A stretch of DNA of 64,000 bases from Escherichia phage vB_EcoP_G7C. How positions within the stretch are numbered: position 1 is the first letter of the stretch; each line of letters starts with the position of its first letter. The position numbers and the translations under genes were made by a program. Under the pieces are notes generated by a model. That model had not been told where the DNA came from. It was given only the letters and a program-made list of their open reading frames with translations, and ran no database searches. Positions 1 to 64,000 of the stretch are shown here, piece after piece. The DNA lies in sequence record NC_015933.1; one strand, 5' to 3'.

Positions 1-88
1 TGACAGGGGCTACACCCTTACACGTTAACTACCCCCCCGGTATGTTGACTCATGGGTGTACTACCCTACCCCACCTTACACCTTACAC

Positions 89-101
89 GTTGCTCCGCAA
101 C
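89..101 (+). promoter_or_regulatory. Candidate virion-RNAP early promoter hairpin (gttGCTCCGCaac; 5-bp stem, 3-nt loop; template strand GCGGAGC)
   Basis: Perfect 5-bp inverted repeat around TCC loop; identical GCTCCGC core recurs at 503, 1228 and 5221, each upstream of an early + strand gene; downstream TTATGGA shared with the 1228 copy. Confidence 0.6.
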
Positions 102-144
102 TTATGGACATGTCGTCCTATCATCAACTATTGGAGCTATCATC

Positions 145-468
145 ATGACTACTACCGCTACTGTACGTATGACCGCAGGAACTCTGCTGGGTACTGTTAA
201 CTCTGCTGCTACTACTGTTGCAGATTCATTCGGTGCTGCTACTAAAGCAGTTGGTATGCTTAATTCTTACGTAGCTACTATGGCAAAGAAACAAGCCATT
301 CGTACTAAATTAGAAATGCATACTTTCGAAAACAAATTAGCTGAAGAAACAGCTATGAACGAGACTATGCGTAAGAAAAGTATCGAAGAATTCTGCAAAG
401 ACCCAGAAAACGCTCGTATCTACAACGCAGAATATTCAAGAATAATTGACATCCTGTCCCAGGACTAA
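145..468 (+). CDS. Hypothetical early protein (107 aa; track ORF 52..468 trimmed to the internal ATG downstream of the promoter hairpin)
   Basis: In-frame ATG at 145 preceded by GGAG with 8-nt spacer; the longer track ORF would begin upstream of the promoter hairpin. Confidence 0.5.
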   Translation: MTTTATVRMTAGTLLGTVNSAATTVADSFGAATKAVGMLNSYVATMAKKQAIRTKLEMHTFENKLAEETAMNETMRKKSIEEFCKDPENARIYNAEYSRIIDILSQD

Positions 469-472
469 CCAA

Positions 473-494
473 AAATCCCCAGAAATGGGGATTT
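473..494 (+). terminator. Strong hairpin (AAATCCCCA-GAAA-TGGGGATTT) just after the first early gene; possible terminator or RNA-processing site
   Basis: 9-bp perfect stem with GAAA loop, but no clean T-run follows. Confidence 0.3.
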
Positions 495-502
495 AAAACC
501 TA

Positions 503-515
503 AACGCTCCGCGTT
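503..515 (+). promoter_or_regulatory. Candidate virion-RNAP early promoter hairpin (aacGCTCCGCgtt)
   Basis: Same GCTCCGC core with compensatory flanking stem bases; 5-bp stem, 3-nt loop. Confidence 0.5.
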
Positions 516-641
516 GTTTCGAAGACAACTCCGGTGAACTACTGCAAGGCTAAACCCATAGGAGGCTCTTCGAGCCCCTTTTAAGGGCATTAGATAGATA
601 GATAGTCAGTTCTGTATAAAAAGATAAAAGAGATACCTACT

Positions 642-788
642 ATGAGCAAACTAAAAAACGCATTCATGCTGATTGTCAGTGTCCTTGCACTTGTTGCTAT
701 GGTTTCCGTATACATTGGAAAACCTCTGGTAAACACTGACTATGGTAATGGTCAGAAAGTAAAATCCATCCTGCTAATGGATAAGTAA
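642..788 (+). CDS. Small hydrophobic protein (48 aa, MSKLKNAFMLIVSVLALVAMVSVYIGK...), below ORF-track size cutoff
   Basis: ATG with AAGAG-like RBS upstream; single predicted transmembrane helix; same orientation as neighbours. Confidence 0.3.
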   Translation: MSKLKNAFMLIVSVLALVAMVSVYIGKPLVNTDYGNGQKVKSILLMDK

Positions 789-842
789 AAACTGGGCTGT
801 TCCACAGCTTACGGATACATTTCAACCAATTAGGAGACATCC

Positions 843-1058
843 ATGCACGCAGAAAATATCCGTATAATTGAGAATTGCTTCAGCGATAAACCAGTAGACC
901 TCAGCAATGCAAGAAGGTCTACAGATAAAGAATACAGAGAGTTTCTCTCCTTACTCGATGAATACCGTATGCAAGGGCATGTTGAGTTACATGCCTATCT
1001 GCATAACTCAGGCTACTTCATGGATAAACTGGAAGCTGAAACAGGCTGTCCATTCTAA
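843..1058 (+). CDS. Hypothetical early protein (71 aa)
   Basis: ORF with AGGAG RBS 7 nt upstream of ATG. Confidence 0.5.
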   Translation: MHAENIRIIENCFSDKPVDLSNARRSTDKEYREFLSLLDEYRMQGHVELHAYLHNSGYFMDKLEAETGCPF

Positions 1059-1227
1059 GTAAACCATTCCCTCTTAGGAGGGAATTAGCCATCTTTAGAT
1101 AGTTCAACTAGAAAGATAGCTATTCGCAGAAGATGCGAAGCAGCATCTACTTTAAGATAAGTAAAATGTCCCTGAATCTAAATCACCGTAAGAAACTCTG
1201 GATATCTTACATACCCTAAAAGACAAC

Positions 1228-1240
1228 GACGCTCCGCGTC
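1228..1240 (+). promoter_or_regulatory. Candidate virion-RNAP early promoter hairpin (gacGCTCCGCgtc)
   Basis: 5-bp stem, TCC loop, followed by TTATGGA as in the copy at 89. Confidence 0.6.
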
Positions 1241-1348
1241 TTATGGATGATGTAAATGCATCCACTAATCATTGAAATTTTATCCTTTTGTTTGGGTGTT
1301 CTCACCGACGAGTTCACCCGTAAATCACATAAATCTGGAGAGTACAAA

Positions 1349-1732
1349 ATGTCTATTCAAAAATTCACTTTCGGTCAATCTAACGCTGCTGCTACTTCTA
1401 CTGCTAAAGCGGATAAACCTAAAGCTCAGTTCTGGCTGAACATTGGTTATGTAGCTAATGAAGGTTCCGATGATGAGAAATTCATCTCGCTGCCTACTGG
1501 TATTCCACTGGATACTCAGGAACCGCTGCCTACTAACAGCAGCAATGCTGACTTCCGTGCTATGCGTTGTGCACAGAACGATTTGTTGGAACAGTTAATT
1601 GAATATGCTCAGAACCTGAAACCAGGTGAAGAAGGTATCATTAACCTGCAAGTTCAACTTCGTCGTGTGAAAGCAGAGGCTGCTGACATCCCAGCAGACG
1701 AGAATAAATATGCTCGTAAACTGACTTTCTAA
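1349..1732 (+). CDS. Hypothetical early protein (127 aa; track ORF 1256..1732 trimmed to RBS-supported ATG)
   Basis: GGAGAG RBS then ATG at 1349; upstream in-frame extension overlaps the promoter hairpin region. Confidence 0.5.
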
Positions 1733-1741
1733 TCAACAACT

Positions 1742-1770
1742 GGACTCCCTTCGGGGAGTCCTTTTATTTT
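1742..1770 (+). terminator. Intrinsic terminator (GGACTCCC-TTCG-GGGAGTCC + TTTTATTTT)
   Basis: GC-rich 8-bp stem, TTCG loop, T-run. Confidence 0.65.
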
Positions 1771-1835
1771 AACTATGCGATAAACTAAGTAGAGTGTAAT
1801 CCTACTTTTAGACGAAGAGAGACTAAGAGGTAAGT

Positions 1836-2330
1836 ATGAAGAAACCATATGGCTATTGGCAACAATCTGCTCACAATTTAGCCAAGATTCATGACCAATC
1901 TGATGCTCAGAGTAATGGGTACATATATGTAAAACATGATGGTAAAACCGTACTTTTACATGTGTGGATTTGGGAGCAAATCAACGGTGCTATACCGGAA
2001 GGGTATGAGATAGACCATGAAAATGGTATCCGTTGGGACTGTAGGTTAAGCAACCTACGATGCGTACCAAAGCTAATTAACCTAAGAAACTCAGCAAAAC
2101 AAGCTAACAATACATCTGGTACTACTGGTGTAAGTATCATTACAGATAGGGGCAGAGAATATTGGATTGCTACATGGAGTGAGCCAGTTACAGGCAAGAA
2201 GAGAATGAAGCGCTTCAGTGTACAGAAGAATGGCTATGATACTGCTAAGCAGCTAGCCATCAACTATCGTACAGAAGTTCTAAAAGATTTAATTAAAAAT
2301 CATGACTATACAGAACGTCACGGTATGTGA
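1836..2330 (+). CDS. HNH homing endonuclease with AP2-type DNA-binding domain (paralog 1 of 4)
   Basis: EIDHENGIRWDCRLSNLRCV HNH-like core; NTSGTTGVS...YWIATW AP2-like segment; close paralog of 33592..34089. Confidence 0.7.
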   Translation: MKKPYGYWQQSAHNLAKIHDQSDAQSNGYIYVKHDGKTVLLHVWIWEQINGAIPEGYEIDHENGIRWDCRLSNLRCVPKLINLRNSAKQANNTSGTTGVSIITDRGREYWIATWSEPVTGKKRMKRFSVQKNGYDTAKQLAINYRTEVLKDLIKNHDYTERHGM

Positions 2331-2407
2331 ATAGGGCTTTTCGACGAAGAGTCACTAAAACTTAAACGTAAACAGAAGCAGATAACTTAGAGTAAGGAGT
2401 AATCAAG

Positions 2408-2593
2408 ATGCGTGTACTATGTAACCGTTATAATCCAGCAAAGTTAATCGACTTTATGGAACCCATTGGTAGTCGTATGACTTATGCTGCTCGTTGGCAG
2501 GTATCCATAGCTGATAGTAGAGAACGTACTTATGACTACTTCTTTGTAGCTAAGCCTACTCGTAAACAAATCCGTAAACTTCACAAAGGATAA
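2408..2593 (+). CDS. Hypothetical protein (61 aa)
   Basis: ORF with GGAG RBS. Confidence 0.4.
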   Translation: MRVLCNRYNPAKLIDFMEPIGSRMTYAARWQVSIADSRERTYDYFFVAKPTRKQIRKLHKG

Positions 2594-2597
2594 TGCT

Positions 2598-2750
2598 ATG
2601 AAGCTACTGGCAGAGATTCTATGTATTTTATTAATGATACTGCTGGTAGCTGCATTTCCGTGGCTATTAGCCGTAGGTATAGTTATTGGTATGTTCCTAG
2701 CCAGAGCGAGTGATGCTCGTGGTAGGGATGAGCCAGGTGGAGATGTGTAA
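2598..2750 (+). CDS. Small membrane protein (50 aa, MKLLAEILCILLMILLVAAFPWLLAVGIVIGMF...), below track cutoff
   Basis: Hydrophobic ORF with AAGGA upstream. Confidence 0.3.
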   Translation: MKLLAEILCILLMILLVAAFPWLLAVGIVIGMFLARASDARGRDEPGGDV

Positions 2751-2782
2751 ACACTGCCGGAAGGGTATGTACGGAGGAACCA

Positions 2783-2956
2783 GTGATATTCACTAACATT
2801 GAAGATGCCATTGAAGAATGTATCTTCCGTAGATATCACACTGGAGTACAGAAACGACACTATGGTGTTGTGCAACTCAATGGCTATCAAATGGCTGTAA
2901 GAATTGTACGTAACAATAAACCTTTTAACTTTATGTGGAGTACTAAACATGCGTAA
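2783..2956 (+). CDS. Small hypothetical protein (57 aa, GTG start)
   Basis: GGAGG RBS 5 nt upstream of GTG; + strand like all neighbours. Confidence 0.3.
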   Translation: MIFTNIEDAIEECIFRRYHTGVQKRHYGVVQLNGYQMAVRIVRNNKPFNFMWSTKHA

Positions 2957-3077
2957 GTCATTAATCATGGGAACCAAAGCTGACGTACAGAAGATGAAAG
3001 AACGTCTGGCTGCTAAGAAACAGGCATCTGAACCAGTACGTAAGATTGTTACCTTCAATCATCCGTGCATCAAATAG
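2949..3077 (+). CDS. Small basic protein (42 aa, MRKSLIMGTKADVQKMKERLAAKK...)
   Basis: GGAG RBS; start overlaps the previous stop; followed by terminator. Confidence 0.3.
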   Translation: MRKSLIMGTKADVQKMKERLAAKKQASEPVRKIVTFNHPCIK

Positions 3078-3085
3078 TAAGGAGT

Positions 3086-3116
3086 CCTCCAATAGGAGGC
3101 TCCTATTTTTTATTTT
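3086..3116 (+). terminator. Intrinsic terminator (CCTCC-AATA-GGAGG + T-rich tract)
   Basis: Stem-loop followed by TATTTTTTATTTTT. Confidence 0.5.
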
Positions 3117-3154
3117 TGAATAGTTAGACATGTATTTAAATAGGAGAAAGAACC

Positions 3155-3463
3155 TTGAATGAAATAGTATGCATACTTCCACACTTAGCTAAAGTAGCTG
3201 ATAGGAATATACGGATACATTTACCCTTCCCATTAAGTAATCCATTTACTCGTAATGAAAGAACCACAGTAGAGGATATAGAGGTAGCTTATGAGGCTTA
3301 CCTTCGCAATCGTCTTATTAGTGGTGACAAATTAATTACAGCAGAGATGGAAAGGATTGCTGGTTTTGTCACAGATAGTACAAAGAAACCTGTTGGTTTA
3401 ATTGGTACTGAATCTGATGTTAACGTTATTCGTAAAATATTAATGGAGGCTCTAAGCCAATGA
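3155..3463 (+). CDS. Hypothetical protein (102 aa, TTG start per track)
   Basis: GGAG 8 nt upstream of TTG. Confidence 0.4.
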   Translation: MNEIVCILPHLAKVADRNIRIHLPFPLSNPFTRNERTTVEDIEVAYEAYLRNRLISGDKLITAEMERIAGFVTDSTKKPVGLIGTESDVNVIRKILMEALSQ

Positions 3464-3681
3464 TGTACATGAGCAATTATGGTATTTGCCCAGTCTGTAA
3501 GAAAGGACGTGGAGTTGCTAATCATAAGAAGTGTAGTCGTATATTGCAGAAACAACGGAACCAGGAAGAATGGTCTAAGGTGCTGGAAAATCAGCACAAA
3601 GAAGAGAATCAACAGATGGCTGTTAAGGCATCTACTCAACGTATTCGCCGTATTAACTATATACAAGGATACCAAAAGTGA
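3460..3681 (+). CDS. Hypothetical basic protein with CxxC motif (73 aa)
   Basis: ATGA start/stop overlap with upstream gene; CPVCKK motif. Confidence 0.45.
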   Translation: MMYMSNYGICPVCKKGRGVANHKKCSRILQKQRNQEEWSKVLENQHKEENQQMAVKASTQRIRRINYIQGYQK

Positions 3682-3935
3682 TTATTACATTCCCTGTAAC
3701 TAAATCATTTAACTATATGGGACAAACTATTGAAGTCCCATTATGGGTTAAATATGTAGCCTTATTACCTCGTCCTCAGAAGAGTAAGAATGCCTCACTA
3801 ATTGGATTTAGTAGAAAGCCTAAGCTAACTGAAAACTGTATTTGGAAGTCCAGCGGCAGACAAGAAGAAATTGGTTTTTGTGACTATGTACCTCAACCGA
3901 ATACAGTATATCTAACCCTGGAGAAAGTAGAGTGA
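3678..3935 (+). CDS. Hypothetical protein (85 aa)
   Basis: Start overlaps upstream stop in a tightly packed gene run. Confidence 0.4.
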   Translation: MIITFPVTKSFNYMGQTIEVPLWVKYVALLPRPQKSKNASLIGFSRKPKLTENCIWKSSGRQEEIGFCDYVPQPNTVYLTLEKVE

Positions 3936-4246
3936 ATAATATTGTAGTAGTACATGATAATACATTTACTGACGTCGATAAGATGATGCGTAATATTGAT
4001 TATGTATCTCAGACTAGTAAAGCATTTAATGAAAAGTTCATTATTTACTGTGAACCAGAATCACCGCTGGTTCCCGTATTAAAGGAAGCTGGTCTACCCT
4101 TCTCTACAGAGAACTTCCCAGAGGAACCAGAGTATATGATCACATTCATATATGACTTACACGATGGCTCTCCTGCTAGTGAACTGGCTATGAACCAGTG
4201 GAGTAGTAAACGTCCTGTATATGCTTTCCAGGTACTTAAACCATGA
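3932..4246 (+). CDS. Hypothetical protein (104 aa)
   Basis: Start overlaps upstream stop. Confidence 0.45.
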   Translation: MNNIVVVHDNTFTDVDKMMRNIDYVSQTSKAFNEKFIIYCEPESPLVPVLKEAGLPFSTENFPEEPEYMITFIYDLHDGSPASELAMNQWSSKRPVYAFQVLKP

Positions 4247-4485
4247 TCTATGAAGAATATTATGTATTCAAAAAAGGAAATGATTTTATAGCTATGCCCA
4301 ATGATTACATGGATTGGCATACAACTCCTGTATTAAAAGAAGCATTTTCCGTACCTAACCTGGAAGAGGTTAATAAAGTAATGAACGGAGTAATGCTAAC
4401 AAGAGGTATGGCTTACAAAATAGACGCATTAGAAGGAGCTTCTGTATGCAAAGTAACTACATCCATTGAGGTACTTAAACCATGA
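4243..4485 (+). CDS. Hypothetical protein (80 aa)
   Basis: Start overlaps upstream stop. Confidence 0.45.
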   Translation: MIYEEYYVFKKGNDFIAMPNDYMDWHTTPVLKEAFSVPNLEEVNKVMNGVMLTRGMAYKIDALEGASVCKVTTSIEVLKP

Positions 4486-4862
4486 AAGCTATCTCATTAG
4501 GTGATAACACCAATACTCTAATGGGTGAAACTGCTCGCTCAATTACTATTGTTAATAAACATCATGGTAAATCCGGTGAGTATATTGGGCGTGGCTCACC
4601 GTTAGGCAATCCATTCATCATTGGTAAACATGGAACCAGAGAGCAAGTAATTGCTAAGTATAGAGTCTGGCTGCAAGAACAGATTGATAAAGGTAATCCA
4701 GCTGTACTGGATGAACTCAATCGTCTTGGTAATAAAGCCATTGACGAGAAAGGGCTGGCCTTACAGTGCTTCTGCTATCCCAAACCATGTCATGGTGAGG
4801 TTATTAAAGAGAAGCTCGTTCGGGCTATGTATAACTATTTTGTAGAAAATCCAAAAGGGTAA
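4482..4862 (+). CDS. DUF4326-like protein (126 aa)
   Basis: GRGSPLGNPF...CFCYPKPCHGEV motifs resemble the DUF4326 family; not search-verified. Confidence 0.5.
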   Translation: MKAISLGDNTNTLMGETARSITIVNKHHGKSGEYIGRGSPLGNPFIIGKHGTREQVIAKYRVWLQEQIDKGNPAVLDELNRLGNKAIDEKGLALQCFCYPKPCHGEVIKEKLVRAMYNYFVENPKG

Positions 4863-4865
4863 CTA

Positions 4866-5216
4866 ATGAAAGAAATCTTAGTATTCACTACCAATGTACT
4901 TGGGCAGCATACCAATGCTGCTGCCAAGTTAGCTTATAAGAAGCACGGTGCACGTTGGGGTATGGCCTACGGTCATTATGGTAATAGCTTTGCCATTCCA
5001 GTAAGGGATGGCAATGGTAACCGAATTAAAGAGGGTGCTATCTATGGCTTCGTTGAAGGCTTTATTTCCTATGCATCTACTAATCCACAGTGGGATTTCA
5101 AAGTAATGGGAGATGACTTTCTGGACCCATACCTGTTCAATAATGTTACTGGCAATGTACTGTTACCAGAAGCATGGCGTAAATACTTAGGTGATGCTTA
5201 CAACTACTGGTCATAA
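4866..5216 (+). CDS. Hypothetical protein (116 aa)
   Basis: ORF in co-oriented early gene run. Confidence 0.45.
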   Translation: MKEILVFTTNVLGQHTNAAAKLAYKKHGARWGMAYGHYGNSFAIPVRDGNGNRIKEGAIYGFVEGFISYASTNPQWDFKVMGDDFLDPYLFNNVTGNVLLPEAWRKYLGDAYNYWS

Positions 5217-5220
5217 GAAG

Positions 5221-5233
5221 GGTGCTCCGCACC
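5221..5233 (+). promoter_or_regulatory. Candidate virion-RNAP promoter hairpin (ggtGCTCCGCacc) upstream of RNAP II genes
   Basis: Same GCTCCGC core, 5-bp stem, 3-nt loop, about 30 nt upstream of the RNAP II start. Confidence 0.55.
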
Positions 5234-5264
5234 TTGTGGTAATTAACTAATTGGAGAATATGCG

Positions 5265-6083
5265 ATGTACTCATCTATCGAACATCAGAAGCAACTCGAA
5301 GTACTATTCAATAAAAATCAGCTCCTGCCAAGGATGCGAAAAGAGTTCGAGGACTCCAAAGAAATTGACTTTAAGGCATTCGCTGCCTATTTGGAAATTG
5401 ATTATAAACTGCTCATTGATGCAATGGTGCAGATTGCCCTACATAAACGTGCTGACATCCAGACTATGATTGGCTCTCTCATGAGTCACTCAGATGATGC
5501 TCAGTACATCGCTGACTGTCTGTATAAGATGGCAGAGAATGACTGCTTCAACTATGACCCTACCATCGACAAGTTCGGTGTTATCTATGAGATTAGTGAA
5601 GATGTTCAGATGGAACTGGAAGCATTCCAGTATCCATTACCTATCGTAAGTGCTCCTAATCCTGTCAGAACTAACAGGGATACTGGTTACTACCAGACTA
5701 AGGGAAGCATTATCCTCAAGAAGAACCATCATGAGATGGATGTCTGCCTTGACCATATCAACCGTATGAACAATCAACGTCTCTGTATTAACTGGGATGT
5801 TGCTAACTATGTAAAAGACTCTCGTCCTAATATGGATAAACCCAAAGAGGGTGAAACCCGTCAGGACTATGAGAAACGTGTTAAAGCCTTTGAGAAGTAC
5901 AGTCGTACCGCTAAGGAAGTAATGGAGTTAGTGACTCAGGAAGGTAATAACTTCTCACTAGCGCATAAGTACGATAAGAGAGGGAGAACCTATGCCTGTG
6001 GATACCATATTAACTATGCTGGGACGTCCTACAACAAGGCAGTGGTTGAATTTGCAGACAAAGAACTAGTAAACGAGGATTAG
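5265..6083 (+). CDS. Phage RNA polymerase II, N-terminal (small) subunit of a split T7-like RNAP
   Basis: 272 aa ORF preceding the ORF that carries the T7-RNAP catalytic motifs; size and order match the two-subunit RNAP II of N4-type phages; GGAG 8 nt upstream. Confidence 0.6.
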   Translation: MYSSIEHQKQLEVLFNKNQLLPRMRKEFEDSKEIDFKAFAAYLEIDYKLLIDAMVQIALHKRADIQTMIGSLMSHSDDAQYIADCLYKMAENDCFNYDPTIDKFGVIYEISEDVQMELEAFQYPLPIVSAPNPVRTNRDTGYYQTKGSIILKKNHHEMDVCLDHINRMNNQRLCINWDVANYVKDSRPNMDKPKEGETRQDYEKRVKAFEKYSRTAKEVMELVTQEGNNFSLAHKYDKRGRTYACGYHINYAGTSYNKAVVEFADKELVNED

Positions 6084-6084
6084 T

Positions 6085-6666
6085 ATGAAGACATGTTCAG
6101 TATGTAAGAAGAACTTGCCTCTGGACATGTTCAATAAACAGTCCACAGGTAAGCAAGGTGTAAGGGCAGACTGTAAAGACTGCCTTAAACGATTTATCCG
6201 TTCAAAACACGGAGTCATTAATCAGATGTACTCCGGTTGTATCAGTAGAACTAAGAAGAAGGGGTTTACTCCTGTATCTTTCACAAAGGAGGAACTAGAG
6301 AAATGGGTGTATTCAAGTAAAGAATTTCACGAATTATATGATGAATGGGTATCGAAAGATTACCCAACTAACCTAAAGCCGAGCTTAGATCGGTTGGATG
6401 ATTATAAAGGTTATTCACTGGACAACATTCGTATTGTTACAGCGAATACCAACGTAAAAAGGTACTACTCTGATGCAATCAATGGTATCAACACCAAATC
6501 AGCTAAGCCTGTTGAGCAGTATTCACTAGATGGTAAATACATTAAGACGTTCCATTCACTTAGTGCTGCTGCACGAAGTGTTAAGGGTATACCCTCTAAT
6601 ATTAATCAAGTAATTAACGGTACATATGCGCAAGCATATGGCTATAAGTGGAAACTAGGAGCCTAA
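6085..6666 (+). CDS. Homing-endonuclease-like protein (N-terminal Cys-rich zinc-finger-like region, degenerate HNH-like core, C-terminal NUMOD-like DNA-binding motif)
   Basis: CSVCKK...CKDC; LDRLDDYKGYSLDNIRIV aligns with the DHxDxNxxNNxxSNLRxV core of the AP2-HNH paralogs but lacks the His; C-terminal GIPSNINQVINGTYAQAYGYKWK. Confidence 0.5.
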   Translation: MKTCSVCKKNLPLDMFNKQSTGKQGVRADCKDCLKRFIRSKHGVINQMYSGCISRTKKKGFTPVSFTKEELEKWVYSSKEFHELYDEWVSKDYPTNLKPSLDRLDDYKGYSLDNIRIVTANTNVKRYYSDAINGINTKSAKPVEQYSLDGKYIKTFHSLSAAARSVKGIPSNINQVINGTYAQAYGYKWKLGA

Positions 6667-6667
6667 G

Positions 6668-7885
6668 ATGCAGATTTTCACAGCTAAAGAATATTTAAAA
6701 ATTGATATTGCCAATTCTTACGGGCTGGATAAGAAGACATGGGATGAGCGTATTAGCTGGTTCGATGAGAATGAAGCTAACCTGCTTAATCTGGTAGATG
6801 AAGCTGAAGAATCCGCACTGTTCTATGCTGGCGTAAACGCATGGAAAGACATGAAAGCCGGTAAACCTATCGGTTATGCCGTAGCTCTGGATGCTACATC
6901 ATCTGGTTTGCAGTTACTGGCTTGCCTGACTGGTGACCGTTCTGCTGCTGAACTATGTAACGTAGTTAACTACATGGGTGAGAACGGTAAGCCATTACGT
7001 CGTGATGCTTATACAGTTATCTATCACAAGATGCTGGACATCCTTGGTGAATCATCCCGTATTAAACGTAGTGATACTAAGCAGGCAGTTATGACTGCGT
7101 TCTATGGTTCAGAAGCTAAGCCTAAAGAAGTATTCGGTGAAGGTATTCGTCTCAAGACTTTTGAGAATGTAATGGAAACAGTTGCTAGTGGACCTTGGGC
7201 ACTGAACAAGTTCTTACTGCAATGTGGTAACCCGGATGCTAACCGTTACGTATGGGTACTGCCTGACAACTTCCATGCTGTCATTAAGGTCATGGTTCCA
7301 GAAGTACAGACCGTTAACTTCTTAGGTAAGCCATTCGACATCACCCGTATGGTACAGGGTACTGAAGATAAGACTCGTATGCTCTCTGCTAACATCACTC
7401 ACTCTATTGATGGGATGGTGGTACGTGAAATGCTGCGTCGTTGTAACTTCAACATGAACCAGGTGAACTATGTTAAGTCCCTCTGTGAAGGAACCAGTGA
7501 GTATATGCTGGGTACTAGCGGGAACTACGACATGGTTAGTCAACTGTGGCATAACTATGAGAAATCAGGATTCCTGTCTACCCGTATCTTTGATTATCTG
7601 GATTCTGACTCAATTAAACTGGTTGATACAGATGTAATCATGGCTATGATTAATACTATGCCTAAGAAACCATTCCCTGTAATGACTGTACATGACTGCT
7701 TCCGTTGTCATCCTAACTACGGTAATGATCTGCGTCGTCAGTACAATCAGATTCTGTCTGACATTGCTAAGAGTGATCTACTGGGCTTCATCCTGTCTCA
7801 GGTACTGGGACAAGAGTTCTCTGCTGGTAAGCTGGATGACAGCCTCTGGCAGGACATCCTTGAAACAGACTATGCGTTAAGTTAA
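6668..7885 (+). CDS. Phage RNA polymerase II, catalytic (large) subunit, T7-like single-subunit RNAP palm/fingers
   Basis: ALDATSSGLQ (motif A), RSDTKQAVMTAFYGSEAKP (motif B), VHDCFRC (motif C) align with T7 RNAP DGSCSGIQ / RSVTKRSVMTLAYGSKEFG / HDSFGT. Confidence 0.8.
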   Translation: MQIFTAKEYLKIDIANSYGLDKKTWDERISWFDENEANLLNLVDEAEESALFYAGVNAWKDMKAGKPIGYAVALDATSSGLQLLACLTGDRSAAELCNVVNYMGENGKPLRRDAYTVIYHKMLDILGESSRIKRSDTKQAVMTAFYGSEAKPKEVFGEGIRLKTFENVMETVASGPWALNKFLLQCGNPDANRYVWVLPDNFHAVIKVMVPEVQTVNFLGKPFDITRMVQGTEDKTRMLSANITHSIDGMVVREMLRRCNFNMNQVNYVKSLCEGTSEYMLGTSGNYDMVSQLWHNYEKSGFLSTRIFDYLDSDSIKLVDTDVIMAMINTMPKKPFPVMTVHDCFRCHPNYGNDLRRQYNQILSDIAKSDLLGFILSQVLGQEFSAGKLDDSLWQDILETDYALS

Positions 7886-7892
7886 TAAACTG

Positions 7893-7927
7893 GCCTCATA
7901 CCTTCGGGTATGGGGCTTTTATTTTTT
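7893..7927 (+). terminator. Intrinsic terminator after RNAP II genes
   Basis: CCTCATACC-TTCG-GGTATGGGG stem-loop then TTTTATTTTTT. Confidence 0.65.
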
Positions 7928-7944
7928 GCTTGGAGGTAGTCAAC

Positions 7945-8127
7945 ATGACAGACATCTATGATGTTATTACTAAAACTGTACTGATAGTTTTATCTGCTAT
8001 TGTGGTATTCACTATAGCCAATGTTCATAAATCCAAGTTTTCCTATTGCTACTATGGAGCATACTCTGCCGGTTGTTTTGTATTAGCCGGTTGGATAGCT
8101 TACTGGATTTACCGCATCAACAACTAG
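7945..8127 (+). CDS. Small membrane protein (60 aa from RBS-supported ATG; track ORF 7930..8127)
   Basis: GGAGG 8 nt upstream of ATG; two hydrophobic segments. Confidence 0.45.
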   Translation: MTDIYDVITKTVLIVLSAIVVFTIANVHKSKFSYCYYGAYSAGCFVLAGWIAYWIYRINN

Positions 8128-8156
8128 CCACCCTCATGGGTGGCTTTCTTTTTTAT
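8127..8156 (+). terminator. Intrinsic terminator
   Basis: AGCCACCC-TCAT-GGGTGGCT then TTCTTTTTTAT. Confidence 0.6.
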
Positions 8157-8201
8157 CAGCCTTCATAATAATTAGGCATATTTACTCAAGAGGATACATG
8201 T

Positions 8202-9023
8202 ATGCCAACCTTAAAGATTGCGTTTAATAAAACAACCAACGTTGCTATCGTGCTTGATTCAGATGGTAGTGTTCCAGATGGTTTTGCGGAAGTAGGTACT
8301 TTTGTACATCCTGATGCCACTTACCCTGATAGCTTAGTTATCTATCACGGTGTACGTGACCTGTTGTATAAACGTTCTGCTGAAGACCCTGCTGAAGAAG
8401 GTTTCTGGCCTAACAGCATCGTGGATATGCAGTCGATCACTATTACCCCACAACTGACTATTGCTACCGAACTGCTTAATGAAGTCTCTGCCATCGAAGG
8501 TGAAGATATTAACTGGCATATTGATGTAGCAGGTGGTAAAGCACCTTTTACCTATAAGTGGCAATACAAAGCAGATACTGATGATGCAGTATTCACTGAT
8601 ATTGATTCTGATGACAACGAATCTGCTGCTACTGCAACATTGACCATTAGTGGTGTAACCGCTGCTTCTGCTGGTACTTATAAAGTGATTGTTACTGATG
8701 CTAATGGAACCACGGTGGAAGATACCTCACTGCTGACTGTAAGCTACCCCGAAGCAAGCTCACTGGTAGCTACCCCAGATTCACTGGAACTGTCTGTTGC
8801 TGACGATACTACTGATGGCAAGACTGTAACCATCACTGCTTTGCCTGTCGGAGCGTCTGTTGGTACTTTATCTATCAAGACTGCTCCGGATTCTGCCCGT
8901 GCTACAGCTACCATTTCTGGTAACGTACTAACAGTTAAACCAGTGGCAGAAGGTGAAGCTACTTCTGTAGTAGTTACCAACGGTACTGTCGATGTAACCA
9001 TCGCTATTACTGTTGCAGAGTAA
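8202..9023 (+). CDS. Ig-like (Big_2-type) domain protein
   Basis: Thr/Val/Ala-rich beta-strand repeats (TVTITALPVGASVGTLSIKTAP...VVVTNGTVDVTIAITV) typical of bacterial Ig-like domains. Confidence 0.5.
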   Translation: MPTLKIAFNKTTNVAIVLDSDGSVPDGFAEVGTFVHPDATYPDSLVIYHGVRDLLYKRSAEDPAEEGFWPNSIVDMQSITITPQLTIATELLNEVSAIEGEDINWHIDVAGGKAPFTYKWQYKADTDDAVFTDIDSDDNESAATATLTISGVTAASAGTYKVIVTDANGTTVEDTSLLTVSYPEASSLVATPDSLELSVADDTTDGKTVTITALPVGASVGTLSIKTAPDSARATATISGNVLTVKPVAEGEATSVVVTNGTVDVTIAITVAE

Positions 9024-9073
9024 GGGTATCCCTTATTTGGGGTTATAAACCCTGAAAGGAATCCCTCTAGTTT

Positions 9074-9103
9074 GACCTCCCTATTGAAGGGAGGTCTTTT
9101 TTT
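9074..9103 (+). terminator. Intrinsic terminator
   Basis: GACCTCCC-TATTGAA-GGGAGGTC then TTTTTTT. Confidence 0.65.
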
Positions 9104-9128
9104 GACTTAAACAAACCGGAGCCAGGAA

Positions 9129-9317
9129 ATGTATAAAGAGATTGCATTCTTCTCGTTCTTATTAGGAGGGTTAATTGGTGCAGGAATTGTAGCTATTTCT
9201 AATACCTACTTTGGTTCTACTCCAAATTCTGTAACACAAACCCTCAAGCATGAATGTGAATTGAATATCCCTCGTAACCAAAACTGTGTAATGCAGTTCG
9301 TACCGGAGAAGAAATGA
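9129..9317 (+). CDS. Small membrane protein (62 aa)
   Basis: Hydrophobic N-terminal helix; co-oriented. Confidence 0.4.
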   Translation: MYKEIAFFSFLLGGLIGAGIVAISNTYFGSTPNSVTQTLKHECELNIPRNQNCVMQFVPEKK

Positions 9318-9499
9318 AACTAACCCAGTCCCAAGCAATTTTCCTTCGCATGGTTCAAGGTGGTTCTGCCACCAGCAACCGTAATAACAAAACCGCACAG
9401 TCTCTTAAGAAGCTGGGCTTAGTACAGTTCAATGCTGGTCTTGGGTGGTCATTAACCCCTACCGGTGTACTTCAACTCAACGAATTAAAAGGTAACTAA
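9314..9499 (+). CDS. Hypothetical protein (61 aa)
   Basis: Start overlaps upstream stop. Confidence 0.4.
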   Translation: MKLTQSQAIFLRMVQGGSATSNRNNKTAQSLKKLGLVQFNAGLGWSLTPTGVLQLNELKGN

Positions 9500-9826
9500 A
9501 TGAAAACTTTAATTGCTGTTGTTCTAGTAGCTCTATCAGTTCTGTCATTCGGTGCTCAAGCATCTAGTCGTGCAACCTTGTTGGAATCTGCTGCTGATTA
9601 CAAAGCTAATAATGCAAACTTTGTGAATCAAGGTTACTTCATGGGCATGGTTACTATGGGTGTGGAAGCAGGAAAGAATTGTGTACCTGACGGTATAAAA
9701 TTAGGGCACATTTTTGACAGAGTGGCATCTATTATTCTGTATGACCGAAAGGTTAATGCAGTAAAAGTACCATCAGACATGGTTCTGTTAGCGATTAATA
9801 CAGCCTATCCCTGCGTTAAATCTTAA
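9500..9826 (+). CDS. Secreted/periplasmic two-cysteine protein (108 aa)
   Basis: Signal peptide MKTLIAVVLVALSVLSFGAQAS; two Cys in the mature part. Confidence 0.5.
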   Translation: MKTLIAVVLVALSVLSFGAQASSRATLLESAADYKANNANFVNQGYFMGMVTMGVEAGKNCVPDGIKLGHIFDRVASIILYDRKVNAVKVPSDMVLLAINTAYPCVKS

Positions 9827-9860
9827 TTAGTAATTCCATTAACTTTAGGAGAGTAAGTAA

Positions 9861-10913
9861 ATGGCGAGCATTGACTCCTTGACTGTATGTAATACACGCC
9901 AAGCCCGTAACTTTATTATCCGTGCCTTGCAAGCAGGTAACGTACCGTTCCTGACTTCATCACCAGGTATGGGTAAGTCTGCAATTATTCGTTCTATTGC
10001 AGAAGAATTTGGTATGAAGCTGATTGACCATCGTCTGTCTACTTCTGCCCCGGAAGACTTATCTGGTCTACCATTCCGTAATGGTGACCGTGCAGAGTTT
10101 ATTCCATTTGCTGACTTATTCCCTATCGAGGGTGACAAAGTACCGGATGGTTATAATGGCTGGCTCCTGTTCCTTGATGAGTTCAACTCAGCTAAGAAAG
10201 AAGTAGTGGCTGCTGCATACAAACTAATTCTCGACCGCATGACCGGACAGAAAAAACTTCACCCTAATGTGATGATTATCTGTGCCGGTAACAAAGCTAC
10301 TGACCGAGCCATAGTTAACCCACTGGGTACTGCAATGCAGTCTCGTGTTGTCCACTTCGAAATGGAACTCGACTTCGACATCTTTGTTGAAGACGTAATG
10401 ATTCCACAAGAATGGGATGAGCGTCTGGTTGCATTCTTACATGCTAACCCTGGTTATCTGCATGACTTCGACCCCGCACATAAGAATAAAACATTCTGTT
10501 GCCCACGTACCTGGGACTTTGTTAACAAAGACCTCAAGAACCGACCAGAAGGTGCTTTGCCTGATGAAGATTCTATCTACTATGCAGGCCACGTTACTGC
10601 TGGTAAAGCTACAGAGTTTGTTCAGTTCACTCAGGTATACAATCGTATGATTACGATTGAGAAGGTAGTAAAAGACCCGTTAGGCTGTGCACTACCGGAA
10701 GATAATAACCTGTGTTGGGCTACTGTTAACCATCTGGCTAACAAAACTACTGAAGATAACTTCGCTGATGTTCTTCAGTACATTGAACGCTTTAAAACGT
10801 TCACCCATAAGATTCTGTACTTCCGTACAGTAGGAAAAGCATTACCAGAAATTCAGGCTACCCCTGAATGGCGTAAGGCTGCTGCCAATATCTCTCGTTA
10901 CATTCACGGATAA
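9861..10913 (+). CDS. AAA+ ATPase, MoxR-like
   Basis: Walker A SPGMGKSA; Walker B LLFLDEFN; followed (after an HNH gene) by a VWA-type partner. Confidence 0.7.
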   Translation: MASIDSLTVCNTRQARNFIIRALQAGNVPFLTSSPGMGKSAIIRSIAEEFGMKLIDHRLSTSAPEDLSGLPFRNGDRAEFIPFADLFPIEGDKVPDGYNGWLLFLDEFNSAKKEVVAAAYKLILDRMTGQKKLHPNVMIICAGNKATDRAIVNPLGTAMQSRVVHFEMELDFDIFVEDVMIPQEWDERLVAFLHANPGYLHDFDPAHKNKTFCCPRTWDFVNKDLKNRPEGALPDEDSIYYAGHVTAGKATEFVQFTQVYNRMITIEKVVKDPLGCALPEDNNLCWATVNHLANKTTEDNFADVLQYIERFKTFTHKILYFRTVGKALPEIQATPEWRKAAANISRYIHG

Positions 10914-10916
10914 ACT

Positions 10917-11393
10917 ATGAACTGGCATGAACTATTTGTTTATAGCAATGGTTCCCTTTACTGGAAAGTAAGTAGGGGCTGCGTAAAAGCAGGTGCCATT
11001 GCTGGTTGTTTGGATAACAGCGGGTATTTGCGTGTTAAATGTAATAGAAAAAATCATTTAGTTCACCGCATAATTTATGAAATGGAAATTGGTCCAATTC
11101 CTGATGGTATGCAGGTAGACCATATTGACCACAATAGGCTAAATAATTACCCAAGTAATTTCCGTTTAGTAACAAACATGGTTAATAGTAAAAACCAAAC
11201 CATGAGAGTAACAAATACATCAGGTGTGACAGGAGTATACTGGCACACTCGGGATAAAATTTGGACTGCCCATATAAATGACAATGGTAAACAAATTTAC
11301 TTAGGAAAATTTAACAGTAAACAAGAAGCCATTTCAGCCAGAAAGGAAGCAGAAAAATTATTGGGCTACCATATAAATCATGGGGAACCCTAA
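10917..11393 (+). CDS. HNH homing endonuclease with AP2 domain (paralog 2)
   Basis: VDHIDHNRLNNYPSNFRLV HNH core; NTSGVTGVYW...WTAHI AP2-like. Confidence 0.7.
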   Translation: MNWHELFVYSNGSLYWKVSRGCVKAGAIAGCLDNSGYLRVKCNRKNHLVHRIIYEMEIGPIPDGMQVDHIDHNRLNNYPSNFRLVTNMVNSKNQTMRVTNTSGVTGVYWHTRDKIWTAHINDNGKQIYLGKFNSKQEAISARKEAEKLLGYHINHGEP

Positions 11394-12568
11394 TGAATAG
11401 TATACCTACGCATACTCTCACTGATGAACGGTTAATGAGGGAGTACGATAGAATACAAGCGCAGGCATTTCTCGGACGTAGTGCAGCGTTTTTTGGTTCA
11501 TTGCTGTGTAGTCTTAAGTTCTCATGGAAACGTGAGGGCTGTCCCACTGCATGTACCGACGGGATAGAACTCCATTTCAACCCAGACTTCTTTATCTGGA
11601 TGTGTCCTGATGCAAGGGAAACAGTGCTAATGCACGAACTTTGGCATGTGGCATATCTGCATGGAATCCGTTGTGGAAGCCGTGATCCAGAAGTCTGGAA
11701 CCAGGCATGTGACCACTTCATTAACCTTCAGTTAGAGGAAGATGGTTACAAGTTCACTGGTATCGACAAAGGCATTTGCAAAGACCCTCAATATAAAGGA
11801 TGGGTCGAAGAAGACATCTACGATGACCTGATGAAGAACCCTCAGAAAAGGCAGAAGCCGTCGGGGGGAGCTGGAGCAGGTCTTGCTGGCGACATGAAAG
11901 CTCCCTCTTCGGGGCAGTCCCAGGGTGCTGTTGTCAACAACGTAGTACGTGCAATACAAAGCCAGAAGATGGCTGGTGGAACGATGCCCGGTAAAGGTGC
12001 TGGTCGTATGGAAGAGGTTATTACCCAATTCCTTAAACCAGTGGTTCCGTGGCAGGAAGTCCTGATGAACTTCTTTACCGACATTGATGATACGCATTAT
12101 ACGTGGGCCAGACCCAACCGTCGTTTCACTGACGTCTATCTACCTTCTCTGGAAGATGATGAAGGACGTTTACGACACTTAGCCTATTTTGAGGATGTAT
12201 CCGGTTCTATTAGTAGTGCTGACTCTCTGCGTTTTAACTCAGAGGTTGCCTACGTTAAGAGCCAGTTCAATCCTAAGAAGATGACCCTAATTACCTTCGA
12301 CGATATTATCCAAGAAGAAATAGACATCACTGAAGAAGATACTTTTGAAGAGATTAAGATTACTGGACGAGGGGGTACAAACCTTGAACCAGTGCGTGAA
12401 TGGATTATTAAGAATAAGCCAACCGCTGCAATCATATTCTCTGATATGTATGTTCGCCCTATGGAAGATTTACCATTTGATATTCCTATCATCTGGTGTG
12501 TTCTGAATAATCCTAATGCTACCGTACCTTTTGGGGAGGTAGTTCATATCCCTAAAGGAATGAAATAA
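11393..12568 (+). CDS. VWA-domain / putative metallopeptidase-domain protein, partner of the MoxR-like ATPase
   Basis: HELWHVAYLH (HExxH) in N-terminal part; size and position match VWA partners of MoxR ATPases. Confidence 0.55.
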   Translation: MNSIPTHTLTDERLMREYDRIQAQAFLGRSAAFFGSLLCSLKFSWKREGCPTACTDGIELHFNPDFFIWMCPDARETVLMHELWHVAYLHGIRCGSRDPEVWNQACDHFINLQLEEDGYKFTGIDKGICKDPQYKGWVEEDIYDDLMKNPQKRQKPSGGAGAGLAGDMKAPSSGQSQGAVVNNVVRAIQSQKMAGGTMPGKGAGRMEEVITQFLKPVVPWQEVLMNFFTDIDDTHYTWARPNRRFTDVYLPSLEDDEGRLRHLAYFEDVSGSISSADSLRFNSEVAYVKSQFNPKKMTLITFDDIIQEEIDITEEDTFEEIKITGRGGTNLEPVREWIIKNKPTAAIIFSDMYVRPMEDLPFDIPIIWCVLNNPNATVPFGEVVHIPKGMK

Positions 12569-13074
12569 TGATTGTTAATGGTAATTCTCTATACCGTTCA
12601 TCTCAATTGCTGGATGTCCCAGACCGTAAGGTATCCGAGCATGGTGTAAGCTATGGATTAGGTGAAGCTGGTTATGATATTCGTATCAAACAAGACATTA
12701 CCTTCTATCGCTTATTTGGGTTAATTCCAATGGTGAAAATCGTCGATGGAAAACAAGTATCACGCCATCTCGGTAAATTCGCATTAGCTTCAGCAATTGA
12801 GAAGTTCAACATGTCACCCTCGTGTGTAGCTATCGTTCACGATAAGTCCACATGGGCAAGACGTGCATTATCTGTGTTCAATACCGTAATAGAACCAGGA
12901 TGGAAAGGGTATCTTACCCTTGAACTGGTCTATCACGGTCGTAAGAAACTGCATATCCCGGCTGGTGCTGGGATAGCTCAAGTATTATTTCATCTGGTTC
13001 AAGAGCCTGCTAATTACAACGGCAAGTATCAGAATCAGGAGGACAAACCAGTAGCTGCAAGAAGCAGTAAATAA
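12568..13074 (+). CDS. dcd: dCTP deaminase (dUTPase fold)
   Basis: IEPGWKGYLTLEL and YNGKYQNQ align with E. coli Dcd IDPGWSGCIVLEF and YRNQQG. Confidence 0.7.
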   Translation: MIVNGNSLYRSSQLLDVPDRKVSEHGVSYGLGEAGYDIRIKQDITFYRLFGLIPMVKIVDGKQVSRHLGKFALASAIEKFNMSPSCVAIVHDKSTWARRALSVFNTVIEPGWKGYLTLELVYHGRKKLHIPAGAGIAQVLFHLVQEPANYNGKYQNQEDKPVAARSSK

Positions 13075-13083
13075 GGAAACAAC

Positions 13084-13284
13084 ATGTCTGTATTTCAAGT
13101 AACTCCTGTTGATAGTACCCAACGTAAAACTATTGTTGCAACTAATGTAGTAGATGTAGATGAAACCCCAGCTGGTGCTGTAATCCATCTGATTGATGGG
13201 CGAACTGTAACTGTAAAAGAAAGCTATCGTTCAGTACGTGGTTACGTCCGTAAAGCTTTAGCTGCTGTCTCTGATGCAGAGTAA
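13084..13284 (+). CDS. Hypothetical protein (66 aa)
   Basis: ORF with GGAAAC-type RBS. Confidence 0.45.
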   Translation: MSVFQVTPVDSTQRKTIVATNVVDVDETPAGAVIHLIDGRTVTVKESYRSVRGYVRKALAAVSDAE

Positions 13285-13357
13285 GTAGCTGCCTAAATAG
13301 CCCAACTATGCTGGGCTATTTGTGAAGAAACTAACTCAACCTCACATAGGAACCATC

Positions 13358-13618
13358 ATGGAATCTTTAGCAGCAATCCTCGTTCTGTTATTTGCACTTG
13401 CTATATACCTTATCCCTACTATTATTGCTTTTGCACGAGGCCATGCCTCTAAGTGGGGCATTGGTATACTCAATATCGTATTAGGCTGGTCTTTAGTCTT
13501 CTGGGTAGTAGCACTGATTTGGTCACTGTCTAACAAAGGGCAGTCTCAGACTACAATCGTTAACGTTGGCAGTGGTAACCAGTACAACGTGTCTCAAACG
13601 AGCCAGTCTGATAAGTAA
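13358..13618 (+). CDS. Superinfection-immunity-like small membrane protein (86 aa from internal ATG; track 13322..13618)
   Basis: Two TM helices with GWSLVFWVVALIWSL resembling the Imm_superinfect motif; AGGAA RBS before ATG 13358. Confidence 0.45.
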   Translation: MESLAAILVLLFALAIYLIPTIIAFARGHASKWGIGILNIVLGWSLVFWVVALIWSLSNKGQSQTTIVNVGSGNQYNVSQTSQSDK

Positions 13619-13692
13619 CTAACCTAAGCATCATTGTATAGTGGTGCTTGTGGAAGTTGCTTCCAGCTCATTACTTATCCATCTCCTAATCC

Positions 13693-13721
13693 AAGCCCAC
13701 CTAACCCGTGGGCTTTTTTTA
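13693..13721 (+). terminator. Intrinsic terminator
   Basis: AGCCCAC-loop-GTGGGCT then TTTTTTT. Confidence 0.6.
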
Positions 13722-13741
13722 ATTATAGGTAGTAAATACTA

Positions 13742-14185
13742 ATGCGTATCCCATTCCTAAGAAAAAGGGAACGGAATCCTGTTCTTTATAATAAAGGCAT
13801 AGAGGATGAGTATGAACTCAACCGTAAGGCCCGTTCCTACGCAGCAAAATTATTCATGGGGACTAGCAACCCTAATAGATTACTGGACTTTGTTTTCGAA
13901 CAAGTCTTTATCATATACAGCTTAGCTATGTCTGCTGGTTCACAAGAAGTAAGTGATAAGGCAAGATATGCTCTCTGTATGCTCCGGAAAGAGTATGAAG
14001 CCCTCCTGTATGAAGACTTGTACTCCTTTAAGAAAGAAACCGCTGTAGCGTGTTCTGTGGCTCTTACTGAAGGTATAGCAGTATTACAAGAACTACCTCG
14101 TAGTGAGTTTAAGCTGGTATATGCCCAGGCCAGGAGAATTACAGAAAACCGAAGTGGTATTACCAACTATCTAAGGTCATTCTAA
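13742..14185 (+). CDS. Hypothetical protein (147 aa)
   Basis: ORF co-oriented, immediately upstream of thyX. Confidence 0.45.
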   Translation: MRIPFLRKRERNPVLYNKGIEDEYELNRKARSYAAKLFMGTSNPNRLLDFVFEQVFIIYSLAMSAGSQEVSDKARYALCMLRKEYEALLYEDLYSFKKETAVACSVALTEGIAVLQELPRSEFKLVYAQARRITENRSGITNYLRSF

Positions 14186-15129
14186 TGATTAAGGCAACTG
14201 TCATTGCAGATTCCGTTCATCATGTAACGGGTACTCGTATTACTACCTTTGAATTGGTTTATCCTCGATTCATTCACAGTGAGTTTATGACCCACCGTGT
14301 ATTCAACCGAAATGCTTCAAGTAGTCGTGCTATCCCTACTTCTAAGTTCATAGAACAGGTTCGTAATGAACCAGTGATGCCAAGTCACTGGGGCAAGAAC
14401 CAGAAAGGTATGCAGGCATTTGAAGAATTGTCTGAAGACCAACGTAGTGATGCAACCTTTATCTGGGAACAGGCTGCATCCAGTGCTGCTACCTATGCAG
14501 AAATGCTTCGTCGTGGACAAGTACATAAGCAGATTGTTAACCGTATTCTGGAACCATTTACGCATATCCGTGTAGTGGTAACTTCAACTAGCTGGGCTAA
14601 TTTCTATGGCTTACGTGACCATGAAGATGCTCAACCAGAGATTCGTGAACTGGCTCAAGCAATGCGTAAGGCTCATAATGAAAGTGTTCCATCTAAGCTG
14701 TCCCAAGGTGTGTGGCATCTGCCTTATATTCGCAAGATTGATTGTATTAACGCTTACGATCATTGCAAACATCAACGAGTTACTTGTGATAAACCAAGTG
14801 ATGAAGAAGTTTTAGGCTTACTGCTTAAAGTCTCTGCTGCTCGCTGTGCACGTGCCTCCTATAACAACTTTGAAGGCAAGCCATCTACTATTAGTGATGA
14901 CCTTGCCCTCTTTGCTAAGTTGGTAGAGAAACAACCAATTCATGCGTCACCTACTGAGCATCAAGCTACCCCGATGGACTTCAGTACCAAGTTTGTTAAC
15001 AACCAGAACCCATTAACCTGGGAACAAGGTGTTACCTCTATGGACCGTGAAGGTAAGCTGTACTCAGGCAACTTACTGGATTTCATCCAATTCCGTAAAC
15101 TAATACCCGGAGAAACAATTACAGAATGA
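14185..15129 (+). CDS. thyX: Flavin-dependent thymidylate synthase ThyX
   Basis: ThyX signature RHRx7-8S present as THRVFNRNASSSRAIP. Confidence 0.85.
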   Translation: MIKATVIADSVHHVTGTRITTFELVYPRFIHSEFMTHRVFNRNASSSRAIPTSKFIEQVRNEPVMPSHWGKNQKGMQAFEELSEDQRSDATFIWEQAASSAATYAEMLRRGQVHKQIVNRILEPFTHIRVVVTSTSWANFYGLRDHEDAQPEIRELAQAMRKAHNESVPSKLSQGVWHLPYIRKIDCINAYDHCKHQRVTCDKPSDEEVLGLLLKVSAARCARASYNNFEGKPSTISDDLALFAKLVEKQPIHASPTEHQATPMDFSTKFVNNQNPLTWEQGVTSMDREGKLYSGNLLDFIQFRKLIPGETITE

Positions 15130-15362
15130 AACGTTTAGCTATCCAAGCTCTATTTATAAGTATCATCCTGGTTCTGGAATTTGTATTTGCACTACATGGT
15201 GCACAGAGCCTGGAAGAGATGTTCTTCGTAGTAGCCCGTTTCTCTGCGTGTGTTCTTGGCTTGTGGTGTGTGTATTACTATGCACGAGATTACGCAGCCA
15301 TTAAGGAACATGATGATGCTAAGGAACGTCTACGACAATTCGTAGAAGAGAATCGTAAGTAA
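15126..15362 (+). CDS. Small membrane protein (78 aa)
   Basis: Two hydrophobic helices; start overlaps thyX stop. Confidence 0.45.
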   Translation: MKRLAIQALFISIILVLEFVFALHGAQSLEEMFFVVARFSACVLGLWCVYYYARDYAAIKEHDDAKERLRQFVEENRK

Positions 15363-15367
15363 ACCTA

Positions 15368-15394
15368 AGACCTCCTCCGGGAGGTCTTTTTTTG
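15368..15394 (+). terminator. Intrinsic terminator
   Basis: GACCTCC-TCCG-GGAGGTC then TTTTTTT; same stem as terminator at 9074. Confidence 0.65.
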
Positions 15395-15421
15395 GTTTCA
15401 ATTACTGTCCCAGGAGGACTT

Positions 15422-15646
15422 ATGGCAAGTTGGTACGCAACTATGTTGGAGAAAGATTCCAATGGACTATGCAGGGAATCCGTCGGTAGTTTTAAAAACA
15501 TCTGTATAGATGGGCGTTTATGCATGATTAACGCAATAGATATTGCAGAAGAAACCCTGTCTAAAGAGTCAGGTTATGCAGGGTTTAAGCTGGAAAAACT
15601 TAATAGAGCCTGGGATTACAGAAATCCTTTTATTTATAAAAATTAA
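15422..15646 (+). CDS. Hypothetical protein (74 aa from RBS-supported ATG; track 15392..15646)
   Basis: AGGAGG RBS before ATG 15422. Confidence 0.4.
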   Translation: MASWYATMLEKDSNGLCRESVGSFKNICIDGRLCMINAIDIAEETLSKESGYAGFKLEKLNRAWDYRNPFIYKN

Positions 15647-15655
15647 GGAAACAGT

Positions 15656-15868
15656 ATGCCTGCTAAATACCGTATCAAAGACACTCCACTAATGTGTGAG
15701 GGTGAGAAGGGTGACATTGTATATGCCTGTATACAGGATGATTTCAATGCTGCTCTGATGTTAACCCAAATGACAAATACACTGCATGTATCAGTAACAC
15801 TGGACCCTACCGGGGACTATCCATGCTTCCCTATCCCTGCTCATAACCTGGAGCAAATCCGTGATTAA
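15656..15868 (+). CDS. Hypothetical protein (70 aa)
   Basis: AAGGAAAC RBS. Confidence 0.45.
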   Translation: MPAKYRIKDTPLMCEGEKGDIVYACIQDDFNAALMLTQMTNTLHVSVTLDPTGDYPCFPIPAHNLEQIRD

Positions 15869-16175
15869 TCCTGAAGTTATTCATAGTAAAACTGGTAAGG
15901 CTGTACCACTTAGTGATATTGCAGTTACTGGTGATATTGCTGCTTGCCCAGCTAATATCGCCTCCCTATGTATGTGCATTGCTGCACTAGCAGAAGAACG
16001 TAAATTATGGCTGGAACCAAGCAAAGAAATGGTACTGGCTGGCATGTCTGAACTGAATGCACTTCTGAAAGAAATGTATGACGAGGATGGACAATTAGTT
16101 GAGCCAACTGATGATCAGATTTCGGATGCTGTAGTATTCGTCCTTCAAGCAATGGCAGGTAAACGCAATGATTGA
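15861..16175 (+). CDS. Hypothetical protein (104 aa)
   Basis: Start overlaps upstream stop. Confidence 0.45.
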   Translation: MINPEVIHSKTGKAVPLSDIAVTGDIAACPANIASLCMCIAALAEERKLWLEPSKEMVLAGMSELNALLKEMYDEDGQLVEPTDDQISDAVVFVLQAMAGKRND

Positions 16176-16308
16176 AGTATTCATCTATTTCATGGCTCTA
16201 CCCTACATACTTAATGAGTTATTGGGTACATACGGTACAGCCGTAGGCATTTCTGTAGTTGTATTCAGTCTTTTCCTATAAGCAACATTTAAACTGGAGA
16301 GTAAATAA

Positions 16309-18873
16309 ATGTTAGTCGCAGATACCAATCAATCAGCCACTTCAGCGACACTGGGTGGCAAAGAAGCAATCGCTTTTGCCATCTCAGATGACCCGGCATT
16401 CTTTCATGTATTAAGTACCTCCTTGTATAACAACCCTACTCTGGCAGTAGTCCGTGAGACTATCTGTAACAGTTGGGATGCTCATATTGAAGCAGGTAAG
16501 ACTGATACTCCTATCCGTATTACTATTGATACAGACAATTTTATTACCTTCCGTGACTTCGGTAATGGGATACCAGATGAACTCATTGGTTCCATTTATG
16601 GTGTCTACGGTGCATCTACCAAGAAGTCCAACAGTAGTGTTACTGGTGGCTTTGGTTTGGGATGTAAATCCCCATTCGCTTATACAGATAGCTTCCAGGT
16701 TACTTCATGGAACCAGGGAAAGATGTCAGTATATAACGTAGCTAAGGCTGCGATTGAGAATGATGGTAAACCGGGTATTGTTCCTATTGTTACTGGTATT
16801 CCTACTGAGGAATCTGGTCTGGAAGTTAAATTCCAGCTAGGTAAACATGATGTGAATACCTTTGTACATTACATCACGTCAATTGTATTTAACGGTGAGA
16901 TTAAGGCTGAGCTTAGTATTCCCAAACTTGTTCGTGAAGAAACAGGTAATAGTATTCAGCAGGGTAACTATACTCTACTGAATACGCTAGGTATGTCATT
17001 TGAACCAGGTTCATATGATATGTCTGATAAATGGTATCAAGGCTATATGGGTAACAGCACCATCTTTGTTCGCTACGGTAACGTAATGTACCCAATAGTA
17101 TCTAGCCCGGCTAGTGAAGAGGCTGTAGGTCTTATTCTCAACTTCATGAATATCATTGGAGCTGATAATTTAGTAGTTCAGGCTGCACCAGATACCTTAG
17201 CTATTGCCCCTAGTCGTGAAACGCTGTCTAACCAGAAGTTAACCGACGATGGTATTACTGCTCTATGCGTAGATTTAGTAGACCGTATGGAGAAAGAGAT
17301 TAAGGCTAAGATTCCTGAAGCTATTAAGCAGGTTGAAGAATATGCCTCCCAATCTTCTACTCGTGACTGGGAATATCCTGCTTTCTTAAGTGCTGTTACA
17401 GACAGAACTGTTCAACGCTATATGTCCTCTAGTTTGTGGGCTAAGCAGCGTAAACATCATGTTAAGCACTGGCGTAATCTATCCAATAAGGCATTACTAG
17501 CTCGCCCTGAATATGCAGGGCTTAAAAAACTGTATAGTAAGGCTATGCGTGCTCTTAAGTGTACGCGTGAAGATAAAACATACTATCAATTCCAGGATTT
17601 AGTATATCGGCATCTGCACTTACCTCAGCTTGCTGCTTTAAAAGCTACAGGTATTAAGTGGTCTGGTTACATAATGAACCAGGGTAGCAGTGTTGGCCTG
17701 GTAACAGGTAAACTTACTGACTACTTTAAGATGGGCTATAACAGCCATTTGGGTATCGGTATATTCACTACCAAGAACGTTGTAGTTACAAGACGTTTAT
17801 CTGACTGTGCAGACTCTTTTTCATACTTCCCTGATTACACCCAAGGTGATCTGAAGCGTACAGCTTTTGTTCACGTCGTTGGTCCTAAGAAAGGAGAAGC
17901 AGAAAAAGCTGTAGCTAAGTTCTCTGCTATGGGTTATCGGGTAATTGACCTTACTCAATACAATGAGTGGGACAAGCCAACTAACTTCCGCAGGGAACAG
18001 GCTAAGATAGCTGCTGAGAAGCGTGCTAAGACAATAGCTGCCAATAAAACCAAAGCAGGGGGTAAAACTAATGCACTGGTTTCATTGAATGCAGTACTTG
18101 GTACTACCCCTGTACGAGATAAAAGCGGTGATTTGGTATCTAAACCATACATTGACAAGGATTTTGCTGACCCAAGATTCCATGAGGAACCTAGATTCGT
18201 TGAGGTGGATCTGCCTAAGTACTACGTACCAGCCAGTCAGGTTGTTTCTGGTAGACCAGCAACTGCCAAGATTGGAACCATGTGGAAATGGTATGAATTA
18301 TCCGATGAGATGAAAGCAGAAACTGTTGTCTGTCGTAATCAAATCGAAGTTAACAAAGCCAAACGTCGTGGTGCTATTCACATTGACGATATTCGTCTTA
18401 ATGAATTGATGTCTGTTATTACCAGCAAGGGATTCAAGAAGTACGCCACTGAACAACGTAACGGTGTTCTTGAGTATCTTGATTTAAATGACAAAGAATA
18501 CTGTGAAATCCTCGACATTCTTGGACTAACATTCAAACCATTACAGAGTCTGGTTCTTAAACCAGAGTACGAATGGGCATGTGACTTCCTAAGAAATCAT
18601 TCAAGTAACAAAGATAAACTGGTTGAGATGGGCCTCATTAAGTCAGTAGATGACTTGGAACCATATGTAAGGATGGTTAATCCTCGTATGCATAAGTATT
18701 TCAAAGTACTTAACGAGTACAAAGGGTTATTTAGATATAGCTGGAATGATAATGACATCCTGCAAAGCCTGGATTTGAGTAGATTAATCAAACATCTCAA
18801 GAAAAATCCAGAGGATATTCCTGGGTTTAAGCCCCTCTACCGTAATCGTTTAAATAAACTGAAAGGTAAATAA
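16309..18873 (+). CDS. rIIA: rIIA-like protein with N-terminal GHKL-type ATPase fold
   Basis: N-terminal ETICNSWDAH...FRDFGNGIPDE resembles HATPase_c N and G1 boxes as in rIIA; size 854 aa; followed by rIIB-sized ORF. Confidence 0.7.
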   Translation: MLVADTNQSATSATLGGKEAIAFAISDDPAFFHVLSTSLYNNPTLAVVRETICNSWDAHIEAGKTDTPIRITIDTDNFITFRDFGNGIPDELIGSIYGVYGASTKKSNSSVTGGFGLGCKSPFAYTDSFQVTSWNQGKMSVYNVAKAAIENDGKPGIVPIVTGIPTEESGLEVKFQLGKHDVNTFVHYITSIVFNGEIKAELSIPKLVREETGNSIQQGNYTLLNTLGMSFEPGSYDMSDKWYQGYMGNSTIFVRYGNVMYPIVSSPASEEAVGLILNFMNIIGADNLVVQAAPDTLAIAPSRETLSNQKLTDDGITALCVDLVDRMEKEIKAKIPEAIKQVEEYASQSSTRDWEYPAFLSAVTDRTVQRYMSSSLWAKQRKHHVKHWRNLSNKALLARPEYAGLKKLYSKAMRALKCTREDKTYYQFQDLVYRHLHLPQLAALKATGIKWSGYIMNQGSSVGLVTGKLTDYFKMGYNSHLGIGIFTTKNVVVTRRLSDCADSFSYFPDYTQGDLKRTAFVHVVGPKKGEAEKAVAKFSAMGYRVIDLTQYNEWDKPTNFRREQAKIAAEKRAKTIAANKTKAGGKTNALVSLNAVLGTTPVRDKSGDLVSKPYIDKDFADPRFHEEPRFVEVDLPKYYVPASQVVSGRPATAKIGTMWKWYELSDEMKAETVVCRNQIEVNKAKRRGAIHIDDIRLNELMSVITSKGFKKYATEQRNGVLEYLDLNDKEYCEILDILGLTFKPLQSLVLKPEYEWACDFLRNHSSNKDKLVEMGLIKSVDDLEPYVRMVNPRMHKYFKVLNEYKGLFRYSWNDNDILQSLDLSRLIKHLKKNPEDIPGFKPLYRNRLNKLKGK

Positions 18874-18877
18874 TCTG

Positions 18878-20923
18878 ATGAAAATCGAATTGATTTCTAT
18901 CATCGCACTGGCAGTTGACAGTCGAAACCTCACACTGTGGAAGCCAGATGGCTCCACGGTTGTATATCCTCAGAGCGACCCACGGGTTGCTCGTATTGTA
19001 TCTGAAGCACAGACCAAAGGTCTTGGTACTACCCAGGACCAAATAGAAGTAAACATTGCACCAGAAGTAGAGCTACGTACTGAATATCTGGAAGCAGAGA
19101 AGAACACCAACGGATTCGTTCGCTTCTTTAAGGTAGCTAAAGCTAAACTCAAAGAGTTCTTCGAAGATGGTACAGGTGTTTCACCAGCCCGTACCGTTTC
19201 AGATATTAAGCTGGGTAATCCTACTAAGACGCTGGTATCTAAAGCTATGGATACCTTCCTGGCTGTTCAGGCTAATGAACCGGAGGTAACAGTAGCAGAT
19301 GGTTACTACGACAAACGTGACAATCTGATGTGGGTTACTGGCTGGGATAAAGACCATAACCATCTTGCACTGGTTCGTTTTATTAACGACGTACTTTGTT
19401 GGAGTCATAAACATACTGATCTTACTCTTAGACAAGAATGGCCTATTGCAATTCGTGCAGTATCTGACGATGAAATGGGGGAGTTTGCTAAACAAGCTCA
19501 GAACATCAAAGGTGTACACGTTGTATTTACCAATCGTGGGGAAACACCACTGCCTTACGTGGAAGTAGCTAAAACTACGAACCAGGATAAGCTGGCTGCT
19601 GCTTCTGAGAAACTGGCTGCATTGGGTGCTATCAGCACCGATGATGCTAACTTCCACACTGATGTGAAGGAAGATGAAGTGGTTGTTGCTGTTACCAACA
19701 ATGGGGTTATCCCTGGGGTTGAGAACCTGCAACGTCACCTGCGTCAATCTGCCAAACTGAAAGACTACAAGGGCTTTACTAAGTTCCTTGAGCGTCTGGC
19801 TCCGGTTATTAAAGACCGCCTGCACTCAGTGGAAGACCTGATGAAGTTCATGGAAACTGCTGAACTGCCTATCGCTGATGATGGCTCTATCCTGTTTCTG
19901 AAACGCCTTGAGTTCAGAGGTGAAGAAAATGGTAAACGTGTATTCGTTGACTGTCACTCGGGTAACATCCGTCAGTGGGTAGGCTGTAAAGTACAGGTAC
20001 GGGAAGACCTGGTAGACCCTGACCGTCGTCAGGACTGCTCTAATGGTCTGCACGTAGCATCCATGAGTTACATTCGTACCTTCGGTGGTAACGTAACTAT
20101 CCTTGGTAAAGTAGCACCAGAAGATGTATTTGCTGTTCCTGAGTACAACACTAATAAGATGCGTGTAGCTGCGTATCACATTATTGCTGAACTACCGGAA
20201 GAGGAACGTTGCAACGTTAACAATGGCATTTATCTGTCTAAAACAGAAGTGGGTAAGAAACTGCTTAATGATGCCATCGTTGGGAACCATAGTTCACCTA
20301 CCACACTCGTTATGGTTGGTGGGCATCATGGCACTAACCTCAAATACACCAATCTCTCGTCTGGTTCTGTAGAACAGTTCCGTACAGTTGCTAATAAAGA
20401 GGCACTGAATATGGAAGAGTCACTGAATGAAGCTGTAGCTGCTGAACCAGTGAAGGCTACTGACCTTAAACCTATTGTTAATAAGGCTCCTACCGTGAAA
20501 GAACAAATCCAGGAACTGATTAAAGAGTTCCTTAACGCAACTACTCCGGAAGATAAATTAGCTGCTGCTGATTTGCTTGTGGAAATGCGAGGTAAGGCTC
20601 GTAAGCCATGGGCTGCTTTAGGTGTTGGTTCCGATGTGGTATCTAAGATTGCTGATGTGCGTAGTACTCGCATTCCTGCACCGAAAGCTGTACCAGTGAA
20701 GCAAGCTAAGGTTCATCGCTCGGCTACTGCTACTAAGGTAGCACCGTCTGGTAAACACGCTGATAACCTGCGTAGCATCCTGAACGATACGTCCTACTCT
20801 GACTATCAGAAAGGTCATGCTCTACAAGACTATAAGCGTCATGCCAAGAAGTCATTCACTGCAATGGGTCTGACTGAAGAAGAAGCTAAGTTGGCTACCA
20901 AGCTGGCCAAGGCCGTTAAGTAA
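18878..20923 (+). CDS. rIIB: rIIB-like protein (assignment by position after rIIA)
   Basis: Large ORF directly downstream of rIIA-like gene, as in N4-type phages; no motif-level support. Confidence 0.45.
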   Translation: MKIELISIIALAVDSRNLTLWKPDGSTVVYPQSDPRVARIVSEAQTKGLGTTQDQIEVNIAPEVELRTEYLEAEKNTNGFVRFFKVAKAKLKEFFEDGTGVSPARTVSDIKLGNPTKTLVSKAMDTFLAVQANEPEVTVADGYYDKRDNLMWVTGWDKDHNHLALVRFINDVLCWSHKHTDLTLRQEWPIAIRAVSDDEMGEFAKQAQNIKGVHVVFTNRGETPLPYVEVAKTTNQDKLAAASEKLAALGAISTDDANFHTDVKEDEVVVAVTNNGVIPGVENLQRHLRQSAKLKDYKGFTKFLERLAPVIKDRLHSVEDLMKFMETAELPIADDGSILFLKRLEFRGEENGKRVFVDCHSGNIRQWVGCKVQVREDLVDPDRRQDCSNGLHVASMSYIRTFGGNVTILGKVAPEDVFAVPEYNTNKMRVAAYHIIAELPEEERCNVNNGIYLSKTEVGKKLLNDAIVGNHSSPTTLVMVGGHHGTNLKYTNLSSGSVEQFRTVANKEALNMEESLNEAVAAEPVKATDLKPIVNKAPTVKEQIQELIKEFLNATTPEDKLAAADLLVEMRGKARKPWAALGVGSDVVSKIADVRSTRIPAPKAVPVKQAKVHRSATATKVAPSGKHADNLRSILNDTSYSDYQKGHALQDYKRHAKKSFTAMGLTEEEAKLATKLAKAVK

Positions 20924-20985
20924 TAGCCTGTTCAAATGCCCTCACTTATAATAAAGTGAGGGTAAATTTGAAGAGGAAGTGTACT

Positions 20986-21381
20986 ATGAGTTCTGTATAC
21001 AGAGTTAATCGCAAAGCAACTGATGAAGACATCATTCGTATGAATGCTGTTGGTCTATCCCTCGCAACTATCGCTAAGACGTTGGGGGTTCACCCCACTA
21101 CGGTTACTCTGCGATTGCGTTCTTTAAACATTGAACCAGCCGACACACGTCGGACGTTCATGGAGAATGTACTCCGTCCATTACCAACCCATGTGGTAGA
21201 TTGGCTATCAGAGCAAGTTGGTCCTGCTTATGAGATTCGTTCATATGTAAGGGACTTGATTCTGGAGGCATATAATAATCGCCACCTTAACCAAGAGAGT
21301 GAGCATGACAAGTTCATCCGTTTGTACGCTGGAAAACACACGGCAATGGTTTCTAAAAGCCGTACCAAATCCGACGAGTAA
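20986..21381 (+). CDS. Putative HTH DNA-binding protein (131 aa from ATG; track 20956..21381)
   Basis: NAVGLSLATIAKTLGVHPTTVTLRLRSL helix-turn-helix-like segment; GAGGA RBS. Confidence 0.45.
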   Translation: MSSVYRVNRKATDEDIIRMNAVGLSLATIAKTLGVHPTTVTLRLRSLNIEPADTRRTFMENVLRPLPTHVVDWLSEQVGPAYEIRSYVRDLILEAYNNRHLNQESEHDKFIRLYAGKHTAMVSKSRTKSDE

Positions 21382-21760
21382 GAACATTAGTACCCAGATT
21401 GGTTGTCATCTGGAAGAAGTAGAAGAAATGCTTCAGACCATTTATCCAAATGGTAGCTACGATGCAGAACTACTACAACGTGCACAGGATGCCATTACAA
21501 ATCTGGCAAACCATATGAAGCGTAATGACGATGCCTACCGTATTGATGGTAGTACCAACTTGCTGGATGCACTAGCAGACCAGATTGTTACAGCAACTGG
21601 CGTCGGTACTTTCCTTGGGATGAATGTCCCTGGAGCATTGGCTGAAGTCAATCGCTCAAACTATTCCAAGTTCGAAGATGGAGAACCTATCTTCAACGAG
21701 AACAAGAAAGTCATGAAGGGGAAAGATTACACTCCCCCTGATTTAAAACCTTACATCTAA
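21305..21760 (+). CDS. MazG-like nucleoside triphosphate pyrophosphohydrolase; 5-prime end overlaps upstream ORF by about 77 nt
   Basis: HLEEVEEM (EExxE metal-binding motif) and downstream ALADQIVTATGV...EVNRSNYSKF typical of MazG/HisE-like NTP-PPases; start codon uncertain. Confidence 0.5.
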   Translation: MTSSSVCTLENTRQWFLKAVPNPTSKNISTQIGCHLEEVEEMLQTIYPNGSYDAELLQRAQDAITNLANHMKRNDDAYRIDGSTNLLDALADQIVTATGVGTFLGMNVPGALAEVNRSNYSKFEDGEPIFNENKKVMKGKDYTPPDLKPYI

Positions 21761-21782
21761 CCCTCTACGGAGGGTTTTTTAC
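21759..21782 (+). terminator. Intrinsic terminator
   Basis: AACCCTC-TACG-GAGGGTT then TTTTT. Confidence 0.65.
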
Positions 21783-21793
21783 TGGAGATTTAA

Positions 21794-23104
21794 ATGTTTT
21801 CCAAACCTACCAAAGCCCCATTGAACCAGGGGCAAGAAGCGGTTGCGAAGGAGTTCTTCGACTTCCTGCTCGACCCTAATGCCACAGAGTTCGGAATAAG
21901 TGGACCTGGAGGAACTGGTAAGACATTCCTGATGTCGCACCTCATTGATGACACTATGCCTGCATATATGGAAACCTGTTCTCTAATGGGAACCAAGCCT
22001 CTGTATAACGAAGTTGTCATGACTGCGACCACGAACAAAGCTGCTGAAGTTCTGGCTCAAGCTACTGGACGTCCAACGTCTACCTATCATTCCTTCCAGG
22101 GACTGATTGTTAAGAATGACTTTAAAACCGGTGAGGCTAATGTCGTACCGTCTAAGTCATTCAATATTAAGAAGAACAAGATTATCTTCGTAGATGAAGC
22201 ATCCATGATTGACCGTCAGTTACTTAAGTATGCACGTGAAGGTACTCACCAGTGCAAACTGGTATTCGTAGGTGATGCTTCTCAGCTTCTGCCTGTTAAA
22301 GAGAGTAAGTCTCCAGTGTATGCTGGCAATATCCCAACACACTATCTGACTGAACAGATGCGTACCGATACACCGGAACTCAAAGCATTGCACCAGCAAT
22401 TGCGTGATACGGTGGAAGGTAAGACAGGCTTCCTGCCTATTAAATGTATTCCAGGCATTATTGACTGGGTACAAGGGGAAGAGATGGAGAAACTGGTTCT
22501 CAGTCACTTCACCCAACCCACCAATAGCCGTATTGTTGCTTACACCAATGACCAGGTTATTAATTACAATAACTACATTCGTGAAGCTAATGGCTACGTA
22601 GGTGAATACTCCATTGGTGAACAACTAGTTTCTAACTCAGCTGTTCGCTTGGGCGGGGAAGACCGTCTGTCTATCGAGCAGGACGTAAAACTCATTGACC
22701 AAGATAGCAGTACTCGCATGATTAAGGTTACAGGCGACCTGGAACTGGAAGTCCGTGATAGTACTCTAGACCTTGGTTATGGTGGTATTGTTAGTGAAGT
22801 ACCAGTTCCTACCGACCCAGACTACTTCAACCGTTTGGTTAAGTGGTTAGGTAAAGAGAAGAACTGGGAACCTTACTTCCGCCTTAAAGAAACCATTCCA
22901 GACCTGCGTGCTACTCATGCATGTACTGTTCATAAATCACAAGGCTCTACTTACGACACAATCTTCATTGATGCAAATGACCTCTCAAGCTGTCGCCAAC
23001 CTGATATGGTTGCCCGTCTGCTTTACGTCGCTGTGTCTCGTGCCCGTAAGCGAGTAGTGTTCTATGGCAATCTTGCCAGTAAGTATGGTGGTCTAACTTT
23101 CTAA
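21794..23104 (+). CDS. Dda/RecD-like superfamily 1 DNA helicase
   Basis: Walker A GPGGTGKT; C-terminal TVHKSQGSTYDTIFI motif typical of RecD/Dda helicases. Confidence 0.75.
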   Translation: MFSKPTKAPLNQGQEAVAKEFFDFLLDPNATEFGISGPGGTGKTFLMSHLIDDTMPAYMETCSLMGTKPLYNEVVMTATTNKAAEVLAQATGRPTSTYHSFQGLIVKNDFKTGEANVVPSKSFNIKKNKIIFVDEASMIDRQLLKYAREGTHQCKLVFVGDASQLLPVKESKSPVYAGNIPTHYLTEQMRTDTPELKALHQQLRDTVEGKTGFLPIKCIPGIIDWVQGEEMEKLVLSHFTQPTNSRIVAYTNDQVINYNNYIREANGYVGEYSIGEQLVSNSAVRLGGEDRLSIEQDVKLIDQDSSTRMIKVTGDLELEVRDSTLDLGYGGIVSEVPVPTDPDYFNRLVKWLGKEKNWEPYFRLKETIPDLRATHACTVHKSQGSTYDTIFIDANDLSSCRQPDMVARLLYVAVSRARKRVVFYGNLASKYGGLTF

Positions 23105-23114
23105 GGGAGGGTAT

Positions 23115-23645
23115 ATGCCTCAGATTGGTTCAGCGACTATTGGTCAGGTTGCCAATAGTAGTGAGATAGTCAAACACCTGTTCTTAGCAGAACTGGTTCG
23201 TCTTGATGGTGTGTTAAACGGCATTATTGATAAGAATGATCGTATCAATGGCGTAGACGTATCGGCTGGATTTCTTCATCAAGGGGAGTTCTATCAGCGT
23301 TCTAACGCTACCAGACCTCCAACCTACGGTGAGCGATTAACACTTAATCCAGAACTTTGGCCTGCAATGGACAAGTATCTGAAAGCCTCCAGTCGTCTGA
23401 TTATGGAAGTACACCTTGTGAACCAGACTGTATATCGTCTGGTTCGTGGTTGTATGTCCTATCAGGATGTACGTGATGCTTTACCTGAATGTCTGGTAGC
23501 ACAAGACCAGACTGGTCAGTACAAAGGACTACCACGTACTCGTGAAGCTGCTTGGACTCTTGCTGGTGATGCTATGGCAATCAAACAGTATGAGAAGATT
23601 CTTCCCTCTATCGAGTACTATGCAGCTTCACATCTGATTTTCTAA
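23115..23645 (+). CDS. Hypothetical protein (176 aa)
   Basis: GGAGGG RBS. Confidence 0.45.
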   Translation: MPQIGSATIGQVANSSEIVKHLFLAELVRLDGVLNGIIDKNDRINGVDVSAGFLHQGEFYQRSNATRPPTYGERLTLNPELWPAMDKYLKASSRLIMEVHLVNQTVYRLVRGCMSYQDVRDALPECLVAQDQTGQYKGLPRTREAAWTLAGDAMAIKQYEKILPSIEYYAASHLIF

Positions 23646-23654
23646 GGTAAAGCT

Positions 23655-26234
23655 ATGCGTTACATCACCTCTCAGGATACTGGCAAGTATCCTATTGCTA
23701 TCCTCGGTCATCAAATCCGAAGGGAGGAGATGATTAAAACCTACCTGCTGCCTTATGACCTAAGCATGGAAGATTTCATCTTCCTTGAACTTCATTCTGC
23801 CCCTGGCAAGAAGAAGACCCCTGCAAGGGAGATTAAGGAGTTCATACAGCAGGAACTACAGCAAGTACTGGATGATGCAGAGACTCAATACATTATCTGT
23901 ACCGATTCTGACTACTTCAAAATACTGACTAAAGAAGCTAAAGCAGAGGCTAACCTCGGCTATGTTTGTGATTCAGTATGGGGTAAGCAGAAGGTTATCT
24001 ATACACCTAGCTACAGACAGGTCTTTTATGACCCACCTGTAGTGAAAGCCAAGATTGCTCAGGGAATGGATGCATTACTTAACCACATTCGCGGACAGTA
24101 TGCTGAACCAGGGCAGGGAATCATTGAGTTTGAAGCCTACCCAGATACACCCGAAAAGATTAAAGCCTGGTTGGACCAGTTGCTTGAGATGAATAAGCCT
24201 CTGGCTATAGACATCGAATCATTCGGTTTAAAGCACTATAACGCAGGCATAGGAACGATTACGTTCTGTTGGAGTAAGACACAAGGCATAGCCTTTAATG
24301 TGGACTACGAGCCAATTAAGGGAGCTACTGAAGCACCTTATGGGCGTATAAACAGGAATGATGTTGTTCGTAACCTGTTACGCGAGTTCTTCATTAAGTA
24401 CACCCAACGGCAGATGTATCACAACATTAGCTATGACGTGTACATACTTATCTATCAGTTATTCATGGATAACCTGATTGATACGGAAGGCTTACTACAT
24501 GGCATGGAAATCATGCTACGTAACTGGGACTGTACTAAGTTAATCACCTACCTGGCTACTAACAGTTGTGCCGGTAATCACCTTAGTCTGAAAGACCAGG
24601 CTCAGGAGTATGCTGGTAACTATGCTCAGGATGATATTAAAGACATACGTCTTATTCCTAATGAGCAACTGTTACGCTACAACCTCATTGATGGTTTGTG
24701 TACGTGGTACACCTACGAGAAGCACTGGGATACTCTCATTGCTGATGACCAACTAGATGTTTACAACAACATCTTTAAACCAGCCTGTGAAGACATTATT
24801 CAGATGCAGTTAACCGGTATGCCCATGAATATGGAAACCGTTAACCAAGTGGCTGAAGAGATGGAAACTGACAGGAACCAGGCTTTGAAAACTATTCGTG
24901 AGTCTAAGCTCATGAAGAATTTCACCCTGATGCTTCGTCAGGAATGGGTAGACGATAAGAATGCTAAGCTTAAGAAGAAGCAAGTAACATTGGCTGATTG
25001 TGACATTGAGTTTAATCCTAACTCCGGTCCTCAATTACAGAAACTGTTATTTGATTATATTGGCTTACCGGTTCTTGGTCTTACTAAGAGCAAGCAACCT
25101 GCTACTGACGGTGACACTATTAAAGCACTGCGTACACATACGCAGAGTGAAGATGTTAAGGAACTGCTCAATGCACTTATCGACTATAAACTCGTGGATA
25201 AGATTATCACTAGTTTTATACCAGCTTTCAGGAATGCCCAACCGGGGCCGGATGGCTGGCACTATCTGTTCGGAAACCTCAATCTGGGAGGCACAGTCTC
25301 CGGTAGGCTATCGGCTTCAGAGCCAAATCTACAAACAATTCCATCCGGTTCTAAATATGCCAAGAAGATTAAGAAATGCTTCGAAGCCCCTCCTGGCTGG
25401 ATATTTTGCGGTTTGGACTTCGCCTCGCTGGAAGACAGAATATCTGCATTGACTACCAAAGACCCCCAGAAGCTGAAGGTGTATACCGATGGCTATGATG
25501 GTCATAGTCTTCGTGCGTATGCTTACTTTGGTGAGCAGATGCCAGACATAGTAGACACAGTTGAGTCAATCAATTCTATTCAGACGAAGTACAAGCACTT
25601 GCGTAGTGATTCTAAAGCCCCAACTTTCTTGCTTACCTATGGTGGCACGTACATGGGCTTGATGAAAAACTGTGGCTTCTCAGAAGAGAAAGCTAAGACA
25701 ACAGAGAAACGTTATCACGACCTCTATGTAGTTAGTGATGCGTGGGTTCAGGCTAAGCTAGATGAAGCTGCCAAAACTGGTTATGTTACTGCTGCATTTG
25801 GTTTGAGAGTGCGTACTCCTTTACTGGCTCAGGTATTACGTGGGACATGTAAGACTCCATATGAAGCAGAAGCTGAAGGTAGGACTGCTGGTAATGCCTT
25901 GGGGCAAAGCTGGTGTCTACTGAATAACCGTGCTGGTTCAGAATTTATGCGTAAAGTCAGAGCCAGTGAGTTCAGATTAGATATACGCCCTAGTATTCAC
26001 ATTCATGATGCTCAGTACTTCATGATTCGTGACAATATGGATACCTTGCAGTACACGAACAAGCACTTGGTGGAAGCCGTTAACTGGCAAGACCATCCTG
26101 ATATTGCTCATCCAGAAGTTGGTTTGGGTGGGGAACTATCCTTGTTTTACCCAACGTGGGCTAACGAGATTGAGATTCCAAATCACGCTACCCCAGAAGA
26201 AGTTCATCAAATAATTCAAAAGGCATTCGCATGA
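23655..26234 (+). CDS. Family A DNA polymerase (Pol I-like)
   Basis: GLDFASLEDRISA (motif A-like), KAPTFLLTYGG (motif B-like), HIHDAQYF (motif C-like); 859 aa. Confidence 0.85.
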   Translation: MRYITSQDTGKYPIAILGHQIRREEMIKTYLLPYDLSMEDFIFLELHSAPGKKKTPAREIKEFIQQELQQVLDDAETQYIICTDSDYFKILTKEAKAEANLGYVCDSVWGKQKVIYTPSYRQVFYDPPVVKAKIAQGMDALLNHIRGQYAEPGQGIIEFEAYPDTPEKIKAWLDQLLEMNKPLAIDIESFGLKHYNAGIGTITFCWSKTQGIAFNVDYEPIKGATEAPYGRINRNDVVRNLLREFFIKYTQRQMYHNISYDVYILIYQLFMDNLIDTEGLLHGMEIMLRNWDCTKLITYLATNSCAGNHLSLKDQAQEYAGNYAQDDIKDIRLIPNEQLLRYNLIDGLCTWYTYEKHWDTLIADDQLDVYNNIFKPACEDIIQMQLTGMPMNMETVNQVAEEMETDRNQALKTIRESKLMKNFTLMLRQEWVDDKNAKLKKKQVTLADCDIEFNPNSGPQLQKLLFDYIGLPVLGLTKSKQPATDGDTIKALRTHTQSEDVKELLNALIDYKLVDKIITSFIPAFRNAQPGPDGWHYLFGNLNLGGTVSGRLSASEPNLQTIPSGSKYAKKIKKCFEAPPGWIFCGLDFASLEDRISALTTKDPQKLKVYTDGYDGHSLRAYAYFGEQMPDIVDTVESINSIQTKYKHLRSDSKAPTFLLTYGGTYMGLMKNCGFSEEKAKTTEKRYHDLYVVSDAWVQAKLDEAAKTGYVTAAFGLRVRTPLLAQVLRGTCKTPYEAEAEGRTAGNALGQSWCLLNNRAGSEFMRKVRASEFRLDIRPSIHIHDAQYFMIRDNMDTLQYTNKHLVEAVNWQDHPDIAHPEVGLGGELSLFYPTWANEIEIPNHATPEEVHQIIQKAFA

Positions 26235-26536
26235 CTAAAAGTACTAAAGAAACCATCGTCAAAAAATATCATTGGATGGTGGCAGCACAGGTAATCTTCC
26301 AGCTCCCTAAAGCTGATGATGGTTCTCTGCTTACCATGAACACAATGCTGCTCACTACCGAACCTCATGTGACCTATAAAGATTTGGCTCGTGCCAATCA
26401 TTCCCTGAAAATTAGTCTGGACCAGCGTTTCGACACCTCAGTTGACCTGAAAGACATTGTTTATCTGTCTCTTAGCAACCTGGGTCTGATGTCTGAACCA
26501 GAGTTCCAGGCAAACATGATTCCCAAGGGGGAATAA
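26231..26536 (+). CDS. Hypothetical protein (101 aa)
   Basis: Start overlaps polymerase stop. Confidence 0.45.
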   Translation: MTKSTKETIVKKYHWMVAAQVIFQLPKADDGSLLTMNTMLLTTEPHVTYKDLARANHSLKISLDQRFDTSVDLKDIVYLSLSNLGLMSEPEFQANMIPKGE

Positions 26537-27006
26537 TGACTAAGCTCTCCGGTGGCCTTAATAACTACTATGTAGTTTCAATTAAGAATCCCCAACGGAA
26601 AGAGCAAGAGCCATATCAAGCAGAGTGTGAGGATATTATCCAAGCACTGGGCATGACCTTCGATGAAGGTTGTGCCTTTAAAGCTCTATGGCGAAATGCT
26701 GCTGCCCGTATGGGTAATGGTAAACCAGGTAATAAAGCCCTGTATGACTGTGAGAAGCTAGTTCATTACGCTAATCGTATTCTCGCTAAAGAAAGGTTAG
26801 CGGAGGAACCAGCAGTCAAAGATGTCCTTAACTCTGTGTGTAATAATTGGATTTACTCTAACGAGAAACCTCTGCTCACTAAACCATTTACGTTTATTGA
26901 GGTTATCTTCAAAGACCAGACTATCCCTATTCCAAGCACTTACCTTGCGAATAACATTGGAGCAATTCCTTGGGATAATGTACAGAAATACAGGATTACT
27001 TACTGA
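26536..27006 (+). CDS. Hypothetical protein (156 aa)
   Basis: ATGA overlap with upstream gene. Confidence 0.45.
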   Translation: MTKLSGGLNNYYVVSIKNPQRKEQEPYQAECEDIIQALGMTFDEGCAFKALWRNAAARMGNGKPGNKALYDCEKLVHYANRILAKERLAEEPAVKDVLNSVCNNWIYSNEKPLLTKPFTFIEVIFKDQTIPIPSTYLANNIGAIPWDNVQKYRITY

Positions 27007-27077
27007 TGAAGATAACCAACAACCATGATGTCTCACTAGCTCTGGCTGTATGGCTATTGCATGATGAGTAACTAATT

Positions 27078-27575
27078 ATGAAACAGAGGATTGCCCATGA
27101 CAGGCTTTTACAGCTTGTTAGTTATGACCCTATTTCCGGAATTTTTACTCGTAGGAATACCGGAAAGGTATCCGGTTACCTAATGAAGAGTGGTTACGTT
27201 CAACTCCGTGTGGATAGTGTGTTGTACTATGGGCATATCCTTGCATGGTTCTATGTGCATGGCGTATGGCCTACGGATAGGATTGACCATAAGGACAATA
27301 TACGCCATCACAACTGGATAGATAACCTCAGAGAAGCGACCCACAAGCAGAATAACCAGAGTGCTGTTTTATCTAAAACAAACACATCTGGGTTTAAGGG
27401 TGTCTCCTTTTCAAAGAATATGGGTAAGTACAGAGCAACTATTTGGGTTAATAGCAAACCAATTACATTAGGTTACACAGATAACCCAATAGAGGCTGCT
27501 GTTCTCTACGATGAAGCTGCTGTAACTCATTATGGTGAGTTTGCCAAAACCAACAAACAATTAGGACTGTTATGA
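27078..27575 (+). CDS. HNH homing endonuclease with AP2 domain (paralog 3)
   Basis: RIDHKDNIRHHNWIDNLREATHKQN HNH core; NTSGFKGVSF...YRATIW AP2-like. Confidence 0.7.
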   Translation: MKQRIAHDRLLQLVSYDPISGIFTRRNTGKVSGYLMKSGYVQLRVDSVLYYGHILAWFYVHGVWPTDRIDHKDNIRHHNWIDNLREATHKQNNQSAVLSKTNTSGFKGVSFSKNMGKYRATIWVNSKPITLGYTDNPIEAAVLYDEAAVTHYGEFAKTNKQLGLL

Positions 27576-28552
27576 AACTTACTAACAATCATGATGTTAG
27601 TCTTGCACTAGCTGTTTGGCTTGTTACAGATGATTATGATTACGTAGACAATCCTAAGTACCTGTCTGCTACCACATTGCTTAAGCCCATTAAGCAAATC
27701 GTCATGAAGCATCGTGTAGATTTTAGTGACCAGTCAATTGATGTTATGGATTTCGTATCCACATCAATGGGTACTGGCTTACATGATTCTATCGAGAAAG
27801 CCTGGAAGCTAGGCCATAAGACTGCATTGAAGAAGCTGGGTTATCCTCAGCGAGTAATTGATGCAGTAGTCATTAACCCAACCAAAGAAGACTTTGCTGC
27901 TAACCCTGACCTTATCCCAATCTACATTGAACAACGTGGAACCAAGCAGGTTAAGGGATGGACTATTGGTGGTAAATTCGACATCGTAACGGAAGGTCTG
28001 TTGCAAGACTTCAAGTCTACCTCAACCTATTCCTGGGTTGCTGGTTCCCGTGATGATGAACACAAGATGCAAGGCAGCTTGTACCGTTGGATTCACAACG
28101 ACATCATTACTGAGGATGTAATTCGTATTAACTACATCTTCACCGACTTCATGAAACACATGGCTAACAGCAATCCGAACTATCCTGCTAATCGTATTAT
28201 GCATAAGGATATTCCGTTACTGTCTGTCGAGAAGACTGAACGTTGGGTGGAAGAGAAGATTCACTTAATCGAAAAGTACTGGGATGCACCTGAAGAGGAA
28301 ATCCCCGAATGTACTGACGAGGAGTTGTGGCGAACAGAGCCACAGTTCAAATACTTCTCTGATGCTTCTAAGGTAGATGTACCTGGAGCCAGAAGTACCA
28401 AAAACTTTGGCGATATGGCATCTGCCCGTATCTTCATGGCTGAAAAAGGTGGCAAGGGTGCTATCAAGGTTGTGGAGGGGCAGGTTAAACGCTGTTTATA
28501 TTGCCCTGTCGCATCCATTTGCAAACAAAGAGAGAGATATTTTCCATCATGA
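27572..28552 (+). CDS. Putative PD-(D/E)XK-family exonuclease with C-terminal Cys cluster
   Basis: GGKFDIV...LQDFK resembles the D...(D/E)xK core; C-terminal CLYCPVASIC; position matches the 5-prime-3-prime exonuclease slot of N4-type replication modules. Confidence 0.45.
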   Translation: MKLTNNHDVSLALAVWLVTDDYDYVDNPKYLSATTLLKPIKQIVMKHRVDFSDQSIDVMDFVSTSMGTGLHDSIEKAWKLGHKTALKKLGYPQRVIDAVVINPTKEDFAANPDLIPIYIEQRGTKQVKGWTIGGKFDIVTEGLLQDFKSTSTYSWVAGSRDDEHKMQGSLYRWIHNDIITEDVIRINYIFTDFMKHMANSNPNYPANRIMHKDIPLLSVEKTERWVEEKIHLIEKYWDAPEEEIPECTDEELWRTEPQFKYFSDASKVDVPGARSTKNFGDMASARIFMAEKGGKGAIKVVEGQVKRCLYCPVASICKQRERYFPS

Positions 28553-30702
28553 GCATTGACCTTACCGGAGTAGTGCATCATCCAGCGATTGAAGAAATCG
28601 TAGATGTGCTCTGCAATAAAACCCAGAATAACGACCGGGGATTCTTCCGTGTCGAAGTAGCCTACTTCTTGGCTAAAATGGCATCCTGCATGGGTGCAAC
28701 CATCGTAACTAAAGACCGTGGTGACCTGCCGGTAAACATCTACGCTATGGCGTTGGCTACATCTGGTTTCGGTAAAGGTCACTCGGTAAATATCATTGAA
28801 GACGGGTTCATGACTGGCTTCCGTAAACGTTTTATGGAAGACACCATGCCCGTCATTGCAAATGACCGTTTATGGAAGATTGCTAACGAACGTGCTGCTC
28901 GTCAGGGTACAGACCAGAATGATGAGTTCGATAAAGTTGAAGCAGAGTATAAGCGTGCTGGGGCATTCCCATTCACATTCGACTCTGGTACAGCACCTGC
29001 TGTAAAACAGCTTCGTCACAAGCTGCTTATGGCTGGTTGTGGTGCTATTAACTTACAGATTGATGAGATTGGTTCCAACCTCATTGCCAACGTTGAAGTT
29101 CTTAACCTGTTCCTTGAGTTGTATGACCAGGGGAAAGTAAAACAGAAGTTAACCAAGAACACTGCTGAAAGTATTCGTGGTGAAGAACTGGATGGTAAAA
29201 CTCCTGCTAACCTGCTGCTGTTCGGTACTCCGAGTAAGTTGCTGGATGGTGGGCAGACTGAAGACCAGTTCTATGACTTCCTCGATACAGGATATGCACG
29301 TCGTTGTCTGTTTGCCATTGGGCACTTAGACAAGCGAGCGCATGCAACGATGACTCCGGAAGAAATCTACCATAACCTGATTAAGCAGGATAACGTTCAG
29401 TCTCTTGGTAAGTGGGCTAACCACTTCCATAGTCTGGCTGACCCAAACCTGTTTGGCTTTAAGATGATTGTGGAAGATGCAGTGGGTATTGCTCTGATTG
29501 CTTACAAAATTGATTGTGAGAAACAAGCAGAAGCTATGGCTGACCACGAAGAAATTCGTAAGGCTGAAATCTCCCACCGTTACTTCAAGGCTCTTAAGCT
29601 GGCAGGTGCACTGGCGTTTGTTGACCAGAGTTCATTCATTGAGATGTCTCACCTTAAACAAGCAATCCTGCTCGTAGAAGAATCCGGAGCAGCATTCCAG
29701 GGTATTCTCAATCGTGAGAAAGCCTATGTGAAGCTGGCTAAGTACATTGCCTCTGTGGGCAAAGAGGTTACTCATGCTGACTTGCTGGAGTCATTACCAT
29801 TCTATAAGAGTGGTAATGCAGCTCGTAATGAGATGATGACTCTTGCTACAGCATGGGGTTACAAACAGCACATCATTATTAAGAAGACCTTCAATGAAGG
29901 CATTGAGTTCTTCCGTGGAGAGACTCTGAAAGAGACTGACACCAATGAGATGATAGTGGCATATAGTGATAGCTTTGCTTATGACTATGTTGGTGAACGT
30001 GTACCGTTTGACCAGCTACATGTATTAACCCAAGCTCCCGGTATGCACTGGGTAAACCATCACATGAAGAATGGGCATCGTTCTGAAGAGAACGTTATTC
30101 CAGGATTTAACATGATTGTTATTGACTGTGATGGTGGAGTACCTCTGCATACGTGCCATGAACTGATGAAGGAATATAAGTTCATGACCTATACCACTAA
30201 GCGTCATACCGATGAAGAGAACCGCTTCCGTCTGATTATTCCAATGAACTATGAGTTACACCTTGATACTGAGGAATACAAAGAGTTCATGAATAACGTT
30301 ATGGCTTGGCTACCATTCGAAACGGATGAGTCTGCTAACCAACGAGCCAAGAAGTGGATGTCCTGTGAGACTGGTTCCTATCATTACAACCTTGATGCGA
30401 ATCTGTTGGATGTACGTGACTTTATTCCTCGTACCAGTAAGAACGAGCAGTTCCAGAACCAGATGAAGGAAGTACAGTCGTTGGATAATCTGGAGCGTTG
30501 GTTCGCTGGTCGTATTGCCTCCGGTAATCGTAATAATCAAATGATTAAGTACGCACTGGCATTAGTAGACAGTGGTTGGGACTTTGCTCAAGTACAGCAA
30601 GCCGTCTACTCATTCAATAAGAAACTGGCTAATCCATTACCAGATGATGAATTGAATTCAACCGTAATGGTCACCGTGGCTAAACGCTTCGCTGGCAAGT
30701 AA
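28549..30702 (+). CDS. Primase-like replication protein (733 aa; ATG 28549 overlaps upstream stop; track lists TTG 28501)
   Basis: Large ORF between nuclease and ATPase/SSB genes; acidic MIVIDCDGG motif; assignment mainly by synteny. Confidence 0.45.
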   Translation: MSIDLTGVVHHPAIEEIVDVLCNKTQNNDRGFFRVEVAYFLAKMASCMGATIVTKDRGDLPVNIYAMALATSGFGKGHSVNIIEDGFMTGFRKRFMEDTMPVIANDRLWKIANERAARQGTDQNDEFDKVEAEYKRAGAFPFTFDSGTAPAVKQLRHKLLMAGCGAINLQIDEIGSNLIANVEVLNLFLELYDQGKVKQKLTKNTAESIRGEELDGKTPANLLLFGTPSKLLDGGQTEDQFYDFLDTGYARRCLFAIGHLDKRAHATMTPEEIYHNLIKQDNVQSLGKWANHFHSLADPNLFGFKMIVEDAVGIALIAYKIDCEKQAEAMADHEEIRKAEISHRYFKALKLAGALAFVDQSSFIEMSHLKQAILLVEESGAAFQGILNREKAYVKLAKYIASVGKEVTHADLLESLPFYKSGNAARNEMMTLATAWGYKQHIIIKKTFNEGIEFFRGETLKETDTNEMIVAYSDSFAYDYVGERVPFDQLHVLTQAPGMHWVNHHMKNGHRSEENVIPGFNMIVIDCDGGVPLHTCHELMKEYKFMTYTTKRHTDEENRFRLIIPMNYELHLDTEEYKEFMNNVMAWLPFETDESANQRAKKWMSCETGSYHYNLDANLLDVRDFIPRTSKNEQFQNQMKEVQSLDNLERWFAGRIASGNRNNQMIKYALALVDSGWDFAQVQQAVYSFNKKLANPLPDDELNSTVMVTVAKRFAGK

Positions 30703-30758
30703 GCAAACAGGAGTCTTTCTTTGGTTTGAAGGACTCCTAAACTAAACGAGGAAAAATA

Positions 30759-31511
30759 ATGTCCGAAGAAATCTCCAATGATATGAACACTCAGCTAATC
30801 CTGATTGCAGGATTCTCAGCGAGTGGTAAATCAGCATCACTGCGTAATATCCGGAACCAGGAACGCTGGCTGTATTTGAATACAGAAGCGGGTAAGCGTC
30901 TGCCTTTCCGTAATAAGTTCAACACCTATAACATCGAAGACCCATATCAGATTTGGGAAGCATTTGATGTTGCATCTCCGGGTGGTGAAATGGCAGACGA
31001 TGTTGATGGTATCATTATCGACTCTGCTACCTTCATGATGGACATGTTGGAATCTCAGTATGTATTGCCATCTGCTAATACCCAGAAAGCCTGGGGAGAC
31101 TTTGCACAGTTCTTTAAAATACTGCTGCAACAGAAAGTCGTTAAGTTTGGTAAGCCAGTAATCATTACTGCTCATGCCAAAGATGAACTTGACGAAGCTG
31201 CTGGTGTGATGAAAACATTCATCCCGGTTAAGGGTTCACTGAAGAACAATGGCCTTGAGGCTTACTTCTCTACAGTGGTTTATGCAGAACGTGTAGACAT
31301 TAAAGAGCTGGAGAAGTATGGCAACAAGATGCTTGATATTACGGAAGAAGAACGTGACTTAGGCTATAAGCACGTATTCCAGACTCGTCCAACCAAGAAG
31401 TCTGTTGGTAAACGACTTCGCTCACCAATGGGTATGTTTGATAAGTCGCAGACTTATATTGATAATGATGCCCAAAAACTCTTAGACCATCTGGCTGAAT
31501 ACTACGCTTAA
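30759..31511 (+). CDS. P-loop NTPase (RecA-like / AAA_24-type)
   Basis: Walker A GFSASGKS near N-terminus; about 250 aa. Confidence 0.55.
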   Translation: MSEEISNDMNTQLILIAGFSASGKSASLRNIRNQERWLYLNTEAGKRLPFRNKFNTYNIEDPYQIWEAFDVASPGGEMADDVDGIIIDSATFMMDMLESQYVLPSANTQKAWGDFAQFFKILLQQKVVKFGKPVIITAHAKDELDEAAGVMKTFIPVKGSLKNNGLEAYFSTVVYAERVDIKELEKYGNKMLDITEEERDLGYKHVFQTRPTKKSVGKRLRSPMGMFDKSQTYIDNDAQKLLDHLAEYYA

Positions 31512-31551
31512 GCGTTTGCCTGGTTGTTAATCACTTATTAGGAAAAATATT

Positions 31552-32355
31552 ATGTCACTGTTCAGTAACTTGAAAGAAAAGACCAAAAACGTTGAAGCTG
31601 TAAAAGACTCCCTTGGTGGTGGTGGCTTCGGTGCAAAAGAATCCGATATCTACACCGGTACTGTAAAAGTAGCTTATGTAGGTAAAGCTGACTCTGGTGC
31701 AGACTGGATGCAGTTAATCATTGAAAACCTGAAAGGTTCTGACGGCAATGATGCTGGTGAGTTCCGTGCTCAGGTGTACTTTACTTCTGGTAATGCTAAA
31801 GGCAATAAGCCAACTTACGAGAAGAATGGTAAAGAGTACTTCCTGCCTGGTTACACTGTCATTAATGACATGATGCTGATGGCTACTGGTTGTGAACTGC
31901 CAGATGCAGACTTCGAAGAGAAGATTGTTAAAGTCTATGACTTCGATCTGAAAGCTGAAACCAATAAATCTGTCATGGTTCCAGTTGACCTGGTTGGTCA
32001 GACTGTTACCTTCGCTCTGGAAAAGGTTCTGGAAGCTAAGCAGGTTAAAGGTGACAACGGTTACGTTGACTCCGGTGAAACCCGTGAAGTAAACGAGATT
32101 CAGAAAGTGTTTCACCCGGAACTGCTGGTCACAGTCGTCGAGGCTCAGGAAGCAGAGAAGGCTGAGAAAGAACTGACCCCAGAACTGGCTGTATTCTACG
32201 GAGCATGGCTGGAAAAGAACAAAGGTAAAACCCGTGATAAGACCAAGGGTTCTGCTGGTGGTAATGGTAAAGGTGGCTTGCCTCCTAAACCAGGTGCAGG
32301 TGCTGGCACGGGTACTACTCCAGCTGGTGGTAAATCTCTGTTCGGTAAGCGTTAA
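31552..32355 (+). CDS. Single-stranded DNA-binding protein-like (Gly-rich C-terminal tail)
   Basis: Size and position as in N4-type SSB; C-terminal GSAGGNGKGGLPPKPGAGAGTGTTPAGG tail. Confidence 0.5.
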   Translation: MSLFSNLKEKTKNVEAVKDSLGGGGFGAKESDIYTGTVKVAYVGKADSGADWMQLIIENLKGSDGNDAGEFRAQVYFTSGNAKGNKPTYEKNGKEYFLPGYTVINDMMLMATGCELPDADFEEKIVKVYDFDLKAETNKSVMVPVDLVGQTVTFALEKVLEAKQVKGDNGYVDSGETREVNEIQKVFHPELLVTVVEAQEAEKAEKELTPELAVFYGAWLEKNKGKTRDKTKGSAGGNGKGGLPPKPGAGAGTGTTPAGGKSLFGKR

Positions 32356-32909
32356 TGAAAATCCCAATTGTCGGTGCAGACATTAGCCTCCGCAATTGGG
32401 GATTAGCTCGTGGGATGCTGGACATTGAGTCCGGCGTCTTCGAGCAGGTCGAACTTAAACTGGTTCAAACTGAAGTTGACCACAACAAACAAGTTCGAAC
32501 CAACTCCAAAGATATACAAGCTGCCCATGATTTGTTTCTTGGTTGTGAGGAATGGTTACGGTCTGCTAAAGCAGTATTCGTAGAAGTACCAGTAGGCTCT
32601 CAGTCTGCTAATGGAATGAAGTCCTATGGTGTATGCGTAGGATTAATTGGTGCATTCCGTGCATTGGGTTGTCCAATCTTTGAAGTATCCCCAATTGAAA
32701 ACAAACTTGCACTGGTCGGCGATAAAACTGCATCAAAAGACACGATGATTCGTGCTGCTCATGCCATCTATCCTGAAGCCAACTGGCTCACGGATAGTAA
32801 AGGTAAACTTCTGAATAAGAATGAGCACTTAGCTGATGCAATCGGTGCAATCCACGCTGGTGTAAATCTCCCAGCTTTCCAGAATCTCATTAAATTAATA
32901 AAGGCATAA
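32355..32909 (+). CDS. RuvC-like Holliday junction resolvase
   Basis: N-terminal KIPIVGADISLRNWG (RNase H-like first strand with catalytic Asp) and C-terminal HLADAIGAIHAG. Confidence 0.5.
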   Translation: MKIPIVGADISLRNWGLARGMLDIESGVFEQVELKLVQTEVDHNKQVRTNSKDIQAAHDLFLGCEEWLRSAKAVFVEVPVGSQSANGMKSYGVCVGLIGAFRALGCPIFEVSPIENKLALVGDKTASKDTMIRAAHAIYPEANWLTDSKGKLLNKNEHLADAIGAIHAGVNLPAFQNLIKLIKA

Positions 32910-32910
32910 T

Positions 32911-33360
32911 ATGCAAATCGTTCTGAACCAGTCTGAAGTAGAAGCTGCTATTGAAGCTTATGTAAATGAACAGGTTAATCTTGCCGGGGACATTAATATC
33001 CTGGTGAATGCAGATGGTACTGCCACCATTGGCATCAATGAAGAGGCCGGTCATAGTGATGACACTCCCCCCGTGGTAGAGAAGAGGACTCGTCGTTCTC
33101 GTAAGAATCCACAAGAAGCCAAACACCGTCCGGTAGAACCAGAACCAGTTGTTGGGGATGAAACTGAAGAAGAGGTAAAGGAAGAAGAAACCCAGACCTC
33201 TACTGGTGGTGTGAACGAGAGTTCTACGCCGGAACCTGAAGAAGCAGTAGCTGAACCAGAAGCACAAGAAGAAGTTGTGCAGGAGGAAGTTAAGGCAGAA
33301 GAACCAGCAGAGAAACCTGCTGCGAAGCCTTCACTGTTCGCTGGCCTAAAACGTAGTTAA
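32911..33360 (+). CDS. Highly acidic Glu/Pro-rich protein (149 aa)
   Basis: C-terminal two-thirds dominated by E, P, T, A; probably disordered. Confidence 0.5.
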   Translation: MQIVLNQSEVEAAIEAYVNEQVNLAGDINILVNADGTATIGINEEAGHSDDTPPVVEKRTRRSRKNPQEAKHRPVEPEPVVGDETEEEVKEEETQTSTGGVNESSTPEPEEAVAEPEAQEEVVQEEVKAEEPAEKPAAKPSLFAGLKRS

Positions 33361-33591
33361 TCTGGTAGGTGGCTCAGAAGCTGCTGCTAGGTGTGGTAGT
33401 GTTTATAGTACTGATGCTACTACTGGTCAGGATTATAGACGTGTCGGCTCCATACATAGCTTTTATCATCACTGTCATTATCCTGTGGAAATGCAGTGGT
33501 AAACACGGTGGTGACAAGCCGCCAGAATAACAACAACCGAGCCAGAGAGTTTTAATACTCTCCGAAGCTCTCTGGTTCATCTGAGGTATTT

Positions 33592-34089
33592 ATGAGCAAG
33601 CCATTAGGATACTGGAATAAACCTGCCCATGAACTCGCTGTAGTACATTCTCCCGATGATGCCAATGCAAAGGATGGATACATCAGTATTAAACGTCATG
33701 GGGTGAGGGTATTTCTGCACAACTGGATTTGGGAATACTATAATGGACCAATCCCGGATGGGTATGAAGTTGACCACATCAATGGAATCCCAACTGATTG
33801 TCGACTTATTAATATGAGACTGGTGTCCCATATGATTAACTGTCGCAATCGTCGCAAAAGAATTGACAATACATCCGGCGCTACCGGTGTGTATAGACAA
33901 TGGAAGAAGACTAATGAATATTGGACTGCTGCTTGGAATGACCCGCATACAGGTAAGCTACGAACTAAAAGCTTCAACATTGGTGTTCTTGGGGATAGCG
34001 AAGCCAAAGATGCTGCTATAGCATACCGGGCTACTATAGAAGCAGACCTGGTAAAGAATCACAACTACACCTTACGCCATGGAAGATAA
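33592..34089 (+). CDS. HNH homing endonuclease with AP2 domain (paralog 4)
   Basis: Collinear with 1836..2330 over full length (GYEVDHINGIPTDCRLINMRLV; NTSGATGVY...YWTAAW). Confidence 0.7.
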   Translation: MSKPLGYWNKPAHELAVVHSPDDANAKDGYISIKRHGVRVFLHNWIWEYYNGPIPDGYEVDHINGIPTDCRLINMRLVSHMINCRNRRKRIDNTSGATGVYRQWKKTNEYWTAAWNDPHTGKLRTKSFNIGVLGDSEAKDAAIAYRATIEADLVKNHNYTLRHGR

Positions 34090-34123
34090 ACTCTCCCCAG
34101 TCCATTGGTTCAACCGAGGCTGA

Positions 34124-34294
34124 TATGAACAAATTTACTATTCACTGGCTCAATGGAAAGGTTAGTTCTTTCATGGGTGGAGAACCTGCTGAAGGAAACA
34201 AAGCATTCCACATTGATTCAGAAGGCTGCAAAATCTTAATACCTTATGCTTGGTATAAAGGTGGTGAAGTTGAAGCATTGAAAAAGAGTAGTTA
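34124..34294 (+). CDS. Small hypothetical protein (56 aa), below track cutoff
   Basis: GAGG RBS 6 nt upstream of ATG. Confidence 0.3.
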
Positions 34295-34299
34295 ATATC

Positions 34300-35480
34300 G
34301 TGAAGGGTTCTGTTAGAATCCTTTGAGATAGGAACTCCTATCATAACCTTTCTTAACTTAATCTTTGCCGTATGGCACTGACGCTAGGGGTGGCCCCCCA
34401 TCCGTCAGACAGACTATTTTAAGAACCGGTTATCTCAGAAAATGTAAAGCAACATTCGGGTTAATCAATGGCCTCTCCTATAGGGGCCATTTCTGAATCT
34501 TAGGCTATATCCCAAAGGTTAGTATCTTTGGGATAAGGCTTCAGATCCCTTATCAAACTAACGCTCATGTTGAGCACAACATTAACCAATAATGTCGGAT
34601 AGTTCGTTACGCTATTCATCCAGCATCGAGTTGTTAGGTCTTACATGCAACATAGGGTAATGGGAGGATTCGTCCCCTCCCTCCTATTATGAACCAATTC
34701 GTGAGAACTCTTATCTTGGCTACCGGGAAAGGAGTGAAAAATGTTCGTAAACTACTCCCCAATTAGGTTCAACTCCTAAGCCAGGGTAAGTGTTCTCACT
34801 AATTGGAAAAATTAAGACGGGTCTGGTGAAGTAGATGGGGTTCGATTCCCTCCGGTGGAGTAATCCACTAGCGTGCTTGGTGCACGAATAAGACTTAATA
34901 CTGGTGGTTCGATTCCATCCCCCGTTACCCGAAGTCGCCAGGTACTTATGGCAAACGGGTAGTAACGAACTAGTCATTCGTCAAACGCCCACCCAATTAT
35001 GAGTCAGCAAGAACGCCTTCACTTAAACTTAAACAAAAAAGCTTAACGCAATAATTATGTAGGGGTATGTAAGGATTGCGAAGAAGGAGCCAGTTAGAGC
35101 CTGGCATGGCTCACCTATTGCATTACCAAGCCACTAGGCAAGTACTGTTAAGCAGTATACACGTTATGAGCCTCCTGGGGGCTAGTGGAAGTTGCCAACA
35201 TCAACGAGATGTCCTGTGTTGTCTCTGAGGCTGCTTGGTAGTGCATTCTAATCAGCAGTAACATAGTCCTGATTGCATAGCACTCTAAAGACAACACTGG
35301 TAAGACAGTCCAGTGGCTGCTAATGTATTGTTATTCCCCTCGACGGGAATTTCGCTAGTGAAGGTAACACTTAAAAATCCAAACCCACGTCTTACTACTA
35401 TCGGGCTATCAACCCACGGTCGCTTAACCCTGTAGTGATAGTAGTTTGACGGCCTGCCTCGTTGACTGCGTTAAAGTCAC
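34300..35480 (+). ncRNA. Candidate structured non-coding RNA region (ORF-free, hairpin-dense, two tRNA T-arm-like motifs); exact product and boundaries unknown
   Basis: No credible ORF in about 1.2 kb; GGTTCGATTCC at about 34839 and 34906; multiple perfect 6-10 bp hairpins; bounded by terminator at 35482. Confidence 0.35.
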
Positions 35481-35481
35481 T

Positions 35482-35519
35482 AAGTCCCTCGGAGCCGTCA
35501 CTCTGGGGGACTTTTTTAT
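35482..35519 (+). terminator. Intrinsic terminator closing the ORF-free region
   Basis: AAGTCCC...GGGACTT stem followed by TTTTTTATT. Confidence 0.55.
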
Positions 35520-35546
35520 TTGAGAACTACTTATTGGACGATTCAT

Positions 35547-35699
35547 ATGATTGACCTAATCTTAACCCCGTATGCCTATGAGGTAACGGATAACCGTGGA
35601 CGTAAGTCTTTGGTATTTGCAGGTAGCGTAGCCTATAACAACGCAGTCATGTTTAAATACAAACTTAAACCACTCTATGAGGCTAATAATGGAATTTGA
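35547..35699 (+). CDS. Small hypothetical protein (50 aa), below track cutoff
   Basis: ORF on + strand; weak RBS. Confidence 0.25.
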   Translation: MIDLILTPYAYEVTDNRGRKSLVFAGSVAYNNAVMFKYKLKPLYEANNGI

Positions 35700-35826
35700 T
35701 GATTTAGATTTTGAAGCTATCGAAAGGGCGAACCAGGAGAAACTGGAACAGGCTAATCGTGAAGCTGAAGAGTTAGAAAACGCTAAAGGCAACAACGATT
35801 GCACGAGTGGTGGTTGCACCATTTAG
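35689..35826 (+). CDS. Small acidic protein (45 aa, MEFDDLDFEAIERANQEKLEQANREAEELENAK...)
   Basis: GAGG RBS; overlaps previous stop; terminator downstream. Confidence 0.3.
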   Translation: MEFDDLDFEAIERANQEKLEQANREAEELENAKGNNDCTSGGCTI

Positions 35827-35905
35827 CAAACAGGTATATGGTAGTTTTTACCGAAAGGTACTGAACTACCCGACATGTGGTAAGGCTCGAGAAGCCAAAA
35901 CAAAA

Positions 35906-35931
35906 TAAGCCCTCCTAGTGAGGGCTTTTCC
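35906..35931 (+). terminator. Intrinsic terminator
   Basis: AAGCCCTC-CTAGTG-AGGGCTT then TTTCC. Confidence 0.5.
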
Positions 35932-35950
35932 ATATCTGTAGGAAACTATT

Positions 35951-36181
35951 ATGACGCAAGTATCTATTACCTCTGTTGTTCGTGAAGCCATTCTCAACAA
36001 TACTGTTCGTACATATTCGTTCGATGAAATCGCAGAGAAGCTAGGAGTAACCCGTTACGTGGCTAAGAAACTCTACTTCACTTTCCTGTGGTTCCCTACG
36101 GAAGAAACATTACGGAAGATTAAAGAAACTGGTAAATTTCCAAGTGAAGGACGCAAGCCTAAAATGTGGAAAACACCCTAG
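35951..36181 (+). CDS. Small putative HTH protein (76 aa)
   Basis: SFDEIAEKLGVTRYVAKKL helix-turn-helix-like; last + strand gene before the convergent junction. Confidence 0.45.
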   Translation: MTQVSITSVVREAILNNTVRTYSFDEIAEKLGVTRYVAKKLYFTFLWFPTEETLRKIKETGKFPSEGRKPKMWKTP

Positions 36182-36189
36182 CTTCTAAA

Positions 36190-36220
36190 AGCAAAGCCCC
36201 TCTTTTGAGGGGCTTTCTCA
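36190..36220. terminator. Bidirectional intrinsic terminator at the convergent junction of + and - transcription units
   Basis: AAAGCCCCTC-TTTTG-AGGGGCTTT flanked by A-run upstream and T-run downstream. Confidence 0.65.
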
Positions 36221-36222
36221 TT

Positions 36223-39200
36223 TTAGTTTACTAAGTTCATCCAAGGGTTTAGGTTGTGAGCACGAAGCCCCTGACCAAAGCCCCATGAGTAATCCAGACT
36301 ACCCTTAGCAGCAATACTAAAGATGTTGTCCTGAATAGGTAAGCCAACGTTACCAAACATGGTAGGAGTTGGAGCCAGCATCGCCATTGCTGCATGTACT
36401 GGGTTATTGCGAATCATGGACACTGCAACCTTAGCTGAACGAATCTTAAAGTTGTAGAACCACATTAAACCAACGCTTTCCATATACCCACGGAAACGGC
36501 CCGGCAGACGGTCATAGTTAATGAACTCTTCGGTTACACGTCCCAGTGCTTCTTCACGAGTCTTACCTTTACGCTGGGTCAATTCATCATAGATGATTGC
36601 TTTAGCGATAAAGTCAGAGTACTCAACCGTCTTCTGGATACCCTGGAACAGAGCAGTATCCTTAGTGATAAGTGCATAACGACCAGCAGCACGTACAGAC
36701 TTAGGTAACTTATCCGCCAGCTTTTCCATGTATTCGTGAAGTTTACCTTCAGTAATCAGGATGTCATCACGACCAATACCAGCATCTGCAATTGAAGAGA
36801 ACTCACCAGCTTCTATCAGAGGCCAGATACTCATACGCTTATGGCTATCAGTAATGGACTGAATCTCAGCCTTAAGTTTACGAATCTGGTTCGGGTTAGT
36901 AGCTGCACGTAATTCTGCTTCTGCATCTACCTGACGTAAACGAGATTTAAGGTATTGGTTAATCTCAGCAGTCTTCCGTGGAATGCTCTTAGCAATGTTC
37001 TTAACCGGTACACCACGAGCAACCATCTGGTAAAGGTTAGCCAAAAAGTTAACAACAGGTACGACTACTGACTTAACTACAATCAGAGTCTTAGCATCTT
37101 TAACTAAATTTTGAACCAGGTTCTCACCACCCATTAAGTACTTATAGGCACGGTTACCGGCTAAACCCAGAATAGCTTTTTTAAAAGTATTAAGCGTTTC
37201 CGGGGACCAACGAGAATTACCAGACCAAGCATCACCAATCGAAGCTGCACGATAGCCAAGTGCATCATTCAGCATGTCACGACGTACCCACAGTTCACCC
37301 TCACCAAACAGTTTTTCTGCTTTCCGTCGAGTTTCACTGTTCATCAGCTTAAGAGCATCAGCAGTTACTGGGTCCAGTTTAGAACCAAAAAGGTTCACGT
37401 ACTGGGACTTATTAGCAGCAGACATCTTAATGTCTTCCTTGTACATGCTATACAGGTTCTCAATCAGCATATCATTGAAACGCTGAGCCTTAGCTTCTTC
37501 CACCTGACGTCCACGCCATACACCAATTGCACGGGCAAGATGATTTTCACCTTCAATATGCTTCAGCATATTAGGGTTAATTGATTGCTCATAAGCAACC
37601 ACATCACCTTTAGCATTATATACAGGCAGCAGTGGTTCATTACCACGTTCACCACGAGCTAGTGCTTTAGCGATACGGTCTACAGAAGGCTTGTCAGTAA
37701 TACGACCAGCTACCATGGAACCCATAGTAAAGCCTGTACCGAGGTCTACACCACCAGCAGTATTACGAACGTTCTGTAGAATACCTTGTGAGAACGGAGC
37801 CTGTGCCTGTACTGGGGCAAAGTAGTAGCTACGTGCCAGACCTCGGTTAGCAGAGCTACCTTGATAAGTACCCAGACGAACATAGGACTTCTCTATCAAA
37901 TCACCAAACTCGCTATCTTCAGCAACAACCAGACTAACACCCTGTTTAGTCTCACTAGGGATATACCCTTTGTACTGGTTCAGGGTTGCACGCATATCAG
38001 ACTTGGCTTTAGCCATTTCATCTTTACGCTGCCCAACCAGGTAAGAAGTAGCAAAGTCCATTCCCTCAACTTCTGTCTGAGCCAGTGAAGATAACATCTC
38101 ACGGTCGGACTTGTTCATTGCTTCCAGTGCATACAGGGTAATAAGTTTATCCAGTTGAGCTACATCTACAATAGAACGAGTAGTCTTACGTTCACCCAGC
38201 ATACGAGAGATTGCAGTAGCATTACGCAGCAAGTTTTTACCGACTGTGCCATTAATCATGTACTGAGCCAGTTGCTTAGATTTACGGTTAATCAGAGGCC
38301 AGTTACGACCAGCTTGTTTCTGCAAATCTGCTTCCAGCTTATTCACTTCACGGTCAACAATCTTCTGGTCTGAAAGCAGGTCACGAATTTCAGCCAGAGA
38401 CATGGTGTCACGCAGGACAGCTAAGTCAGTTTTACCCATACCAGTGTACATTGCTTTCCACTCATCCTTAGTCAGCTTACGGCTGAACTTAGATGCGATA
38501 GTGGTAGGCAGGTGTTCACGGAACTGCTGACGGTCAGCCTGCACCTGTGCACGGACTGCTTTAATCAAATCGTATACAGAAGCATTGCTCTTAGTACGAC
38601 CGGTTAAATCATTAACCAGGTCATGGAAAGGTTGCCATACTTTACCCTGGTTCATTGCAACCATAACGCCTTCAGCTACGTTTGCACCATTCTTCTCTGT
38701 AGCAATAGCAGCCATTAGTTGTGCAGCATGAGCAGCACCTTTGACCAATGGGTTCTTGGTATTAGCTGCAACTTCACGAGCACTTTCTAAAACACGAGTA
38801 GACAGTACATCAATAGAGTCCACCAAATACTGGTTAGCACGGTCAATAGCATTACCACTAGGAGTAGCAACGGAATCATAGAATGACTGTGCATTTAGGC
38901 TAGTCTGCATGATTGTTTGAGCCAGTGCATCCATACCTTCCTGTACGTTGGTAGCTTTGGTATCACCTGCTACACGAGCATTCAGACTAGCCATTGCAGC
39001 AGTACCAATGTTAGTCAGCATTGCATCAACGGTATTCCCAGATTTCTTATCTGCTTTCATAACAGGAATGTTAGCCAGTACGTTACGTACCTCTTCACTT
39101 ACCATTGCCAGACCAACAAAGGTAGGCAGTATTGAAGAACGACCCTGTGCATCAAACTCAATATTGTTAGCACCCATGATGGTATCGAACTTCTGCTGTG

Positions 39201-42200
39201 CATAGTAACGGTCAGCAGGGTTAGTACTATCTGGGTCAGTCATGAATGATTCAACAGTCAGGTTCTTAGTAACGTGTGCATAGTATTCCTGTGCACGAGA
39301 AAGAGCAGCCGGACTAATAGCAGCTTCAGTAGCGAGTGCAGCAACAATGTTAGTAAAGAGACGCTGCTCCTGCATATTCATAGTGAAGCCATGAGCCTGA
39401 ACATCACGGGTTACTTTAGTTGCGTGCTTTTTCGCATCAGAGAACTTACCTTCACGGATTACTTGCTGTACTGGTTCTGAACCAATGTAGTTAGTAATCA
39501 GCTTATCAAATGTCTGTCCTAACTCTTCCAGACGGGTATTGTCACCATATGCTTTGTTATGGAACAAAGTAGTATCTTTGGCTACAGCAGCAGTAGGAGC
39601 CTGCCCACGCATAACAACTGAAGAGTTAAACAGTAAGCCAGAGAACATATCATCAGCATTAGCAGGTGCTTCTTCACGACCAAATACCAGTCGCTTGATT
39701 GCTTCATATACAGACTGAATCATAACTTTCAGTGCTGTGGTCTTCTTCTGCTTACTAATTAGCTCCTGGTTAGTTAAACCCCATGCCATGTACTCATTTA
39801 ATGCAGCAGCTTTAGCTATTGCTGGTTCAATATAGCCATTAGACAAGTAGCCGTTAATGGTATAGAGGGCATCGGCATATGCTTCACGTACTTCCGGAGA
39901 TTCATCCTTAACATCCAGAGCAAGGAACTGGTTCATCAGGTCTTCGATATTCTGGACTGCTTCGTTAGGAGTACCCTCATAGTGAGCCAGTACAGATTCA
40001 AAAGTAGAAGCATGTACCAATTCATGAACCAGAGTCTCTAAGGAAGGGGTGACTAAGTAGATGGTCTTATCATCAAAGTTAGTCCAGCCGTATGTATTAC
40101 CTGCTTCGGCAGCTTCAATATCTTCTGGTGCTGGACGGGTAATGTTCTTCTCAATAGCGTAAGCATCCAATTGAGCAGGAGTACCGTAAACAACCTTGTA
40201 GTCTTTAGCAGCAAGGGATTTCTGTACTTCTTTCAATACTGCTTGCTGTTCAGGAGACATTTCTTTAGCCAGCTTAGTGATAGCAGTATTAGACAACAGA
40301 CGTACACCAGACTTAAGTACACGACCAACTTGTTCCATTGCTGGCACTTCTTTAACAGGTGCTTCTTTCACTGGTTCTGCTTTAGCAGCACGTACTGCAT
40401 CACGACGCTTGTTTAATTCAGCATCGAACAGTTCGTTCAGCTTAGCTACTTGCTGGTCTACAGTCAGACCTTCCAGAGAAATTTTACCGTTGTTCACATA
40501 TGGAGCACCTACAGCAGCCATCTGGTCAACAGTAGTCTGTACTTGGTTCATTACTTTGTGGCGAATATCTACACCCAGAGCAATGTTTCGCAAGTTACGC
40601 TCAATGAGGTTAACACCGGAATTCTTAATCATATCAATCTTATACTGCCTGTCCCCTTCAACACGACTGATATGAGAAAGCTGTTCAAAATCTAAAGCGG
40701 AACGGGCAATGTCATCAATTGTCTTATCCGACAACTTATCAAAGTCTACGTTCTTCATGAACTTAGAGAAGGAGTCATACACGTTCTTAATAGGGTTGCC
40801 CTGCCAAGAAGTATATACAGCCTCGTTAGCTTTACGACTTGCATCAGTGATGTCACTGATACCAATGTTCATACCATCAAAGATTTTCAGGGTATTCTTA
40901 GGAGCACCTTTCATAGTAGAAAGGGTCTGCATCATCATGCCATCACCAGTACCAATGGTCATAAACGGAATACCTGCAACACCTGCTTGTGAAGGAGCAT
41001 AGATGCTCATTGGCACACGCATACGGTCATCTAAGTTGGTAGCCAGTACTTGGTTAGCAACGTCAGTACTCTCACTGCCAGCAAGGTAGAAAGTCTGTGA
41101 GCCAGTCTCAATCATTGGGGCCAGTGGAGATAATGATTCCTGGATTTCATTCAGTTCTTTCTGTGTTAAGAAATCACCCTTCTTCCAGGTTGGGTCTTTT
41201 TCTTTTTCTGCTAGCTTAGTCTGTACTGCTTGTTGGAACATATCCTGCAATACCAGAGACTGAATCTGAGTAGCCTTCTGCAAGTTCTCAGTAGAGTACA
41301 TCAGACCTTCACCAACAGTATTACGGATACCGGTACGCATTGGTTCAACGAACAAATGGAGCATGTTCTCTTGTAAGTTCTTCAGAGCATTACCGGATAC
41401 GGTAAATTTCTGAGGGTTTAACTTACCAGTCAGAGCACCATCTACTTCCTTAATAAATAACTTACCTTTGCGCTTAGCTGGAATTTTACCAGTCAGTGCT
41501 TCCATAGAAGTAAGGAAAGTATCCAGCATAGCCTGAGCATCAGCCTCAGACGCAGCCTCCTTACCAAACATTGCCATAGCCGGGGAAATGCTAGGGTCAG
41601 CAGCACGTGCTTGCAGAACGTCGCTGAAGCGTTCGTAGATGGTGTCAGTAATTGCACCGACTATATTACCAGCAATACCACGTGCACCAGCACCATAGAT
41701 GGTAATGGTAAGCGGGTTTTTAGCGATACCACGTTTCAGGTCCAGAGTACCATCTTCATTCAGGTTAAAGTCTTTAATGAACAGGTCCATTAACTTCTGG
41801 AGATGATTTATCTGGTTTATAACTGGAACGTTGTTACGGTAAGTAGTACGTAACGCATTCAGTGCTTGTTGCAGACCATTGGTAGATGCTTCATACAAGT
41901 CAACATTATCGTCGATAGAACAATGTTCGTTCATCGTTTTACCAGCACGACCGAAGAACAAACCACCTTTGGCAGTATTCTTAATCCAGTCTGGGGTGAA
42001 CTTACCACCAGTCATTAATACCATTGCGTTGATTGGGCCGTTGGTTACACCATCAGCTTCAACGTACAGAGGGGTAGTAAAATTAGCACGGTCATCACTG
42101 TTCAGGTAACGGGCATATTCCATCAGGGCCATGAGAGCTACGAAGGATTTGTTATCACCCAGAGAGGTTTTCAGAATATCTACTGCATCAGTAGGTAAAT

Positions 42201-45200
42201 AACCAGACTTATCAAACTCAACCATCATATCAACAGCAGGTTTCAAATTACCTTCCAGAGCTTTGGTCAGATTTTCAGACATAGCTTCACGGGACATTTT
42301 ATGTACCTTGATGCCCAATGCCTGAGCCAGACCTAACTGGAAGTCAGAGAATGCTTGGCTGTTTTCATTACTCAAGTCGATAGTGGAGAAGGTTGGCAGA
42401 ATTGCTTCACGAACCAGTTTACTGGATTGTGGGTTATTCTTACCAAGCATCTGCATACGACCTACACGGGTCATGTTGTAACCGTAGTGAATGGGGGTAT
42501 CCAAACCATTCTCTTGTTCTTTTAGCTGATTAATTAAACCGAACAAAGAATCATATGCCATAGATACCGATAAGTTCTTACCTTCCAGAGATTTGGCAGT
42601 GTTTTCATTCAGCAAATCAGGATTAAGAGAACCAGCACCCATCAGTTCCAGAATGCCGTCTCGGCCTAATGCTTCATAGAAGTTAACCATCGGCATGTGT
42701 ACACGGAACTCCGTAGCCTGTTCAGCTTTCAAAGCAGCTTTCTGTTCCGGGGTATTCCTAACAGCAGGGTTACGTAACTGAGTTTGAGCCACGGAAGGAA
42801 TGTCATCACCGAAGTACGTTTTCTCTTCCGGATTTACCAGCACAGCTTCCTCAATTGCTGTAGGGAAATTATTAATAGGGTCTTTATCTGCCAACTTATT
42901 AATAGTGTACAGACCAATAGTCTTATTAGAGTCCGGGTCAATCTCAGACACATCCAGCATAGTCTCAGTAACTGCACCCATCTCGATGAGGGAAGACAGA
43001 ATCTCTGTAGCCATTGCCGCTGGAATACCCTTGGTATAACCCAGTGGTGCATTAGGGTTACGGTTTAAACCCCAGTAGGATTCAATCTTTTGAGCCAGTG
43101 AGTTAGTAGCCTCAACCAGAGTCTGGGCATTCTCAAACTCAGTCAGAATACTTTCTGGTAACAGAGATGCATCTACACCAGTAATAGCAGCCACGTCTTT
43201 CATGTCTTTAATGGCAGCATTCTGTGTAGCAGTCAGTCGCCATTGCAGACCGGCAAGTACAGCAGTCTCTAACAACTGATCATTGAACTTAAAGGTATCT
43301 CCATCTTTCTCTACGATGTTAAGTAACTTACCACTTACCCAACGGTTAGCTTCAGTACCTTCTGCAAAACGTTTACCAACGTTCTTATTAGCAAGGAACT
43401 TAGCCAGTCGTTTAGACAGAGTAGCCTTCAGAGTTTCCCCAAAGTCCATCAAGTCTTGATAGCGTTCTAACACATCACCTGCGAGAACGTTATTTTCTTT
43501 TTGAGTGAATGCTTCAAAGCGAGCAGCAGAAGACAGTGCTTTCTTGATATCAGCCAAAGGAGATTCAGAACCAATGGTACGGGACTTAGGTTCTTCCGGT
43601 AGGGTAAATGCCTTCAGGAACTGGTTCGGTGTCTTCTCATTGTTATAGACAGGGAACACTGCTTCCATTCCAGAAAGAGGTTTGCCACCCACTGTATAGT
43701 CTGCTTTCAGCTGAGCCAGTGATACCTCATCTTCCTCCACGTTGTTAGTGTTAAGACCAGAGGTATCTACACCAACCAGAATATGTGCATTATTGGCTTC
43801 AACGAAAGATTGAACAGTATTGAATTGTTCAGCAGTCAGTTTCTGATCATCGAACAGCTGTAAGGACACAAACGGTTGTTCGCTGCCTTTATAGAACATA
43901 GAGCGAATAGCACCTGTATCCAGAGACATATCACGATAACCATCATGACCAAATACATCGGACAGGCTGATATGGTCGCCATTAGAGCCAACCACAGTAC
44001 CATCAGCAAACAGCCATGGACTCTCTCTACGATCACCATACTTATTAAGAGTTTCCTGTGAAATAGTATTTTCTTTCACATAAGCATCTCTTTCAGATTC
44101 GGTAGGTTGCTCGATGGTATCCTCATTAGTAAGGGTAGCATCATCTACAACCGGGCTAGCCTTTTCAGACTTAGGTACTTTCTCTTCCTGTACAGGTGTA
44201 ACTTCTGGCTGGGAGAATGTATTACGTACATAGTTCATAAAATCATTACGTGCTTGGGAAGGGGAAGACCATACTTCCCGTGTGCTACGTAAACTAAAGA
44301 TTCGACCTTCAGGAGTCATTACGTAAGGTACATTTGTTTTACCGTACTTAAATGAAGTGAGTACATCTGACTTACCAGTAACAGTGCTTTCCCCTGGAAT
44401 GACAATAGTCTTACCACCAGTAGAAGGAACAGCACGAACACCCTCAATATCCTTACCAAGAGAAATATACTCTTTACCGTTGTAATCAAAGTACTGACCT
44501 ATCTGCATATAGGTAGCTTGTTGCTTACCAGTAAACTCAGCAGTTTTCATCTCCGGGCCGTTAGGTACAGACGTACTTTCAGACTTAGGCTTAGATACTT
44601 TCTCTGGTTCTGACTTAGACTCTACAGTGTTAGGGGCAGTCTCTTTTGCTTCGACTGGTGCAGTTTTTGACTGTACAGTAATGGCTGGTTCCTGTGTTTT
44701 TACAGGTGTTTCATCAACCTGATTCACTGGTTCATTAGTCTGTTGGGACTGAGTGGCATTAAGACCACCTTGACGGAACTCTTTAACTACCTGGGCAGCT
44801 GGCTTGTTCAGACGTGAATCCAACGAGGTAACTTTCACATGAGAAACATTAAGCTCCGGGTAAGCCGTAGCAAGTGCATTAGCAATATCAGCTACGGTTT
44901 TGGCCTCCAGTGCTACTTGCTGGGCAAACTTAACAGACTTGGTATCATAAGGATTAACACCGAGGCCAGTACGACTACGTACCCATTCACGGGTAGGCGT
45001 GAGAGCCTGATAATGAACAGACTTATTCTTATCCGCATTCCCCGAAATCAGATGCTCATTCAACGCTCCGACCTTATTCTGCATGTGCTGGGCGAACTTC
45101 ATAAAATCGCTCAGATAAGCGGAAGCCAAATCGAAGTTACCAGAGTTATACGCAGAACGAATGCGTTTCGCATGTTGCAACGCAGAGTACTGTCCTTCAT

Positions 45201-47487
45201 TAGAACGAGACTCGTCGGTTTTAATCTGTTTACTAACAATGTCTTGAGGACGTAAGCCCAGTTCTTCTGCTTTAGCATCATACTCACGTGCACCCTGTAA
45301 CAGAGCAGCAGCTGATTGCAGGGCAGCACGTTGACGATTATTCAGTGTAATCTTACCTTCACTTGCGTGCTTCAGAACCATGTTCACTGAATCTGCATCC
45401 AGTACTTCTGGAGACACATCAGCAGCCATAGCAATGTTGTTTGCTTGGGCTTGATTAGCTTCTTCAGTAGCTTTCAGTTTACCTGCTTCAGCTTGTTCCT
45501 GAATCATGGAATGGATGGCACGGAATGCACGAAGTACTTTAGGGGTATTCTGTATGTTAGCCATCAGGCCGGAGAACTGGTCTACGATTGCAGCAGCAGG
45601 AGAACCTTGTTCCAGATTAGCCAGAGCACCTGGGTCACGGTTAATGAAGCTATCCATAGACATGATGTTGTCATACATCTGGATTGCAGCTTCCATTTGA
45701 ACGTCAGGGTCTTCAGCAGTATTAACCAAGTCAGCCATCTTCTGAATAGCTTCCACACGGTTAGTGGAACCAGAAACAGCTTCACGGATTACTGGGTTGG
45801 CTTGTTCCAATTCTACTGGGTCAAACTTCATTGCCTGAGTCAAGTCAGCAGCATACTGGGTAGCAGCAGCTTTCTCTTCTGGAGTGATATCCATTGCATC
45901 TACTGCTTCCTGTACGGTTGCCTGTGCTTGTTCTGCCTGAGCAACAGCTTCCTGTGCAGCAGCATTAACCGTAGCATCGGCTACAGGGGATGCTTGTTCA
46001 TTACGCTTAGCAACTTCTTCCCCACGTTGAACCAGGATGTTAGTAAGAGGAGATGCAGCTTTTGCTAATGTTTTACCAACCAGAGAAGCACCAGCCAGAG
46101 TGGTACGAAGAGCAGGTCCAGCAGCAGCACCGGCAGCTTTAACAGTTGCACCAGGAGCCTGAGCAACACCAGCACTACCGAAGCCATAGAGTGCACCAAG
46201 ACCCGCTTGCTCACCGACACCTTTGAGGGTATCTCGGGATGCATCAACATTTTCCTTGATTGCACGGTTCTGTGCGAACTGACCAAAGCCTGATTGAGTA
46301 CCCTCTTCAAAAGTCTGAGCACCAAGGTTAGTAAGAGCTGCCCCAGCAGAACCAACCCTCATGGGGTTAAGTTCAAACTTAGATACTAACGGACCCATAG
46401 CAGCAGCAACTGGGGCAGTTAAGGCAGCAGCAATGATACCCGTTTCAGATGCAGTCTGACGACGTGCTTCATCAGGAGATAAACCATCAGCAATATGTTG
46501 TTGGTAAACAGGAGACTTACTTGCCAGTTCTGGATGGGACATCTTCATGATTTCAGAAGCAGTCTGTTGGTATGCACCCCCGGCTTCCATGCCACCGATT
46601 GCAATAGCAGGTGCAGCAACACGACCAGTAGACAATGCAACCTGTGCAGGACGTGAACCCAACCCAGCAGCTAAGGTAATACCCTTAACAGCTTTATCAC
46701 CACCTACCATTACTTTACCGAGTGCAGATACACCACGAATAAGTGGACCACCAGTAAAGAGGGAACCGACACCCTCACTCAGTCCATCTGAGGCAGCCAT
46801 ACCATTATCAAGTGTGTTAGCAACAGAGTCGAAAGCATCACGACCAATACGAGACAGGGAGGCAACCAAATCACTCTCCCCGTTTTTGATGTCCTGTTCA
46901 TAGAGTTTCTGGTTCTTTTGAGCAGAAATCTGGTTCTGATTCTGAACAACTTTACGGGTAGCATTCAGTGCATCAGACTGTAGATTGTGTACGCCTTCAT
47001 TCAGCCAATCCATCCCGGAAGCAATGGTTGCCCCGGCATTATCATTGACCAGACCTGCGCCAAGAGCAGCAATGCCCCCAAGGGTATTAGCAACACCAAG
47101 ACCAACACCAGAAAGAGTATCGCCAAATGCTTCTGCGTTAGTACGCTGTTTAGATAAGTCCTGACGTACAGCATCCGCAGCATTAGCTCGGCTATTAAGA
47201 ATCTGTAAACCTTGCTCATTACCGTACTTATTAATGATTTCTAATGGGGAGGCTTGAGTGAAGTCTGCCTGAAGTGAACCTGGTTCGAATGCACCGATTC
47301 CAAGATTACCTACTCGTCCAGTCTGGAGAGTGTAAGCATTCTCTGGGGTTAATTGGAAAGGGCTTTGCCCTTGTGCAGCTTGCTTCTGAGAGGTTGCAGT
47401 AGAGACATCGACTTGCTTAGCATTAGTGATGCTGTCTGCGAAACCTGCCAGACGGTCAAATGTTGACATAGCATGTTTCCTGTTCAA
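36223..47487 (-). CDS. Virion-encapsidated giant RNA polymerase (vRNAP), N4 gp50-like
   Basis: Single 3754-aa ORF, the size class unique to N4-type vRNAP; located at the distal end of the minus-strand structural cluster; matching promoter hairpins in the early region. Confidence 0.85.
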   Translation of the reverse strand: MNRKHAMSTFDRLAGFADSITNAKQVDVSTATSQKQAAQGQSPFQLTPENAYTLQTGRVGNLGIGAFEPGSLQADFTQASPLEIINKYGNEQGLQILNSRANAADAVRQDLSKQRTNAEAFGDTLSGVGLGVANTLGGIAALGAGLVNDNAGATIASGMDWLNEGVHNLQSDALNATRKVVQNQNQISAQKNQKLYEQDIKNGESDLVASLSRIGRDAFDSVANTLDNGMAASDGLSEGVGSLFTGGPLIRGVSALGKVMVGGDKAVKGITLAAGLGSRPAQVALSTGRVAAPAIAIGGMEAGGAYQQTASEIMKMSHPELASKSPVYQQHIADGLSPDEARRQTASETGIIAAALTAPVAAAMGPLVSKFELNPMRVGSAGAALTNLGAQTFEEGTQSGFGQFAQNRAIKENVDASRDTLKGVGEQAGLGALYGFGSAGVAQAPGATVKAAGAAAGPALRTTLAGASLVGKTLAKAASPLTNILVQRGEEVAKRNEQASPVADATVNAAAQEAVAQAEQAQATVQEAVDAMDITPEEKAAATQYAADLTQAMKFDPVELEQANPVIREAVSGSTNRVEAIQKMADLVNTAEDPDVQMEAAIQMYDNIMSMDSFINRDPGALANLEQGSPAAAIVDQFSGLMANIQNTPKVLRAFRAIHSMIQEQAEAGKLKATEEANQAQANNIAMAADVSPEVLDADSVNMVLKHASEGKITLNNRQRAALQSAAALLQGAREYDAKAEELGLRPQDIVSKQIKTDESRSNEGQYSALQHAKRIRSAYNSGNFDLASAYLSDFMKFAQHMQNKVGALNEHLISGNADKNKSVHYQALTPTREWVRSRTGLGVNPYDTKSVKFAQQVALEAKTVADIANALATAYPELNVSHVKVTSLDSRLNKPAAQVVKEFRQGGLNATQSQQTNEPVNQVDETPVKTQEPAITVQSKTAPVEAKETAPNTVESKSEPEKVSKPKSESTSVPNGPEMKTAEFTGKQQATYMQIGQYFDYNGKEYISLGKDIEGVRAVPSTGGKTIVIPGESTVTGKSDVLTSFKYGKTNVPYVMTPEGRIFSLRSTREVWSSPSQARNDFMNYVRNTFSQPEVTPVQEEKVPKSEKASPVVDDATLTNEDTIEQPTESERDAYVKENTISQETLNKYGDRRESPWLFADGTVVGSNGDHISLSDVFGHDGYRDMSLDTGAIRSMFYKGSEQPFVSLQLFDDQKLTAEQFNTVQSFVEANNAHILVGVDTSGLNTNNVEEDEVSLAQLKADYTVGGKPLSGMEAVFPVYNNEKTPNQFLKAFTLPEEPKSRTIGSESPLADIKKALSSAARFEAFTQKENNVLAGDVLERYQDLMDFGETLKATLSKRLAKFLANKNVGKRFAEGTEANRWVSGKLLNIVEKDGDTFKFNDQLLETAVLAGLQWRLTATQNAAIKDMKDVAAITGVDASLLPESILTEFENAQTLVEATNSLAQKIESYWGLNRNPNAPLGYTKGIPAAMATEILSSLIEMGAVTETMLDVSEIDPDSNKTIGLYTINKLADKDPINNFPTAIEEAVLVNPEEKTYFGDDIPSVAQTQLRNPAVRNTPEQKAALKAEQATEFRVHMPMVNFYEALGRDGILELMGAGSLNPDLLNENTAKSLEGKNLSVSMAYDSLFGLINQLKEQENGLDTPIHYGYNMTRVGRMQMLGKNNPQSSKLVREAILPTFSTIDLSNENSQAFSDFQLGLAQALGIKVHKMSREAMSENLTKALEGNLKPAVDMMVEFDKSGYLPTDAVDILKTSLGDNKSFVALMALMEYARYLNSDDRANFTTPLYVEADGVTNGPINAMVLMTGGKFTPDWIKNTAKGGLFFGRAGKTMNEHCSIDDNVDLYEASTNGLQQALNALRTTYRNNVPVINQINHLQKLMDLFIKDFNLNEDGTLDLKRGIAKNPLTITIYGAGARGIAGNIVGAITDTIYERFSDVLQARAADPSISPAMAMFGKEAASEADAQAMLDTFLTSMEALTGKIPAKRKGKLFIKEVDGALTGKLNPQKFTVSGNALKNLQENMLHLFVEPMRTGIRNTVGEGLMYSTENLQKATQIQSLVLQDMFQQAVQTKLAEKEKDPTWKKGDFLTQKELNEIQESLSPLAPMIETGSQTFYLAGSESTDVANQVLATNLDDRMRVPMSIYAPSQAGVAGIPFMTIGTGDGMMMQTLSTMKGAPKNTLKIFDGMNIGISDITDASRKANEAVYTSWQGNPIKNVYDSFSKFMKNVDFDKLSDKTIDDIARSALDFEQLSHISRVEGDRQYKIDMIKNSGVNLIERNLRNIALGVDIRHKVMNQVQTTVDQMAAVGAPYVNNGKISLEGLTVDQQVAKLNELFDAELNKRRDAVRAAKAEPVKEAPVKEVPAMEQVGRVLKSGVRLLSNTAITKLAKEMSPEQQAVLKEVQKSLAAKDYKVVYGTPAQLDAYAIEKNITRPAPEDIEAAEAGNTYGWTNFDDKTIYLVTPSLETLVHELVHASTFESVLAHYEGTPNEAVQNIEDLMNQFLALDVKDESPEVREAYADALYTINGYLSNGYIEPAIAKAAALNEYMAWGLTNQELISKQKKTTALKVMIQSVYEAIKRLVFGREEAPANADDMFSGLLFNSSVVMRGQAPTAAVAKDTTLFHNKAYGDNTRLEELGQTFDKLITNYIGSEPVQQVIREGKFSDAKKHATKVTRDVQAHGFTMNMQEQRLFTNIVAALATEAAISPAALSRAQEYYAHVTKNLTVESFMTDPDSTNPADRYYAQQKFDTIMGANNIEFDAQGRSSILPTFVGLAMVSEEVRNVLANIPVMKADKKSGNTVDAMLTNIGTAAMASLNARVAGDTKATNVQEGMDALAQTIMQTSLNAQSFYDSVATPSGNAIDRANQYLVDSIDVLSTRVLESAREVAANTKNPLVKGAAHAAQLMAAIATEKNGANVAEGVMVAMNQGKVWQPFHDLVNDLTGRTKSNASVYDLIKAVRAQVQADRQQFREHLPTTIASKFSRKLTKDEWKAMYTGMGKTDLAVLRDTMSLAEIRDLLSDQKIVDREVNKLEADLQKQAGRNWPLINRKSKQLAQYMINGTVGKNLLRNATAISRMLGERKTTRSIVDVAQLDKLITLYALEAMNKSDREMLSSLAQTEVEGMDFATSYLVGQRKDEMAKAKSDMRATLNQYKGYIPSETKQGVSLVVAEDSEFGDLIEKSYVRLGTYQGSSANRGLARSYYFAPVQAQAPFSQGILQNVRNTAGGVDLGTGFTMGSMVAGRITDKPSVDRIAKALARGERGNEPLLPVYNAKGDVVAYEQSINPNMLKHIEGENHLARAIGVWRGRQVEEAKAQRFNDMLIENLYSMYKEDIKMSAANKSQYVNLFGSKLDPVTADALKLMNSETRRKAEKLFGEGELWVRRDMLNDALGYRAASIGDAWSGNSRWSPETLNTFKKAILGLAGNRAYKYLMGGENLVQNLVKDAKTLIVVKSVVVPVVNFLANLYQMVARGVPVKNIAKSIPRKTAEINQYLKSRLRQVDAEAELRAATNPNQIRKLKAEIQSITDSHKRMSIWPLIEAGEFSSIADAGIGRDDILITEGKLHEYMEKLADKLPKSVRAAGRYALITKDTALFQGIQKTVEYSDFIAKAIIYDELTQRKGKTREEALGRVTEEFINYDRLPGRFRGYMESVGLMWFYNFKIRSAKVAVSMIRNNPVHAAMAMLAPTPTMFGNVGLPIQDNIFSIAAKGSLDYSWGFGQGLRAHNLNPWMNLVN

Positions 47488-47563
47488 ACTTATATCGTAT
47501 ATAGGTAACTTACTCTACAGTAAGCCAGTTAAAGAAAAAAGCCCCGTAGGGCTTTTATTAGTA

Positions 47564-49528
47564 TTACCGATTTTGTCTGGGTTGCATATACTCAGGCAGT
47601 CCTTGTGCCTGACGTAAGTACCGTGCAGCACGTTCTTCATCTTCCTTGGCTCGTGCCCTGTCCACACTAGCCTGTGACCGAAAACCTCTTGGAGCCAGGT
47701 TAGCTGGGTCAGCCTGTACTTGTGCCTGTGCAGCTTGGAGCATTGCAGCAGCTTTAGTAACAGCCTCCTGTCGTGCAGGTAACAGTGCAGTAAGACCAGT
47801 TTGCCCGGTGTTAATCTTATTCTGGGTATTTGCCAGTGCAGCTACAGCAGCATCATACGCAGTCTGTGCTGCCTGAATATTCTGCATAGCTTGAGCACGA
47901 CCTAGGTTACGAACACTACCTTCCAGTGGTTCTCCACGTTTCACACCCTCAATTAACTGTTCTACCTGACGGTCATTAAGACGCATACCATTACCGGCTT
48001 CATTGGTAATGAATGGGTTAACTGCATCAATAGCACGGCTAATATAACCTTCCGGTACACCGGTCTGTGCACGTTGCATAACAGCAGCAGCCATAGCAGG
48101 TGACATATTCCCACGTTGGGAAATATCGTTCAGTCGGTTCAGTACCCAGTTACGGTCAGCACCTTTAAAATCACCTTCCAACAGACGGTTAGCAATCTCA
48201 CCTACTGGGGTATTATCAGTGACAGTACCGAGGAAGTCTGTGTTAAGACTACCGGTGTTATCCTGCATGGAACGTGTACCAATCATACCCTGAGCCAGAG
48301 TAGATACTGCCTGATTACCTTGATTATTCTGAACCATAGCTAGTGGGTCAGCCCCTACTTCAGCTTGGGCAATAACAGGTTTAATCTCTTCCCATGTCAT
48401 ATCCTTATAAGCACCTGGGGTAGAGTTAGGCAGAGCAGCCCAAGTATCTTTAAGGTTACCGTTCTTACGAGCCTCGAAGATAGCCTTACCAATCTTATCC
48501 TGGTTCTCAGGAGAAAGGGGCTGGCTTTGCCAATCTGAACCAAGAACTTTAGGAGCGAAGTCTTTCAGGGTAGCTTGGTTAATCTGGAATGCTCCAACAG
48601 GTGAAGCACCCTGATTCGACTTCATACCATCCTGGTGTTTAATTACATCACCAATACTCATTTGAGTAATAGGAGTAGATGTACCAGCAAACTGGTAGGT
48701 AACATCGTAAGGGGAACCCTGACGTGTACCAGCAGTACCCGGAGCAGACGTAGCACCAACATTGTTACCGTAAACACCCGGGTATGCTCGTGCAAGCATT
48801 TCCTGCAAACGTGCCTGGGCAACCGGAGACAGGTTCTTACTATATGCTTCTGCCAATAGACGGGCATCATTAGGGTTCTCAGCACCACGGGTAATCTGTG
48901 ACATTACACCCATAGCTGCCTGACTATCGGCATCATTACGCTGAGCAACACCTAAATCAAAACGGTTCTGTGCCTGATTAATAGCCTGACCACTTTGGCC
49001 TTGAAGACGGCTCAGCATGTCCAATTGCTGGTCAGCAGGGAGTGCAGACAATGCATCACGGGTCTGACTTAATGCAGCATTAATACGGTTCTGGTCACCT
49101 GACTGGTATGCCTCAGACAGTAAACGGATAGCAGGGGAAGCATTATCTAATGCAGTGTTAGTATCCTGTAAACGACCAAAGCGATACGCATTGTAGTCAT
49201 TGGTTCCCTGCTGACCTTGTTGAGTCAACAGTGTACCTGCTCTCTCATCCAGGTTTTGAAGGGTACGCTGGTTTATCAATGAACGGTCAACCCCCTGAAA
49301 TAATGCACCAGATGCCAAAGCATTACGGTACTCAGTAGGGTCTTGGTACTGCATAGCATTCATCATGACGGCATTGCCAGCCTCCTGCTTGGCAGCGTTC
49401 TGGAAATTACCCAGTGCATCACTTAAGCCGGAGGTGGCGTTACCAATCATGCTGCCAAATGTGCGAATGCTGTCACCAACTCCAGAAAAGTTAGGTGCAT
49501 CAACATTACGCCATGTAATTTGAGCCAT
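47564..49528 (-). CDS. Virion structural / ejection protein (N4 gp51-position)
   Basis: 654-aa ORF adjacent to vRNAP; Gln/Ala-rich repeats; assignment by synteny. Confidence 0.5.
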   Translation of the reverse strand: MAQITWRNVDAPNFSGVGDSIRTFGSMIGNATSGLSDALGNFQNAAKQEAGNAVMMNAMQYQDPTEYRNALASGALFQGVDRSLINQRTLQNLDERAGTLLTQQGQQGTNDYNAYRFGRLQDTNTALDNASPAIRLLSEAYQSGDQNRINAALSQTRDALSALPADQQLDMLSRLQGQSGQAINQAQNRFDLGVAQRNDADSQAAMGVMSQITRGAENPNDARLLAEAYSKNLSPVAQARLQEMLARAYPGVYGNNVGATSAPGTAGTRQGSPYDVTYQFAGTSTPITQMSIGDVIKHQDGMKSNQGASPVGAFQINQATLKDFAPKVLGSDWQSQPLSPENQDKIGKAIFEARKNGNLKDTWAALPNSTPGAYKDMTWEEIKPVIAQAEVGADPLAMVQNNQGNQAVSTLAQGMIGTRSMQDNTGSLNTDFLGTVTDNTPVGEIANRLLEGDFKGADRNWVLNRLNDISQRGNMSPAMAAAVMQRAQTGVPEGYISRAIDAVNPFITNEAGNGMRLNDRQVEQLIEGVKRGEPLEGSVRNLGRAQAMQNIQAAQTAYDAAVAALANTQNKINTGQTGLTALLPARQEAVTKAAAMLQAAQAQVQADPANLAPRGFRSQASVDRARAKEDEERAARYLRQAQGLPEYMQPRQNR

Positions 49529-49540
49529 GATGGTTTCCTA

Positions 49541-50023
49541 TTAACGAGTAAGTTTATTAGCTGCAATGTAAGCATCAGCTGAAGACTGGTCACGGTTCTC
49601 TGCTGTAGCACGGCTACGAGCACGGTCTTCCAGTGCAGTGTTATAAGACTTAATCTGATTATTCAGGTTAGTGTTAGTAACGCTCTTAGCAAAGTTCAAC
49701 TGGTTTTTGGCTAACTTGTTAGCCTGGAAACCACCATAGATATTGGCTAAGGAACCAAGTGCATCAAGTCCTAGTTGGAAGGTAGGAATATTCATGCCTA
49801 ATTGGTCAGTCAAGCCTGAATCATTACCTGAGCCAAACAAAGAACTATCCAAACTACCATTTAAAAAATCCATGCCAACTGTTTGTCCGGGCCGATAATT
49901 CATTGCCGGAGTACTAAAGTTTTGCTTCTGGTTGTTACCAGATAACCAGGACAAAGCCCCTGGCTGAAGGGTTTGGTTGCCTGTAAAGAATGACAAATCC
50001 ATGGGGATTCTCCTGTTAAACAA
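49541..50023 (-). CDS. Virion structural protein (N4 gp52-position)
   Basis: 160-aa ORF; synteny. Confidence 0.5.
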   Translation of the reverse strand: MFNRRIPMDLSFFTGNQTLQPGALSWLSGNNQKQNFSTPAMNYRPGQTVGMDFLNGSLDSSLFGSGNDSGLTDQLGMNIPTFQLGLDALGSLANIYGGFQANKLAKNQLNFAKSVTNTNLNNQIKSYNTALEDRARSRATAENRDQSSADAYIAANKLTR

Positions 50024-52667
50024 GGTCAGTATTAAGAGTCATATCAGAGTAGCTGCCAATCATGTTTAAGGACATGTCAGCTATATCCGAACCAGTCATA
50101 AGAGTACGTGAGAGGAAAGAATCCAACGACTCCAATGACACAAATTGCATAGGGTCAATTACACCCTGCCCAGCAGTACCAAACATTTCTTCATACTGCT
50201 TATTGATTGCCATCATATCAGTATTGTACTGCTGCATTACATTCTCTGCTTTCTGAATAGTAGCAGCCGTAGATGCATTAATATACTGGCTAATACCATT
50301 ACCTACTGAACTGGTAAGCTGCATAATGTTCTGAGCATTCATCATTTCACCGGCTAAGGTAGATAAGGATGTACCAGTAGACATAGCAGTACCAACGTTC
50401 ATAGCCACCATTGAAGCAATAGCAGCAATGATAAAACCTAGCTTATCACCAAACAGAGAAGTGGATACTTTAGTGACAATAGATATCATAATCATTGCAG
50501 CAATGGCGTTTGCTACAGCACCTACTATTACAGCAGCTAATCCAACAAAACCTAGCGATGCACCAACTGCACCATAAGCCCCAAGAATACCTGCACCACC
50601 AGCACTACCAGCACCCATAGTAAATACGGATATAACGACAGCAACTACAACAACCACAATCTTAAAGGCAGAGGACTGATACCACTTTTTCTTAACCTTT
50701 TTATATGAGTTCATTACTAAGTAAGAGCAGGCAGTAGATAACTGAGTGCTACGAACTAGTGACATTGAACGATAGATGTTGGTGTGCAGGGGAATAATGA
50801 ATCCACTCTCTTCTGCATCACCCATTGCTTCAGCAACATCAATATTTACTGACTTATTTTTATATACCTTGTTGCTATGATGAAGGCCCAATACCCTAAG
50901 TTTACGGTAGGTATTATTACCATCCTGCCAAAGCAACTCATATTCTTGCATAGTATAAAACGTAGGGGTAACTTCCAGCTTTTTGCTAGCACCAGCACGC
51001 ATGTTCTTACGGGTAAGGGTTATATCCCCTGCATATCTGGCTCGAAGTTGTCCTTGTTTAGCACCAGCCCATGCTTCACCGGAATGGGTAGTTTCAAATA
51101 CGTAGTTCCAACTAATAGTCATATCATACTTATAATGCTTACTACTATGCACCCTAAACTCCCGCTTAGGTATAACAGGGTATTCTGGCAGCGGTGGAGG
51201 TGTTCCAACAATTTGGCCTTCATGCCTGTCCCACCATTCCTCATATGCATCTACTGCATCGTTTGCTGCCTGATAACCTGCAATCACTGCTTCCAGTGTA
51301 GGGTAGGTTGGATCAGGTGGAAATGCTTCAGTAGCCATCTGAAAGAAACGGTAGATGTATTCCTTAGCAGTATCTTCTGGAGTATTAAGAGATACACCGA
51401 ATGTGCCATAGATGTATTGAATATCGCCTATGTCATCATTCTTCTTAAGCTCAGTCACTACTTTATCTAGCTTACCACCAGTAGCTTTATAGAGTGCCTT
51501 CTTACAGTGGGGGTAGATTGTGTCATTCTCTACCCATTGCTTATCATTCCTGATTGGAATAAATGGATAGAATCGGTTATCAGTAGCCTCAGTTTCAAAC
51601 AGTGAATCGAGTGTAGCGTTACCTGAGTTCTTCTTATAGATAAGCATCTTAGGTGTACCAACAGCAGTCATCTCAGTGTCAGTACGAGTAGTCTGGGATG
51701 AGTACTTACGAACCAGTGTCTCTGTGGTCGTGGTGATTGTATCGGTGCGAGTAACACCACCACCTAAATTAACTACATTAGTGGTTACAGTAGTACTGGA
51801 TTGAACCTCACCAAACTTTCTATGAGTCATTACCCTGTCAGATACAACTACAGTTACATCATCAGGTTTCTCAGTGAACCCTCTACGGTAAACCTTAACG
51901 TAAGAGTTCCAGTTATCCACACTTGGTACAGTAACAGTACTGTCTTCATATGGTCTACCATCAGAGTAAACAGAATGAGTCTGTATAGTCTTAGTAAGAT
52001 TGGTTGTGTTAGCCGTCGTATTACTTGAGATGGTAGTCCATAACAGAGTAGACGGTAAGTCATTTTCGCTGTTATAGACAGTAGTCGGACCTACTACCGG
52101 TGGATTGGTAGCCGGGGACTTATAGAACGTGTAATCAGCATAGAGATACAAAGCACCTGGTTCAAAGTTAGTAGGTGTGAATGTAATGGGGGAACCTCCA
52201 TCTAAGGAGGTCATAGTGATTACATTAGTATCTTCATCAATGTCTATGTCGAATCGTTCCATGATTCGACTTGGGGCATTCTCATAAAGATACTGATCAC
52301 ACCATTGCTCAAAGTCAGCAAAGCCAATCTCTGCTGCCTGAACATAGACAGATTCTCCAGCAGGTGGAGTAATTTGACCCTCTATAACAGTAGGGTCAAT
52401 CTTAGCCAGTACACCTAATGAAGCCCCTGCCATACCAACTTCTGAATCATAGTGGTTCTTGCTCCAGCTAGAGAACAGTCGCATACGTATACCAGGCCCC
52501 TTCAGATAACTATCAGAGATAGTGTCTGCCATAGTGAATCCTGTATCAGCAACAATCTTACCGATGACTACAGTCTTCATATAGTTTGGACGTTTGTGTA
52601 TATCCCCTGCCATGTTATAGACAGAGGATGCTACGTATACTTTGGTCTTACTACTGAATAAGCCCAT
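50016..52667 (-). CDS. Large virion protein with long Gly/Ala-rich hydrophobic segment (N4 gp53-position; candidate ejection/channel protein)
   Basis: 883 aa; roughly 90-residue hydrophobic stretch (VVVVAVVISVFTMGAGSAGGAGILGAYGAVGASLGFVGLAAVIVGAVANAIAAMIMISIV...). Confidence 0.55.
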   Translation of the reverse strand: MGLFSSKTKVYVASSVYNMAGDIHKRPNYMKTVVIGKIVADTGFTMADTISDSYLKGPGIRMRLFSSWSKNHYDSEVGMAGASLGVLAKIDPTVIEGQITPPAGESVYVQAAEIGFADFEQWCDQYLYENAPSRIMERFDIDIDEDTNVITMTSLDGGSPITFTPTNFEPGALYLYADYTFYKSPATNPPVVGPTTVYNSENDLPSTLLWTTISSNTTANTTNLTKTIQTHSVYSDGRPYEDSTVTVPSVDNWNSYVKVYRRGFTEKPDDVTVVVSDRVMTHRKFGEVQSSTTVTTNVVNLGGGVTRTDTITTTTETLVRKYSSQTTRTDTEMTAVGTPKMLIYKKNSGNATLDSLFETEATDNRFYPFIPIRNDKQWVENDTIYPHCKKALYKATGGKLDKVVTELKKNDDIGDIQYIYGTFGVSLNTPEDTAKEYIYRFFQMATEAFPPDPTYPTLEAVIAGYQAANDAVDAYEEWWDRHEGQIVGTPPPLPEYPVIPKREFRVHSSKHYKYDMTISWNYVFETTHSGEAWAGAKQGQLRARYAGDITLTRKNMRAGASKKLEVTPTFYTMQEYELLWQDGNNTYRKLRVLGLHHSNKVYKNKSVNIDVAEAMGDAEESGFIIPLHTNIYRSMSLVRSTQLSTACSYLVMNSYKKVKKKWYQSSAFKIVVVVVAVVISVFTMGAGSAGGAGILGAYGAVGASLGFVGLAAVIVGAVANAIAAMIMISIVTKVSTSLFGDKLGFIIAAIASMVAMNVGTAMSTGTSLSTLAGEMMNAQNIMQLTSSVGNGISQYINASTAATIQKAENVMQQYNTDMMAINKQYEEMFGTAGQGVIDPMQFVSLESLDSFLSRTLMTGSDIADMSLNMIGSYSDMTLNTDLV

Positions 52668-52668
52668 A

Positions 52669-53511
52669 TTAATTCAGCCCGTTGTTAATCTTCAGCTTGG
52701 ACAAAATGGTATCAAGACTTGCGTTAGTGAAACCATTAGGCGGGTTCAAGCCTTCATCAATAGTCTTCTGTGTAATCCATGCATCAGTAAACAACTTAGA
52801 TGCTTTAACTTCTGCATCACGTTGGTAAGAAGTAATCTGTTGAGAGTACAACTCTTTCTGCTTACCTACGGAACCCCTAACTGCTGCACCGTCTGTACGA
52901 GTATCCAACGTCTGTGCACGTTGTGCCTCAGTCTGCTCAGTAATCAGTTTAAGCTGTTGAGGTAACATCTGGTTAGCATTAAACAATGCAGCACAGTATG
53001 TTTCAGACTCAGTAGCAATCTTCATCTTAGTGAGGGCATATTCACTCTTAGCAGACAGTGCCTGAATCTTAGCCAGCACATACTGAGCTTTAGAAGTAGC
53101 CAATGTAACACGAGCAGTGACTGCCTGAATCTGTGCCATAGCAGCAGCCCAGTATGCTTGGTCACGACCAAGTAAGAACTGAACAGCATTACTCATGCAC
53201 GATTCCATCATGGCAATATAGGCTTTGGTGTATTCACCACCTGTAATACGGTTAGCTTTAAACTCAGCTTTAAGGTGATTGTGAGCAGATTCCATTAATG
53301 CATCAAACGTACCACTGCCCCCCACTTCACGGGTAGTAAGTGATTCATTTGTTACTTTGCTAATAGCATCAAAGATTGGAGAACTATCCCCACCAGGGAT
53401 ATCCCATTCGGGACCAGACATATCAATATCAGGGAGGGTAAAGTCATCACCCTTAGTTAACTCTTCAAGGAGTCGGTTAGCTTCTACCTCAGCAGAACAA
53501 GACATAATCAT
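52669..53511 (-). CDS. Virion structural protein (N4 gp54-position)
   Basis: 280-aa ORF; synteny. Confidence 0.5.
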
Positions 53512-53581
53512 TCCTCTTGGTTCAAAAAGAAACGGCCCACGGAGTTACCCCAGTGAGCCGTGTTGAACTGTAGCTTATACG

Positions 53582-54223
53582 TTAATCGTTCAGGCTACCA
53601 GCAGCAATCTGTGCTTGAGCCAGTTGAGCCAATTCTGCTTCAGTCAGCGGAGGCAATACTTCAATGGAGAACTCACGTGCTTCTGTTGCACGGATATCCG
53701 GTAAGCCATTCTTACCTTTACGAGTCGTAATGTTGATGAACTTACGCTCTTTAAGGAACTCGTAGATACAGTACGGAATATGATAACCATTATCGGTCAC
53801 TTCACCGAATGGAACAAACTTACGTACAGTACCCATATATTCGTTAGCTACGGTGATAATCTCACCCGGCAGGTCTTTCTTCTTAGGGTCAAGGTTCTGG
53901 ATACGTACACGAATCAGTCGAGTCTGTTCTGCACGAATCTTCTGACCCAGGGTCATCTTCTTAACACCAGCTTCCTGTTTTTCACCCAAAGGATTAACAG
54001 CAGCTTCTTTTACTTCTGGTTCATCTTTTGCTTGTGCAGCTTCAATCTTCTCACGGAGTTTCTCAACGGAGATGTTGTTAGAGAACTTAATATTCATCAA
54101 CGTTGCACGTTGCTTAAGAACTTCAAGTTCGCTAGGCATTGCAATATCGTTAACGGTATCTTCGTTGCCCTGTACGTCCAGTTCTACGCCAGTGGTCGGT
54201 TTATCGTTAATGCTCATGTTCAT
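53582..54223 (-). CDS. Virion structural protein (N4 gp55-position)
   Basis: 213-aa ORF; synteny. Confidence 0.5.
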   Translation of the reverse strand: MNMSINDKPTTGVELDVQGNEDTVNDIAMPSELEVLKQRATLMNIKFSNNISVEKLREKIEAAQAKDEPEVKEAAVNPLGEKQEAGVKKMTLGQKIRAEQTRLIRVRIQNLDPKKKDLPGEIITVANEYMGTVRKFVPFGEVTDNGYHIPYCIYEFLKERKFINITTRKGKNGLPDIRATEAREFSIEVLPPLTEAELAQLAQAQIAAGSLND

Positions 54224-54290
54224 ATTTCCTGTGGTTCAACTAGTTTTATTAAGAGGGGGACACTAGTCCCCCTTATTTTATTTAGGACTA

Positions 54291-55493
54291 TTACAGAGGA
54301 GCAACAGTCTTAATCAGAGCCAGACGTTCTGGACGTTTAACCAGAATACCGTAGTACCACTTGATGGAACTGAAACCAGTCTCGCCATACGGGTCATTAC
54401 GGTCAGCAGTTTCTCGACCAGGCATCTTAGTCATGATGGAGAACTTAACAGACTTACCATCAGTCTGGAAACCAATGGTAGAGAAGGAGTCATCACCAAC
54501 TACCAGCATCGGGAACACGTCATAGTGTTCTTCGCCACTAACCATAGAAGAACGGTAACCTGGGTTAGTAGAGACTTGTGCACCAGCACCTGCCCAATGC
54601 AGCATCTCAGGAACCTGGATAATACGGAACTTGTCGATACAACCAATTTCACCATTCATCAGAGTACCAGCGTCAGCATAGTGCTGAACCTCAATGAATG
54701 CTTTGTTACCGAACAGGTCTTTCATCGCTTTCAGTTCTGGAACTAGTTCAGAACCAACGTACATTACACGAGTACCGCCAAGTACTTTGGTATCGGTAAG
54801 TTTAGAACCAGTGATGATAGTAGTCTGAGTCGGAGTACGGTTCTCAGTAAGAATCTGGTCAAGACGCATCAGGTTCTTATAAGAAACTACAGACGGGGTA
54901 GCACCTTCACCCGTGATGGTAGCATCGGAAGTAGCAGCACCTGCATACAGTACAGTACCAGCAGCAGCCAACAGGTCTTTCTGGAGAACAGCTTCAGTCA
55001 GCTGTACAGCACCGTTCATCAGTTCACGAGACAGGTGTTCTTTCAGTTGGTCATCAGAATCAAAGTCCAGGGACTCTTGAGTAAATTCGTAGAAGAAACC
55101 GAACTTATGAATGGAACCTTCACGAGACAGACGGGTAAAGCCTACACGGTTAACACGACCACCGTTCTCTGTCAGCAGAGGCAGTTTAGAAGTGATGTTA
55201 CCAACGTCTCGGGAAGAACCATACAGGTTACCATTAACGATGGTAGCACCATTAGCATCAATACCCTGGTCGTTGATGTTCTTATCGTCAAGCAGTGGAA
55301 CGTACTCATACACCTTAACAGTCTTACCGTAGTTCTTCGGCATGTTAATAGTGTTAGCCAGTGGCATGAAGTACTGGTCTTTACGGGACTGAATAATAGC
55401 TTTCTTCAGCCAGTAATAGGTATTCATCTGGTCGGAACCAGCACCATCAATGCTAGATTTCTGGCCGTCAATTGGGGCGTTATAGTTTAACAT
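54291..55493 (-). CDS. Major capsid protein (N4 gp56-like)
   Basis: 400-aa ORF at the expected position relative to the portal; strong GGGGGAC-containing RBS; assignment by size and synteny. Confidence 0.6.
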
Positions 55494-55509
55494 ATCATCT
55501 TATTCCTGT

Positions 55510-56730
55510 TTAAAGACTACCCGGTACTGGGAGTTTAGCGAAATCTTCATCACTCATTGCGAGTGGGTTTACAATAGGTGTTGCTTTACGTGTAGCAGCC
55601 CGATTAAGGGAAGCTGCTTTAGCTTGCTCACTGTTAGCCAGAGTCTGCTTAGGTTGTGCTACACGCACTACCGGCTGAACCACTGGCTTAACTGCTTGTA
55701 CCGGTTCTGGCTTAGCCGCTCGGTTAAATGCCCCTTGCTGTGTAAGGAGGTTACCGACGTGGTTATAAGCCTGAATGAACGGAGTACCTACCGGAATCTG
55801 GCCTAACATTTGAAGACGGTTCACTTCGTTTGCAATGGTGTCATAAATACCATTCTCACGTTGTTCGTGAATAGTCTGAAGTAGGCCACGATTCTGGTAA
55901 AGAGCTTCTTTACTGGCAGCATCCCATGTCGAGCCGATAACACCTAATGTAGCTTGTCCTTCTTGAGTAGACTTTAAGTCGTCAATTTCGGTTGCAAAAT
56001 CTGCTTCGGTGTCGGTAACACGGTGATTGCCACCCTGGTAGTTAATTTCTTCATCTGGGTTAAAGTCCAGAGGATCTGTACCAGAGTCTTTGAGCAACTT
56101 CTTAATGGCTTCAGGATTCTTTTTATCCAGGTCAATAAGGAAAGAAAGTTTATCCTCATCCATTAAACCGTTGTTCTGTAACATCAGCATTACCTTACGG
56201 TAAGGCTTTAGTTCTTGCATCTTGCGAGTATAGTTAGCACCCATCTGCATCAGGCTAATGGCCTCCTCCGGTGAACGGGGAGTAATCACTTTGCCGTTAG
56301 CTTTAAAAGGAGCCATCAACTTCTCGTAACCTTCTTTATAGTTGAAGTCAGCAGGCAGACCTTCAGACTGTTTGCCTTCTTCTTTCTGTTCCTGGCCTGG
56401 TTCAGTAGTAGAAGGTTCAGCTTTAGTAATCGGCTCGCCGTTACTATCAACTTCTGTGTCAACAACTTTATCATCAACTTTATCAGAAGTTAAAGAATTT
56501 GCTGAATCTTCTTCATCTGGTTCGGCTTCAGGGGAGGTTTCTTCGGTTGGTAGGTCTTCAACAGCAGGGGTGTCAACTTCTTCTTCAGGAGTCTGTACGC
56601 CGTTGGTTTCTGGGTTGTTCTGAGTGGAAGTATCTTCCTCAGCGATAATTGCTGGGGCTTCCATATTCAGAATCTCATCATCCGACATTGCGAGAATGTC
56701 GGAAGCTGTGGTTGCAGCTTCCGTAGTCAT
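55510..56730 (-). CDS. Capsid-assembly/scaffold-like protein with acidic Pro/Glu-rich N-terminal region (N4 gp57-position)
   Basis: 406 aa; N-terminal third is low-complexity acidic (EEDTSTQNNPETNGVQTPEEEVDTPAVEDLPTEE...). Confidence 0.5.
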   Translation of the reverse strand: MTTEAATTASDILAMSDDEILNMEAPAIIAEEDTSTQNNPETNGVQTPEEEVDTPAVEDLPTEETSPEAEPDEEDSANSLTSDKVDDKVVDTEVDSNGEPITKAEPSTTEPGQEQKEEGKQSEGLPADFNYKEGYEKLMAPFKANGKVITPRSPEEAISLMQMGANYTRKMQELKPYRKVMLMLQNNGLMDEDKLSFLIDLDKKNPEAIKKLLKDSGTDPLDFNPDEEINYQGGNHRVTDTEADFATEIDDLKSTQEGQATLGVIGSTWDAASKEALYQNRGLLQTIHEQRENGIYDTIANEVNRLQMLGQIPVGTPFIQAYNHVGNLLTQQGAFNRAAKPEPVQAVKPVVQPVVRVAQPKQTLANSEQAKAASLNRAATRKATPIVNPLAMSDEDFAKLPVPGSL

Positions 56731-56749
56731 AGGAAATATCTCCGGTTAA

Positions 56750-57094
56750 TTATTCGTCTTCAGGTTCAGCACGAACTGCGTCGAGTTCTTCTTCTACCTG
56801 TAGAATAACGTCAGCTTCGTTTTCGCCCATACGAATGGCAAGATCAAGCCAACGACGTAAGTGACCAGCAGCTTGAGCCATGTTCAATGCATCTGCACGG
56901 TTATTGGGTTCAAGCAGTGGGTCACCAGACTCTTGCACGTAACGTGCACAATCTTCCGTACAGAACTGGCGAAGAATTACTTTACGGAACAGTGGATTCT
57001 CCAGAAGTTTACGTACATCTTCTGCATGTGCAACTGCACCTTTAGCAGCTTCCAGTCGATGTTCCAGTCCAGCGATTGTTGATTCTTTACTCAT
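56750..57094 (-). CDS. Hypothetical structural-module protein (114 aa)
   Basis: ORF between portal and scaffold-like gene. Confidence 0.45.
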   Translation of the reverse strand: MSKESTIAGLEHRLEAAKGAVAHAEDVRKLLENPLFRKVILRQFCTEDCARYVQESGDPLLEPNNRADALNMAQAAGHLRRWLDLAIRMGENEADVILQVEEELDAVRAEPEDE

Positions 57095-57107
57095 GTGAAG
57101 GTCTGCC

Positions 57108-59393
57108 TTACAGGTTCATGCCAAGAGCCGATGCTGGGTCTTGGCTAGGGTCATAGTATTGGGAACTAAGTGAATAAGCTGGGTTTTGTTGAGCAGCTAA
57201 ATCACGTTCTGGTATAGAGATCCCATCAGTCAAAGTATTATATCCAACAGCTGCAGATATGTTGGGGGTAGTTTCCCCTTCTTTAATAGGTGTTGTCAAT
57301 GCCTTAGTTATCTGAAGGTTCTGGTTTCCTTGGGATTGTGCTTTTTGTTTTTCCATATCACGAGCATGTTTAGTACCAGATTCCTGTTCCAGATAATCCA
57401 GGTCTTTAAGGTCACCACTAGAAGCAGCCTCTTTAGCTTTAGCCATATTGAGTGCAATCTTGCTTTGTAACTCTTCATTCTCAAGCTGTGCTTTCTGAAT
57501 TGCCAACTGCTTAAGCTGTTCTTCCATAGGGTCTGGCTGTGGTTGCCAGGTACGTAACTCATGAGCCAGGTCAGGCATACGTTTAAGTTCTGCAATCTTA
57601 GCTACGAGAGATAACGTAATAGTTTGGTCAACCGTATTACCCAATGTTTGAACCATGAAGCTCAGGTCTTGAGATTTCTGGTCTTGAGATTTCTGGTTAT
57701 CAATTTCAGCAGTATTAATATCAACCTCAATGTCGAAATTACCTTTAAGGTCTTCACGGTTAATCTCTACATACTGCTCGTTAGTAATACGTACTACTTC
57801 TTTCTCAGATAAAAACACAGCATTCATTGCACAAATCTTAGTACCAATGTCTGCCATACCCTTAGCTAATCGACGAAGGATTGCCATCTCACGTTTGGAT
57901 GCTGCATCAAGTGCACCACGAATACCGGCAGCCACTTCTCCGTAAGCTGAACCAGTTACACCACCGGAGAATGCTTTAACACCAGTTAGTGATTCAGCTT
58001 CCTGGTTTTGCATCTGGGTCATTATTATTGCCGACTGAGGTAACTCAGGGAACTTATGCTCCATAATGGCCTGACTAGGGTTACCCTGCATTGGGTTATA
58101 TTCATAGTCTTGTCCATCGTCATATCGACGACGGTTCAGTGTATCCAGCATTCCTTTAGGGTAACCACGTTGTCCATTTGCACTTCGACCTAACAGGTCA
58201 ATCATCCCTCGCATAGTTGCACCAAGAATTGCTTGGTTATCCCCCAACAGTTCAGCATCAGCTTCGCCAAAGAGTTCACGTTTACGTGGCATATAAGGAA
58301 CAACTACTAAAGGTAATTTACCGTCAGGGAATGGGTTCCTCTCCATGCGAATAAGGGTAGAACCAATCCAGGTAGCAACAATAGGTTCCAGAGAACCATC
58401 ATCATTAATGTCGTAAAATCCCCAGTACTCATAAGCAACAACCTTCTTACGAAGTGCATCCTTAAACTGGAAGTCACTAGGAGTTTTACTTTCATGGTCT
58501 GGGTCAGTCATAGGACTGGAACTTTCCCAGTCAATCTTATCTAAATTGTGATAACGGTCCTTATTCTTCATGAGGTCTGCTTTGCATGTCTCAAAAGAGA
58601 TAACTGCATACAGAGCCTTATCCAAATCACCATTACAGCTTGGGTCGATAACTACGTTATTAGGGTTAAGCATTTCAACAGTAGGTCTGTTAACCAGTGC
58701 CTTCTCTACTTCTACTTCAGTAACTCCTGTCTGGATTGCATAGGTAGCTTCTCCAGTTTCATTGAAGTAGTTAACAGCTTCTTTAATATCTTCCGGCATT
58801 GTTTCATCATACTCACGAGAATTCTCTGCCTGAAGCTGTAAAGCCTGTTGGAGAACATCTGCCTGTTCCTGGTTCTCAATTGGATACAACTGGAAGACTG
58901 GTGTTTCTGTTTTAATCTTAACAGTCTTACGTTCCCAACCAATACGAGCAATACCAGTACCGTCATCTACAACACTGTGTACGTAATCATCTACTAATTT
59001 CACTTTATTAAGCTGGGTACGAAATTGGTAGTTAAGAACTAATTCATTCTGACGTGCAGCTAATTCATCTTCAAAAGTAACCGGAGTTACTTTAAAGAGT
59101 TTATTAGACGAGAGGAACGGTTCAGATAATGGAGCATATCGCCACTCTGCCTGACGGCGAACCAGTCTGGGTTGGACTTGAGATCGGCCTTTAACCTTTG
59201 GGGGTTTAGCCTTACCTTTGACTTCCATCAGGTCATTCCACTCACGTATCTGAGCCATAATCGCATCGTGAGCAGGTTTAGCCGATTCCAAATCACCCTT
59301 CAGTAATTGGATACTTGGTTCCTTCTTCCAGTCCGTTAACTTCTCTGATTGAGCCGGGTCTGGTAAAGGCTTAAAAGTGTCTTGGTGTTCCAT
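57108..59393 (-). CDS. Portal protein (N4 gp59-like)
   Basis: 761-aa ORF upstream of capsid genes; size and order match N4-type portal. Confidence 0.6.
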
Positions 59394-59401
59394 AGTTAAT
59401 C

Positions 59402-59923
59402 CTATTCAAAAAGTTTACGGTCAGCCTGAATTTGTTTACCCAACTCAATTAGTTGGTTGTCACGGAGTCTAACAGTTGCCCGGAGTTCTTCAACCAAACG
59501 TCTGCCTTCTTCAAGACTGTTGTCGAGTCTGGCTGCATGGCTTGCAAGACTTCTGCACTCAAGGGTTCCGGCTTCGGCTTGACGTTTATATACCGATGCT
59601 CGTCTTTCAGACTGTTGCATCCGGCTGTCGTAATCACTACTAACGCGAGCAAGCTCGCTTGCGTAATTACTCTCAGCCGTCTGCAACCGGGAAGTGAGTA
59701 ACCCGACTTCATAACTATGGTTTCTTTGGAGAGCATTGTATTTGTCCTGTAGTTCTTGCGTTGCCTTCTGATCTTCAACCTTTTGGGCATCCCACTTCTT
59801 TTGAACAGTAGACTGTCCATTGGAATTACCCCAAAAGTAAATGGTGGCCCCGAGGACCACCACCAGAAGATAAGGCCAACCTTTAGAGATTAGCATCTTC
59901 ATTACATGCCTCCAGTGGTACAT
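59402..59923 (-). CDS. Rz-like i-spanin (N-terminal TM helix, periplasmic coiled coil); true start may be an internal Met near 59896-59902
   Basis: [24 protein letters not shown] transmembrane segment followed by Gln/Ala/Arg-rich coiled-coil; contains an out-of-frame lipoprotein ORF. Confidence 0.55.
59449..59712 (-). CDS. Rz1-like o-spanin embedded in Rz in an alternative frame (lipoprotein)
   Basis: Within track ORF 59449..59820: signal peptide [22 protein letters not shown] with lipobox-like TAGC, Pro-rich mature part ([12 protein letters not shown]...). Confidence 0.45.
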   Translation of the reverse strand: MKSGYSLPGCRRLRVITQASLLALVVITTAGCNSLKDEHRYINVKPKPEPLSAEVLQAMQPDSTTVLKKADVWLKNSGQLLDSVTTN

Positions 59924-60518
59924 TACCGATTCGGTTAGCTACCCAACCATACGTAAAGTCTGGCATGTTCAATGAGGTGTAGTGGTTCAATTGTTTAGCA
60001 TCAAGCAACTTAATCATTACCTGACATGCTGCAACTTTGCCTCGTTTTTTCTGCAATGCTTTATATGCATTAACAGTACCTGCACCGACTTTACCATCAA
60101 CTTGTACTTTAGGGTAGTCTTTGCCATTACGGGACATTTCATTAAGAGATTGCTGCAACCACTTAGCTGGTCTGGTTACACCGGTATTAACACCAGCATC
60201 AACCAGTTTGTATGTTACAGCAGGAGATATATCAGCGAAGGCTACGAAGTTAGGTTTAATAACGTAGTCATCAATGTATATCTCAGCAGCCATCTCTTTC
60301 GATAAACCTTTCATGGAACCATCCCAACCATACTCAGTAGCCAGAACTTCTTGGTGAGACTTAGCTACTGAATGGGTAATACCATGATTAGTTTCCCCAC
60401 CTGGGTCACGAGGATTGTTTACGTACCCTCCTTCCATATAGAACACTGCCCCCAGAATAGCAGCGATAACTCCTCCCACTGCACCCCCTTTTGCAGCAAG
60501 TTTCTGTTTAGCTTTCAT
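59883..60518 (-). CDS. Endolysin: GH108-family N-acetylmuramidase with N-terminal SAR (signal-anchor-release) segment and C-terminal peptidoglycan-binding region
   Basis: MEGGYVNNPRDPGGETNHGIT matches the GH108 EGGYVNDPxDxGGxTxxGIT signature; N-terminal Gly/Ala-rich weakly hydrophobic GGAVGGVIAAILGAVF. Confidence 0.7.
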   Translation of the reverse strand: MKAKQKLAAKGGAVGGVIAAILGAVFYMEGGYVNNPRDPGGETNHGITHSVAKSHQEVLATEYGWDGSMKGLSKEMAAEIYIDDYVIKPNFVAFADISPAVTYKLVDAGVNTGVTRPAKWLQQSLNEMSRNGKDYPKVQVDGKVGAGTVNAYKALQKKRGKVAACQVMIKLLDAKQLNHYTSLNMPDFTYGWVANRIGNVPLEACNEDANL

Positions 60519-60768
60519 GAGAATCTTCCTTTGGATGGAATCGTATTAGTCTGCCCACAATATTTAAAGCAAACAGTGCGATTGTAATACTGGAACCATG
60601 TGGAATATCTTCAAGGATGTGACGTGGTAGTCCTGTTAGCATTGGTTGGATAATATCTACTGTAGAAAACAGAATTAATCCAAATGCACTAATCTGAACA
60701 GATGCCCACTTCCAGGACTTCTTCCAGTTAGGAACTAGCCCTATTTTTCTTTTTAGCTTGTGAACCAT
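60508..60768 (-). CDS. Putative holin/pinholin (two TM segments; 86 aa from internal Met; track ORF 60508..60834)
   Basis: ISAFGLILFSTVDII and ITIALFALNIVGRL hydrophobic helices; GGGAG RBS before the internal ATG; immediately upstream of the SAR endolysin. Confidence 0.45.
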   Translation of the reverse strand: MVHKLKRKIGLVPNWKKSWKWASVQISAFGLILFSTVDIIQPMLTGLPRHILEDIPHGSSITIALFALNIVGRLIRFHPKEDSHES

Positions 60769-61085
60769 GCGAATATCTCCCGTCTTGCAGCAGCCAATAC
60801 ACCAATAATTGCACCTGCCCCAGCCCACACCCACTTACCAAAAATTCCAGCACCTGCAACCTTATGTTTAATGGTGATGAACTCTTCGATGGTAGGTTCA
60901 GACTTAGTGATGCTCTCCTCTACCCGTCTAAGTCGGGTACTAAGATCACCCATAGACTCGCTTAGCTTTTTAATAGACTCTTCCATTTTCTCCCTATCCC
61001 TCGATTCACGAGTTTGGTTTTCGAAAATGTTTCTCAGTCTCTCTTCAAGTCTGGCTAGAGTTACGTTATCTGGTTCATTTCCCAT
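60753..61085 (-). CDS. Membrane protein with coiled-coil N-terminus and C-terminal TM helix (candidate holin/antiholin or lysis regulator)
   Basis: C-terminal GAGIFGKWVWAGAGAIIGVLAAA hydrophobic segment; first gene of the lysis cluster. Confidence 0.4.
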   Translation of the reverse strand: MGNEPDNVTLARLEERLRNIFENQTRESRDREKMEESIKKLSESMGDLSTRLRRVEESITKSEPTIEEFITIKHKVAGAGIFGKWVWAGAGAIIGVLAAARREIFAWFTS

Positions 61086-61152
61086 AGGGATTTTCTCAGG
61101 TTAGTTAAGTCGTAATTGACTGAAACAGTCTACATAAAGGTTTGATTGGGGT

Positions 61153-61182
61153 ACAACAAAAAAGCCCCTCCCTCATGGGCTT
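61153..61182 (-). terminator. Intrinsic terminator (minus strand) downstream of tailspike gene
   Basis: On minus strand AAGCCC-ATGAGGGAG-GGGCTT followed by TTTTTGTTGT. Confidence 0.5.
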
Positions 61183-61205
61183 CGAAGATTAAATACTTTT
61201 TCTGA

Positions 61206-61233
61206 TGATAAAAATAACCCCGCCGAAGCGGGG
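61206..61233 (-). terminator. Intrinsic terminator (minus strand): CCCCGC-TTCG-GCGGGG hairpin + T-run
   Basis: On minus strand GC-rich 6-bp stem with TTCG tetraloop followed by TTATTTTTAT; identical hairpin at 63844. Confidence 0.6.
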
Positions 61234-61261
61234 CATAATTTTAGTTAACTGCTATGCCAGA

Positions 61262-63817
61262 TTAGCCCACATTACCAATAGTCATGCTGTACTCAAGAGT
61301 AAATAACTGACTAGAAGCAGACGGGTTATATAATCCTACATAACCAGAGGTAGCTACAGTAGTAGAGAATGCAGACGTAGTTGCCGTGCCATCATCTGAC
61401 TCTACAGTAAAGGTATGAGCACCAGTAGAGGAGGAAGTATATTCCCATACTTTAAAGCCTTTATCTTCACGAGTAGTATCACCAAATACTACCCAGTCAG
61501 TTGGGTTAGCATTGTTGAACGTACCGATGCACATATTACCTGCAGCATTCACACCGACTAACACACCAACATTAGTAAGTGGGTTATAGTTAAGTGCAAT
61601 ATAGGTGTTTTTCTTAAGACCTCTCGGTACAGCCAGATAACCTACAGATGCACCATTATAAAGGTGAGAGTCTGCGGTTTTACTGAACTGAGTACCAGAC
61701 AAAACTTCACCAAATACACCATAGTCATTGGCGTTAGACTGCTTCATTACTGGAGCAGGACGGGTCATGTTAGGTTCTTTGCTAAGACGAACCATCGGCA
61801 GCTTAACCCCATCCGTTTTGTAAGAACCAAACTTCAGCATAGGGAAGTAAGCATCAGTAGGACTACCATCAATGATATAACGGATAAAGTTCAAACCTTT
61901 ACGTAATCGCCCCATATAGGTAGTAAGGGTTTTGCCACCCCCAAAGTAACTCATGGCAGTCTTGCCATTAAGCACGGTGCGGTAGGCATTAATTTGAGTA
62001 TTACGTTCTTGGTATTCACCGGACTCAAACAATGCTTTGCCCACAGGAGACTCAACACGGATGTTGTGGGATTGCCCAACAACGGCAGCATTAGTCCATG
62101 GTTCTAGAAGGGATACAGTCATACCTTCTTCTTCACACCATACCATTGTGGTCATGGTTACATTTTCATTAGTTACACACTTAGACAGAAAACGGAATAC
62201 GTTCAGAGCAGGAGCACCAGATACAGGTACATACTGTGGTGCATAGTGAGTACCGGAAGGATACCCTACACAATCCCAATAGTTTTCTACAGCAGCCTGA
62301 GTGAGCATATCCCCCGGTCTAACACGACGACAGTACTTATTACCAAGGGTCTGCATATACATCGCATTACCCATAGCCATTTGTCCAAGTTCTTGTGGGT
62401 GAGTAGTATCCCAGGTTCCATCCTTCTTAACATAGTAGTAGTACCCAGTTTGCTCATTGCGGCTACTTGCACTAGTCAGATTTGGTCCCAAGTTAAAATA
62501 CTCAACACCTAGTTTATCTGCCATGTACTTCTTAGTACTAAGCTCAAATGCCATACGTACTGAGTCATTATCGTTGACTGTTACAATACCAACGGCACAA
62601 CCGTAGCCCCATGCTTTACGAACAAACTTGTCAATCTGGTCACGGTAGGTAGCGATACTAGCACTACTGTCATTCCAACCCATTGCAAGGATACATACAC
62701 GAGGAGCTTCTGCACCATAGCGTGTGTTACCGAAGAACCCACGGTCGAAGTTACGATAACCCCAACCGTCGGATAACTTCTTACCAGATACGGAACAGTT
62801 AGCTGATTGGTAAATAGTTTCACCACTACGACGAGACTGTGTGAGCAACAAGCCATTCATCCAGTGTTCAGTCCATGAGTGGGAACCCCCAGATAAAGAA
62901 TGATTGTATGTACTTGGGGCATCTAAGTCACCATCTGAGTTAGTTGGCGGAGAACTCCAATCCTGTTTACCCCATGCACCATCAGTAATGGAATCGCCAA
63001 TGATACCGATACGACAAAATGTCTGGTCACGGAATGCACAGTATATTTCGTCATTAACGGTTTTATTGTTACCATTCATTGAAGCAGCAATGTCAAACGT
63101 ATGGTCCTTTGCATACCACTGGTTTTTAACAATAAGTTTGCCTTCCCCAACAAACTTACGGACATCATCATCGGGTAGTAAGTTACAACGAATGGTAACA
63201 CCATTAGGGATAAAGATTTTACCGGGGAAAGCATAAGCAGCTGCACGGTTATCCGTAGTAGTATTAACAACAATACCAGGAACATCATATACGGAAGTAG
63301 AACCAACAGGAGGAATTAGACCATTGTTTAATTCTTGTCGTATTAATTCATCATTAGCAATAACCCATGCAGTGGGAGAAATACCACCTGCACTAACCGG
63401 GGTAGAGTTAAGTGGTACGCTCTTGGGTAACCCACCAGCCCAGCGATACTGCGTGCCATTATGAGTAAGCAATTCATTCTTGGTCTGTATAACTGAGCCA
63501 GAAGTAAACGTATCCGGTAAAGTTACATATTCTTTGCGAGTAACAGCTAATGCACCTAAGTCCACGCTACCAGCAGAGTGAACTAATACACCAGCAGGAC
63601 TAAGGCTTATAGCAGTAACACCTGAACCAATGTTAGCAGGTAAGGAATAAGCACGCTGTGTCCCTTTGTCGTAGATGACTTTGTAACCACTTAGTACAGC
63701 ACCCACTGAGAAGTAAACAACCTCAGATTGTTTAACCCCAAAGTGACGTGCTATTGCTTGTTTATTGGTTAGGATTCCTGTTGAACCCTTACCGCCTTGT
63801 GAGAACATTTCGTTCAT
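61262..63817 (-). CDS. Tailspike protein with SGNH/GDSL-type esterase domain (candidate O-antigen deacetylase receptor-binding protein)
   Basis: GDSITDG (SGNH block I) and AMGWNDSS (block III GxND); 851 aa; architecture as described for esterase tailspikes of G7C-type N4-like coliphages. Confidence 0.65.
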   Translation of the reverse strand: MNEMFSQGGKGSTGILTNKQAIARHFGVKQSEVVYFSVGAVLSGYKVIYDKGTQRAYSLPANIGSGVTAISLSPAGVLVHSAGSVDLGALAVTRKEYVTLPDTFTSGSVIQTKNELLTHNGTQYRWAGGLPKSVPLNSTPVSAGGISPTAWVIANDELIRQELNNGLIPPVGSTSVYDVPGIVVNTTTDNRAAAYAFPGKIFIPNGVTIRCNLLPDDDVRKFVGEGKLIVKNQWYAKDHTFDIAASMNGNNKTVNDEIYCAFRDQTFCRIGIIGDSITDGAWGKQDWSSPPTNSDGDLDAPSTYNHSLSGGSHSWTEHWMNGLLLTQSRRSGETIYQSANCSVSGKKLSDGWGYRNFDRGFFGNTRYGAEAPRVCILAMGWNDSSASIATYRDQIDKFVRKAWGYGCAVGIVTVNDNDSVRMAFELSTKKYMADKLGVEYFNLGPNLTSASSRNEQTGYYYYVKKDGTWDTTHPQELGQMAMGNAMYMQTLGNKYCRRVRPGDMLTQAAVENYWDCVGYPSGTHYAPQYVPVSGAPALNVFRFLSKCVTNENVTMTTMVWCEEEGMTVSLLEPWTNAAVVGQSHNIRVESPVGKALFESGEYQERNTQINAYRTVLNGKTAMSYFGGGKTLTTYMGRLRKGLNFIRYIIDGSPTDAYFPMLKFGSYKTDGVKLPMVRLSKEPNMTRPAPVMKQSNANDYGVFGEVLSGTQFSKTADSHLYNGASVGYLAVPRGLKKNTYIALNYNPLTNVGVLVGVNAAGNMCIGTFNNANPTDWVVFGDTTREDKGFKVWEYTSSSTGAHTFTVESDDGTATTSAFSTTVATSGYVGLYNPSASSQLFTLEYSMTIGNVG

Positions 63818-63827
63818 ATAAACCTCT

Positions 63828-63860
63828 TTGTTTTTCTAAGAAACCCCGCCGAAGCGGGGG
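63828..63860 (-). terminator. Intrinsic terminator (minus strand), same CCCCGC-TTCG-GCGGGG hairpin as at 61217
   Basis: Identical 16-nt hairpin; on minus strand followed by TTTCTTAG; downstream of the partial gene at window end. Confidence 0.55.
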
Positions 63861-63864
63861 TATT

Positions 63865-64000
63865 CTACCTGATAATGAACTTACCGAGGCTCATATCATT
63901 TATCAGAGTTGCAACTATGTTTGCCAGTTGGGTGGTTGTTAACGTGTTCACATCACCACCACGCAACTGTCCGGCGTTTGTGAATGGGAACTGCTGAGGC
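63865..64000 (-). CDS. C-terminal fragment of a minus-strand gene continuing beyond the window (probably tail fibre/adaptor)
   Basis: Minus-strand frame open from window end to TAG at about 63865 (…LANIVATLINDMSLGKFIIR*); followed by terminator. Confidence 0.35.
   Translation of the reverse strand, partial: PQQFPFTNAGQLRGGDVNTLTTTQLANIVATLINDMSLGKFIIR

Follow-up and report, generated by a model that had tools for sequence, protein, structure and literature searches.

In the window, by which we mean the whole 64,000-nucleotide stretch of Escherichia phage vB_EcoP_G7C that was analysed, two adjacent open reading frames (ORFs) on the same strand share a stretch of DNA in different frames. The question raised by this locus is whether the two ORFs are separate genes with a long out-of-frame overlap, or a single gene whose halves are joined by a frameshift or were split by a sequencing indel. 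Both alternatives had been put forward in an earlier, sequence-only reading of this DNA. The analysis described here favours two separate, co-transcribed genes, homologues of gp35 and gp36 of phage N4 (gene A and gene B, respectively), that overlap by 77 nt with gene B in frame A+1, and we give this reading a probability of roughly 0.93.

Genomic context and main features

The segment shares 90-97% identity with coliphages of the genus Gamaleyavirus (G7C-like, N4-like), and the window phage is a Gamaleyavirus (G7C/N4-like). Gene A and gene B are flanked by an rIIB-like gene on the 5′ side and by a Dda/RecD-like helicase gene on the 3′ side. The gene order rIIA-rIIB-gp35-gp36-helicase is common to the window and N4, and the synteny of gp35 and gp36 is upheld in all Enquatrovirinae loci examined. 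In the literature searched no published function for N4 gp35 or gp36 was found, nor any discussion of their overlap. The main features of the locus are the following:

20939..20962, + strand: intergenic hairpin CCCTCACTT-ataata-AAGTGAGGG, between the rIIB-like gene and gene A, read from the sequence
20973..20977, + strand: gene A Shine-Dalgarno site GAGGA, 8 nt before ATG 20986, with an anti-SD duplex of -6.7 kcal/mol
20986..21381, + strand: gene A, N4 gp35 homologue, 131 aa, assigned by a profile match to phrog_6377
21293..21299, + strand: gene B Shine-Dalgarno-like site AAGAGAG, purine-rich, inside gene A, with an anti-SD value of -4.2 kcal/mol
21305..21760, + strand: gene B, N4 gp36 homologue, 151 aa, MazG/PRA-PH superfamily, assigned by phrog_671, invariant residues and hhalign
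21759..21782, + strand: intrinsic terminator-like hairpin with T-run, from a terminator scan, right after the gene B stop and before the helicase gene

In N4, Klebsiella phage KP8 and the loci L058 and L060 compensatory changes maintain the stem of the intergenic hairpin; the hairpin has no clear T-run and was not called by the terminator scan. The terminator-like hairpin behind gene B is present in most relatives, and a scan for sigma-70 promoters between gene A and gene B found none. Gene A and gene B are two cistrons of one transcription unit, which lies between the 5′ hairpin and the terminator after gene B.

Gene A, the gp35 homologue

Gene A matches phrog_6377 at 2.3e-73 over residues 1-131 of 131. 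In the sequence-only reading this gene had been started at position 20956, which proved wrong: GTG 20956 sits in the 3′ arm of the intergenic hairpin and lacks a Shine-Dalgarno site, whereas ATG 20986 is preceded by the sequence tttgaagagga, conserved in 17 relatives, and yields the N-terminus MS.VYR.NRKA that is common to all gene A homologues. Gene A starts at ATG 20986, not at GTG 20956.

The protein can be divided into a core with a putative HTH (residues 1 to about 99), the motif EHDKFIRLYAGK of a C-terminal helix at about residues 105-117, and a tail (118-131) that appears unconstrained. Pfam matches to HTH_38 (21.1 bits against a cut-off of 27) and HTH_23 (20.1 bits against 24.6) are weak and sub-threshold; an AF2 model places three short helices at residues 13-46, consistent with an HTH, and further helices up to residue 114, with residues 116-131 modelled at pLDDT<50. 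In an alignment of the gp35 family the core likewise ends at about residue 99 and is followed by C-terminal tails that range from 0 to about 95 aa, the longest of which (about 95 residues, of low complexity) are found in GC-rich Achromobacter phages.

The start codon of gene B

The frame of gene B opens at 21260, and it offers no start codons other than GTG 21299 and ATG 21305 before the catalytic motif is reached. The following start in this frame, ATG 21428 (M42), codes for the last residue of HLEEVEEM (21407-21430), and because it comes after the EExxE motif the start of ORF B is limited to 21299 or 21305. The same limit had been drawn in the earlier reading from the position of HLEEVEEM and of the preceding QWFLKAVPNPT (coded by 21344-21376, within the overlap), both of them upstream of the next ATG, and it holds.

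Start-codon usage was compared across 13 overlap-bearing Enquatrovirinae loci from three genera, comprising the window, N4, Klebsiella phage KP8 and Gamaleyavirus genomes or contigs. The ATG of gene B is conserved in 13 of 13, embedded in the His-Asp/Glu codons of gene A (cATGa). Its Shine-Dalgarno-like site, at -4.2 kcal/mol, compares with a mean of -1.8 kcal/mol at random positions, 15% of which reach -4.0 or lower; in 15 loci (the window and 14 relatives) the site ranges from -3.9 to -6.2 kcal/mol. Stand-alone homologues of gene B in unrelated phages begin 0-2 codons before the equivalent of window residue 8, and since they start near this residue, the N-terminus of gene B is placed by the overlap where it would be expected. 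Gene B thus starts at ATG 21305, with a modest Shine-Dalgarno-like site of its own, inside the part of gene A that codes for the C-terminal helix. The predicted N-terminal peptide is (M)TSSSVCTLENTR, with the leader MTSSSVC..; the literature searched contains no N-terminal proteomics or ribosome profiling for gp35 or gp36 of any N4-like phage.

It is very improbable that the same two overlapping genes exist with gene B initiated at GTG 21299, which would extend the overlap to 83 nt. This codon is in frame and its equivalent is present in Gamaleyavirus relatives, but N4 and KP8 have the ATG without it, and at +0.5 kcal/mol, against -4.2 kcal/mol for the ATG, it has no Shine-Dalgarno site at a usable distance.

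Slightly less credible still is the absence of any real overlap, with gp36 begun at ATG 21428 (M42) inside the gene or at some other start further downstream. Phages KKP 3715 and UE-S5a are annotated with a gp36 of 109-112 aa from an internal ATG, forms of 110 and 120 aa are common in automatic calls, and ATG 21428 is preceded by purine-rich sequence (-3.3 kcal/mol). A protein started at M42 would, however, lack the invariant residues W15, E37, E38 and E41. Residues 8-43, moreover, are 80% identical pairwise among relatives with codon periodicity in the B frame, and distant stand-alone homologues all contain this region.

Family assignment of gene B

Gene B matches phrog_671 ('nucleotide pyrophosphohydrolase') at 3e-32 and MazG-like phrogs at 1e-4. 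Two acidic motifs of the metal-binding type of this superfamily (EExxE ... (E/D)xx(x)D) can be recognized in its product:

21413-21427, + strand: EExxE motif of gene B (E37, E38, E41)
21566-21580, + strand: DxxxD motif of gene B (D88, D92)

Across 27 diverse homologues W15, A19, E37, E38, E41, D88 and D92 are invariant, and P21 and P23 vary little, if at all. The acidic motifs fall in helices predicted by AF2 at residues 28-43 and 84-98, the middle segment (residues 44-86) is hypervariable, and residues 8-24 would, to judge from their conservation, form an integral helix of the protein. The AF2 model, built with 33 homologues, consists of four long helices with a mean pLDDT of 60, falling below 50 in the C-terminal third; a Foldseek search with this model (pLDDT 60) against the PDB returned no match with E<1. 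PDB searches with the single gene B protein and with the 27-sequence profile gave chance matches only, among them the MazG-like DR2231 at E 0.67.

Pfam gave no match to gene B at E<=0.1 and NCBIfam no relevant match; PRA-PH is weakly matched by 5 of the 27 homologues (best E 0.005). The profile of the 27 homologues aligns to cyanophage P60 gp22, named 'MazG', with an hhalign probability of 98.8% (E 9e-17, residues 62-150), and P60 gp22 itself passes the cut-off for PRA-PH (41.9 bits against 21.3) and scores 21.7 bits against a cut-off of 22 for MazG. Like gene B, P60 gp22 and the families PRA-PH (PF01503) and MazG (PF03819) carry EExxE and DxxxD motifs on predicted helices, and the P60 gp22-type pyrophosphohydrolases share with gene B a C-terminal motif SN(Y/W/F)SKF..G.P....GK..KG..Y..P; unlike them, gene B has an extra N-terminal helix (WF.KA.P.PT). 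The earlier label 'MazG-like' therefore needs to be narrowed: the P60 profile match (98.8%) supports it at the superfamily level, that of a predicted all-alpha NTP pyrophosphohydrolase, and at that level only, as Pfam gives no match.

Long, N-extended members of the gp36 family (37 of 150 representatives have at least 200 aa) were considered as possible gp35 fusions and rejected, their extensions being unrelated. One N-terminal extension in this family is glutaredoxin-like by eye and another is an HNH endonuclease.

The overlap in N4 and other relatives

Measured from ATG 21305, gene A and gene B overlap by 77 nt. The same length is found in eleven of the 13 overlap-bearing loci (the window included), and in the remaining two it is 86 nt. 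The stop codon of gene A, TAA 21379-21381, is formed by the gene B codons for S25-K26 (AGT AAG) and is conserved in the 13-locus set; in two loci Gln25 (CAG) of gene B moves the gene A stop 9 nt further downstream. In the N4 RefSeq record NC_008720 the annotated coordinates, 20143..20538 for gp35 and 20462..20914 for gp36, give an identical 77-nt overlap, and the annotation of Bas96 shows it as well. The N4 pair is orthologous to that of the window (74% identity for gp35, 67% for gp36) and resembles it in the 77-nt overlap in the +1 frame, the ATG within His-Glu codons and the TAA within Ser-Lys codons; it differs in having AAGGA instead of AAGAGAG as the Shine-Dalgarno site and in lacking the upstream GTG. 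The overlap is thus already known from the reference annotation of N4 gp35/gp36; it is genuine, but nothing out of the ordinary.

Within the first 53 genes annotated in N4, the same-strand overlap that comes second in length measures 26 nt, and those of 1, 4 or 8 nt form the majority. A 77-nt overlap is unusually long for an N4-type genome, as the earlier reading had noted. Its length as such does not call for selection, an explanation that was considered and rejected: synonymous redrawing of the gene B codons left the A frame free of stops over 77 nt or more in 19% of trials, and with the first 11 codons fixed the probability of an overlap of at least 77 nt was 0.38. As chance permits this length (P 0.19-0.38), the tail of gene A needs no selective explanation. 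The conservation of the overlap across genera, on the other hand, marks it as more than a chance arrangement.

Other arrangements of the same genes are also encountered. In other Schitoviridae with these neighbouring genes the gp35/gp36 overlap is 4 nt (ATGA) in Holyagarpour, 8 nt in L026 and L065, and 11-17 nt in L020 and L024, and it reaches 131 nt in HN04 and 209 nt in JWAlpha. In Vibrio, Shewanella and other phages gp36-like proteins occur on their own. The comparison with homologues that had been proposed as a check on fused or separate genes shows separate overlapping genes with a conserved start in related phages, and the occurrence of the arrangement in N4, Bas96 and the 13 conserved loci supports the long out-of-frame overlap of two genes that had been offered as one of the two alternatives.

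Constraint within the overlap

The overlap can be divided into two parts:

21305..21337, + strand: overlap part 1, gene B codons 1-11 over gene A codons 107-117 (H-D/E-K/R-F-I/L-x-x-Y-A-G)
21338..21381, + strand: overlap part 2, gene B codons 12-26 (first conserved helix, ..QWFLKAVPNPTSK) over the run-on tail of gene A, HTAMVSKSRTKSDE

Pairwise nucleotide diversity was computed for each codon phase from 13 sequences that are related and not independent:

150 nt upstream of the overlap: A position 2/B position 1, 0.06; A position 3/B position 2, 0.385; A position 1/B position 3, 0.135
First 11 overlap codons: A position 2/B position 1, 0.20; A position 3/B position 2, 0.315; A position 1/B position 3, 0.266
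Last 14 overlap codons: A position 2/B position 1, 0.17; A position 3/B position 2, 0.18; A position 1/B position 3, 0.47
Downstream of the overlap: A position 2/B position 1, 0.058; A position 3/B position 2, 0.066; A position 1/B position 3, 0.27

The pattern is of the A type upstream, mixed but leaning towards A in the first 11 codons, and of the B type in the last 14 codons and downstream. Constraint of the A type appears from these values to yield to that of the B type about 33 nt into the overlap, with the remaining 44 nt evolving as B-coding sequence. In part 1 the gp35 family carries the motif (A/E)(H/Y)(E/D)(R/K)(F/H)(L/I)xx(Y)xG, and the C-terminal motif of gene A is shared by Achromobacter phages as well as by L065, whose gene B does not lie over it; the first 11 codons of gene B include the weakly conserved 7-residue leader MTSSSVC... 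The predicted tail peptides of gene A are ...LYAGKHTAMVSK and SRTKSDE. This tail is missing in relatives that carry a homing endonuclease gene and in those of the L065 type, and the last 14 residues of gene A are a dispensable, unconstrained and probably disordered tail.

Frameshifting and sequencing error as alternatives

The two ORFs could form one gene through a programmed +1 ribosomal frameshift within 21260-21381 that yields an HTH-MazG fusion, alone or beside the separate proteins. The B frame is open from 21260, so that ribosomes shifting by +1 at any point of 21260-21381 would make one uninterrupted product. Programmed frameshift fusions are known from lambda G/GT, T7 10A/10B and dnaX, which resemble the present pair in that adjacent same-strand ORFs lie in different frames with an open overlap. 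Unlike these systems, gene A and gene B have neither a slippery site nor a conserved shift site, fused homologues are lacking, and gene B begins at a conserved start codon and occurs as an independent gene in other phages.

Fusion is contradicted by the protein families themselves. The 270 proteins of the gene B family are without a gp35 domain (a gp35 profile run against them, including 37 of at least 200 aa, gave no significant match, best E 0.15), and the best 120 listed gene A homologues all have at most 195 aa. In relatives an HNH gene about 0.5 kb long, with intervening stops, lies between the two genes, or the overlap shrinks to 4-8 nt. At the nucleotide level the overlap varies freely at the third positions of gene B, which leaves no conserved shift site, and gene B carries its own conserved ATG and Shine-Dalgarno site. 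A search of the overlap for X XXY YYZ (-1) slippery heptamers found none, the shift needed being +1, and the RNA structure of 21255-21400 (MFE -28.4 kcal/mol, z = -0.76 against shuffles) is not significant. The chance of such a frameshift is accordingly about as slight as that of a start at M42, and the joining of the ORFs into one gene, the other of the two alternatives in the sequence-only reading, is refuted by the overlaps of 4-17 nt, the HNH-separated genes and the lack of fusions among the 270 gene B family proteins and the 120 listed gene A homologues.

Least probable of all is a sequencing or assembly indel that split one ORF, for instance at one of the two A4 homopolymers within the overlap (21333 or 21355), as an A4 run is short for homopolymer error, each frame appears to have its own signature of purifying selection, and the same two-frame architecture recurs in over 50 phage genomes and metagenome contigs that were sequenced independently, the N4 reference among them.

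Expression of the two genes and comparison with known overlaps

Gene A simply reads on through the coding sequence for the N-terminus of gene B until the codons for Ser25-Lys26 of the latter (AGT AAG) chance to form a TAA in its frame. Because this stop lies 77 nt downstream of the gene B start, ribosomes would be expected to initiate on gene B independently, while others elongate on gene A, and not by termination-reinitiation; elongating ribosomes on gene A would probably limit initiation on gene B. The overlap itself may have no required regulatory role. It appears to be dispensable, since lineages of the L065 type and those that bear an endonuclease have resolved it.

Classical same-strand overlaps in phages include D/E and A/B of phiX174, Rz/Rz1 of lambda and the lysis gene of MS2. 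As in these, one stretch of DNA is read in two frames, the downstream gene is initiated inside the upstream one and constraint is partitioned between the frames. The overlap described here differs from them in being terminal only (25 codons) and in being constrained, over most of its length, by a single frame, and also in that no new protein arises from it, gene A merely gaining a dispensable tail. The locus is a small, clean example of a long overlap that arises without function, by one gene running on.

Consequences for annotation

In several GenBank records and many metagenome calls gp36 is given as a protein of 109-112, 120 or 142-144 aa that begins at an internal ATG, or at a GTG by which the called overlap is shortened, to 47 nt in L058 and 50 nt in L057. 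Gene callers of the Prodigal type limit same-strand overlaps to 60 nt, and the truncated gp36 calls fit this limit. The short forms have lost either the catalytic motif or the first conserved helix; both genes should be retained at full length by annotation pipelines. The value of the observation is mainly practical, and by itself it opens no new biological question.

HNH endonuclease genes between gp35 and gp36

In phage pSb-1 and many metagenomic relatives a gene of about 0.5 kb for an HNH_3+AP2 endonuclease lies between gp35 and gp36. In these relatives gp35 is trimmed to its last conserved residue and ends at 122-123 aa, just past ...YAG(K/N); gp36 begins anew behind the stop codon of the endonuclease, rebuilt with a recoded N-terminus. 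The endonuclease gene inserts in the gp35/gp36 overlap with at least three junction variants. As a side finding, the overlap is in relatives a hot spot for HNH homing endonucleases.

Free-standing HNH homing endonucleases inserted between or into conserved genes are known from T4-like and other phages (for example mobE and segG). The HNH_3+AP2 genes, which belong to the relatives and not to the window, resemble these in being present or absent at one precise site and in having a diverged, 'recoded' stretch of host gene beside the insert; they differ in that the insert sits inside a dual-coding overlap. Tentatively, and because of this insertion polymorphism in relatives, the dual-coding stretch at about 21320-21360 might be the homing site of HNH+AP2 endonucleases, with the window phage representing an empty, cleavable allele, although we consider this somewhat less than an even chance. 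If true, the rigidity of a sequence read in two frames would make the overlap a reliable endonuclease target.

The natural variants, that is the endonuclease inserts and the overlaps of 4-17 nt, map the functional ends of both proteins. N-termini of the endonuclease type are found in about 46 of 120 gp36 clusters, and in L064 the endonuclease is without a start codon of its own and uses the start and the first 15 codons of gp36.

Homing endonuclease genes in the gp35/gp36 overlap

In relatives of the phage, the overlap between gp35, which encodes a putative helix-turn-helix (HTH) protein, and gp36, which encodes a predicted MazG-like pyrophosphohydrolase, is the exact insertion point of HNH_3+AP2 homing endonuclease genes, located in the individual relatives as follows.

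Homing endonuclease genes (HNH_3+AP2) within the gp35/gp36 overlap
L002:1900-2424
L059:1280-1798
L064:1283-1798
L060:1323-1799

The insertions map to about 21326-21360 of the window; no fewer than three variants of the junction and two lineages of the endonuclease can be told apart. The endonuclease ORF of L064 lacks a start of its own and opens with the first 15 codons of gp36 (MTSSSVCTLANTEAW-NDIFTY...). Downstream of the insert gp36 is re-formed with a recoded N-terminus (MSDIITQTKKWF / MISKNNDIITQTQKWF / MQKDTLVDTQNWF), and N-termini of this type are encountered in about 46 of 120 gp36 clusters. In an Enquatrovirinae-like metagenome contig (L065:1446-2253), where gp35 encodes 120 aa ending in RYEGSKDE, the two genes overlap by just 8 nt (aaagATGaaTAAc) at a junction with a strong Shine-Dalgarno sequence, which shows that the long overlap can be lost without gene insertion.

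Annotated gene starts

In four public records of related phages the annotated start of gp36 falls 3′ of the conserved N-terminus, apparently so as to avoid a long overlap.

Publicly annotated gp36
L054:1726-2055, KKP 3715
L055:1729-2067, UE-S5a
L004:1258-1662, KP8
L006:1318-1659, HN04

The HNH gene of phage pSb-1 is likewise annotated short, beginning at an internal ATG.

Flanking hairpins

Two hairpins flank the gene pair.

Hairpins in the window
20939-20962, hairpin in the intergenic region that separates the rIIB-like gene from gp35, with the conserved tatcTTTGAAGAGGA after it
21759-21782, intrinsic-terminator-like hairpin (AACCCTCTACGGAGGGTT) with T-run, starting within the gp36 stop codon

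Because the stem of the first is maintained by compensatory changes in N4, KP8, L058 and L060, this hairpin probably has a function in RNA or DNA (as a terminator, processing or promoter element); it carries no clear T-run. The second is kept in most relatives and sets gp35-gp36 apart as a two-gene unit preceding the helicase gene.

Variation within the gp36 family

Residues 44-86 of gp36 (window 21434-21562) are hypervariable and mosaic among close relatives: mean pairwise identity is 34% here but 80% over residues 8-43 and 94% over residues 87-151. For this reason BLAST matches of the window segment come in two pieces. The pattern resembles the outcome of cassette exchange, or of diversifying selection, on the enzyme's helix 2-3 region. 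Among the best 150 family representatives at 50% identity, 37 are at least 200 aa long. Representatives called as fusions include P0337, with an HNH endonuclease at its N-terminus, P0256, whose N-terminal part looks glutaredoxin-like by eye, and P0305, whose C-terminal part, also by eye, looks similar to an XRE-type HTH. The MazG gene gp22 of Synechococcus phage P60 (L062:141-699), a remote homologue, overlaps the upstream gp21 by 128 nt as annotated.

What the first reader, a model, noticed from the sequence alone, without database searches (positions are those of the whole stretch)
34300..35480. 1.2-kb ORF-free, hairpin-dense region with duplicated tRNA T-arm-like motif: candidate undescribed structured RNA locus
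The genome is otherwise tightly packed with overlapping start/stop codons, yet about 1.2 kb here has no ORF over 60 codons on the + strand and only one low-complexity antisense ORF. The stretch is full of perfect stem-loops: AGGGTTCT/AGAATCCT near 34305, palindrome GATAGGAACTCCTATC near 34330, AATGGCC...GGCCATT near 34470, a 10-bp stem TATCCCAAAG-GTTAGTAT-CTTTGGGATA at 34507-34534, GGGAGG...CCTCCC near 34665, and a GTAA-capped 6-bp hairpin at 34854-34869. Two copies of GGTTCGATTCC(C/A)TCC, matching the tRNA T-loop consensus, lie 67 nt apart (34839-34849 and 34906-34916). I tried to fold both into cloverleaves (acceptor pairing, D-arm, anticodon arm) and failed, so they are not ordinary tRNA genes. 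They may be tRNA-like processing modules, decayed tRNAs, or parts of a larger RNA. A strong AAGGAG RBS precedes a 12-codon ORF at 34751-34789 (leader-peptide-like). The region ends with an intrinsic terminator at 35482-35519, consistent with a discrete transcript.
Basis: seen in the sequence. Interest (0 to 1): 0.8.

Follow-up and report, generated by a model that had tools for sequence, protein, structure and literature searches.

The report
Array of phage tRNA-like RNAs
This 1.2-kb gene-free stretch of an N4-like coliphage is the phage's "tRNA locus": it has no true tRNA left, but it keeps a chain of conserved, folded, partly tRNA-like RNAs of unknown function that also occur in unrelated phages.

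Summary
Window 34296-35519 has no credible ORF and folds far better than shuffles. It contains the only three tRNA T-loop matches in the 64 kb and ends in an intrinsic terminator.

The window is a Gamaleyavirus (G7C/N4-like). The interval sits where N4 has its tRNA cluster. Relatives carry tRNA-Ile(AAU), other tRNAs and a tmRNA-like tag unit here. This phage has none of them.

What remains is a + strand array of six modules (M1-M6):
- Both "duplicated" T-arm motifs belong to one 115-nt five-helix tRNA-like RNA, M3 (34816-34930).
- A third T-arm belongs to a 113-nt long-stem RNA, M2 (34694-34806).
- M5 (35120-35244) fills the slot that holds tRNA-Ile in relatives.

M2, M3 and M5 keep their helices through many compensatory changes. 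Homologs occur in other N4-like genera, and for M2 and M3 also in T4-like phages, always in tRNA arrays. Part of M1 recurs in phiEco32-like phages. G·U pairs favour the + strand 56 to 6.

The modules match no Rfam family and are unannotated or mis-annotated in GenBank. They were not found in bacterial genomes. The "leader peptide" ORF is not conserved.

Function is unknown. Processing by tRNA-maturation enzymes and a tRNA-mimic role are inferences.

The parts
34296..34695 (+). M1: about 400-nt structured RNA module. It holds hairpins at 34303-34323, 34327-34342, 34467-34491 and 34497-34546, and a 3' stem carrying a T-arm-like GGGAGG/CCTCCC hairpin. In this phage it is fused to an ACCA-ATTC junction.
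   Evidence: MFE z = -6.4. The 5' half is nearly invariant in 9 Gamaleyaviruses. The first hairpins and the 3' domain recur in phiEco32-like phage SU7 (L010 1870-2095) at 82-86% identity. The alifold of the 3' domain gives 36 pairs, 4 with double changes.
34694..34806 (+). M2: 113-nt long-stem tRNA-like RNA. It has a roughly 25-bp irregular closing helix, a hairpin at 34731-34758 with a 16-nt conserved loop, and a T-arm at 34763-34779 (TTAGG-TTCAACT-CCTAA).
   Evidence: Alignment A1 has 9 sequences from 4 phage groups. Of 35 pairs, 94.3% of cells are paired and 12 pairs have double changes; 0 of 500 shuffles reach this, and slid controls give 0-3. z = -6.4 on + against -3.9 on -. CM R2 scores 138.5 bits on + against 34.2 on -.
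34741..34779 (+). 12-codon ORF with an upstream AAGGAG. This is a chance ORF inside the M2 hairpin and T-arm, not a leader peptide.
   Evidence: The frame is not conserved. N4 has a +2-nt indel after ATGTT, and TG1 stops after 7 codons (alignment).
34816..34930 (+). M3: 115-nt five-helix tRNA-like RNA. It comprises an acceptor-like stem (34816-34821 with 34921-34926), T-arm-like hairpin 1 (34837-34851), a GNRA hairpin (34854-34869), hairpin 3 (34872-34886), T-arm 2 (34903-34919) and the tail A-CCC (34927-34930).
   Evidence: Alignment A2 has 9 sequences, including a T4-like phage and a Klebsiella N4-like phage. Of 26 pairs, 97.8% of cells are paired and 12 pairs have double changes spread over all five helices; 0 of 500 shuffles reach this, and slid controls give 0-2. 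CM R1 scores 158 bits, and the next-best hits are canonical tRNAs at 13-22 bits.
34931..35118 (+). M4: structured spacer module. Its 3' hairpin GCCAG-TTAGAGC-CTGGC has a 5-bp stem and a 7-nt loop, and it lies just before the insertion slot.
   Evidence: It is 94-99% identical in Gamaleyaviruses. The 3' hairpin has compensatory variants in N4 (GTTGG-TAAGAAT-CCAAC) and in Klebsiella phages (GCTGG-TAAGAAT-CCAGC), read directly. No formal test was run.
35120..35244 (+). M5: 125-nt RNA closed by a 12-bp stem. It occupies exactly the slot that holds tRNA-Ile(AAU) in relatives.
   Evidence: The slot was mapped by pairwise BLAST. In the GenBank collection searched, only three records of two Erwinia N4-like phages (phiEaP8, Fifi051) hold a homolog; in phiEaP8 it lies between tRNA-Asp and tRNA-Ile. 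For the two-sequence alignment A8, 28 pairs are 98.2% paired, 10 pairs have double changes, and 0 of 500 shuffles reach this.
35246..35481 (+). M6: conserved 3'-terminal RNA module with the core GCAGTAACATAGTCCTGA...CTCTAAAGACAA...GGTAAGACAGTCC.
   Evidence: Homologs at 72-79% identity occur in N4, Moo19 (directly after its last tRNA), Jgk1 and Klebsiella N4-likes. The alifold of the core gives 20 pairs, 4 with double changes.
35482..35519 (+). Intrinsic terminator ending the RNA locus.
   Evidence: 13-bp stem, 7 G-C pairs, followed by TTTTTTATTT. It is conserved in relatives.
34125..34295 (+). Upstream flanking gene (56 aa); left boundary of the locus.
   Evidence: phrog_14773, E = 1e-42. It is annotated as a CDS in relatives.
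35520..35699 (+). Downstream flanking gene (59 aa as listed; probably starts at the ATG at 35547); right boundary of the locus.
   Evidence: phrog_34266, E = 7e-22.

Best explanation
The interval is the phage's stable-RNA (tRNA-operon) locus. It corresponds to the tRNA cluster that N4 carries between gp47 and gp48.

Shown:
- It is a + strand, ORF-free chain of six structured RNA modules (M1-M6) closed by an intrinsic terminator.
- This phage has no canonical tRNA.
- M2, M3 and M5 are structurally constrained RNAs. Their helices are kept by compensatory substitutions in distant phages, where they sit inside tRNA arrays.
- M2 and M3 are tRNA-like: each has an acceptor-like closing stem plus canonical T-arm(s), but no D-arm and no anticodon arm.
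- Cassettes are gained, lost and swapped at fixed junctions.

Inferred:
- The array is transcribed with the neighbouring + strand genes.
- It is cut into small stable RNAs by the host enzymes that mature tRNA and rRNA precursors: RNase P at acceptor-like stems, RNase E and exonucleases plus CCA repair at 3' ends, and RNase III at the 12-25-bp closing helices. This is how T4 makes its tRNAs and its stable RNAs C and D.
- The tRNA-like products act as tRNA mimics that occupy a host tRNA-binding factor, such as a tRNA-targeting defence nuclease, a tRNA-processing or modification enzyme, or the trans-translation machinery. They do not decode codons.
For: Identity of the phage:
- The window has a 3754-aa virion RNAP ORF.
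- The interval is 94% identical to Gamaleyavirus phages.

Synteny:
- N4 has tRNA-Asn, Ser, Thr and Pro in the same gp47-gp48 gap.
- Moo19, Jgk1, Klebsiella and Erwinia N4-likes hold 3-5 tRNAs there.
- Relatives have tRNA-Ile exactly where M5 lies, and a 375-790-nt cassette block where the window has the M1/M2 junction.

Structure:
- M2 has 12 covarying pairs.
- M3 has 12.
- M5 has 10.
- Shuffles and slid controls fall far below these values.

Strand:
- G·U cells outnumber A·C cells 56 to 6.
- The M2 model scores 138.5 bits on + against 34.2 on -.

tRNA-likeness:
- All three T-loop consensus hits of the 64 kb lie here.
- The M3 model's next-best hits are real tRNAs.
- M2 is labelled 'tRNA-Undet' in three N4-group records.
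- M3 tails read ACCC, ACCT or ACCA in different phages.

Horizontal spread:
- M3 is in 40 records, including about 11 T4-like phages, where it lies between tRNA-Met and tRNA-Arg.
- M2 is in 29 records, including Yersinia T4-likes.
- Part of M1 is in phiEco32-like phages.

Not host-derived:
- There is no match in 5,426 E. coli genomes.
- The one M2 pattern tried has no exact match in 100,044 species genomes.

Precedent: T4 rnaC and rnaD lie inside its tRNA cluster.
Against: - No expression or end-mapping data were available, so transcription, processing and stability are all inferred.
- The covariation rests on few independent lineages (4-5 for M2 and M3, 2 for M5). The shuffle counts are therefore not probabilities.
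- M1 and M4 have almost no informative variation.
- The covariation-supported M3 fold is not the single-sequence MFE fold (z only -1.9).
- The window's modules lack an encoded CCA. M3 ends in ACCC.
- No promoter could be assigned. Sigma-70-like sites are not enriched (6 found against 5.5 expected).
- Nothing tested here identifies a binding partner. The decoy idea is a guess, based on shape and on the accessory, fast-turnover behaviour of the cassettes.
Confidence: 0.72

Rival explanations
1. The interval is a graveyard of decayed tRNA genes. The T-arm motifs and hairpins are neutral remnants of a tRNA cluster this phage no longer needs.
For: Relatives have real tRNAs at this locus, and this phage has none. 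ARAGORN at an 80% threshold gives three poor overlapping cloverleaves. Cassettes are frequently lost.
Against: M2, M3 and M5 keep every helix through double substitutions across phage families at 75-83% identity. Their single-stranded loops are invariant. The same non-tRNA architectures recur in genomes that also hold intact tRNAs. The M1 5' half is better conserved than the neighbouring genes.
Confidence: 0.08
2. The window holds a degenerate, circularly permuted tmRNA gene. It would run: T-arm 2, acceptor 3' strand CCCCGTT-ACC, a loop, the 5' strand AACGGG, then a tag frame at 34987-35046 (AHPIMSQQERLHLNLNKKA*).
For: ARAGORN at -ps80 proposes exactly this, and the same frame appears in relatives. 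Relatives do carry a real ssrA-like tag elsewhere in the locus. Rfam tmRNA matches the T-loop at 34838-34850 (10.9 bits).
Against: - It is called only at 80% of ARAGORN's threshold, and nothing is found at default settings or at Rfam gathering scores.
- The 3' strand CCCGTT covaries with the upstream strand in four lineages: GACGGG, GGTGGG, GGCAAG and TCATGGCG.
- The VR5 and JZBo1 homologs lack the downstream partner and the 'tag'.
- The peptide ends in NKKA, not a hydrophobic ssrA-type C-terminus.
- No element in the window has a G3:U70 pair.
- The genuine tag sequence is absent from the window.
Confidence: 0.04
3. The inverted repeats act in DNA, not RNA. They would be cruciforms for replication or recombination, or terminal inverted repeats of miniature mobile elements that insert into tRNA arrays.
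For: The modules are bounded by 12-28-nt inverted repeats. They behave as mobile cassettes between phage families. A homing endonuclease gene lies next to the locus.
Against: - Wobble pairs are strand-specific: 56 G·U against 6 A·C.
- The M2 covariance model prefers the + strand by about 100 bits.
- The closing stems are the most variable part of each family while the interiors are conserved. This is the opposite of transposon terminal repeats.
- Internal helices and T-arms also covary.
- All copies are co-oriented with tRNAs.
Confidence: 0.06
4. The interval is a cis-regulatory leader or attenuator with a leader peptide, or it encodes several tiny proteins as annotated in some relatives.
For: AAGGAG lies 6 nt before an ATG at 34741. 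Mimir124 and Bas96 annotate 7-10 'hypothetical proteins' across the homologous stretch.
Against: The 12-codon frame is broken in N4 and TG1. No internal ORF matches a PHROG family. Other annotations of the same sequence call none of these ORFs. Indels between relatives are not multiples of three. A terminator lies at the 3' end of 1.2 kb, not ahead of a regulated gene.
Confidence: 0.03

Closest known systems
Phage T4 stable RNAs C and D (rnaC / species 1, rnaD / species 2) in the T4 tRNA cluster
   Same: They are small non-coding RNAs of unknown function encoded inside a phage tRNA gene array on the tRNA strand. rnaC carries a T-arm motif (CCGGGTTCGAATCCCGG) near its 3' end. That they are matured together with the tRNAs is established knowledge, not tested here.
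   Different: There is no sequence homology beyond the T-loop and one 10-12-mer. M3 has two T-arms and five helices. T4-like phages that carry M3 or M2 carry them in addition to rnaC or rnaD homologs (VR5 has rnaD, TG1 has rnaC).
Canonical tRNA (Rfam RF00005)
   Same: M3 has an acceptor-like stem of 6-8 bp closing the molecule, a 5-bp T-stem with a GTTCGAnTC loop abutting the 3' strand, and a discriminator-like A followed by CC(C/T/A). tRNAs are the next-best matches of the M3 model.
   Different: There is no ARAGORN call and no Rfam tRNA hit even at E <= 10. There is no D-arm and no 7-nt anticodon loop. M3 is 113-115 nt long and has an extra T-arm-like hairpin and a GNRA hairpin.
tmRNA and its tRNA-like domain, including TLD-only phage forms (mycobacteriophage DS6A; PMC4131195, PMC11915505)
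   Same: The M2 core sits directly upstream of an ssrA-like tag (ANDDVVLMAA*) in Pylas, FSL SP-058, KpCHEMY26 and metagenomic contigs. The M2 T-loop UUCAACU equals that of E. coli tmRNA (from memory). A tag-less tRNA-like piece recalls the DS6A TLD-only RNA, which is reported to inhibit tmRNA.
   Different: The window has no tag, no G3:U70, no CCA, and no Rfam or ARAGORN tmRNA call. In other tag units the M2 core is replaced by unrelated inserts, so it is not an obligatory part of that unit.
Bacterial Y RNAs (YrlA) with a tRNA-like domain
   Same: The architecture of M2 is similar: a long closing helix formed by the 5' and 3' ends, capped by a domain with a T-arm.
   Different: No Rfam family of any kind matches. 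The Ro/Rsr-binding motif was not examined. As far as I know E. coli K-12 has no Rsr; that is from memory and was not tested.
Large ornate phage-associated ncRNAs next to tRNAs (GOLLD, ROOL)
   Same: They are structured non-coding RNA occupying hundreds of nucleotides beside tRNA genes in phage genomes.
   Different: There is no Rfam match. This locus is a chain of separate 110-400-nt cassettes rather than one large RNA.

Membership tests
tRNA | Recognised by tRNA detectors (ARAGORN; Rfam RF00005 at gathering score) | tested here: not met
   There are 0 genes in the window. There is no Rfam hit at gathering score and no tRNA hit at E <= 10 in 33500-36000. Only poor, overlapping calls appear at ARAGORN -ps80.
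tRNA | T-arm: 5-bp stem and 7-nt loop with a GTTCRANYC-type sequence, abutting the acceptor 3' strand | tested here: met
   M3 T-arm 2 (34903-34919) and the M2 T-arm (34763-34779) both meet this. The stems are 100% paired, with double changes in M3. The motif is enriched: 3 found against 0.13 expected.
tRNA | D-arm, and an anticodon arm with a 7-nt loop | tested here: not met
   M3 has a 14-nt unpaired linker, a T-arm-like hairpin, a GNRA hairpin and a hairpin with a 5-nt loop. M2 has a 10-nt linker and a hairpin with a 16-nt loop.
tRNA | 7-bp acceptor stem with discriminator and 3' CCA (encoded or added) | tested here: inconclusive
   The M3 stem is 6 bp plus a conserved mismatch, and it covaries. 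The tail is ACCC in the window, ACCA in ShWW44, ACCT in JZBo1 and GCCT in UE-M6. The M2 'acceptor' continues into a longer helix.
tmRNA (standard or permuted) | Detected by ARAGORN or by Rfam tmRNA models at threshold | tested here: not met
   The only hit is a 13-nt T-loop match of 10.9 bits against a gathering score of 47.
tmRNA (standard or permuted) | Tag reading frame with an Ala resume codon and an ssrA-type C-terminus | tested here: not met
   The tag GCAAACGAYGA... of relatives is absent from the window. The -ps80 pseudo-tag ends in NKKA.
tmRNA (standard or permuted) | Alanine identity pair G3:U70 in a CCA-ended acceptor stem | tested here: not met
   A scan for a 7-bp acceptor plus T-arm plus NCCA finds nothing in window 33001-36300.
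Group I intron, or known large ncRNAs (GOLLD, ROOL, OLE, HEARO) | Match to the Rfam covariance model | tested here: not met
   No family is reported for the window at gathering score, or at E <= 10 for 33500-36000.
Leader-peptide attenuator | Conserved short ORF whose translation controls a downstream terminator or antiterminator | tested here: not met
   The ORF at 34741-34779 is frame-shifted in N4 and truncated in TG1. It lies inside a covarying hairpin and T-arm.
T4 rnaC / rnaD stable RNAs | Sequence homology to T4 rnaC or rnaD | tested here: not met
   blastn-short finds only the T-loop and a 10-12-mer (E = 0.009-0.5) in the window, while true homologs are found in VR5 and TG1.
T4 rnaC / rnaD stable RNAs | Non-tRNA RNA gene embedded in, and co-oriented with, a phage tRNA array | tested here: met
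   Homologs of M2, M3, M5 and M6 lie between or next to tRNAs in VR5, TG1, N4, phiEaP8, Pylas, FSL SP-058 and Moo19.
T4 rnaC / rnaD stable RNAs | Accumulates as a stable processed small RNA in infected cells | not testable with these tools
   No expression data were available.
YrlA / Y RNA | Ro(Rsr)-binding helix motif and association with rsr | not tested
   The only evidence is the absence of any Rfam hit.

The most novel reading that the evidence does not exclude
M2, M3 and the other cassettes would be a new class of horizontally mobile phage 'tRNA-mimic' RNA genes. On this reading they are matured by the host tRNA machinery and act as decoys or inhibitors of host tRNA-binding factors, such as tRNA-cleaving defence nucleases or the tmRNA-SmpB rescue system. 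The locus would then be an RNA-based counter-defence island. It is shuffled between N4-like and T4-like phages, with one M1 domain also in phiEco32-like phages, at conserved CCA-spacer junctions.
Probability: 0.2. Interest if true: 0.85.

Novelty: new variant of a known kind. Interest (0 to 1): 0.6.

Why it matters
Phage tRNA clusters are usually read as codon-usage or anti-defence tRNA supplies, and whatever is not called as a tRNA is ignored. This analysis points to several things.

- **Unrecognised RNA families.** The "empty" DNA between and instead of tRNAs in N4-like phages holds at least three RNA families (M2, M3, M5) with strong comparative support for structure. M2 and M3 are shared with T4-like phages. 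None is in Rfam. GenBank records leave them unannotated, or label them "tRNA-Undet", or cover them with small spurious ORFs.
- **A natural experiment.** A phage that has lost every true tRNA yet keeps these RNAs shows that they are not mere spacers or processing signals for tRNAs.
- **Possible roles.** If they are tRNA mimics, they would add an RNA layer to phage-host conflict over tRNAs and ribosome rescue.
- **Practical use.** The covariance models and coordinates can correct the annotation of more than 100 therapeutic-candidate coliphage genomes.
- **A lead in relatives.** An undetected tmRNA-like gene sits in relatives of this phage and deserves its own study.

Tried and rejected
1. Ordinary or borderline tRNAs. 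ARAGORN default and Rfam find none. The calls at -ps80 overlap each other and contradict the covarying helices.
2. tmRNA in the window. Rejected; see the rival explanation.
3. Homology to T4 rnaC or rnaD. None found.
4. Any Rfam family. There are 0 hits at gathering score. The four sub-threshold hits are noise or a bare T-loop.
5. Protein-coding. No PHROG family matches any internal ORF.
6. Host origin. There is no match in 5,426 E. coli genomes. Two exact-pattern scans of 100,044 species genomes found nothing.
7. More diverse homologs from IMG/VR and metagenomes. The patterns returned mostly the same isolates or Gamaleyavirus contigs plus chance hits, so the covariation could not be deepened that way.
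8. My own dinucleotide-shuffle script timed out. The strand folding replaced it.
9. Literature. No paper in the held library describes tmRNA or tRNA-like RNAs in N4-like phages. 'tmRNA' appears there only as an ARAGORN method mention. The 2025 tmRNA database paper reports 79 phage sequences, but its list is not held.
10. Long-range pairing of the M1 3' end TTATGA with 34343-34348 was considered. The alignment favours a local stem with CATAGGG instead.
11. The 'ACCA' after M1 is not an M1 feature. It is the tail of a cassette that was deleted in this phage.
Full report
**What the window is**

A 3754-aa ORF on the minus strand at 36223-47487 is the hallmark virion RNA polymerase of N4-like phages. 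The interval 34090-35540 matches 141 phage records, best at 94% to Escherichia phages Mimir124 and F22. Both are classified as Schitoviridae, Enquatrovirinae, Gamaleyavirus. An IMG/VR isolate contig of 72,917 bp (L017) is 100% identical over the part it covers.

**Checking the observation**

Between the stop codon of a 56-aa gene (34125-34295, phrog_14773) and a 59-aa gene (35520-35699, phrog_34266) there is no + strand ORF above 50 aa. There is one 85-aa antisense ORF. None of six internal ORFs matches a PHROG family.

The region folds much better than dinucleotide shuffles:
- z = -6.4 for 34296-34695.
- z = -6.4 for 34694-34806.
- z = -3.4 for 34931-35520.

The two GGTTCGATTCC(C/A)TCC copies lie at 34839 and 34906, 67 nt apart. 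A third T-loop match, GGTTCAACTCC at 34766, was missed. These three are the only matches to GGTTCRANTCC in the 64 kb, against 0.13 expected.

ARAGORN finds no tRNA or tmRNA. Rfam finds nothing at gathering scores and only noise at E <= 10. The terminator at 35482-35513 is confirmed. The 12-codon ORF is at 34741-34779, ten bases left of the stated position.

**Context: this is the tRNA locus of N4-like phages**

In N4 the gap between gp47 and gp48 holds tRNA-Asn, Ser, Thr and Pro. Moo19, Jgk1, Klebsiella and Erwinia N4-likes hold 3-5 tRNAs at the same place.

Pairwise BLAST against seven Gamaleyavirus relatives shows three conserved blocks: w34090-34692, w34801-35119 and w35248-35692. Two variable junctions separate them.

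- Junction B. Relatives carry tRNA-Ile with anticodon AAU (65 bits to RF00005), sometimes with a second tRNA. The window instead carries an unrelated 125-nt sequence, M5.
- Junction A. Relatives carry 375-790 nt that the window lacks. This includes a tmRNA-like tag unit (described below).

This phage therefore has no canonical tRNA at all. The EC1-UPM genome paper reported the same for that relative (PMC3853248).

**Module M3 (34816-34930): both 'duplicated' T-arms belong to one RNA**

Homologs were aligned from seven Gamaleyaviruses, the T4-like phage VR5 (80% identity) and the Klebsiella N4-like phage JZBo1 (75% identity). The alignment shows five helices:
- An acceptor-like closing stem, with these variants: GACGGG/CCCGTT; GGTGGG/CCCACT; GGCAAG/CTTGCC; TCATGGCG/CGCTATGA.
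- A T-arm-like hairpin (34837-34851).
- The GTAA hairpin (34854-34869).
- A hairpin with a 5-nt loop (34872-34886).
- A canonical T-arm (34903-34919) that abuts the 3' strand.

These are followed by A-CC(C/T/A). Of 26 pairs, 97.8% of cells are paired, and 12 pairs show double changes spread over all five helices. No shuffle out of 500 reaches this, and slid controls give 0-2.

A covariance model (R1) finds one copy in the window at 158 bits. Its next-best matches are genuine tRNAs at 13-22 bits.

M3 occurs in 40 GenBank phage records: 26 Gamaleyaviruses, Klebsiella N4-likes, and about 11 T4-like phages (VR5, VR25, Edwardsiella PEi20/26, Citrobacter CkP1). It is never annotated as an RNA. In VR5 it lies between tRNA-Met and tRNA-Arg.

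**Module M2 (34694-34806)**

A roughly 25-bp irregular helix closes a domain made of three parts:
- A 10-nt linker.
- A 6-bp hairpin with an invariant 16-nt loop.
- The T-arm TTAGG-TTCAACT-CCTAA.

Nine sequences were aligned: the window, Moonfish, N4, Yersinia T4-like TG1, Klebsiella Pylas and KpCHEMY26, Salmonella FSL SP-058, and two metagenomic contigs. They give 35 pairs with 94.3% of cells paired and 12 pairs with double changes. No shuffle out of 500 reaches this, and slid controls give 0-3.

The closing helix is the most variable part and the interior the most conserved. The + strand scores 138.5 bits with model R2 and the - strand 34.2. Some N4-group records label the element 'tRNA-Undet'.

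AAGGAG is the 5' strand of the hairpin and the ATG is in its loop. The frame is shifted by a 2-nt indel in N4 and ends after 7 codons in TG1.

**Module M5 (35120-35244)**

Its only database relatives are in two Erwinia N4-like phages, phiEaP8 and Fifi051 (three records). In phiEaP8 it lies between tRNA-Asp and tRNA-Ile. The two sequences share 28 pairs, 98.2% paired. Ten pairs changed on both sides, including 5 of the 12 pairs of the closing stem, and a U·G wobble is kept at the same position.

**Modules M1, M4 and M6**

*M1 (34296-34695).* It has the strongest fold signal. Its 5' half is almost invariant among nine Gamaleyaviruses, while the flanking coding DNA is 88-94% identical. Its first hairpins and its 3' domain recur at 82-86% identity in phiEco32-like phages such as SU7, in an intergenic gap. 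A few compensatory changes are seen.

*M6 (35246-35481).* It is conserved at 72-79% identity in N4, Moo19 (directly after the last tRNA), Jgk1 and Klebsiella N4-likes. Four pairs covary in its core.

*M4.* It has little informative variation. Its 3' hairpin shows compensatory variants in N4 and in Klebsiella phages, read directly.

*The insertion slot.* The slot between M4 and M6 is empty in N4. It holds tRNA-Ile in most Gamaleyaviruses, M5 in the window, and other tRNA-like inserts in Klebsiella phages.

**Strand, molecule and origin**

In the M2 and M3 helices there are 56 G·U cells and 6 A·C cells. This is the asymmetry expected for a + strand RNA, not for DNA cruciforms or for a - strand RNA.

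The whole interval has no match in 5,426 complete E. coli genomes. Exact-pattern scans of 100,044 species genomes found neither M2 nor the tag-unit scaffold. Within the limits of those searches, the RNAs appear confined to phages.

**How it most likely works**

Shown: this is an ORF-free, terminator-closed + strand array of structurally constrained RNAs at the tRNA locus. Two of them are tRNA-like, and they exchange as cassettes.

Inferred from established tRNA-operon biology and from the T4 precedent (rnaC and rnaD inside its tRNA cluster): the array is transcribed as a precursor and cut by host enzymes.
- RNase P would cut at acceptor-like stems.
- RNase E and exonucleases, with CCA repair, would finish 3' ends.
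- RNase III could cut the 12-25-bp closing helices.

In relatives, many cassettes end in an encoded ACCA followed by AT(TC). This fits tRNA-type 3' maturation. It also suggests that recombination between these short shared junctions shuffles the cassettes.

The function of the mature RNAs is not known. My best guess is tRNA mimicry that occupies a host tRNA-binding factor. The reasons are these:
- The RNAs keep the acceptor and T-arm face of a tRNA, but nothing that could decode.
- They have invariant loops.
- They turn over like accessory genes.
- M2 is physically linked to a tmRNA-like unit in other phages.

This last step is speculation.

**The tmRNA-like unit in relatives (absent from the window)**

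All seven Gamaleyavirus relatives first examined carry a constant scaffold. So do Pylas, KpCHEMY26, FSL SP-058, JZBo1, Kpn16-P2, Jgk1 and several metagenomic contigs. The scaffold has these parts:
- A long hairpin, ACATCCTATCAATGAGTACAC[variable insert]GTGTACTCTTTGATAG.
- A conserved linker.
- The frame GCA AAC GAT GAT GTT GTT CTG ATG GCN GCN TAA. It encodes ANDDVVLMAA*, with variants ANEEAYLMVA*, ANDDVILMAA* and ANDDVVLMVA*.
- A hairpin with the stop codon in its loop.
- An H-type pseudoknot whose stems covary.
- A 7-bp minihelix ending in (A/G)CCA.

These are documented. The last two Ala codons vary synonymously (GCAGCC, GCGGCG, GCTGCT, GCGGCT), as expected if the frame is decoded.

Rfam's permuted-tmRNA model scores it 23-39 bits, below the gathering score of 47. 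ARAGORN misses it at default settings.

In the Pylas-type units the variable insert is the M2 core. In the others it is unrelated. No canonical tRNA-like domain with G3:U70 is attached, so I call it tmRNA-like and not a tmRNA.

The window lacks this unit, and also the 124-nt and 66-nt CCA-ended tRNA-like RNAs that accompany it in relatives.

**Comparison with known systems and novelty**

The closest known kind is the set of small stable RNAs embedded in phage tRNA clusters (T4 RNAs C and D), and tRNA-like RNAs in general. M2, M3 and M5 are not homologous to those and fail the tests for tRNA, tmRNA, introns and leader peptides.

I found no description of them in Rfam 15 or in the held literature. 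I therefore rate them a new variant of a known kind. They are real and structured, and I found no prior description, but they fall within an established category, and their function is open.

**Limits**

- No expression data were available.
- The covariation rests on few independent lineages.
- M1 and M4 are supported mainly by fold energy and conservation.
- E-values from my models are rough.

Noticed in passing
L001 2127-2377 (F22); L015 1995-2275 (Pylas); L016, L029, L031, L032, L037 and others. Absent from the window.: An unannotated tmRNA-like unit in many N4-like phages. It has an ssrA-like tag (ANDDVVLMAA* or ANEEAYLMVA*) with synonymous variation, a hairpin with the stop codon in its loop, a covarying pseudoknot and a CCA-ended minihelix. 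It has no canonical tRNA-like domain. It scores below the Rfam and ARAGORN thresholds.
   Followed up: partly
L001 2379-2502; L011 (N4) 1441-1506; also L002, L006, L007, L032: Two further unannotated tRNA-like RNA families with an encoded ACCA. One is 124 nt (TACCAGT...ACTGGTA, with compensatory variants TATCAGT/ACTGATA and TACTGGT/ACCAGTA). The other is a 66-nt mini form (TCCGGTG...CGCCGGA) that directly precedes M2 in N4 and Moonfish.
   Followed up: partly
L001 2937-3012, L002 3303-3378, L013 2610-2688 (the slot equal to window 35120-35244): The only canonical tRNA of most Gamaleyaviruses is a tRNA-Ile with the unusual anticodon AAU (A34). This is not a normal bacterial isoacceptor.
   Followed up: no
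window 33592-34089, with flanks 33552-33598 and 34086-34132: A free-standing HNH_3 + AP2 homing-endonuclease ORF is inserted here relative to all relatives examined. It is bracketed by a roughly 45-nt imperfect direct repeat that duplicates the hairpin and start region of the next gene.
   Followed up: partly
window 35700-36220: The stretch between the RNA locus and the virion RNAP gene is about 0.8 kb shorter than in F22. Most of the N4 gp48-like gene and its neighbours is missing; some relatives' records annotate neighbouring genes as anti-CRISPR (Mimir124) or Thoeris anti-defence 2-like (Moonfish).
   Followed up: no
L029 (Klebsiella phage JZBo1), about 1845-1925: In the same slot as M5 and tRNA-Ile there is a tRNA-like sequence GGGGTCG...CGACTCC-ACCA. 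It has a G3:U70 pair and discriminator A (alanine identity) but an aberrant T-loop. ARAGORN does not call it.
   Followed up: no
window 34290-34530: The 5' half of M1 is almost invariant among nine Gamaleyaviruses, while neighbouring coding DNA is 88-94% identical. A sigma-70-like promoter with an extended -10 (TTAATA-16-TGTTAGAAT, 34292-34319) overlaps its first hairpin.
   Followed up: no
window 34359-34372 compared with T4 rnaC and rnaD (L012): T4 rnaC and rnaD both share a 10-12-mer, AATCTTTGC(C)G, with M1 (E = 0.009-0.12). This may be chance or a shared processing or binding motif.
   Followed up: no
L015 640-715 (Klebsiella phage Pylas): A tRNA with anticodon CUA (amber-suppressor type, annotated tRNA-Pyl) lies in the tRNA array upstream of the tag unit.
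   Followed up: no
window 36193-36216: A hairpin (AAAGCCCCTC TTTT GAGGGGCTTT) was detected as a + strand terminator and sits between the converging + strand genes and the - strand virion RNAP gene; from its palindromic stem it could act in both directions, but no minus-strand site was reported there.
   Followed up: no

Follow-up and report, generated by a model that had tools for sequence, protein, structure and literature searches.

T4-type phages reportedly contain PeSL (promoter-early stem-loop) cassettes, attributed to Arbiol, Comeau and Krisch in 2010, in which short repeated regulatory stem-loops lie on either side of exchangeable genes and are believed to promote their shuffling. The His-boxes of T-even gp37/38, conserved recombination motifs in tail-fibre genes said to go back to Tetart et al. 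in 1998, and the boundary sequences of lambdoid phages are both short conserved sequences at module borders that have been proposed to guide host-range swaps. The two identical hairpins of Escherichia phage vB_EcoP_G7C (G7C; NC_015933.1) analyzed here are comparable to His-boxes and lambdoid boundary sequences as short border sequences, but those are coding motifs or linkers, whereas the G7C hairpins are putative terminators. They also differ from PeSL cassettes, which join an early promoter to a stem-loop and carry small accessory ORFs, in that they lack a promoter and belong to late structural genes.

Closer precedents exist for G7C and its relatives. The accessible text of Babenko et al. 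2019 (bioRxiv 10.1101/542787), citing Kulikov et al. 2012, reports that in G7C-like phages genes 63.1 and 66 are separated by a stem-loop resembling a terminator, regards it as the left limit of recombination exchanges of g66 and proposes a role in recombination. Pas et al. 2023 (Virol J 20:174, PMC10408124), whose data set included both G7C tailspikes, reported a conserved non-coding 'motif three' of 20 nt immediately behind the receptor-binding-protein genes of Gamaleya-, Kutter- and Justusliebigvirus, which is predicted to be a terminator and was proposed to be a recombination hotspot. A terminator hairpin at the module border and its proposed recombination role are thus already known for this phage group. 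The Ackermannviridae tailspike papers do not discuss terminators. The accessible preprint text of Babenko et al. says nothing of another such copy behind g63.1, and searching it for ssb or a remnant gave no match. The present analysis adds that the identical pair occurs in G7C alone among the loci compared and is no conserved device, that the repeated 16-mer has the sequence of a generic terminator, and that fossil flanks (the end of an ssb gene, and the start of g63 in phage AV101) reveal in which direction and how far sequence once moved between phage families. The decayed ssb 3′ end of siphophage-type donors behind the first hairpin is a new, if small, point. Phages employed for typing, detection and therapy owe their host range to the swapping of tailspikes, and knowing which flanks travel with the receptor-binding module is useful for the design of chimeric phages and for reading natural mosaicism.

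The hairpin pair at the tailspike locus

The window, i.e. the whole 64-kb stretch of G7C DNA that was analyzed, contains exactly two copies of the 16-mer CCCCGCCGAAGCGGGG (plus strand), at positions 61218–61233 (copy 1) and 63844–63859 (copy 2). No third match was present even with up to two mismatches, and the number of occurrences in 100 dinucleotide shuffles of the window was 0. An initial annotation had placed identical hairpins at 61217–61232 and 63844–63859; their identity and the second position were confirmed, while the first position was one base off. The direct repeat around the hairpins comprises 18 nt (AACCCCGCCGAAGCGGGG) with a spacing of 2626 nt. On the minus strand, both copies read CCCCGC-UUCG-GCGGGG and form a 6-bp G/C stem with a UUCG tetraloop (-12.0 kcal/mol). 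The T-rich tract said to follow each copy on this strand is present in both cases. Copy 1 is followed by TTATTTTTATC, with a U-rich tract at 61206–61217 (TTATTTTTATCA, minus strand) and an 8-nt U-tract UUAUUUUU scoring 7/8; copy 2 is followed by the weaker TTTCTTAGAA, whose 8-nt U-tract UUUCUUAG scores only 5/8.

The 851-aa ORF between the copies (61262–63817, minus strand) was 100% identical to PDB 4QNL over all 851 aa and matched the Pfam families G7C_C, G7C_GBD, Gp63_3rd_G7C and Tail_spike_N, and is therefore gene 63.1 encoding the SGNH-esterase tailspike gp63.1 of G7C. Copy 1 lies 28 nt past its TAA stop codon. Copy 2 lies 5 nt past the TAG stop (63865–63867) of gene 66, the first tailspike gene, of which the 3′ end (63865–64000, minus strand) is included before the window ends. 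Located in the same g63.1–g66 spacer and likewise terminator-like, copy 2 corresponds to the stem-loop described in the accessible text of Babenko et al. Only 26 nt separate it from the ATG of g63.1. They form the g63.1 leader TTTCTTAGAAAAACAAAGAGGTTTAT (63818–63843, minus strand), which includes the ribosome-binding site along with the weak copy 2 U-tract and is nearly invariant across Gamaleyavirus, Kuttervirus, Agtrevirus and Phapecoctavirus loci. That the hairpins bracket a tailspike gene, as originally noted, is literally true; each is better seen as the end of its own tailspike gene.

Both copies display the sequence features of intrinsic terminators, namely a stable G/C-rich stem-loop, a 3′ U-rich tract and a site downstream of a gene on the coding strand, and both were picked up by a terminator scan of the window. 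Their anatomy is no different from that of ordinary UUCG-tetraloop Rho-independent terminators, with which they share the G/C stem, the stable tetraloop, the U-tract and the position after a stop codon; only its recurrence after tail spike genes sets the G7C-type hairpin apart. The remaining GC-rich hairpins of the window are all of other sequence. About two dozen other terminator-like hairpins are present in the window, and the 16-mer follows the two tailspike genes only. An Rfam search with the hairpin yielded no family, only a sub-threshold snoRNA match attributable to chance, and no sigma-70-like site adjoins either copy. In the records of PhAPEC7 (ARNold) and Skate, equivalent hairpins, among them homologues of copy 1, are annotated as terminators. 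Probably, both hairpins are Rho-independent terminators or 3′-end-protecting stem-loops of minus-strand late transcripts, each closing one tailspike gene, and their identity does not mark a paired device. The initial suggestion that both act as terminators is backed by what the sequence implies, by the comparison of phages and by the annotation of other groups.

DNA hairpins serve as early promoters of phage N4, and G7C is N4-like, so that promoters of the virion RNA polymerase have to be considered. N4 virion-RNA-polymerase promoters consist of a 5–7 bp stem with a 3-nt loop and are located upstream of genes in the early region. In contrast, the hairpins analyzed here have a 4-nt loop, are located at the 3′ ends of late structural genes and are followed by T-tracts. 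Moreover, the same element occurs in myoviruses and siphoviruses without such a polymerase, which leaves this reading a negligible chance.

Structure and sequence of the hairpins in related phages

Relatives of G7C keep a hairpin at both positions, with other sequences. In 18 upstream sequences of relatives, a hairpin stands directly before the invariant leader, and its stem is CCCCUC/GAGGGG, GCCCCC/GGGGGC, GGUCAC/GUGACC or another one. Alignment of these upstream hairpins showed 95% of the cells paired and three pairs changed on both sides. As three double-changed pairs amount to few independent events, the replacement by unrelated stems is the stronger argument. A site-specific recombination site (attC-like or a nuclease target) was rejected, since no conserved recognition sequence was found and the stem varies freely among the 18 upstream sites.

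The same hairpin or a one-pair variant was found in Kuttervirus, Agtrevirus and Gamaleyavirus loci. Like motif three (about 20 nt, a predicted terminator in Gamaleya- and Kuttervirus; PMC10408124), the G7C-type hairpin family is conserved across genera. Motif three starts 0–19 nt past the stop codon, a range that includes copy 2 (5 nt) and leaves out copy 1 (28 nt). AV101 has the CCCCGC hairpin immediately behind TSP1 and TSP4, a CCCCUC variant behind TSP2 and a CCCCGCTTTGGCGGGG variant in the TSP4–TSP3 spacer, while no hairpin of the family was detected downstream of TSP3. In Kuttervirus loci and in Skate, DS8 and FV3, too, the hairpin stands behind tail spike or fibre genes.

At the upstream position the CCCCGC allele is confined to G7C. 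An identical left/right pair was present in only one of 16 related loci, G7C itself, so that the pair is not a conserved device. This bears on the idea that the two copies work as a direct-repeat pair, either as arms for cassette exchange, as initially proposed, or in excision or duplication of g63.1. The exact 18-nt repeat at a distance of 2626 nt would suit such a function, the two flanking hairpins of F22 likewise have a 9-bp stem in common, of another sequence, and similar hairpins separate the tandem tailspike genes of Ackermannviridae. However, the two sides differ in 15 of the 16 loci, and a repeat of 18 bp is shorter than efficient homologous recombination usually requires. Furthermore, exchange between phages needs homology between phages, not left-right identity of the flanks within one genome, and none of the loci examined lacked g63.1 while carrying a single hybrid hairpin. 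Taken together, a working direct-repeat pair is very improbable.

The 16-mer is not restricted to tailspike loci. An exact scan found it in at least 120 unrelated IMG/VR contigs. Among the matches listed, 98 of 125 had a T-tract (five or more T among the following 8 nt) after the 16-mer on the UUCG-sense strand, compared with 20 on the other strand. Local similarity to the window was seen in three of the listed contigs and was weak; only DS8 matched at the hairpin, and the 16-mer was of no help in tracing relatives. In AV101, the same 16-mer also follows the capsid gene. Judged by its sequence, the 16-mer is a generic intrinsic terminator. The initial annotation had named, as the outcome that would speak against its own reading, a common terminator at many unrelated positions with no link to module borders. 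The hairpin is indeed common in unrelated viruses, but it is not free of association, given its confinement to the tailspike genes within the window and its recurrence after spike and fibre genes elsewhere. This is more association than a generic terminator predicts, and a further role in recombination is therefore possible.

Such repeated emergence in unrelated viruses would also fit pure convergence, in which two unrelated terminators happened to reach one optimal sequence that lies two compensatory changes from the common CCCCUC/GAGGGG allele. Just one compensated base pair sets copy 2 apart from the commonest upstream allele, and the stem sharing of F22, with another sequence, points in the same direction. 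Against this, both copies follow the only two tailspike genes of the window although about two dozen terminator-like hairpins are available. Moreover, copy 1 shares homology, also in its flanks, with the terminators of AV101, Bas96, Skate and DS8 and was therefore inherited rather than reinvented. We regard convergence as unlikely. In the terminator reading preferred here, the two copies would be identical because tailspike modules circulate with their own terminator and because few short, strong terminator sequences exist.

Homology ends and fossil joints

These hairpins are where homology blocks shared by Gamaleyavirus, Ackermannviridae and several siphophages come to an end. Alignments break off at the outer edge of copy 2 (63859) in 11 loci and, for AV101 and Bas96, at the inner edge of copy 1 (61233); the g66 3′ end, 85.6% identical at the nucleotide level to a tailspike gene of Agtrevirus MK-13, ceases to align at 63861. 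In the comparison of related tailspike loci called for initially, these homology ends thus coincide with hairpin edges. As to the initial idea that the hairpins are homology arms, the blocks do stop at them. Paired identity does not provide the arms, being found in 1 of 16 loci and amounting to a very short 16–18 bp, and longer arms exist elsewhere. The real arms are the N-terminal coding block of about 350–390 bp with the 5′UTR, and the sequence downstream of copy 1. In G7C, the conserved block coding for the N-terminal anchor domain of g63.1 (63467–63817, minus strand), taken with the leader and copy 2, has 87% identity with AV101 TSP1 as well as with PhAPEC7, and represents the real upstream arm for swapping the receptor-binding part. 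The downstream conserved flank contains a gene 63 homologue (N4 gp63-like; 60753–61085, minus strand), of which the first ~37 codons are also present in Agtrevirus AV101.

Two fossil joints lie 55–260 bp beyond copy 1. In G7C, positions 61175–61205 (plus strand) carry a decayed ssb relic, corresponding to the final ~10 codons of that gene and 86.6% identical to Skate over 67 nt, where the counterpart codes for MDFDDSIPF*. PhAPEC7 retains 100 nt of ssb-type sequence (81%). In Skate/DS8-type siphophages, ssb converges on the tailspike gene and the same terminator serves both; copy 1 was probably bidirectional in origin. The second joint is found in AV101, which contains 261 nt of G7C-type sequence beyond the hairpin, including the start of g63. 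Because the siphophage-type ssb end and the other fossil joint lie beyond copy 1, the hairpin travelled as cargo in those transfers. Furthermore, G7C, Bas96 and AV101 have the ssb relic and the hairpin in common while carrying three unrelated receptor-binding parts, indicating that in at least two swaps the downstream crossover fell within this ~60-bp block or at its edge.

Alternatively, the hairpins could act as recombination signals, in the form of a cruciform, of a barrier to replication or to Holliday junctions, or of a target for nucleases, and promote crossovers at tailspike borders, possibly in addition to a terminator role. This was proposed by Babenko et al. 2019 and is also the hotspot idea of Pas et al. 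2023. It gains from the homology ends at the hairpin edges (63859, 63861 and 61233), from the crossovers in or at the ~60-bp block and from the recurrence of the hairpin after spike and fibre genes in several phage families. On the other hand, intergenic spaces measure only 40–60 nt and consist mostly of the hairpin, so that any viable gene joint ends nearby; the fossil joints lie well beyond copy 1, the many unrelated stems at the upstream position argue against a sequence-specific nuclease site, and the 16-mer also stands behind the AV101 capsid gene. Moreover, MK-13 and fGh-Ecl02 have the G7C-type g66 end without this hairpin, and Penshu1 and SKA64, with the receptor-binding parts closest to that of gp63.1, have a different one. 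Active recombination signals are therefore unlikely.

The latter four phages also led us to reject two narrower proposals, namely that copy 2 was imported with the g66 receptor-binding part, its closest g66-end relatives being MK-13 and fGh-Ecl02, and that copy 1 is tied to the esterase receptor-binding part. An apparent shared breakpoint of AV101 and ZCKP1 at 60974/60975 proved on inspection to be offset by ~10 nt and was discarded as coincidence.

A more specific scenario can be drawn from the same joints. The terminator and the ~30-nt ssb relic might form a portable downstream landing pad, through which both a podovirus (the G7C lineage) and a myovirus (AV101) would share ~60 bp with the tailspike–ssb junction of Skate/Jersey/DS8-type siphophages. 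Together with the anchor block, it could allow repeated cross-family capture of receptor-binding parts, and hairpin extrusion or fork stalling might raise the crossover frequency. No siphophage that could have donated the receptor-binding part of AV101 TSP1 or that of Bas96 was retrieved from the phage collection. We consider this scenario quite unlikely.

Proposed action of the two hairpins

Transcription of N4-type late genes relies on the RNA polymerase of the host, an enzyme that responds to terminators of this type. In the terminator reading, copy 2 would close g66 and copy 1 would close g63.1, the two consecutive tailspike genes. Copy 1 is predicted to be an efficient terminator, whereas copy 2 would be a partial terminator at most, or an RNA-stability element. 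Frequent read-through of copy 2 is expected because its U-tract is poor, the start of g63.1 is only 26 nt away and no promoter lies between. The hairpins would mark module borders because the surviving unit of exchange is a receptor-binding part with its terminator, and the homology driving exchange would reside in the longer conserved blocks adjoining them.

Two observations sit less easily with plain terminators: copy 2 must leak for g63.1 to be expressed, and alignment ends fall exactly on the hairpin edges. Finally, a second, weaker terminator-like hairpin (AAGCCC-9 nt-GGGCTT followed by T6; 61162–61182, minus strand) lies downstream of copy 1, in the place of the only terminator that other Gamaleyaviruses have after g63.1.

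Two identical hairpins downstream of consecutive tailspike genes

Within the 64-kb window, the 16-mer CCCCGCCGAAGCGGGG has exactly two occurrences, at 61218-61233 (copy 1) and 63844-63859 (copy 2). They are spaced 2626 nt apart, each as part of an 18-nt direct repeat (AA plus the 16-mer). The initial annotation had recognized identical hairpins around a tailspike gene correctly, but placed the first one base too low (61217-61232). No further copy was found in the window with up to two mismatches allowed, and none in 100 dinucleotide shuffles of it. Read on the minus strand, both copies form CCCCGC-UUCG-GCGGGG, with a folding energy of -12.0 kcal/mol for the bare stem-loop, and are followed 3' by TTATTTTTATC (copy 1) and TTTCTTAGAA (copy 2). 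About two dozen other GC-rich hairpins adjoin T-runs in the window, none with the same sequence.

All genes of the region are located on the minus strand. The 851-aa open reading frame between the copies, g63.1 (61262-63817, minus), shows 100% identity to PDB 4QNL from end to end and matches the Pfam families derived from the tailspike gp63.1 of G7C, as well as a GDSL esterase domain. The window thus represents phage G7C or a sibling that carries an identical gp63.1. The other tailspike gene, g66, lies upstream and is cut by the window end. As the g66 TAG stop (63865-63867) precedes copy 2 by 5 nt and the g63.1 TAA stop (61262-61264) precedes copy 1 by 28 nt, each of the two successive tailspike genes has one hairpin as its 3' element. 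After copy 2, the minus strand continues with a 26-nt leader, which includes a ribosome-binding site, and then the g63.1 ATG. A short palindrome (CAGAGTTGCAAC/GTTGCAACTATG, 63904-63919) within the 3' end of g66, adjoined by a weak promoter-like minus-strand match (63942-63914), is probably due to chance.

The pair was compared across 16 loci that have the conserved leader and a complete g63.1-type gene; G7C alone shows identical hairpins flanking that gene. In PhAPEC7 the upstream hairpin is CCCCUCUUCGGAGGGG and the downstream one GCCCCACCGAAGUGGGGC; in Bas96, CCCCUCUUCGGAGGGG is found downstream, and the upstream stem is unrelated. The upstream stem of AV101 and the Kuttervirus loci is CCCCUC, the downstream stem CCCCGC. 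In F22 (OP870143), a 9-bp stem (AAAGCCCCC/GGGGGCTTT) is common to both flanking hairpins and the loops differ. Left-right identity is not conserved, and it is unnecessary for exchange between genomes. Identity within one genome is a peculiarity of G7C, best explained by origin from a shared pool of tailspike modules together with the small number of ways in which a short strong terminator can be built. The F22 pair, unrelated in sequence to that of G7C, is a second instance of look-alike terminators around a 63.1-type gene. After g63.1, PhAPEC7 (L001 3408-3437) and PhAPEC5 (L125) carry a longer, perfectly palindromic hairpin, CTAGCCCCAC-CGAA-GTGGGGCTAG, with a loop inverted relative to G7C so that UUCG lies on the opposite strand.

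Predicted terminator function and distribution of the hairpin

The exact 16-mer was detected in at least 120 IMG/VR stretches. At least five T residues within the next 8 nt accompany 98 of the 125 listed occurrences on the UUCG-sense strand versus 20 on the opposite strand. Kinship to G7C among the listed contigs is restricted to weak local matches in three, the rest being unrelated, and only one, Shigella phage DS8, matches at the hairpin itself. This spread and the T-tract bias indicate that the 16-mer is an intrinsic terminator of general purpose that recurs among viruses. Where copy 2 lies, related loci (18 different upstream sequences) keep a hairpin directly before the near-invariant leader TAGAAAAACAAWGAGGT...ATGAACGAAATG. 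The stems vary (CCCCUC/GAGGGG is commonest; GCCCCC/GGGGGC, GGUCAC/GUGACC, CCUCC/GGAGG and others also occur), pairing is maintained in 95% of cells, and three pairs display changes on both sides. G-C at the fifth pair exists in G7C only among these 18 sequences.

Host RNA polymerase transcribes N4-type late genes, so such terminators should act. In PhAPEC7 (ARNold) and Skate, the equivalent hairpins carry a terminator label given by other groups. Together with the G/C stem-loop, the T-tract bias of the listed copies and the retention of a hairpin in relatives, this annotation makes the terminator role initially proposed for both hairpins a well-supported prediction. No promoter was predicted near the g63.1 start downstream of copy 2, where 26 nt leave no room for one, and we infer that copy 2 must be a leaky terminator.

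The element is enriched after tail spike and tail fibre genes without being exclusive to them, as its positions in AV101 and FV3 demonstrate. Three exact copies of the 16-mer lie in the initial 150 kb of AV101, behind TSP1, TSP4 and the major capsid protein gene, the last (record 119305-119320, within L158) being a position unrelated to tailspikes; one-pair or loop variants are found after TSP2 and in the TSP4-TSP3 spacer. A tail-fibre gene of Vequintavirus FV3 is followed by a near-identical hairpin. Penshu1 and SKA64, the phages closest to G7C in the gp63.1 receptor-binding part, lack the 16-mer hairpin, as do MK-13 and fGh-Ecl02, the closest in the g66 end.

Borders of the tailspike modules

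The window was aligned against 38 related loci. In its backbone it shares about 94% identity with Gamaleyavirus phages, N4-like podoviruses such as F22, E20, Bas96 and PhAPEC7. Copy 2, the leader and the coding sequence of the N-terminal anchor domain form a block common to tailspike genes of Gamaleyavirus, Kuttervirus, Agtrevirus and Phapecoctavirus. In 11 of the aligned loci it ends on the outside at 63859, where copy 2 has its outer edge; its inner end ranges from 63414 to 63645. The 3' end of g66 is 85.6% identical to a tailspike gene of Agtrevirus MK-13, with homology ending at 63861. Downstream of g63.1, homology is lost at 61162-61172 in most Gamaleyaviruses; in AV101 and Bas96, whose receptor-binding parts are unrelated to that of G7C, it reaches 61233, the inner edge of copy 1. 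The ends at 63859, 63861 and 61233 demonstrate that the hairpins coincide with homology-block borders, in line with the breakpoint pattern the initial annotation had envisaged. The contrary case that it named, a common terminator without any link to module borders, applies only in part: the 16-mer is generic in unrelated viruses, but the borders do coincide. As the spacers comprise just 40-60 nt, viable gene-gene joints must fall close to a hairpin. The border association is real and already published, and it is weakly diagnostic of mechanism.

Babenko et al. (bioRxiv 10.1101/542787) describe a terminator-like stem-loop between 63.1 and 66 as the left limit of g66 exchanges in the G7C-set phages, credit Kulikov et al. 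2012 with first noting it, and suggest a role in recombination. 'Motif three' of Pas et al. 2023 (PMC10408124), a 20-nt non-coding motif closely 3' of receptor-binding-protein genes, is a predicted terminator and proposed recombination hotspot conserved in all Gamaleya-, Kutter- and Justusliebigvirus genes of their data set, which includes both G7C tailspikes. The Ackermannviridae tailspike papers do not mention the hairpins. The pair observation is real, and border association and recombination proposal are known from the literature.

An ssb relic and tailspike transfers between phage families

Directly behind copy 1 lies a decayed ssb 3' end (61175-61205, plus sense). Relic and hairpin together (61175-61233, about 60 nt) match the ssb 3' end and terminator of siphophages (Skate, DS8, the seszw/LPST10 group and others), in which a single bidirectional terminator serves the converging ssb and tailspike genes. 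Skate is matched at 86.6% identity across 67 nt (E = 1e-12 in a search of 2.3 Gb). The Skate sequence ATGGACTTCGATGATTCAATACCCTTTTGA codes for the canonical SSB tail MDFDDSIPF and a stop; its G7C counterpart, ATGGGCTTCGAAGATTAAATACTTTTTCTGA, is decayed. PhAPEC7 (L001 about 3322-3421) and PhAPEC5 harbor a longer relic (100 nt, 81%), readable as GGNEPTMGPDNSIPF plus stop. In F22, L124 and L129 the relic is missing, and the conserved T-run directly adjoins a different hairpin. The match of both relic and terminator to siphophages indicates that copy 1 reached the Gamaleyavirus lineage together with the tailspike 3' end of a siphophage-type donor, which places the joint 55-70 nt or more past the hairpin. 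Another terminator-like hairpin, weaker and followed by a T6 run (61162-61182, minus), lies 35 nt past copy 1; its 5' arm (GGGCTT on the plus strand) is built from the relic. F22, L124 and L129 have their sole terminator after g63.1 at this position.

In AV101 (Agtrevirus, OQ973471; L002 6001-6259), 261 nt located 3' of TSP1 are 93.5% identical to G7C; they span the hairpin, the relic of ssb, the spacer and the start (~37 codons) of an N4-type gene 63. This similarity represents direct sequence evidence that a tailspike cassette moved from a Gamaleyavirus into an Ackermannviridae phage, a podovirus-to-myovirus transfer with its joint lying 260 nt past the hairpin. G7C, Bas96 and AV101 combine the same relic with three different receptor-binding parts, so later swaps must have had their crossovers inside the relic-plus-hairpin block or at its edge. 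The suggestion that the hairpins serve as homology arms is thereby narrowed: a modest role may fall to the ~60-bp block, but not to the 16-mer alone, and the pair is identical in one of 16 loci only. A term search gave no mention of ssb or a remnant in the texts of Pas et al. and Babenko et al.; the relic and the AV101 gene 63 fragment are small new additions.

Phapecoctavirus ZCKP1 (L153, MH252123; 4955-5256 and 5418-5583; also L150) carries a tailspike N-terminus truncated to 102 aa, along with the conserved leader and a hairpin. A Gamaleyavirus gene 63 fragment (window 60809-60974) is present in ZCKP1 and L150 in permuted order; the ZCKP1 break abuts that of AV101 at 60974/60975, with an offset of ~10 nt on inspection. 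Phapecoctavirus SKA64 (L165 3786-3850) and Kayfunavirus Penshu1 (L164 3897-3960), the nearest relatives of the gp63.1 esterase part (50-55% at the amino acid level), have in common a downstream hairpin, GGGTC-AAGGAC-GACCC, and the start of a T7-type holin gene. They represent another tailspike cassette whose donor 3' flank moved into a different phage family.

Follow-up and report, generated by a model that had tools for sequence, protein, structure and literature searches.

Introduction

The closest described system to the locus analysed here is the tailspike gp63.1 of the N4-like podovirus G7C, whose crystal structure (PDB 4QNL) dates from 2015 and which was the subject of a functional study in 2017. 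As related in the open-access papers that cite this study (Prokhorov et al. 2017, Mol Microbiol 105:385), gp63.1 strips the O-polysaccharide of E. coli 4s of its lateral O-acetyl groups, the O-antigen backbone stays intact after treatment, and G7C cannot infect without the deacetylase activity. One of these papers gives the O3-acetyl group as the target. According to the parts of the literature accessible to us, the O-antigen of strain 4s is O22-like and is O-acetylated by WclK. The 4s mutants described as resistant to G7C comprise non-acetylating wclK mutants, which are completely resistant, and also rough mutants (10.1101/542787, among others).

In the same accounts gp63.1 is a trimer that makes no direct contact with the virion and attaches instead to the virion-anchored protein gp66, at a region resembling T4 gp10 (residues 138-294). 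Its domain 5 is described as one of two carbohydrate-binding module (CBM)-like domains that make up a putative saccharide-binding valley, and the esterase site and both CBM-like domains have been proposed to provide nine saccharide-binding sites per trimer. The original authors further inferred, rather than demonstrated, that deacetylation is processive and that it drives the particle to the membrane or signals to it. A preprint on horse phages (10.1101/542787) adds that siblings carrying a lyase allele, Alt63, infect the non-acetylated mutant, and that a single R421P change in gp63.1 re-targets G7C and alters its host specificity.

Here we analyse a tailspike gene found near one end of a 64-kb stretch of phage DNA (hereafter the window), for which an initial annotation made from the sequence alone had predicted an O-antigen-modifying esterase.

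Results

The ORF is gene 63.1 of phage G7C

The ORF listing bears out the 851-aa reading frame of the initial annotation. It runs on the (-) strand from an ATG start through 851 codons to the stop codon (Table 1) and is preceded by an AAGAGG ribosome-binding site at 63823-63828, 5 nt 5' of the ATG. An exact-sequence look-up matched all residues of the product to AEL79675.1/YP_004782195.1, annotated "tail fiber protein [Escherichia phage vB_EcoP_G7C]" and encoded on a 72,917-bp contig. In the PDB, phmmer returned 4QNL_A ("Tail fiber protein"), identical over residues 1-851; the 4QNL construct counts 859 aa, 8 residues more than the ORF, and otherwise does not differ from G7C gp63.1. PHROG 21878, 'tail fiber protein', matches as well (1255 bits), and the window codes for the wild-type Arg421. 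The ORF is hence the known gp63.1 of phage G7C itself and not merely a relative of a known system. The earlier proposal of an SGNH/GDSL esterase tailspike is upheld by this 100% identity to the protein of 4QNL, and the remark that such enzymes had been reported for some N4-like coliphages turns out to refer to this very protein.

The surroundings agree with this identification. The nearby portal (57108..59393) and N-acetylmuramidase (59883..60518) are exact matches to G7C proteins. Gene 63.1 sits in the adsorption locus between a gp63 homolog and gene 66, an order also found in relatives, where the tail fibre/gp66 gene is followed by the tailspike. The upstream gene, probably gene 66, extends past the edge of the window, and its TAG stop codon lies at 63865-63867. 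The rest of the window shows ~94% DNA identity to other Gamaleyavirus (N4-like, Schitoviridae) genomes and encodes the giant virion RNA polymerase (an ORF of 3,754 aa) expected for an N4-like phage. The window therefore comes from the genome of G7C, an N4-like Gamaleyavirus. Scans of the 64-kb window for tRNAs and Rfam families gave no matches.

As both structure and function of gp63.1 had already been characterised, the result is a rediscovery that brings no new prediction and holds little interest as a new finding.

Table 1. Features of the gene 63.1 locus, in coordinates of the 64-kb window
Feature	Position	Strand	Residues of gp63.1	Basis or remark
Gene 63.1, tailspike gp63.1 of phage G7C	61262..63817	(-)	851 aa	Span includes the stop codon
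N-terminal adaptor	63317..63817	(-)	1-167	Docks the spike onto gp66 (docking from the literature)
Domain 3, Gp63_3rd_G7C (PF21562)	63086..63283	(-)	179-244	Pfam, E 7.9e-41
SGNH/GDSL esterase (O-acetyl esterase) domain	62363..63010	(-)	~270-485	PF00657, AlphaFold, Foldseek
SGNH block I, GDSITDG	62978..62998	(-)	274-280	Ser276, putative nucleophile
SGNH block II, Gly345	62783..62785	(-)	345, within SGKK 344-347	Putative oxyanion hole
SGNH block III, GWNDSS	62663..62680	(-)	380-385	Asn382, putative oxyanion residue
SGNH block V, DTTH	62399..62410	(-)	470-473	Asp470 and His473, completing the putative triad
Domain 5, galactose-binding-domain-like, G7C_GBD (PF21988)	61823..62278	(-)	514-665	Pfam, E 5e-109
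Domain 6, C-terminal, G7C_C (PF22245)	61274..61813	(-)	669-848	Pfam, E 2.6e-126
Terminator-like hairpin CCCCGCTTCGGCGGGG + T-run	63844..63859	(-)		Between gene 66 stop and gene 63.1 start
Second, identical hairpin CCCCGCTTCGGCGGGG + T-run	61218..61233	(-)		28 nt 3' of the gene 63.1 stop codon
Gene 66, 3' end (putative), virion-anchored fibre carrying gp63.1	63865..64000	(-)		Frame translation, gene order, literature on the locus

Domain architecture of gp63.1

The adaptor (Table 1) contains the Pfam family Tail_spike_N (PF18668) at residues 91-153 (E 1.7e-14). Over its whole length it matches the N-termini of the CBA120 tailspikes TSP1, TSP3 and TSP4 (4OJ5, 6NW9 and 5W6H, E 6e-68 to 1e-49). 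Such homologous N-terminal head/adaptor domains characterize branched tailspike systems of the CBA120-TSP/G7C type, among which gp63.1 takes its place. Essentially all homologs have domain 3 together with the esterase domain, and many of the more distant ones lack G7C_C or carry something else in its place.

The Pfam family Lipase_GDSL (PF00657) covers residues 270-485 with profile positions 1-207 of 208, at a score of 26.7 bits that is just over the gathering score of 23.6. The blocks GDSITDG and GWNDSS both fall within this match, in the central part of the protein, as had been read from the sequence. The Pfam scan detected no beta-helix, pectate-lyase, glycosidase or lyase family in gp63.1, and the whole chain is assigned elsewhere. 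The protein is therefore not a beta-helix depolymerase of the P22 type, its catalytic domain being an alpha/beta SGNH domain.

Conservation of the catalytic residues and fold of the esterase domain

DTTH at residues 470-473 is the sole DxxH motif in gp63.1. When the protein was shuffled, the ordered series GDS...GxND...DxxH with SGNH-like spacing appeared in 10 of 20,000 shuffles. Given this result, the placement of the motifs and the near-full-length match to Lipase_GDSL, we consider that the motifs are real and beyond chance.

We then turned to their conservation. Homologs forming 137 clusters were collected with the C-terminal 672 residues of gp63.1, and 75 of them were aligned, down to ~25% identity. 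Seven residues, G274, D275, S276, G380, N382, D383 and H473, are invariant (75/75); D470 is present in 73/75, and G345 in 68/75, the others having Ser or Ala at this position. The initial annotation had named the Ser-His-Asp triad as the element to be located: motifs and homolog conservation point to Ser276, His473 and Asp470 as the probable triad, with Gly345 and Asn382 as the likely oxyanion residues. A search of the open literature for gp63.1 paired with 'S276' found nothing.

An AlphaFold model of the esterase domain was built on a 19-sequence alignment, and a single-sequence version (pLDDT 34.6) was discarded. The model (pLDDT 90.3, pTM 0.89) shows alternating strands and helices. Its best Foldseek match is 4QNL, with a TM score of 0.97 and an rmsd of 1.2 A, followed by EstA, Axe2 (an acetyl-xylooligosaccharide esterase), TesA, the carbohydrate esterase families CE2/CE3, PAF-AH, PatB and OatA. 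The Foldseek probability is 1.00 for EstA, Axe2, TesA, CE2, CE3 and PAF-AH. Having blocks I, II, III and V together with the three-layer alpha/beta/alpha fold, gp63.1 belongs to the SGNH/GDSL superfamily.

A phmmer search of the PDB with the esterase domain alone returned 4QNL only, the further SGNH structures lying beyond the reach of a sequence search. An hhalign comparison between the domain profile and E. coli TesA (in a sequence identical to that of 1IVN) aligned block V only, at a probability of 2%, placing D470 and H473 opposite D154 and H157 of TesA; this agrees with the register but has no significance by itself. The identity of gp63.1, its domain map, the conservation of its catalytic residues and its fold are shown by the present analysis.

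Distribution of the esterase module

Megablast of gene 63.1 against a phage collection, from which the G7C record itself was seemingly absent, gave matches limited to the first ~300 nt. The matching phages include phi G17, SP5M and many Kuttervirus-like myoviruses. This confinement to the 5' part indicates a mosaic boundary, with a widespread adaptor on its N-terminal side and a rare catalytic module on its C-terminal side.

A tblastn search with the esterase domain detected a homolog in 17 of 50,697 phage records, none of them from another Gamaleyavirus. The carriers include the T7-like phages Pisces and Penshu1, the 152-kb phage SKA64, four E. coli phages of 43-45 kb (Snoke, Schulenburg, Shashou and Sciku), the Aeromonas phages ST4 and ZPAH34, and the Pectobacterium phages CB1, CB3, CB4 and Nepra, of 74-77 kb. 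Among proteins from genomes and metagenomes the module is common, under names that refer to Enterobacter, Proteus, Providencia, Citrobacter, E. coli and Vibrio. Mb-sized contigs encode many of these proteins, which are hence probably prophage-borne. The module is therefore rare among sequenced phages and common in prophage-like proteins of Enterobacterales and Vibrio. The sole close relative is a 5.4-kb metagenomic contig, which carries a 90%-identical gp63.1 next to a different gene 66 allele.

Hairpins on both sides of gene 63.1

Gene 63.1 is bracketed by two identical hairpins, CCCCGCTTCGGCGGGG, each 16 nt long, GC-rich and with a UUCG sequence (Table 1). No further copy was found in the 64-kb window when up to 2 mismatches were allowed, and none would be expected by chance. 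The exact sequence is likewise absent from six related loci, which have hairpins at the same positions with different stems. In relatives a hairpin occurs at both junctions, and the stems, although they differ, are internally compensated. In the metagenomic relative, the similarity of gene 66 ends directly upstream of the upstream hairpin. The horse-phage preprint (10.1101/542787) describes a stem-loop at the g66/g63.1 junction, that is, the upstream hairpin only, and speculates on a role in module exchange.

The simplest reading of both hairpins is that they are intrinsic terminators. A tentative idea, which we hold to be rather unlikely, is that the pair delimits an exchangeable tailspike cassette of G7C-like phages, marking the points at which it recombines or even promoting recombination there.

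Discussion

Our results identify gene 63.1 as the O-antigen-deacetylating SGNH esterase tailspike of phage G7C, a reading to which we give a probability of about 97% and which nothing in the analysis contradicts. In the mechanism that best explains the data, gp63.1 is a tailspike, trimeric according to the literature, in which an SGNH-fold O-acetyl esterase replaces the usual beta-helix depolymerase. Its N-terminal ~170 residues dock onto the virion-anchored gp66 to form a branched adhesin, and the SGNH domain and the two C-terminal CBM-like domains bind the O-antigen of E. coli 4s, which is O22-like and O-acetylated. The enzyme then removes the acetyl groups and leaves the backbone uncut, in a reaction thought to be processive that may move the virion toward the outer membrane or signal to it. 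We rely on the literature for the activity, for its being essential and for the way gp63.1 attaches to gp66, and on what the original authors deduced for processivity and signal transmission. As deacetylation is essential and is thought to bring the virion to the outer membrane, gene 63.1 determines the host range, and gp63.1 accounts for the narrow, acetylation-dependent host range of G7C.

The predictions made from the sequence about the biology of the phage are all correct and have already been demonstrated in published experiments, which shows that function could be read rightly from the bare sequence. Deacetylation of an acetylated surface polysaccharide at adsorption, as the initial annotation proposed, corresponds to the reported action of gp63.1 on the O-antigen of E. 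coli 4s. This strain, in which WclK acts on the O-antigen, is also the enterobacterial host with an O-acetylated O-antigen that had been anticipated. The role of host-range determinant agrees with reports that allele swaps or point changes in gp63.1 alter the host range.

Other readings of the protein have to be weighed against this one. Degenerate enzyme folds occur in some phage receptor-binding proteins, and a Pfam GDSL score barely over its threshold could be taken as a sign that the SGNH domain is a dead, lectin-like module, with a spike that binds the O-antigen without modifying it. This is nevertheless very improbable, since the four catalytic blocks are intact, S276, N382 and H473 are invariant in the 75 homologs, and the literature reports a real deacetylation that is essential for infection, with acetate set free from 4s LPS by the recombinant protein. 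We also find it hard to believe that gp63.1 is a conventional depolymerase, a glycosidase or lyase that cuts the backbone of the O-antigen, its esterase domain playing an accessory part. It is true that most tailspikes are depolymerases and that the same locus in siblings such as Alt63 holds a lyase-type allele that depolymerises the 4s O-antigen. Yet the chain of gp63.1 consists of adaptor, domain 3, SGNH domain and two CBM-like domains, with no beta-helix, pectate-lyase or glycosidase family, and the backbone is reported to be intact after treatment.

A further possibility concerns the substrate rather than the chemistry. The structural neighbours of the model include lipases/thioesterases of the TesA kind, PAF acetylhydrolase and the peptidoglycan O-acetyl enzymes PatB and OatA, and promiscuity is frequent among SGNH enzymes. 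The true substrate could accordingly be another acyl ester (in peptidoglycan, enterobacterial common antigen, capsule or outer-membrane lipids), deacetylation of the O-antigen being a side activity. Against this stand the complete resistance of wclK mutants, which lack only the O-acetylation of the O-antigen, the resistance of rough mutants, and the location of the enzyme on an external tailspike, beside CBM-like domains; we regard another substrate as extremely unlikely. On the domain scan, the conservation and the literature, the depolymerase, dead-enzyme and alternative-substrate readings were all rejected.

The reading of gp63.1 as an active O-antigen deacetylase can finally be placed among known systems. 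With the classical SGNH hydrolases (E. coli TesA/TAP, Axe2 and the CE2/CE3 acetyl-xylan esterases), the G7C domain has in common the alpha/beta/alpha fold and the four-block signature. It differs from them in sequence (10-17% identity), in being ~80 residues larger, with insertions, and in being part of a tailspike.

G7C-type esterase tailspikes found elsewhere, in Pisces, Penshu1 and SKA64 and in prophages of Enterobacter, Proteus, Providencia and Vibrio, combine domain 3, the SGNH domain and the galactose-binding domain (with or without the C-terminal domain), and their catalytic residues are conserved. Their identity to gp63.1 is at most ~56% over the module in the protein search, the metagenomic contig excepted, and for the esterase domain it reaches about 65% in sequenced phages. 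They further differ in bearing at least 4 different N-terminal adaptors, including T7 tail-fibre N, P22 head-binding and tail-collar types, and in belonging to other types of virion, with a T7-like phage and a myovirus-like locus among them; their C-terminal domain is often different.

The same strategy, deacetylation that leaves the polysaccharide uncleaved, is followed by the spikes of Vi phages II and III, Salmonella phage c341, Pectobacterium phage PP99 and Acinetobacter phage Aristophanes, and by the SGNH receptor-binding proteins of Klebsiella prophages. Their hosts and substrates differ (capsules, other O-antigens), and none was among the tblastn matches to the G7C esterase domain.

The lyase-type alleles of gp63.1 (Alt63 and the tailspikes of F22, PhAPEC7 and SP5M) occupy the same locus, fulfil the same O-antigen-dependent receptor-binding role and have the N-terminal adaptor in common with G7C, with 85-90% DNA identity over the first ~100 codons. 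Their C-terminal catalytic part is unrelated to that of G7C and depolymerises the O-antigen, for which O-acetylation is not needed (10.1101/542787). Beside these alleles, gp63.1 stands as the reference case of a tailspike that recognises its host through deacetylation of the O-antigen rather than through its depolymerisation.

Gene 63.1 lies between two identical hairpins

Gene 63.1, which encodes the esterase tailspike gp63.1, is bracketed exactly by two identical 16-nt hairpins, each formed by CCCCGCTTCGGCGGGG and followed by a T-run. A copy count over the whole window found only these two copies in 64 kb, when chance alone would give none. The equivalent junctions in relatives also hold hairpins, with compensatory changes in their stems. 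Both 16-nt hairpins are probably terminators, and they are possibly also the edges of a swappable cassette. On the downstream side, the gene-proximal copy is followed by a second terminator-like hairpin that is conserved in phage F22. The order downstream of gene 63.1 is hence a cassette-specific hairpin and then a hairpin of the backbone. On the upstream side, synteny and the literature indicate that the neighbouring ORF is gene 66, the virion-anchored fibre that bears gp63.1.

Features in and around the gene 63.1 locus
Feature	Window position	Strand	Remark
Hairpin copy 1, CCCCGCTTCGGCGGGG + T-run	63844-63859	minus	flanks gene 63.1
Hairpin copy 2, CCCCGCTTCGGCGGGG + T-run	61218-61233	minus	flanks gene 63.1
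Second terminator-like hairpin, GAAGCCC...GGGGCTTTTTTG	~61150-61185	minus	after the gene-proximal hairpin
Upstream ORF, 3′ end, ...LINDMSLGKFIIR and stop	within 63818-64000; stop 63865-63867	minus	ORF continues past window edge
Lysis cassette	59402-61085	minus	directly downstream of tailspike gene
Virion RNA polymerase ORF, 3,754 aa	36223-47487

The neighbouring lysis cassette and the rest of the window

The lysis cassette comprises a gp63-like protein of 110 aa, read here as a coiled-coil with a hydrophobic segment at its C-terminus, a DUF7940 protein annotated as a holin in relatives, a muramidase with GH108 and PG_binding_3 domains, and a 173-aa Rz-like ORF. The latter contains, in another frame, an embedded 123-aa ORF with a lipobox-like LVVITTAGC, which suggests embedded spanins of the Rz/Rz1 type. 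Relatives annotate the DUF7940 protein as 86 aa, so the GTG start listed for the 108-aa ORF found here probably lies upstream of the true one.

Scans of the 64-kb window found no tRNA genes and no Rfam families at gathering score. The sign of the GC skew flips near 36 kb, coinciding with a change of coding strand.

Mosaicism and transfer of the esterase module

In the phage collection searched, nucleotide-level relatives of gene 63.1 (61262-63817) were limited to its first ~300 nt, which are matched in phi G17, in SP5M and in numerous Kuttervirus-like myoviruses of ~150 kb, including one that bears a Campylobacter phage label. This confinement reveals a sharp mosaic boundary past the N-terminal adaptor. 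In a PDB search, the solved structure of Gp48 (9D84 chain A, 777 aa) had its N-terminal 180 residues in common with gp63.1, and a faint second match paired its GLND block with the region around the gp63.1 GWND. From these sequence matches, Gp48 may be another SGNH-type esterase spike; 9D84 was absent among the Foldseek matches listed.

The G7C-type esterase module was also found in ENA contig k141_9465 (3839-8550), inside a myovirus-like baseplate locus where it adjoins an NCTSP/TIM-barrel spike, and in the T7-like phage Pisces (6001-8742), joined to a T7 tail-fibre N-terminus. Its presence in both settings shows that the module has moved across virion types.
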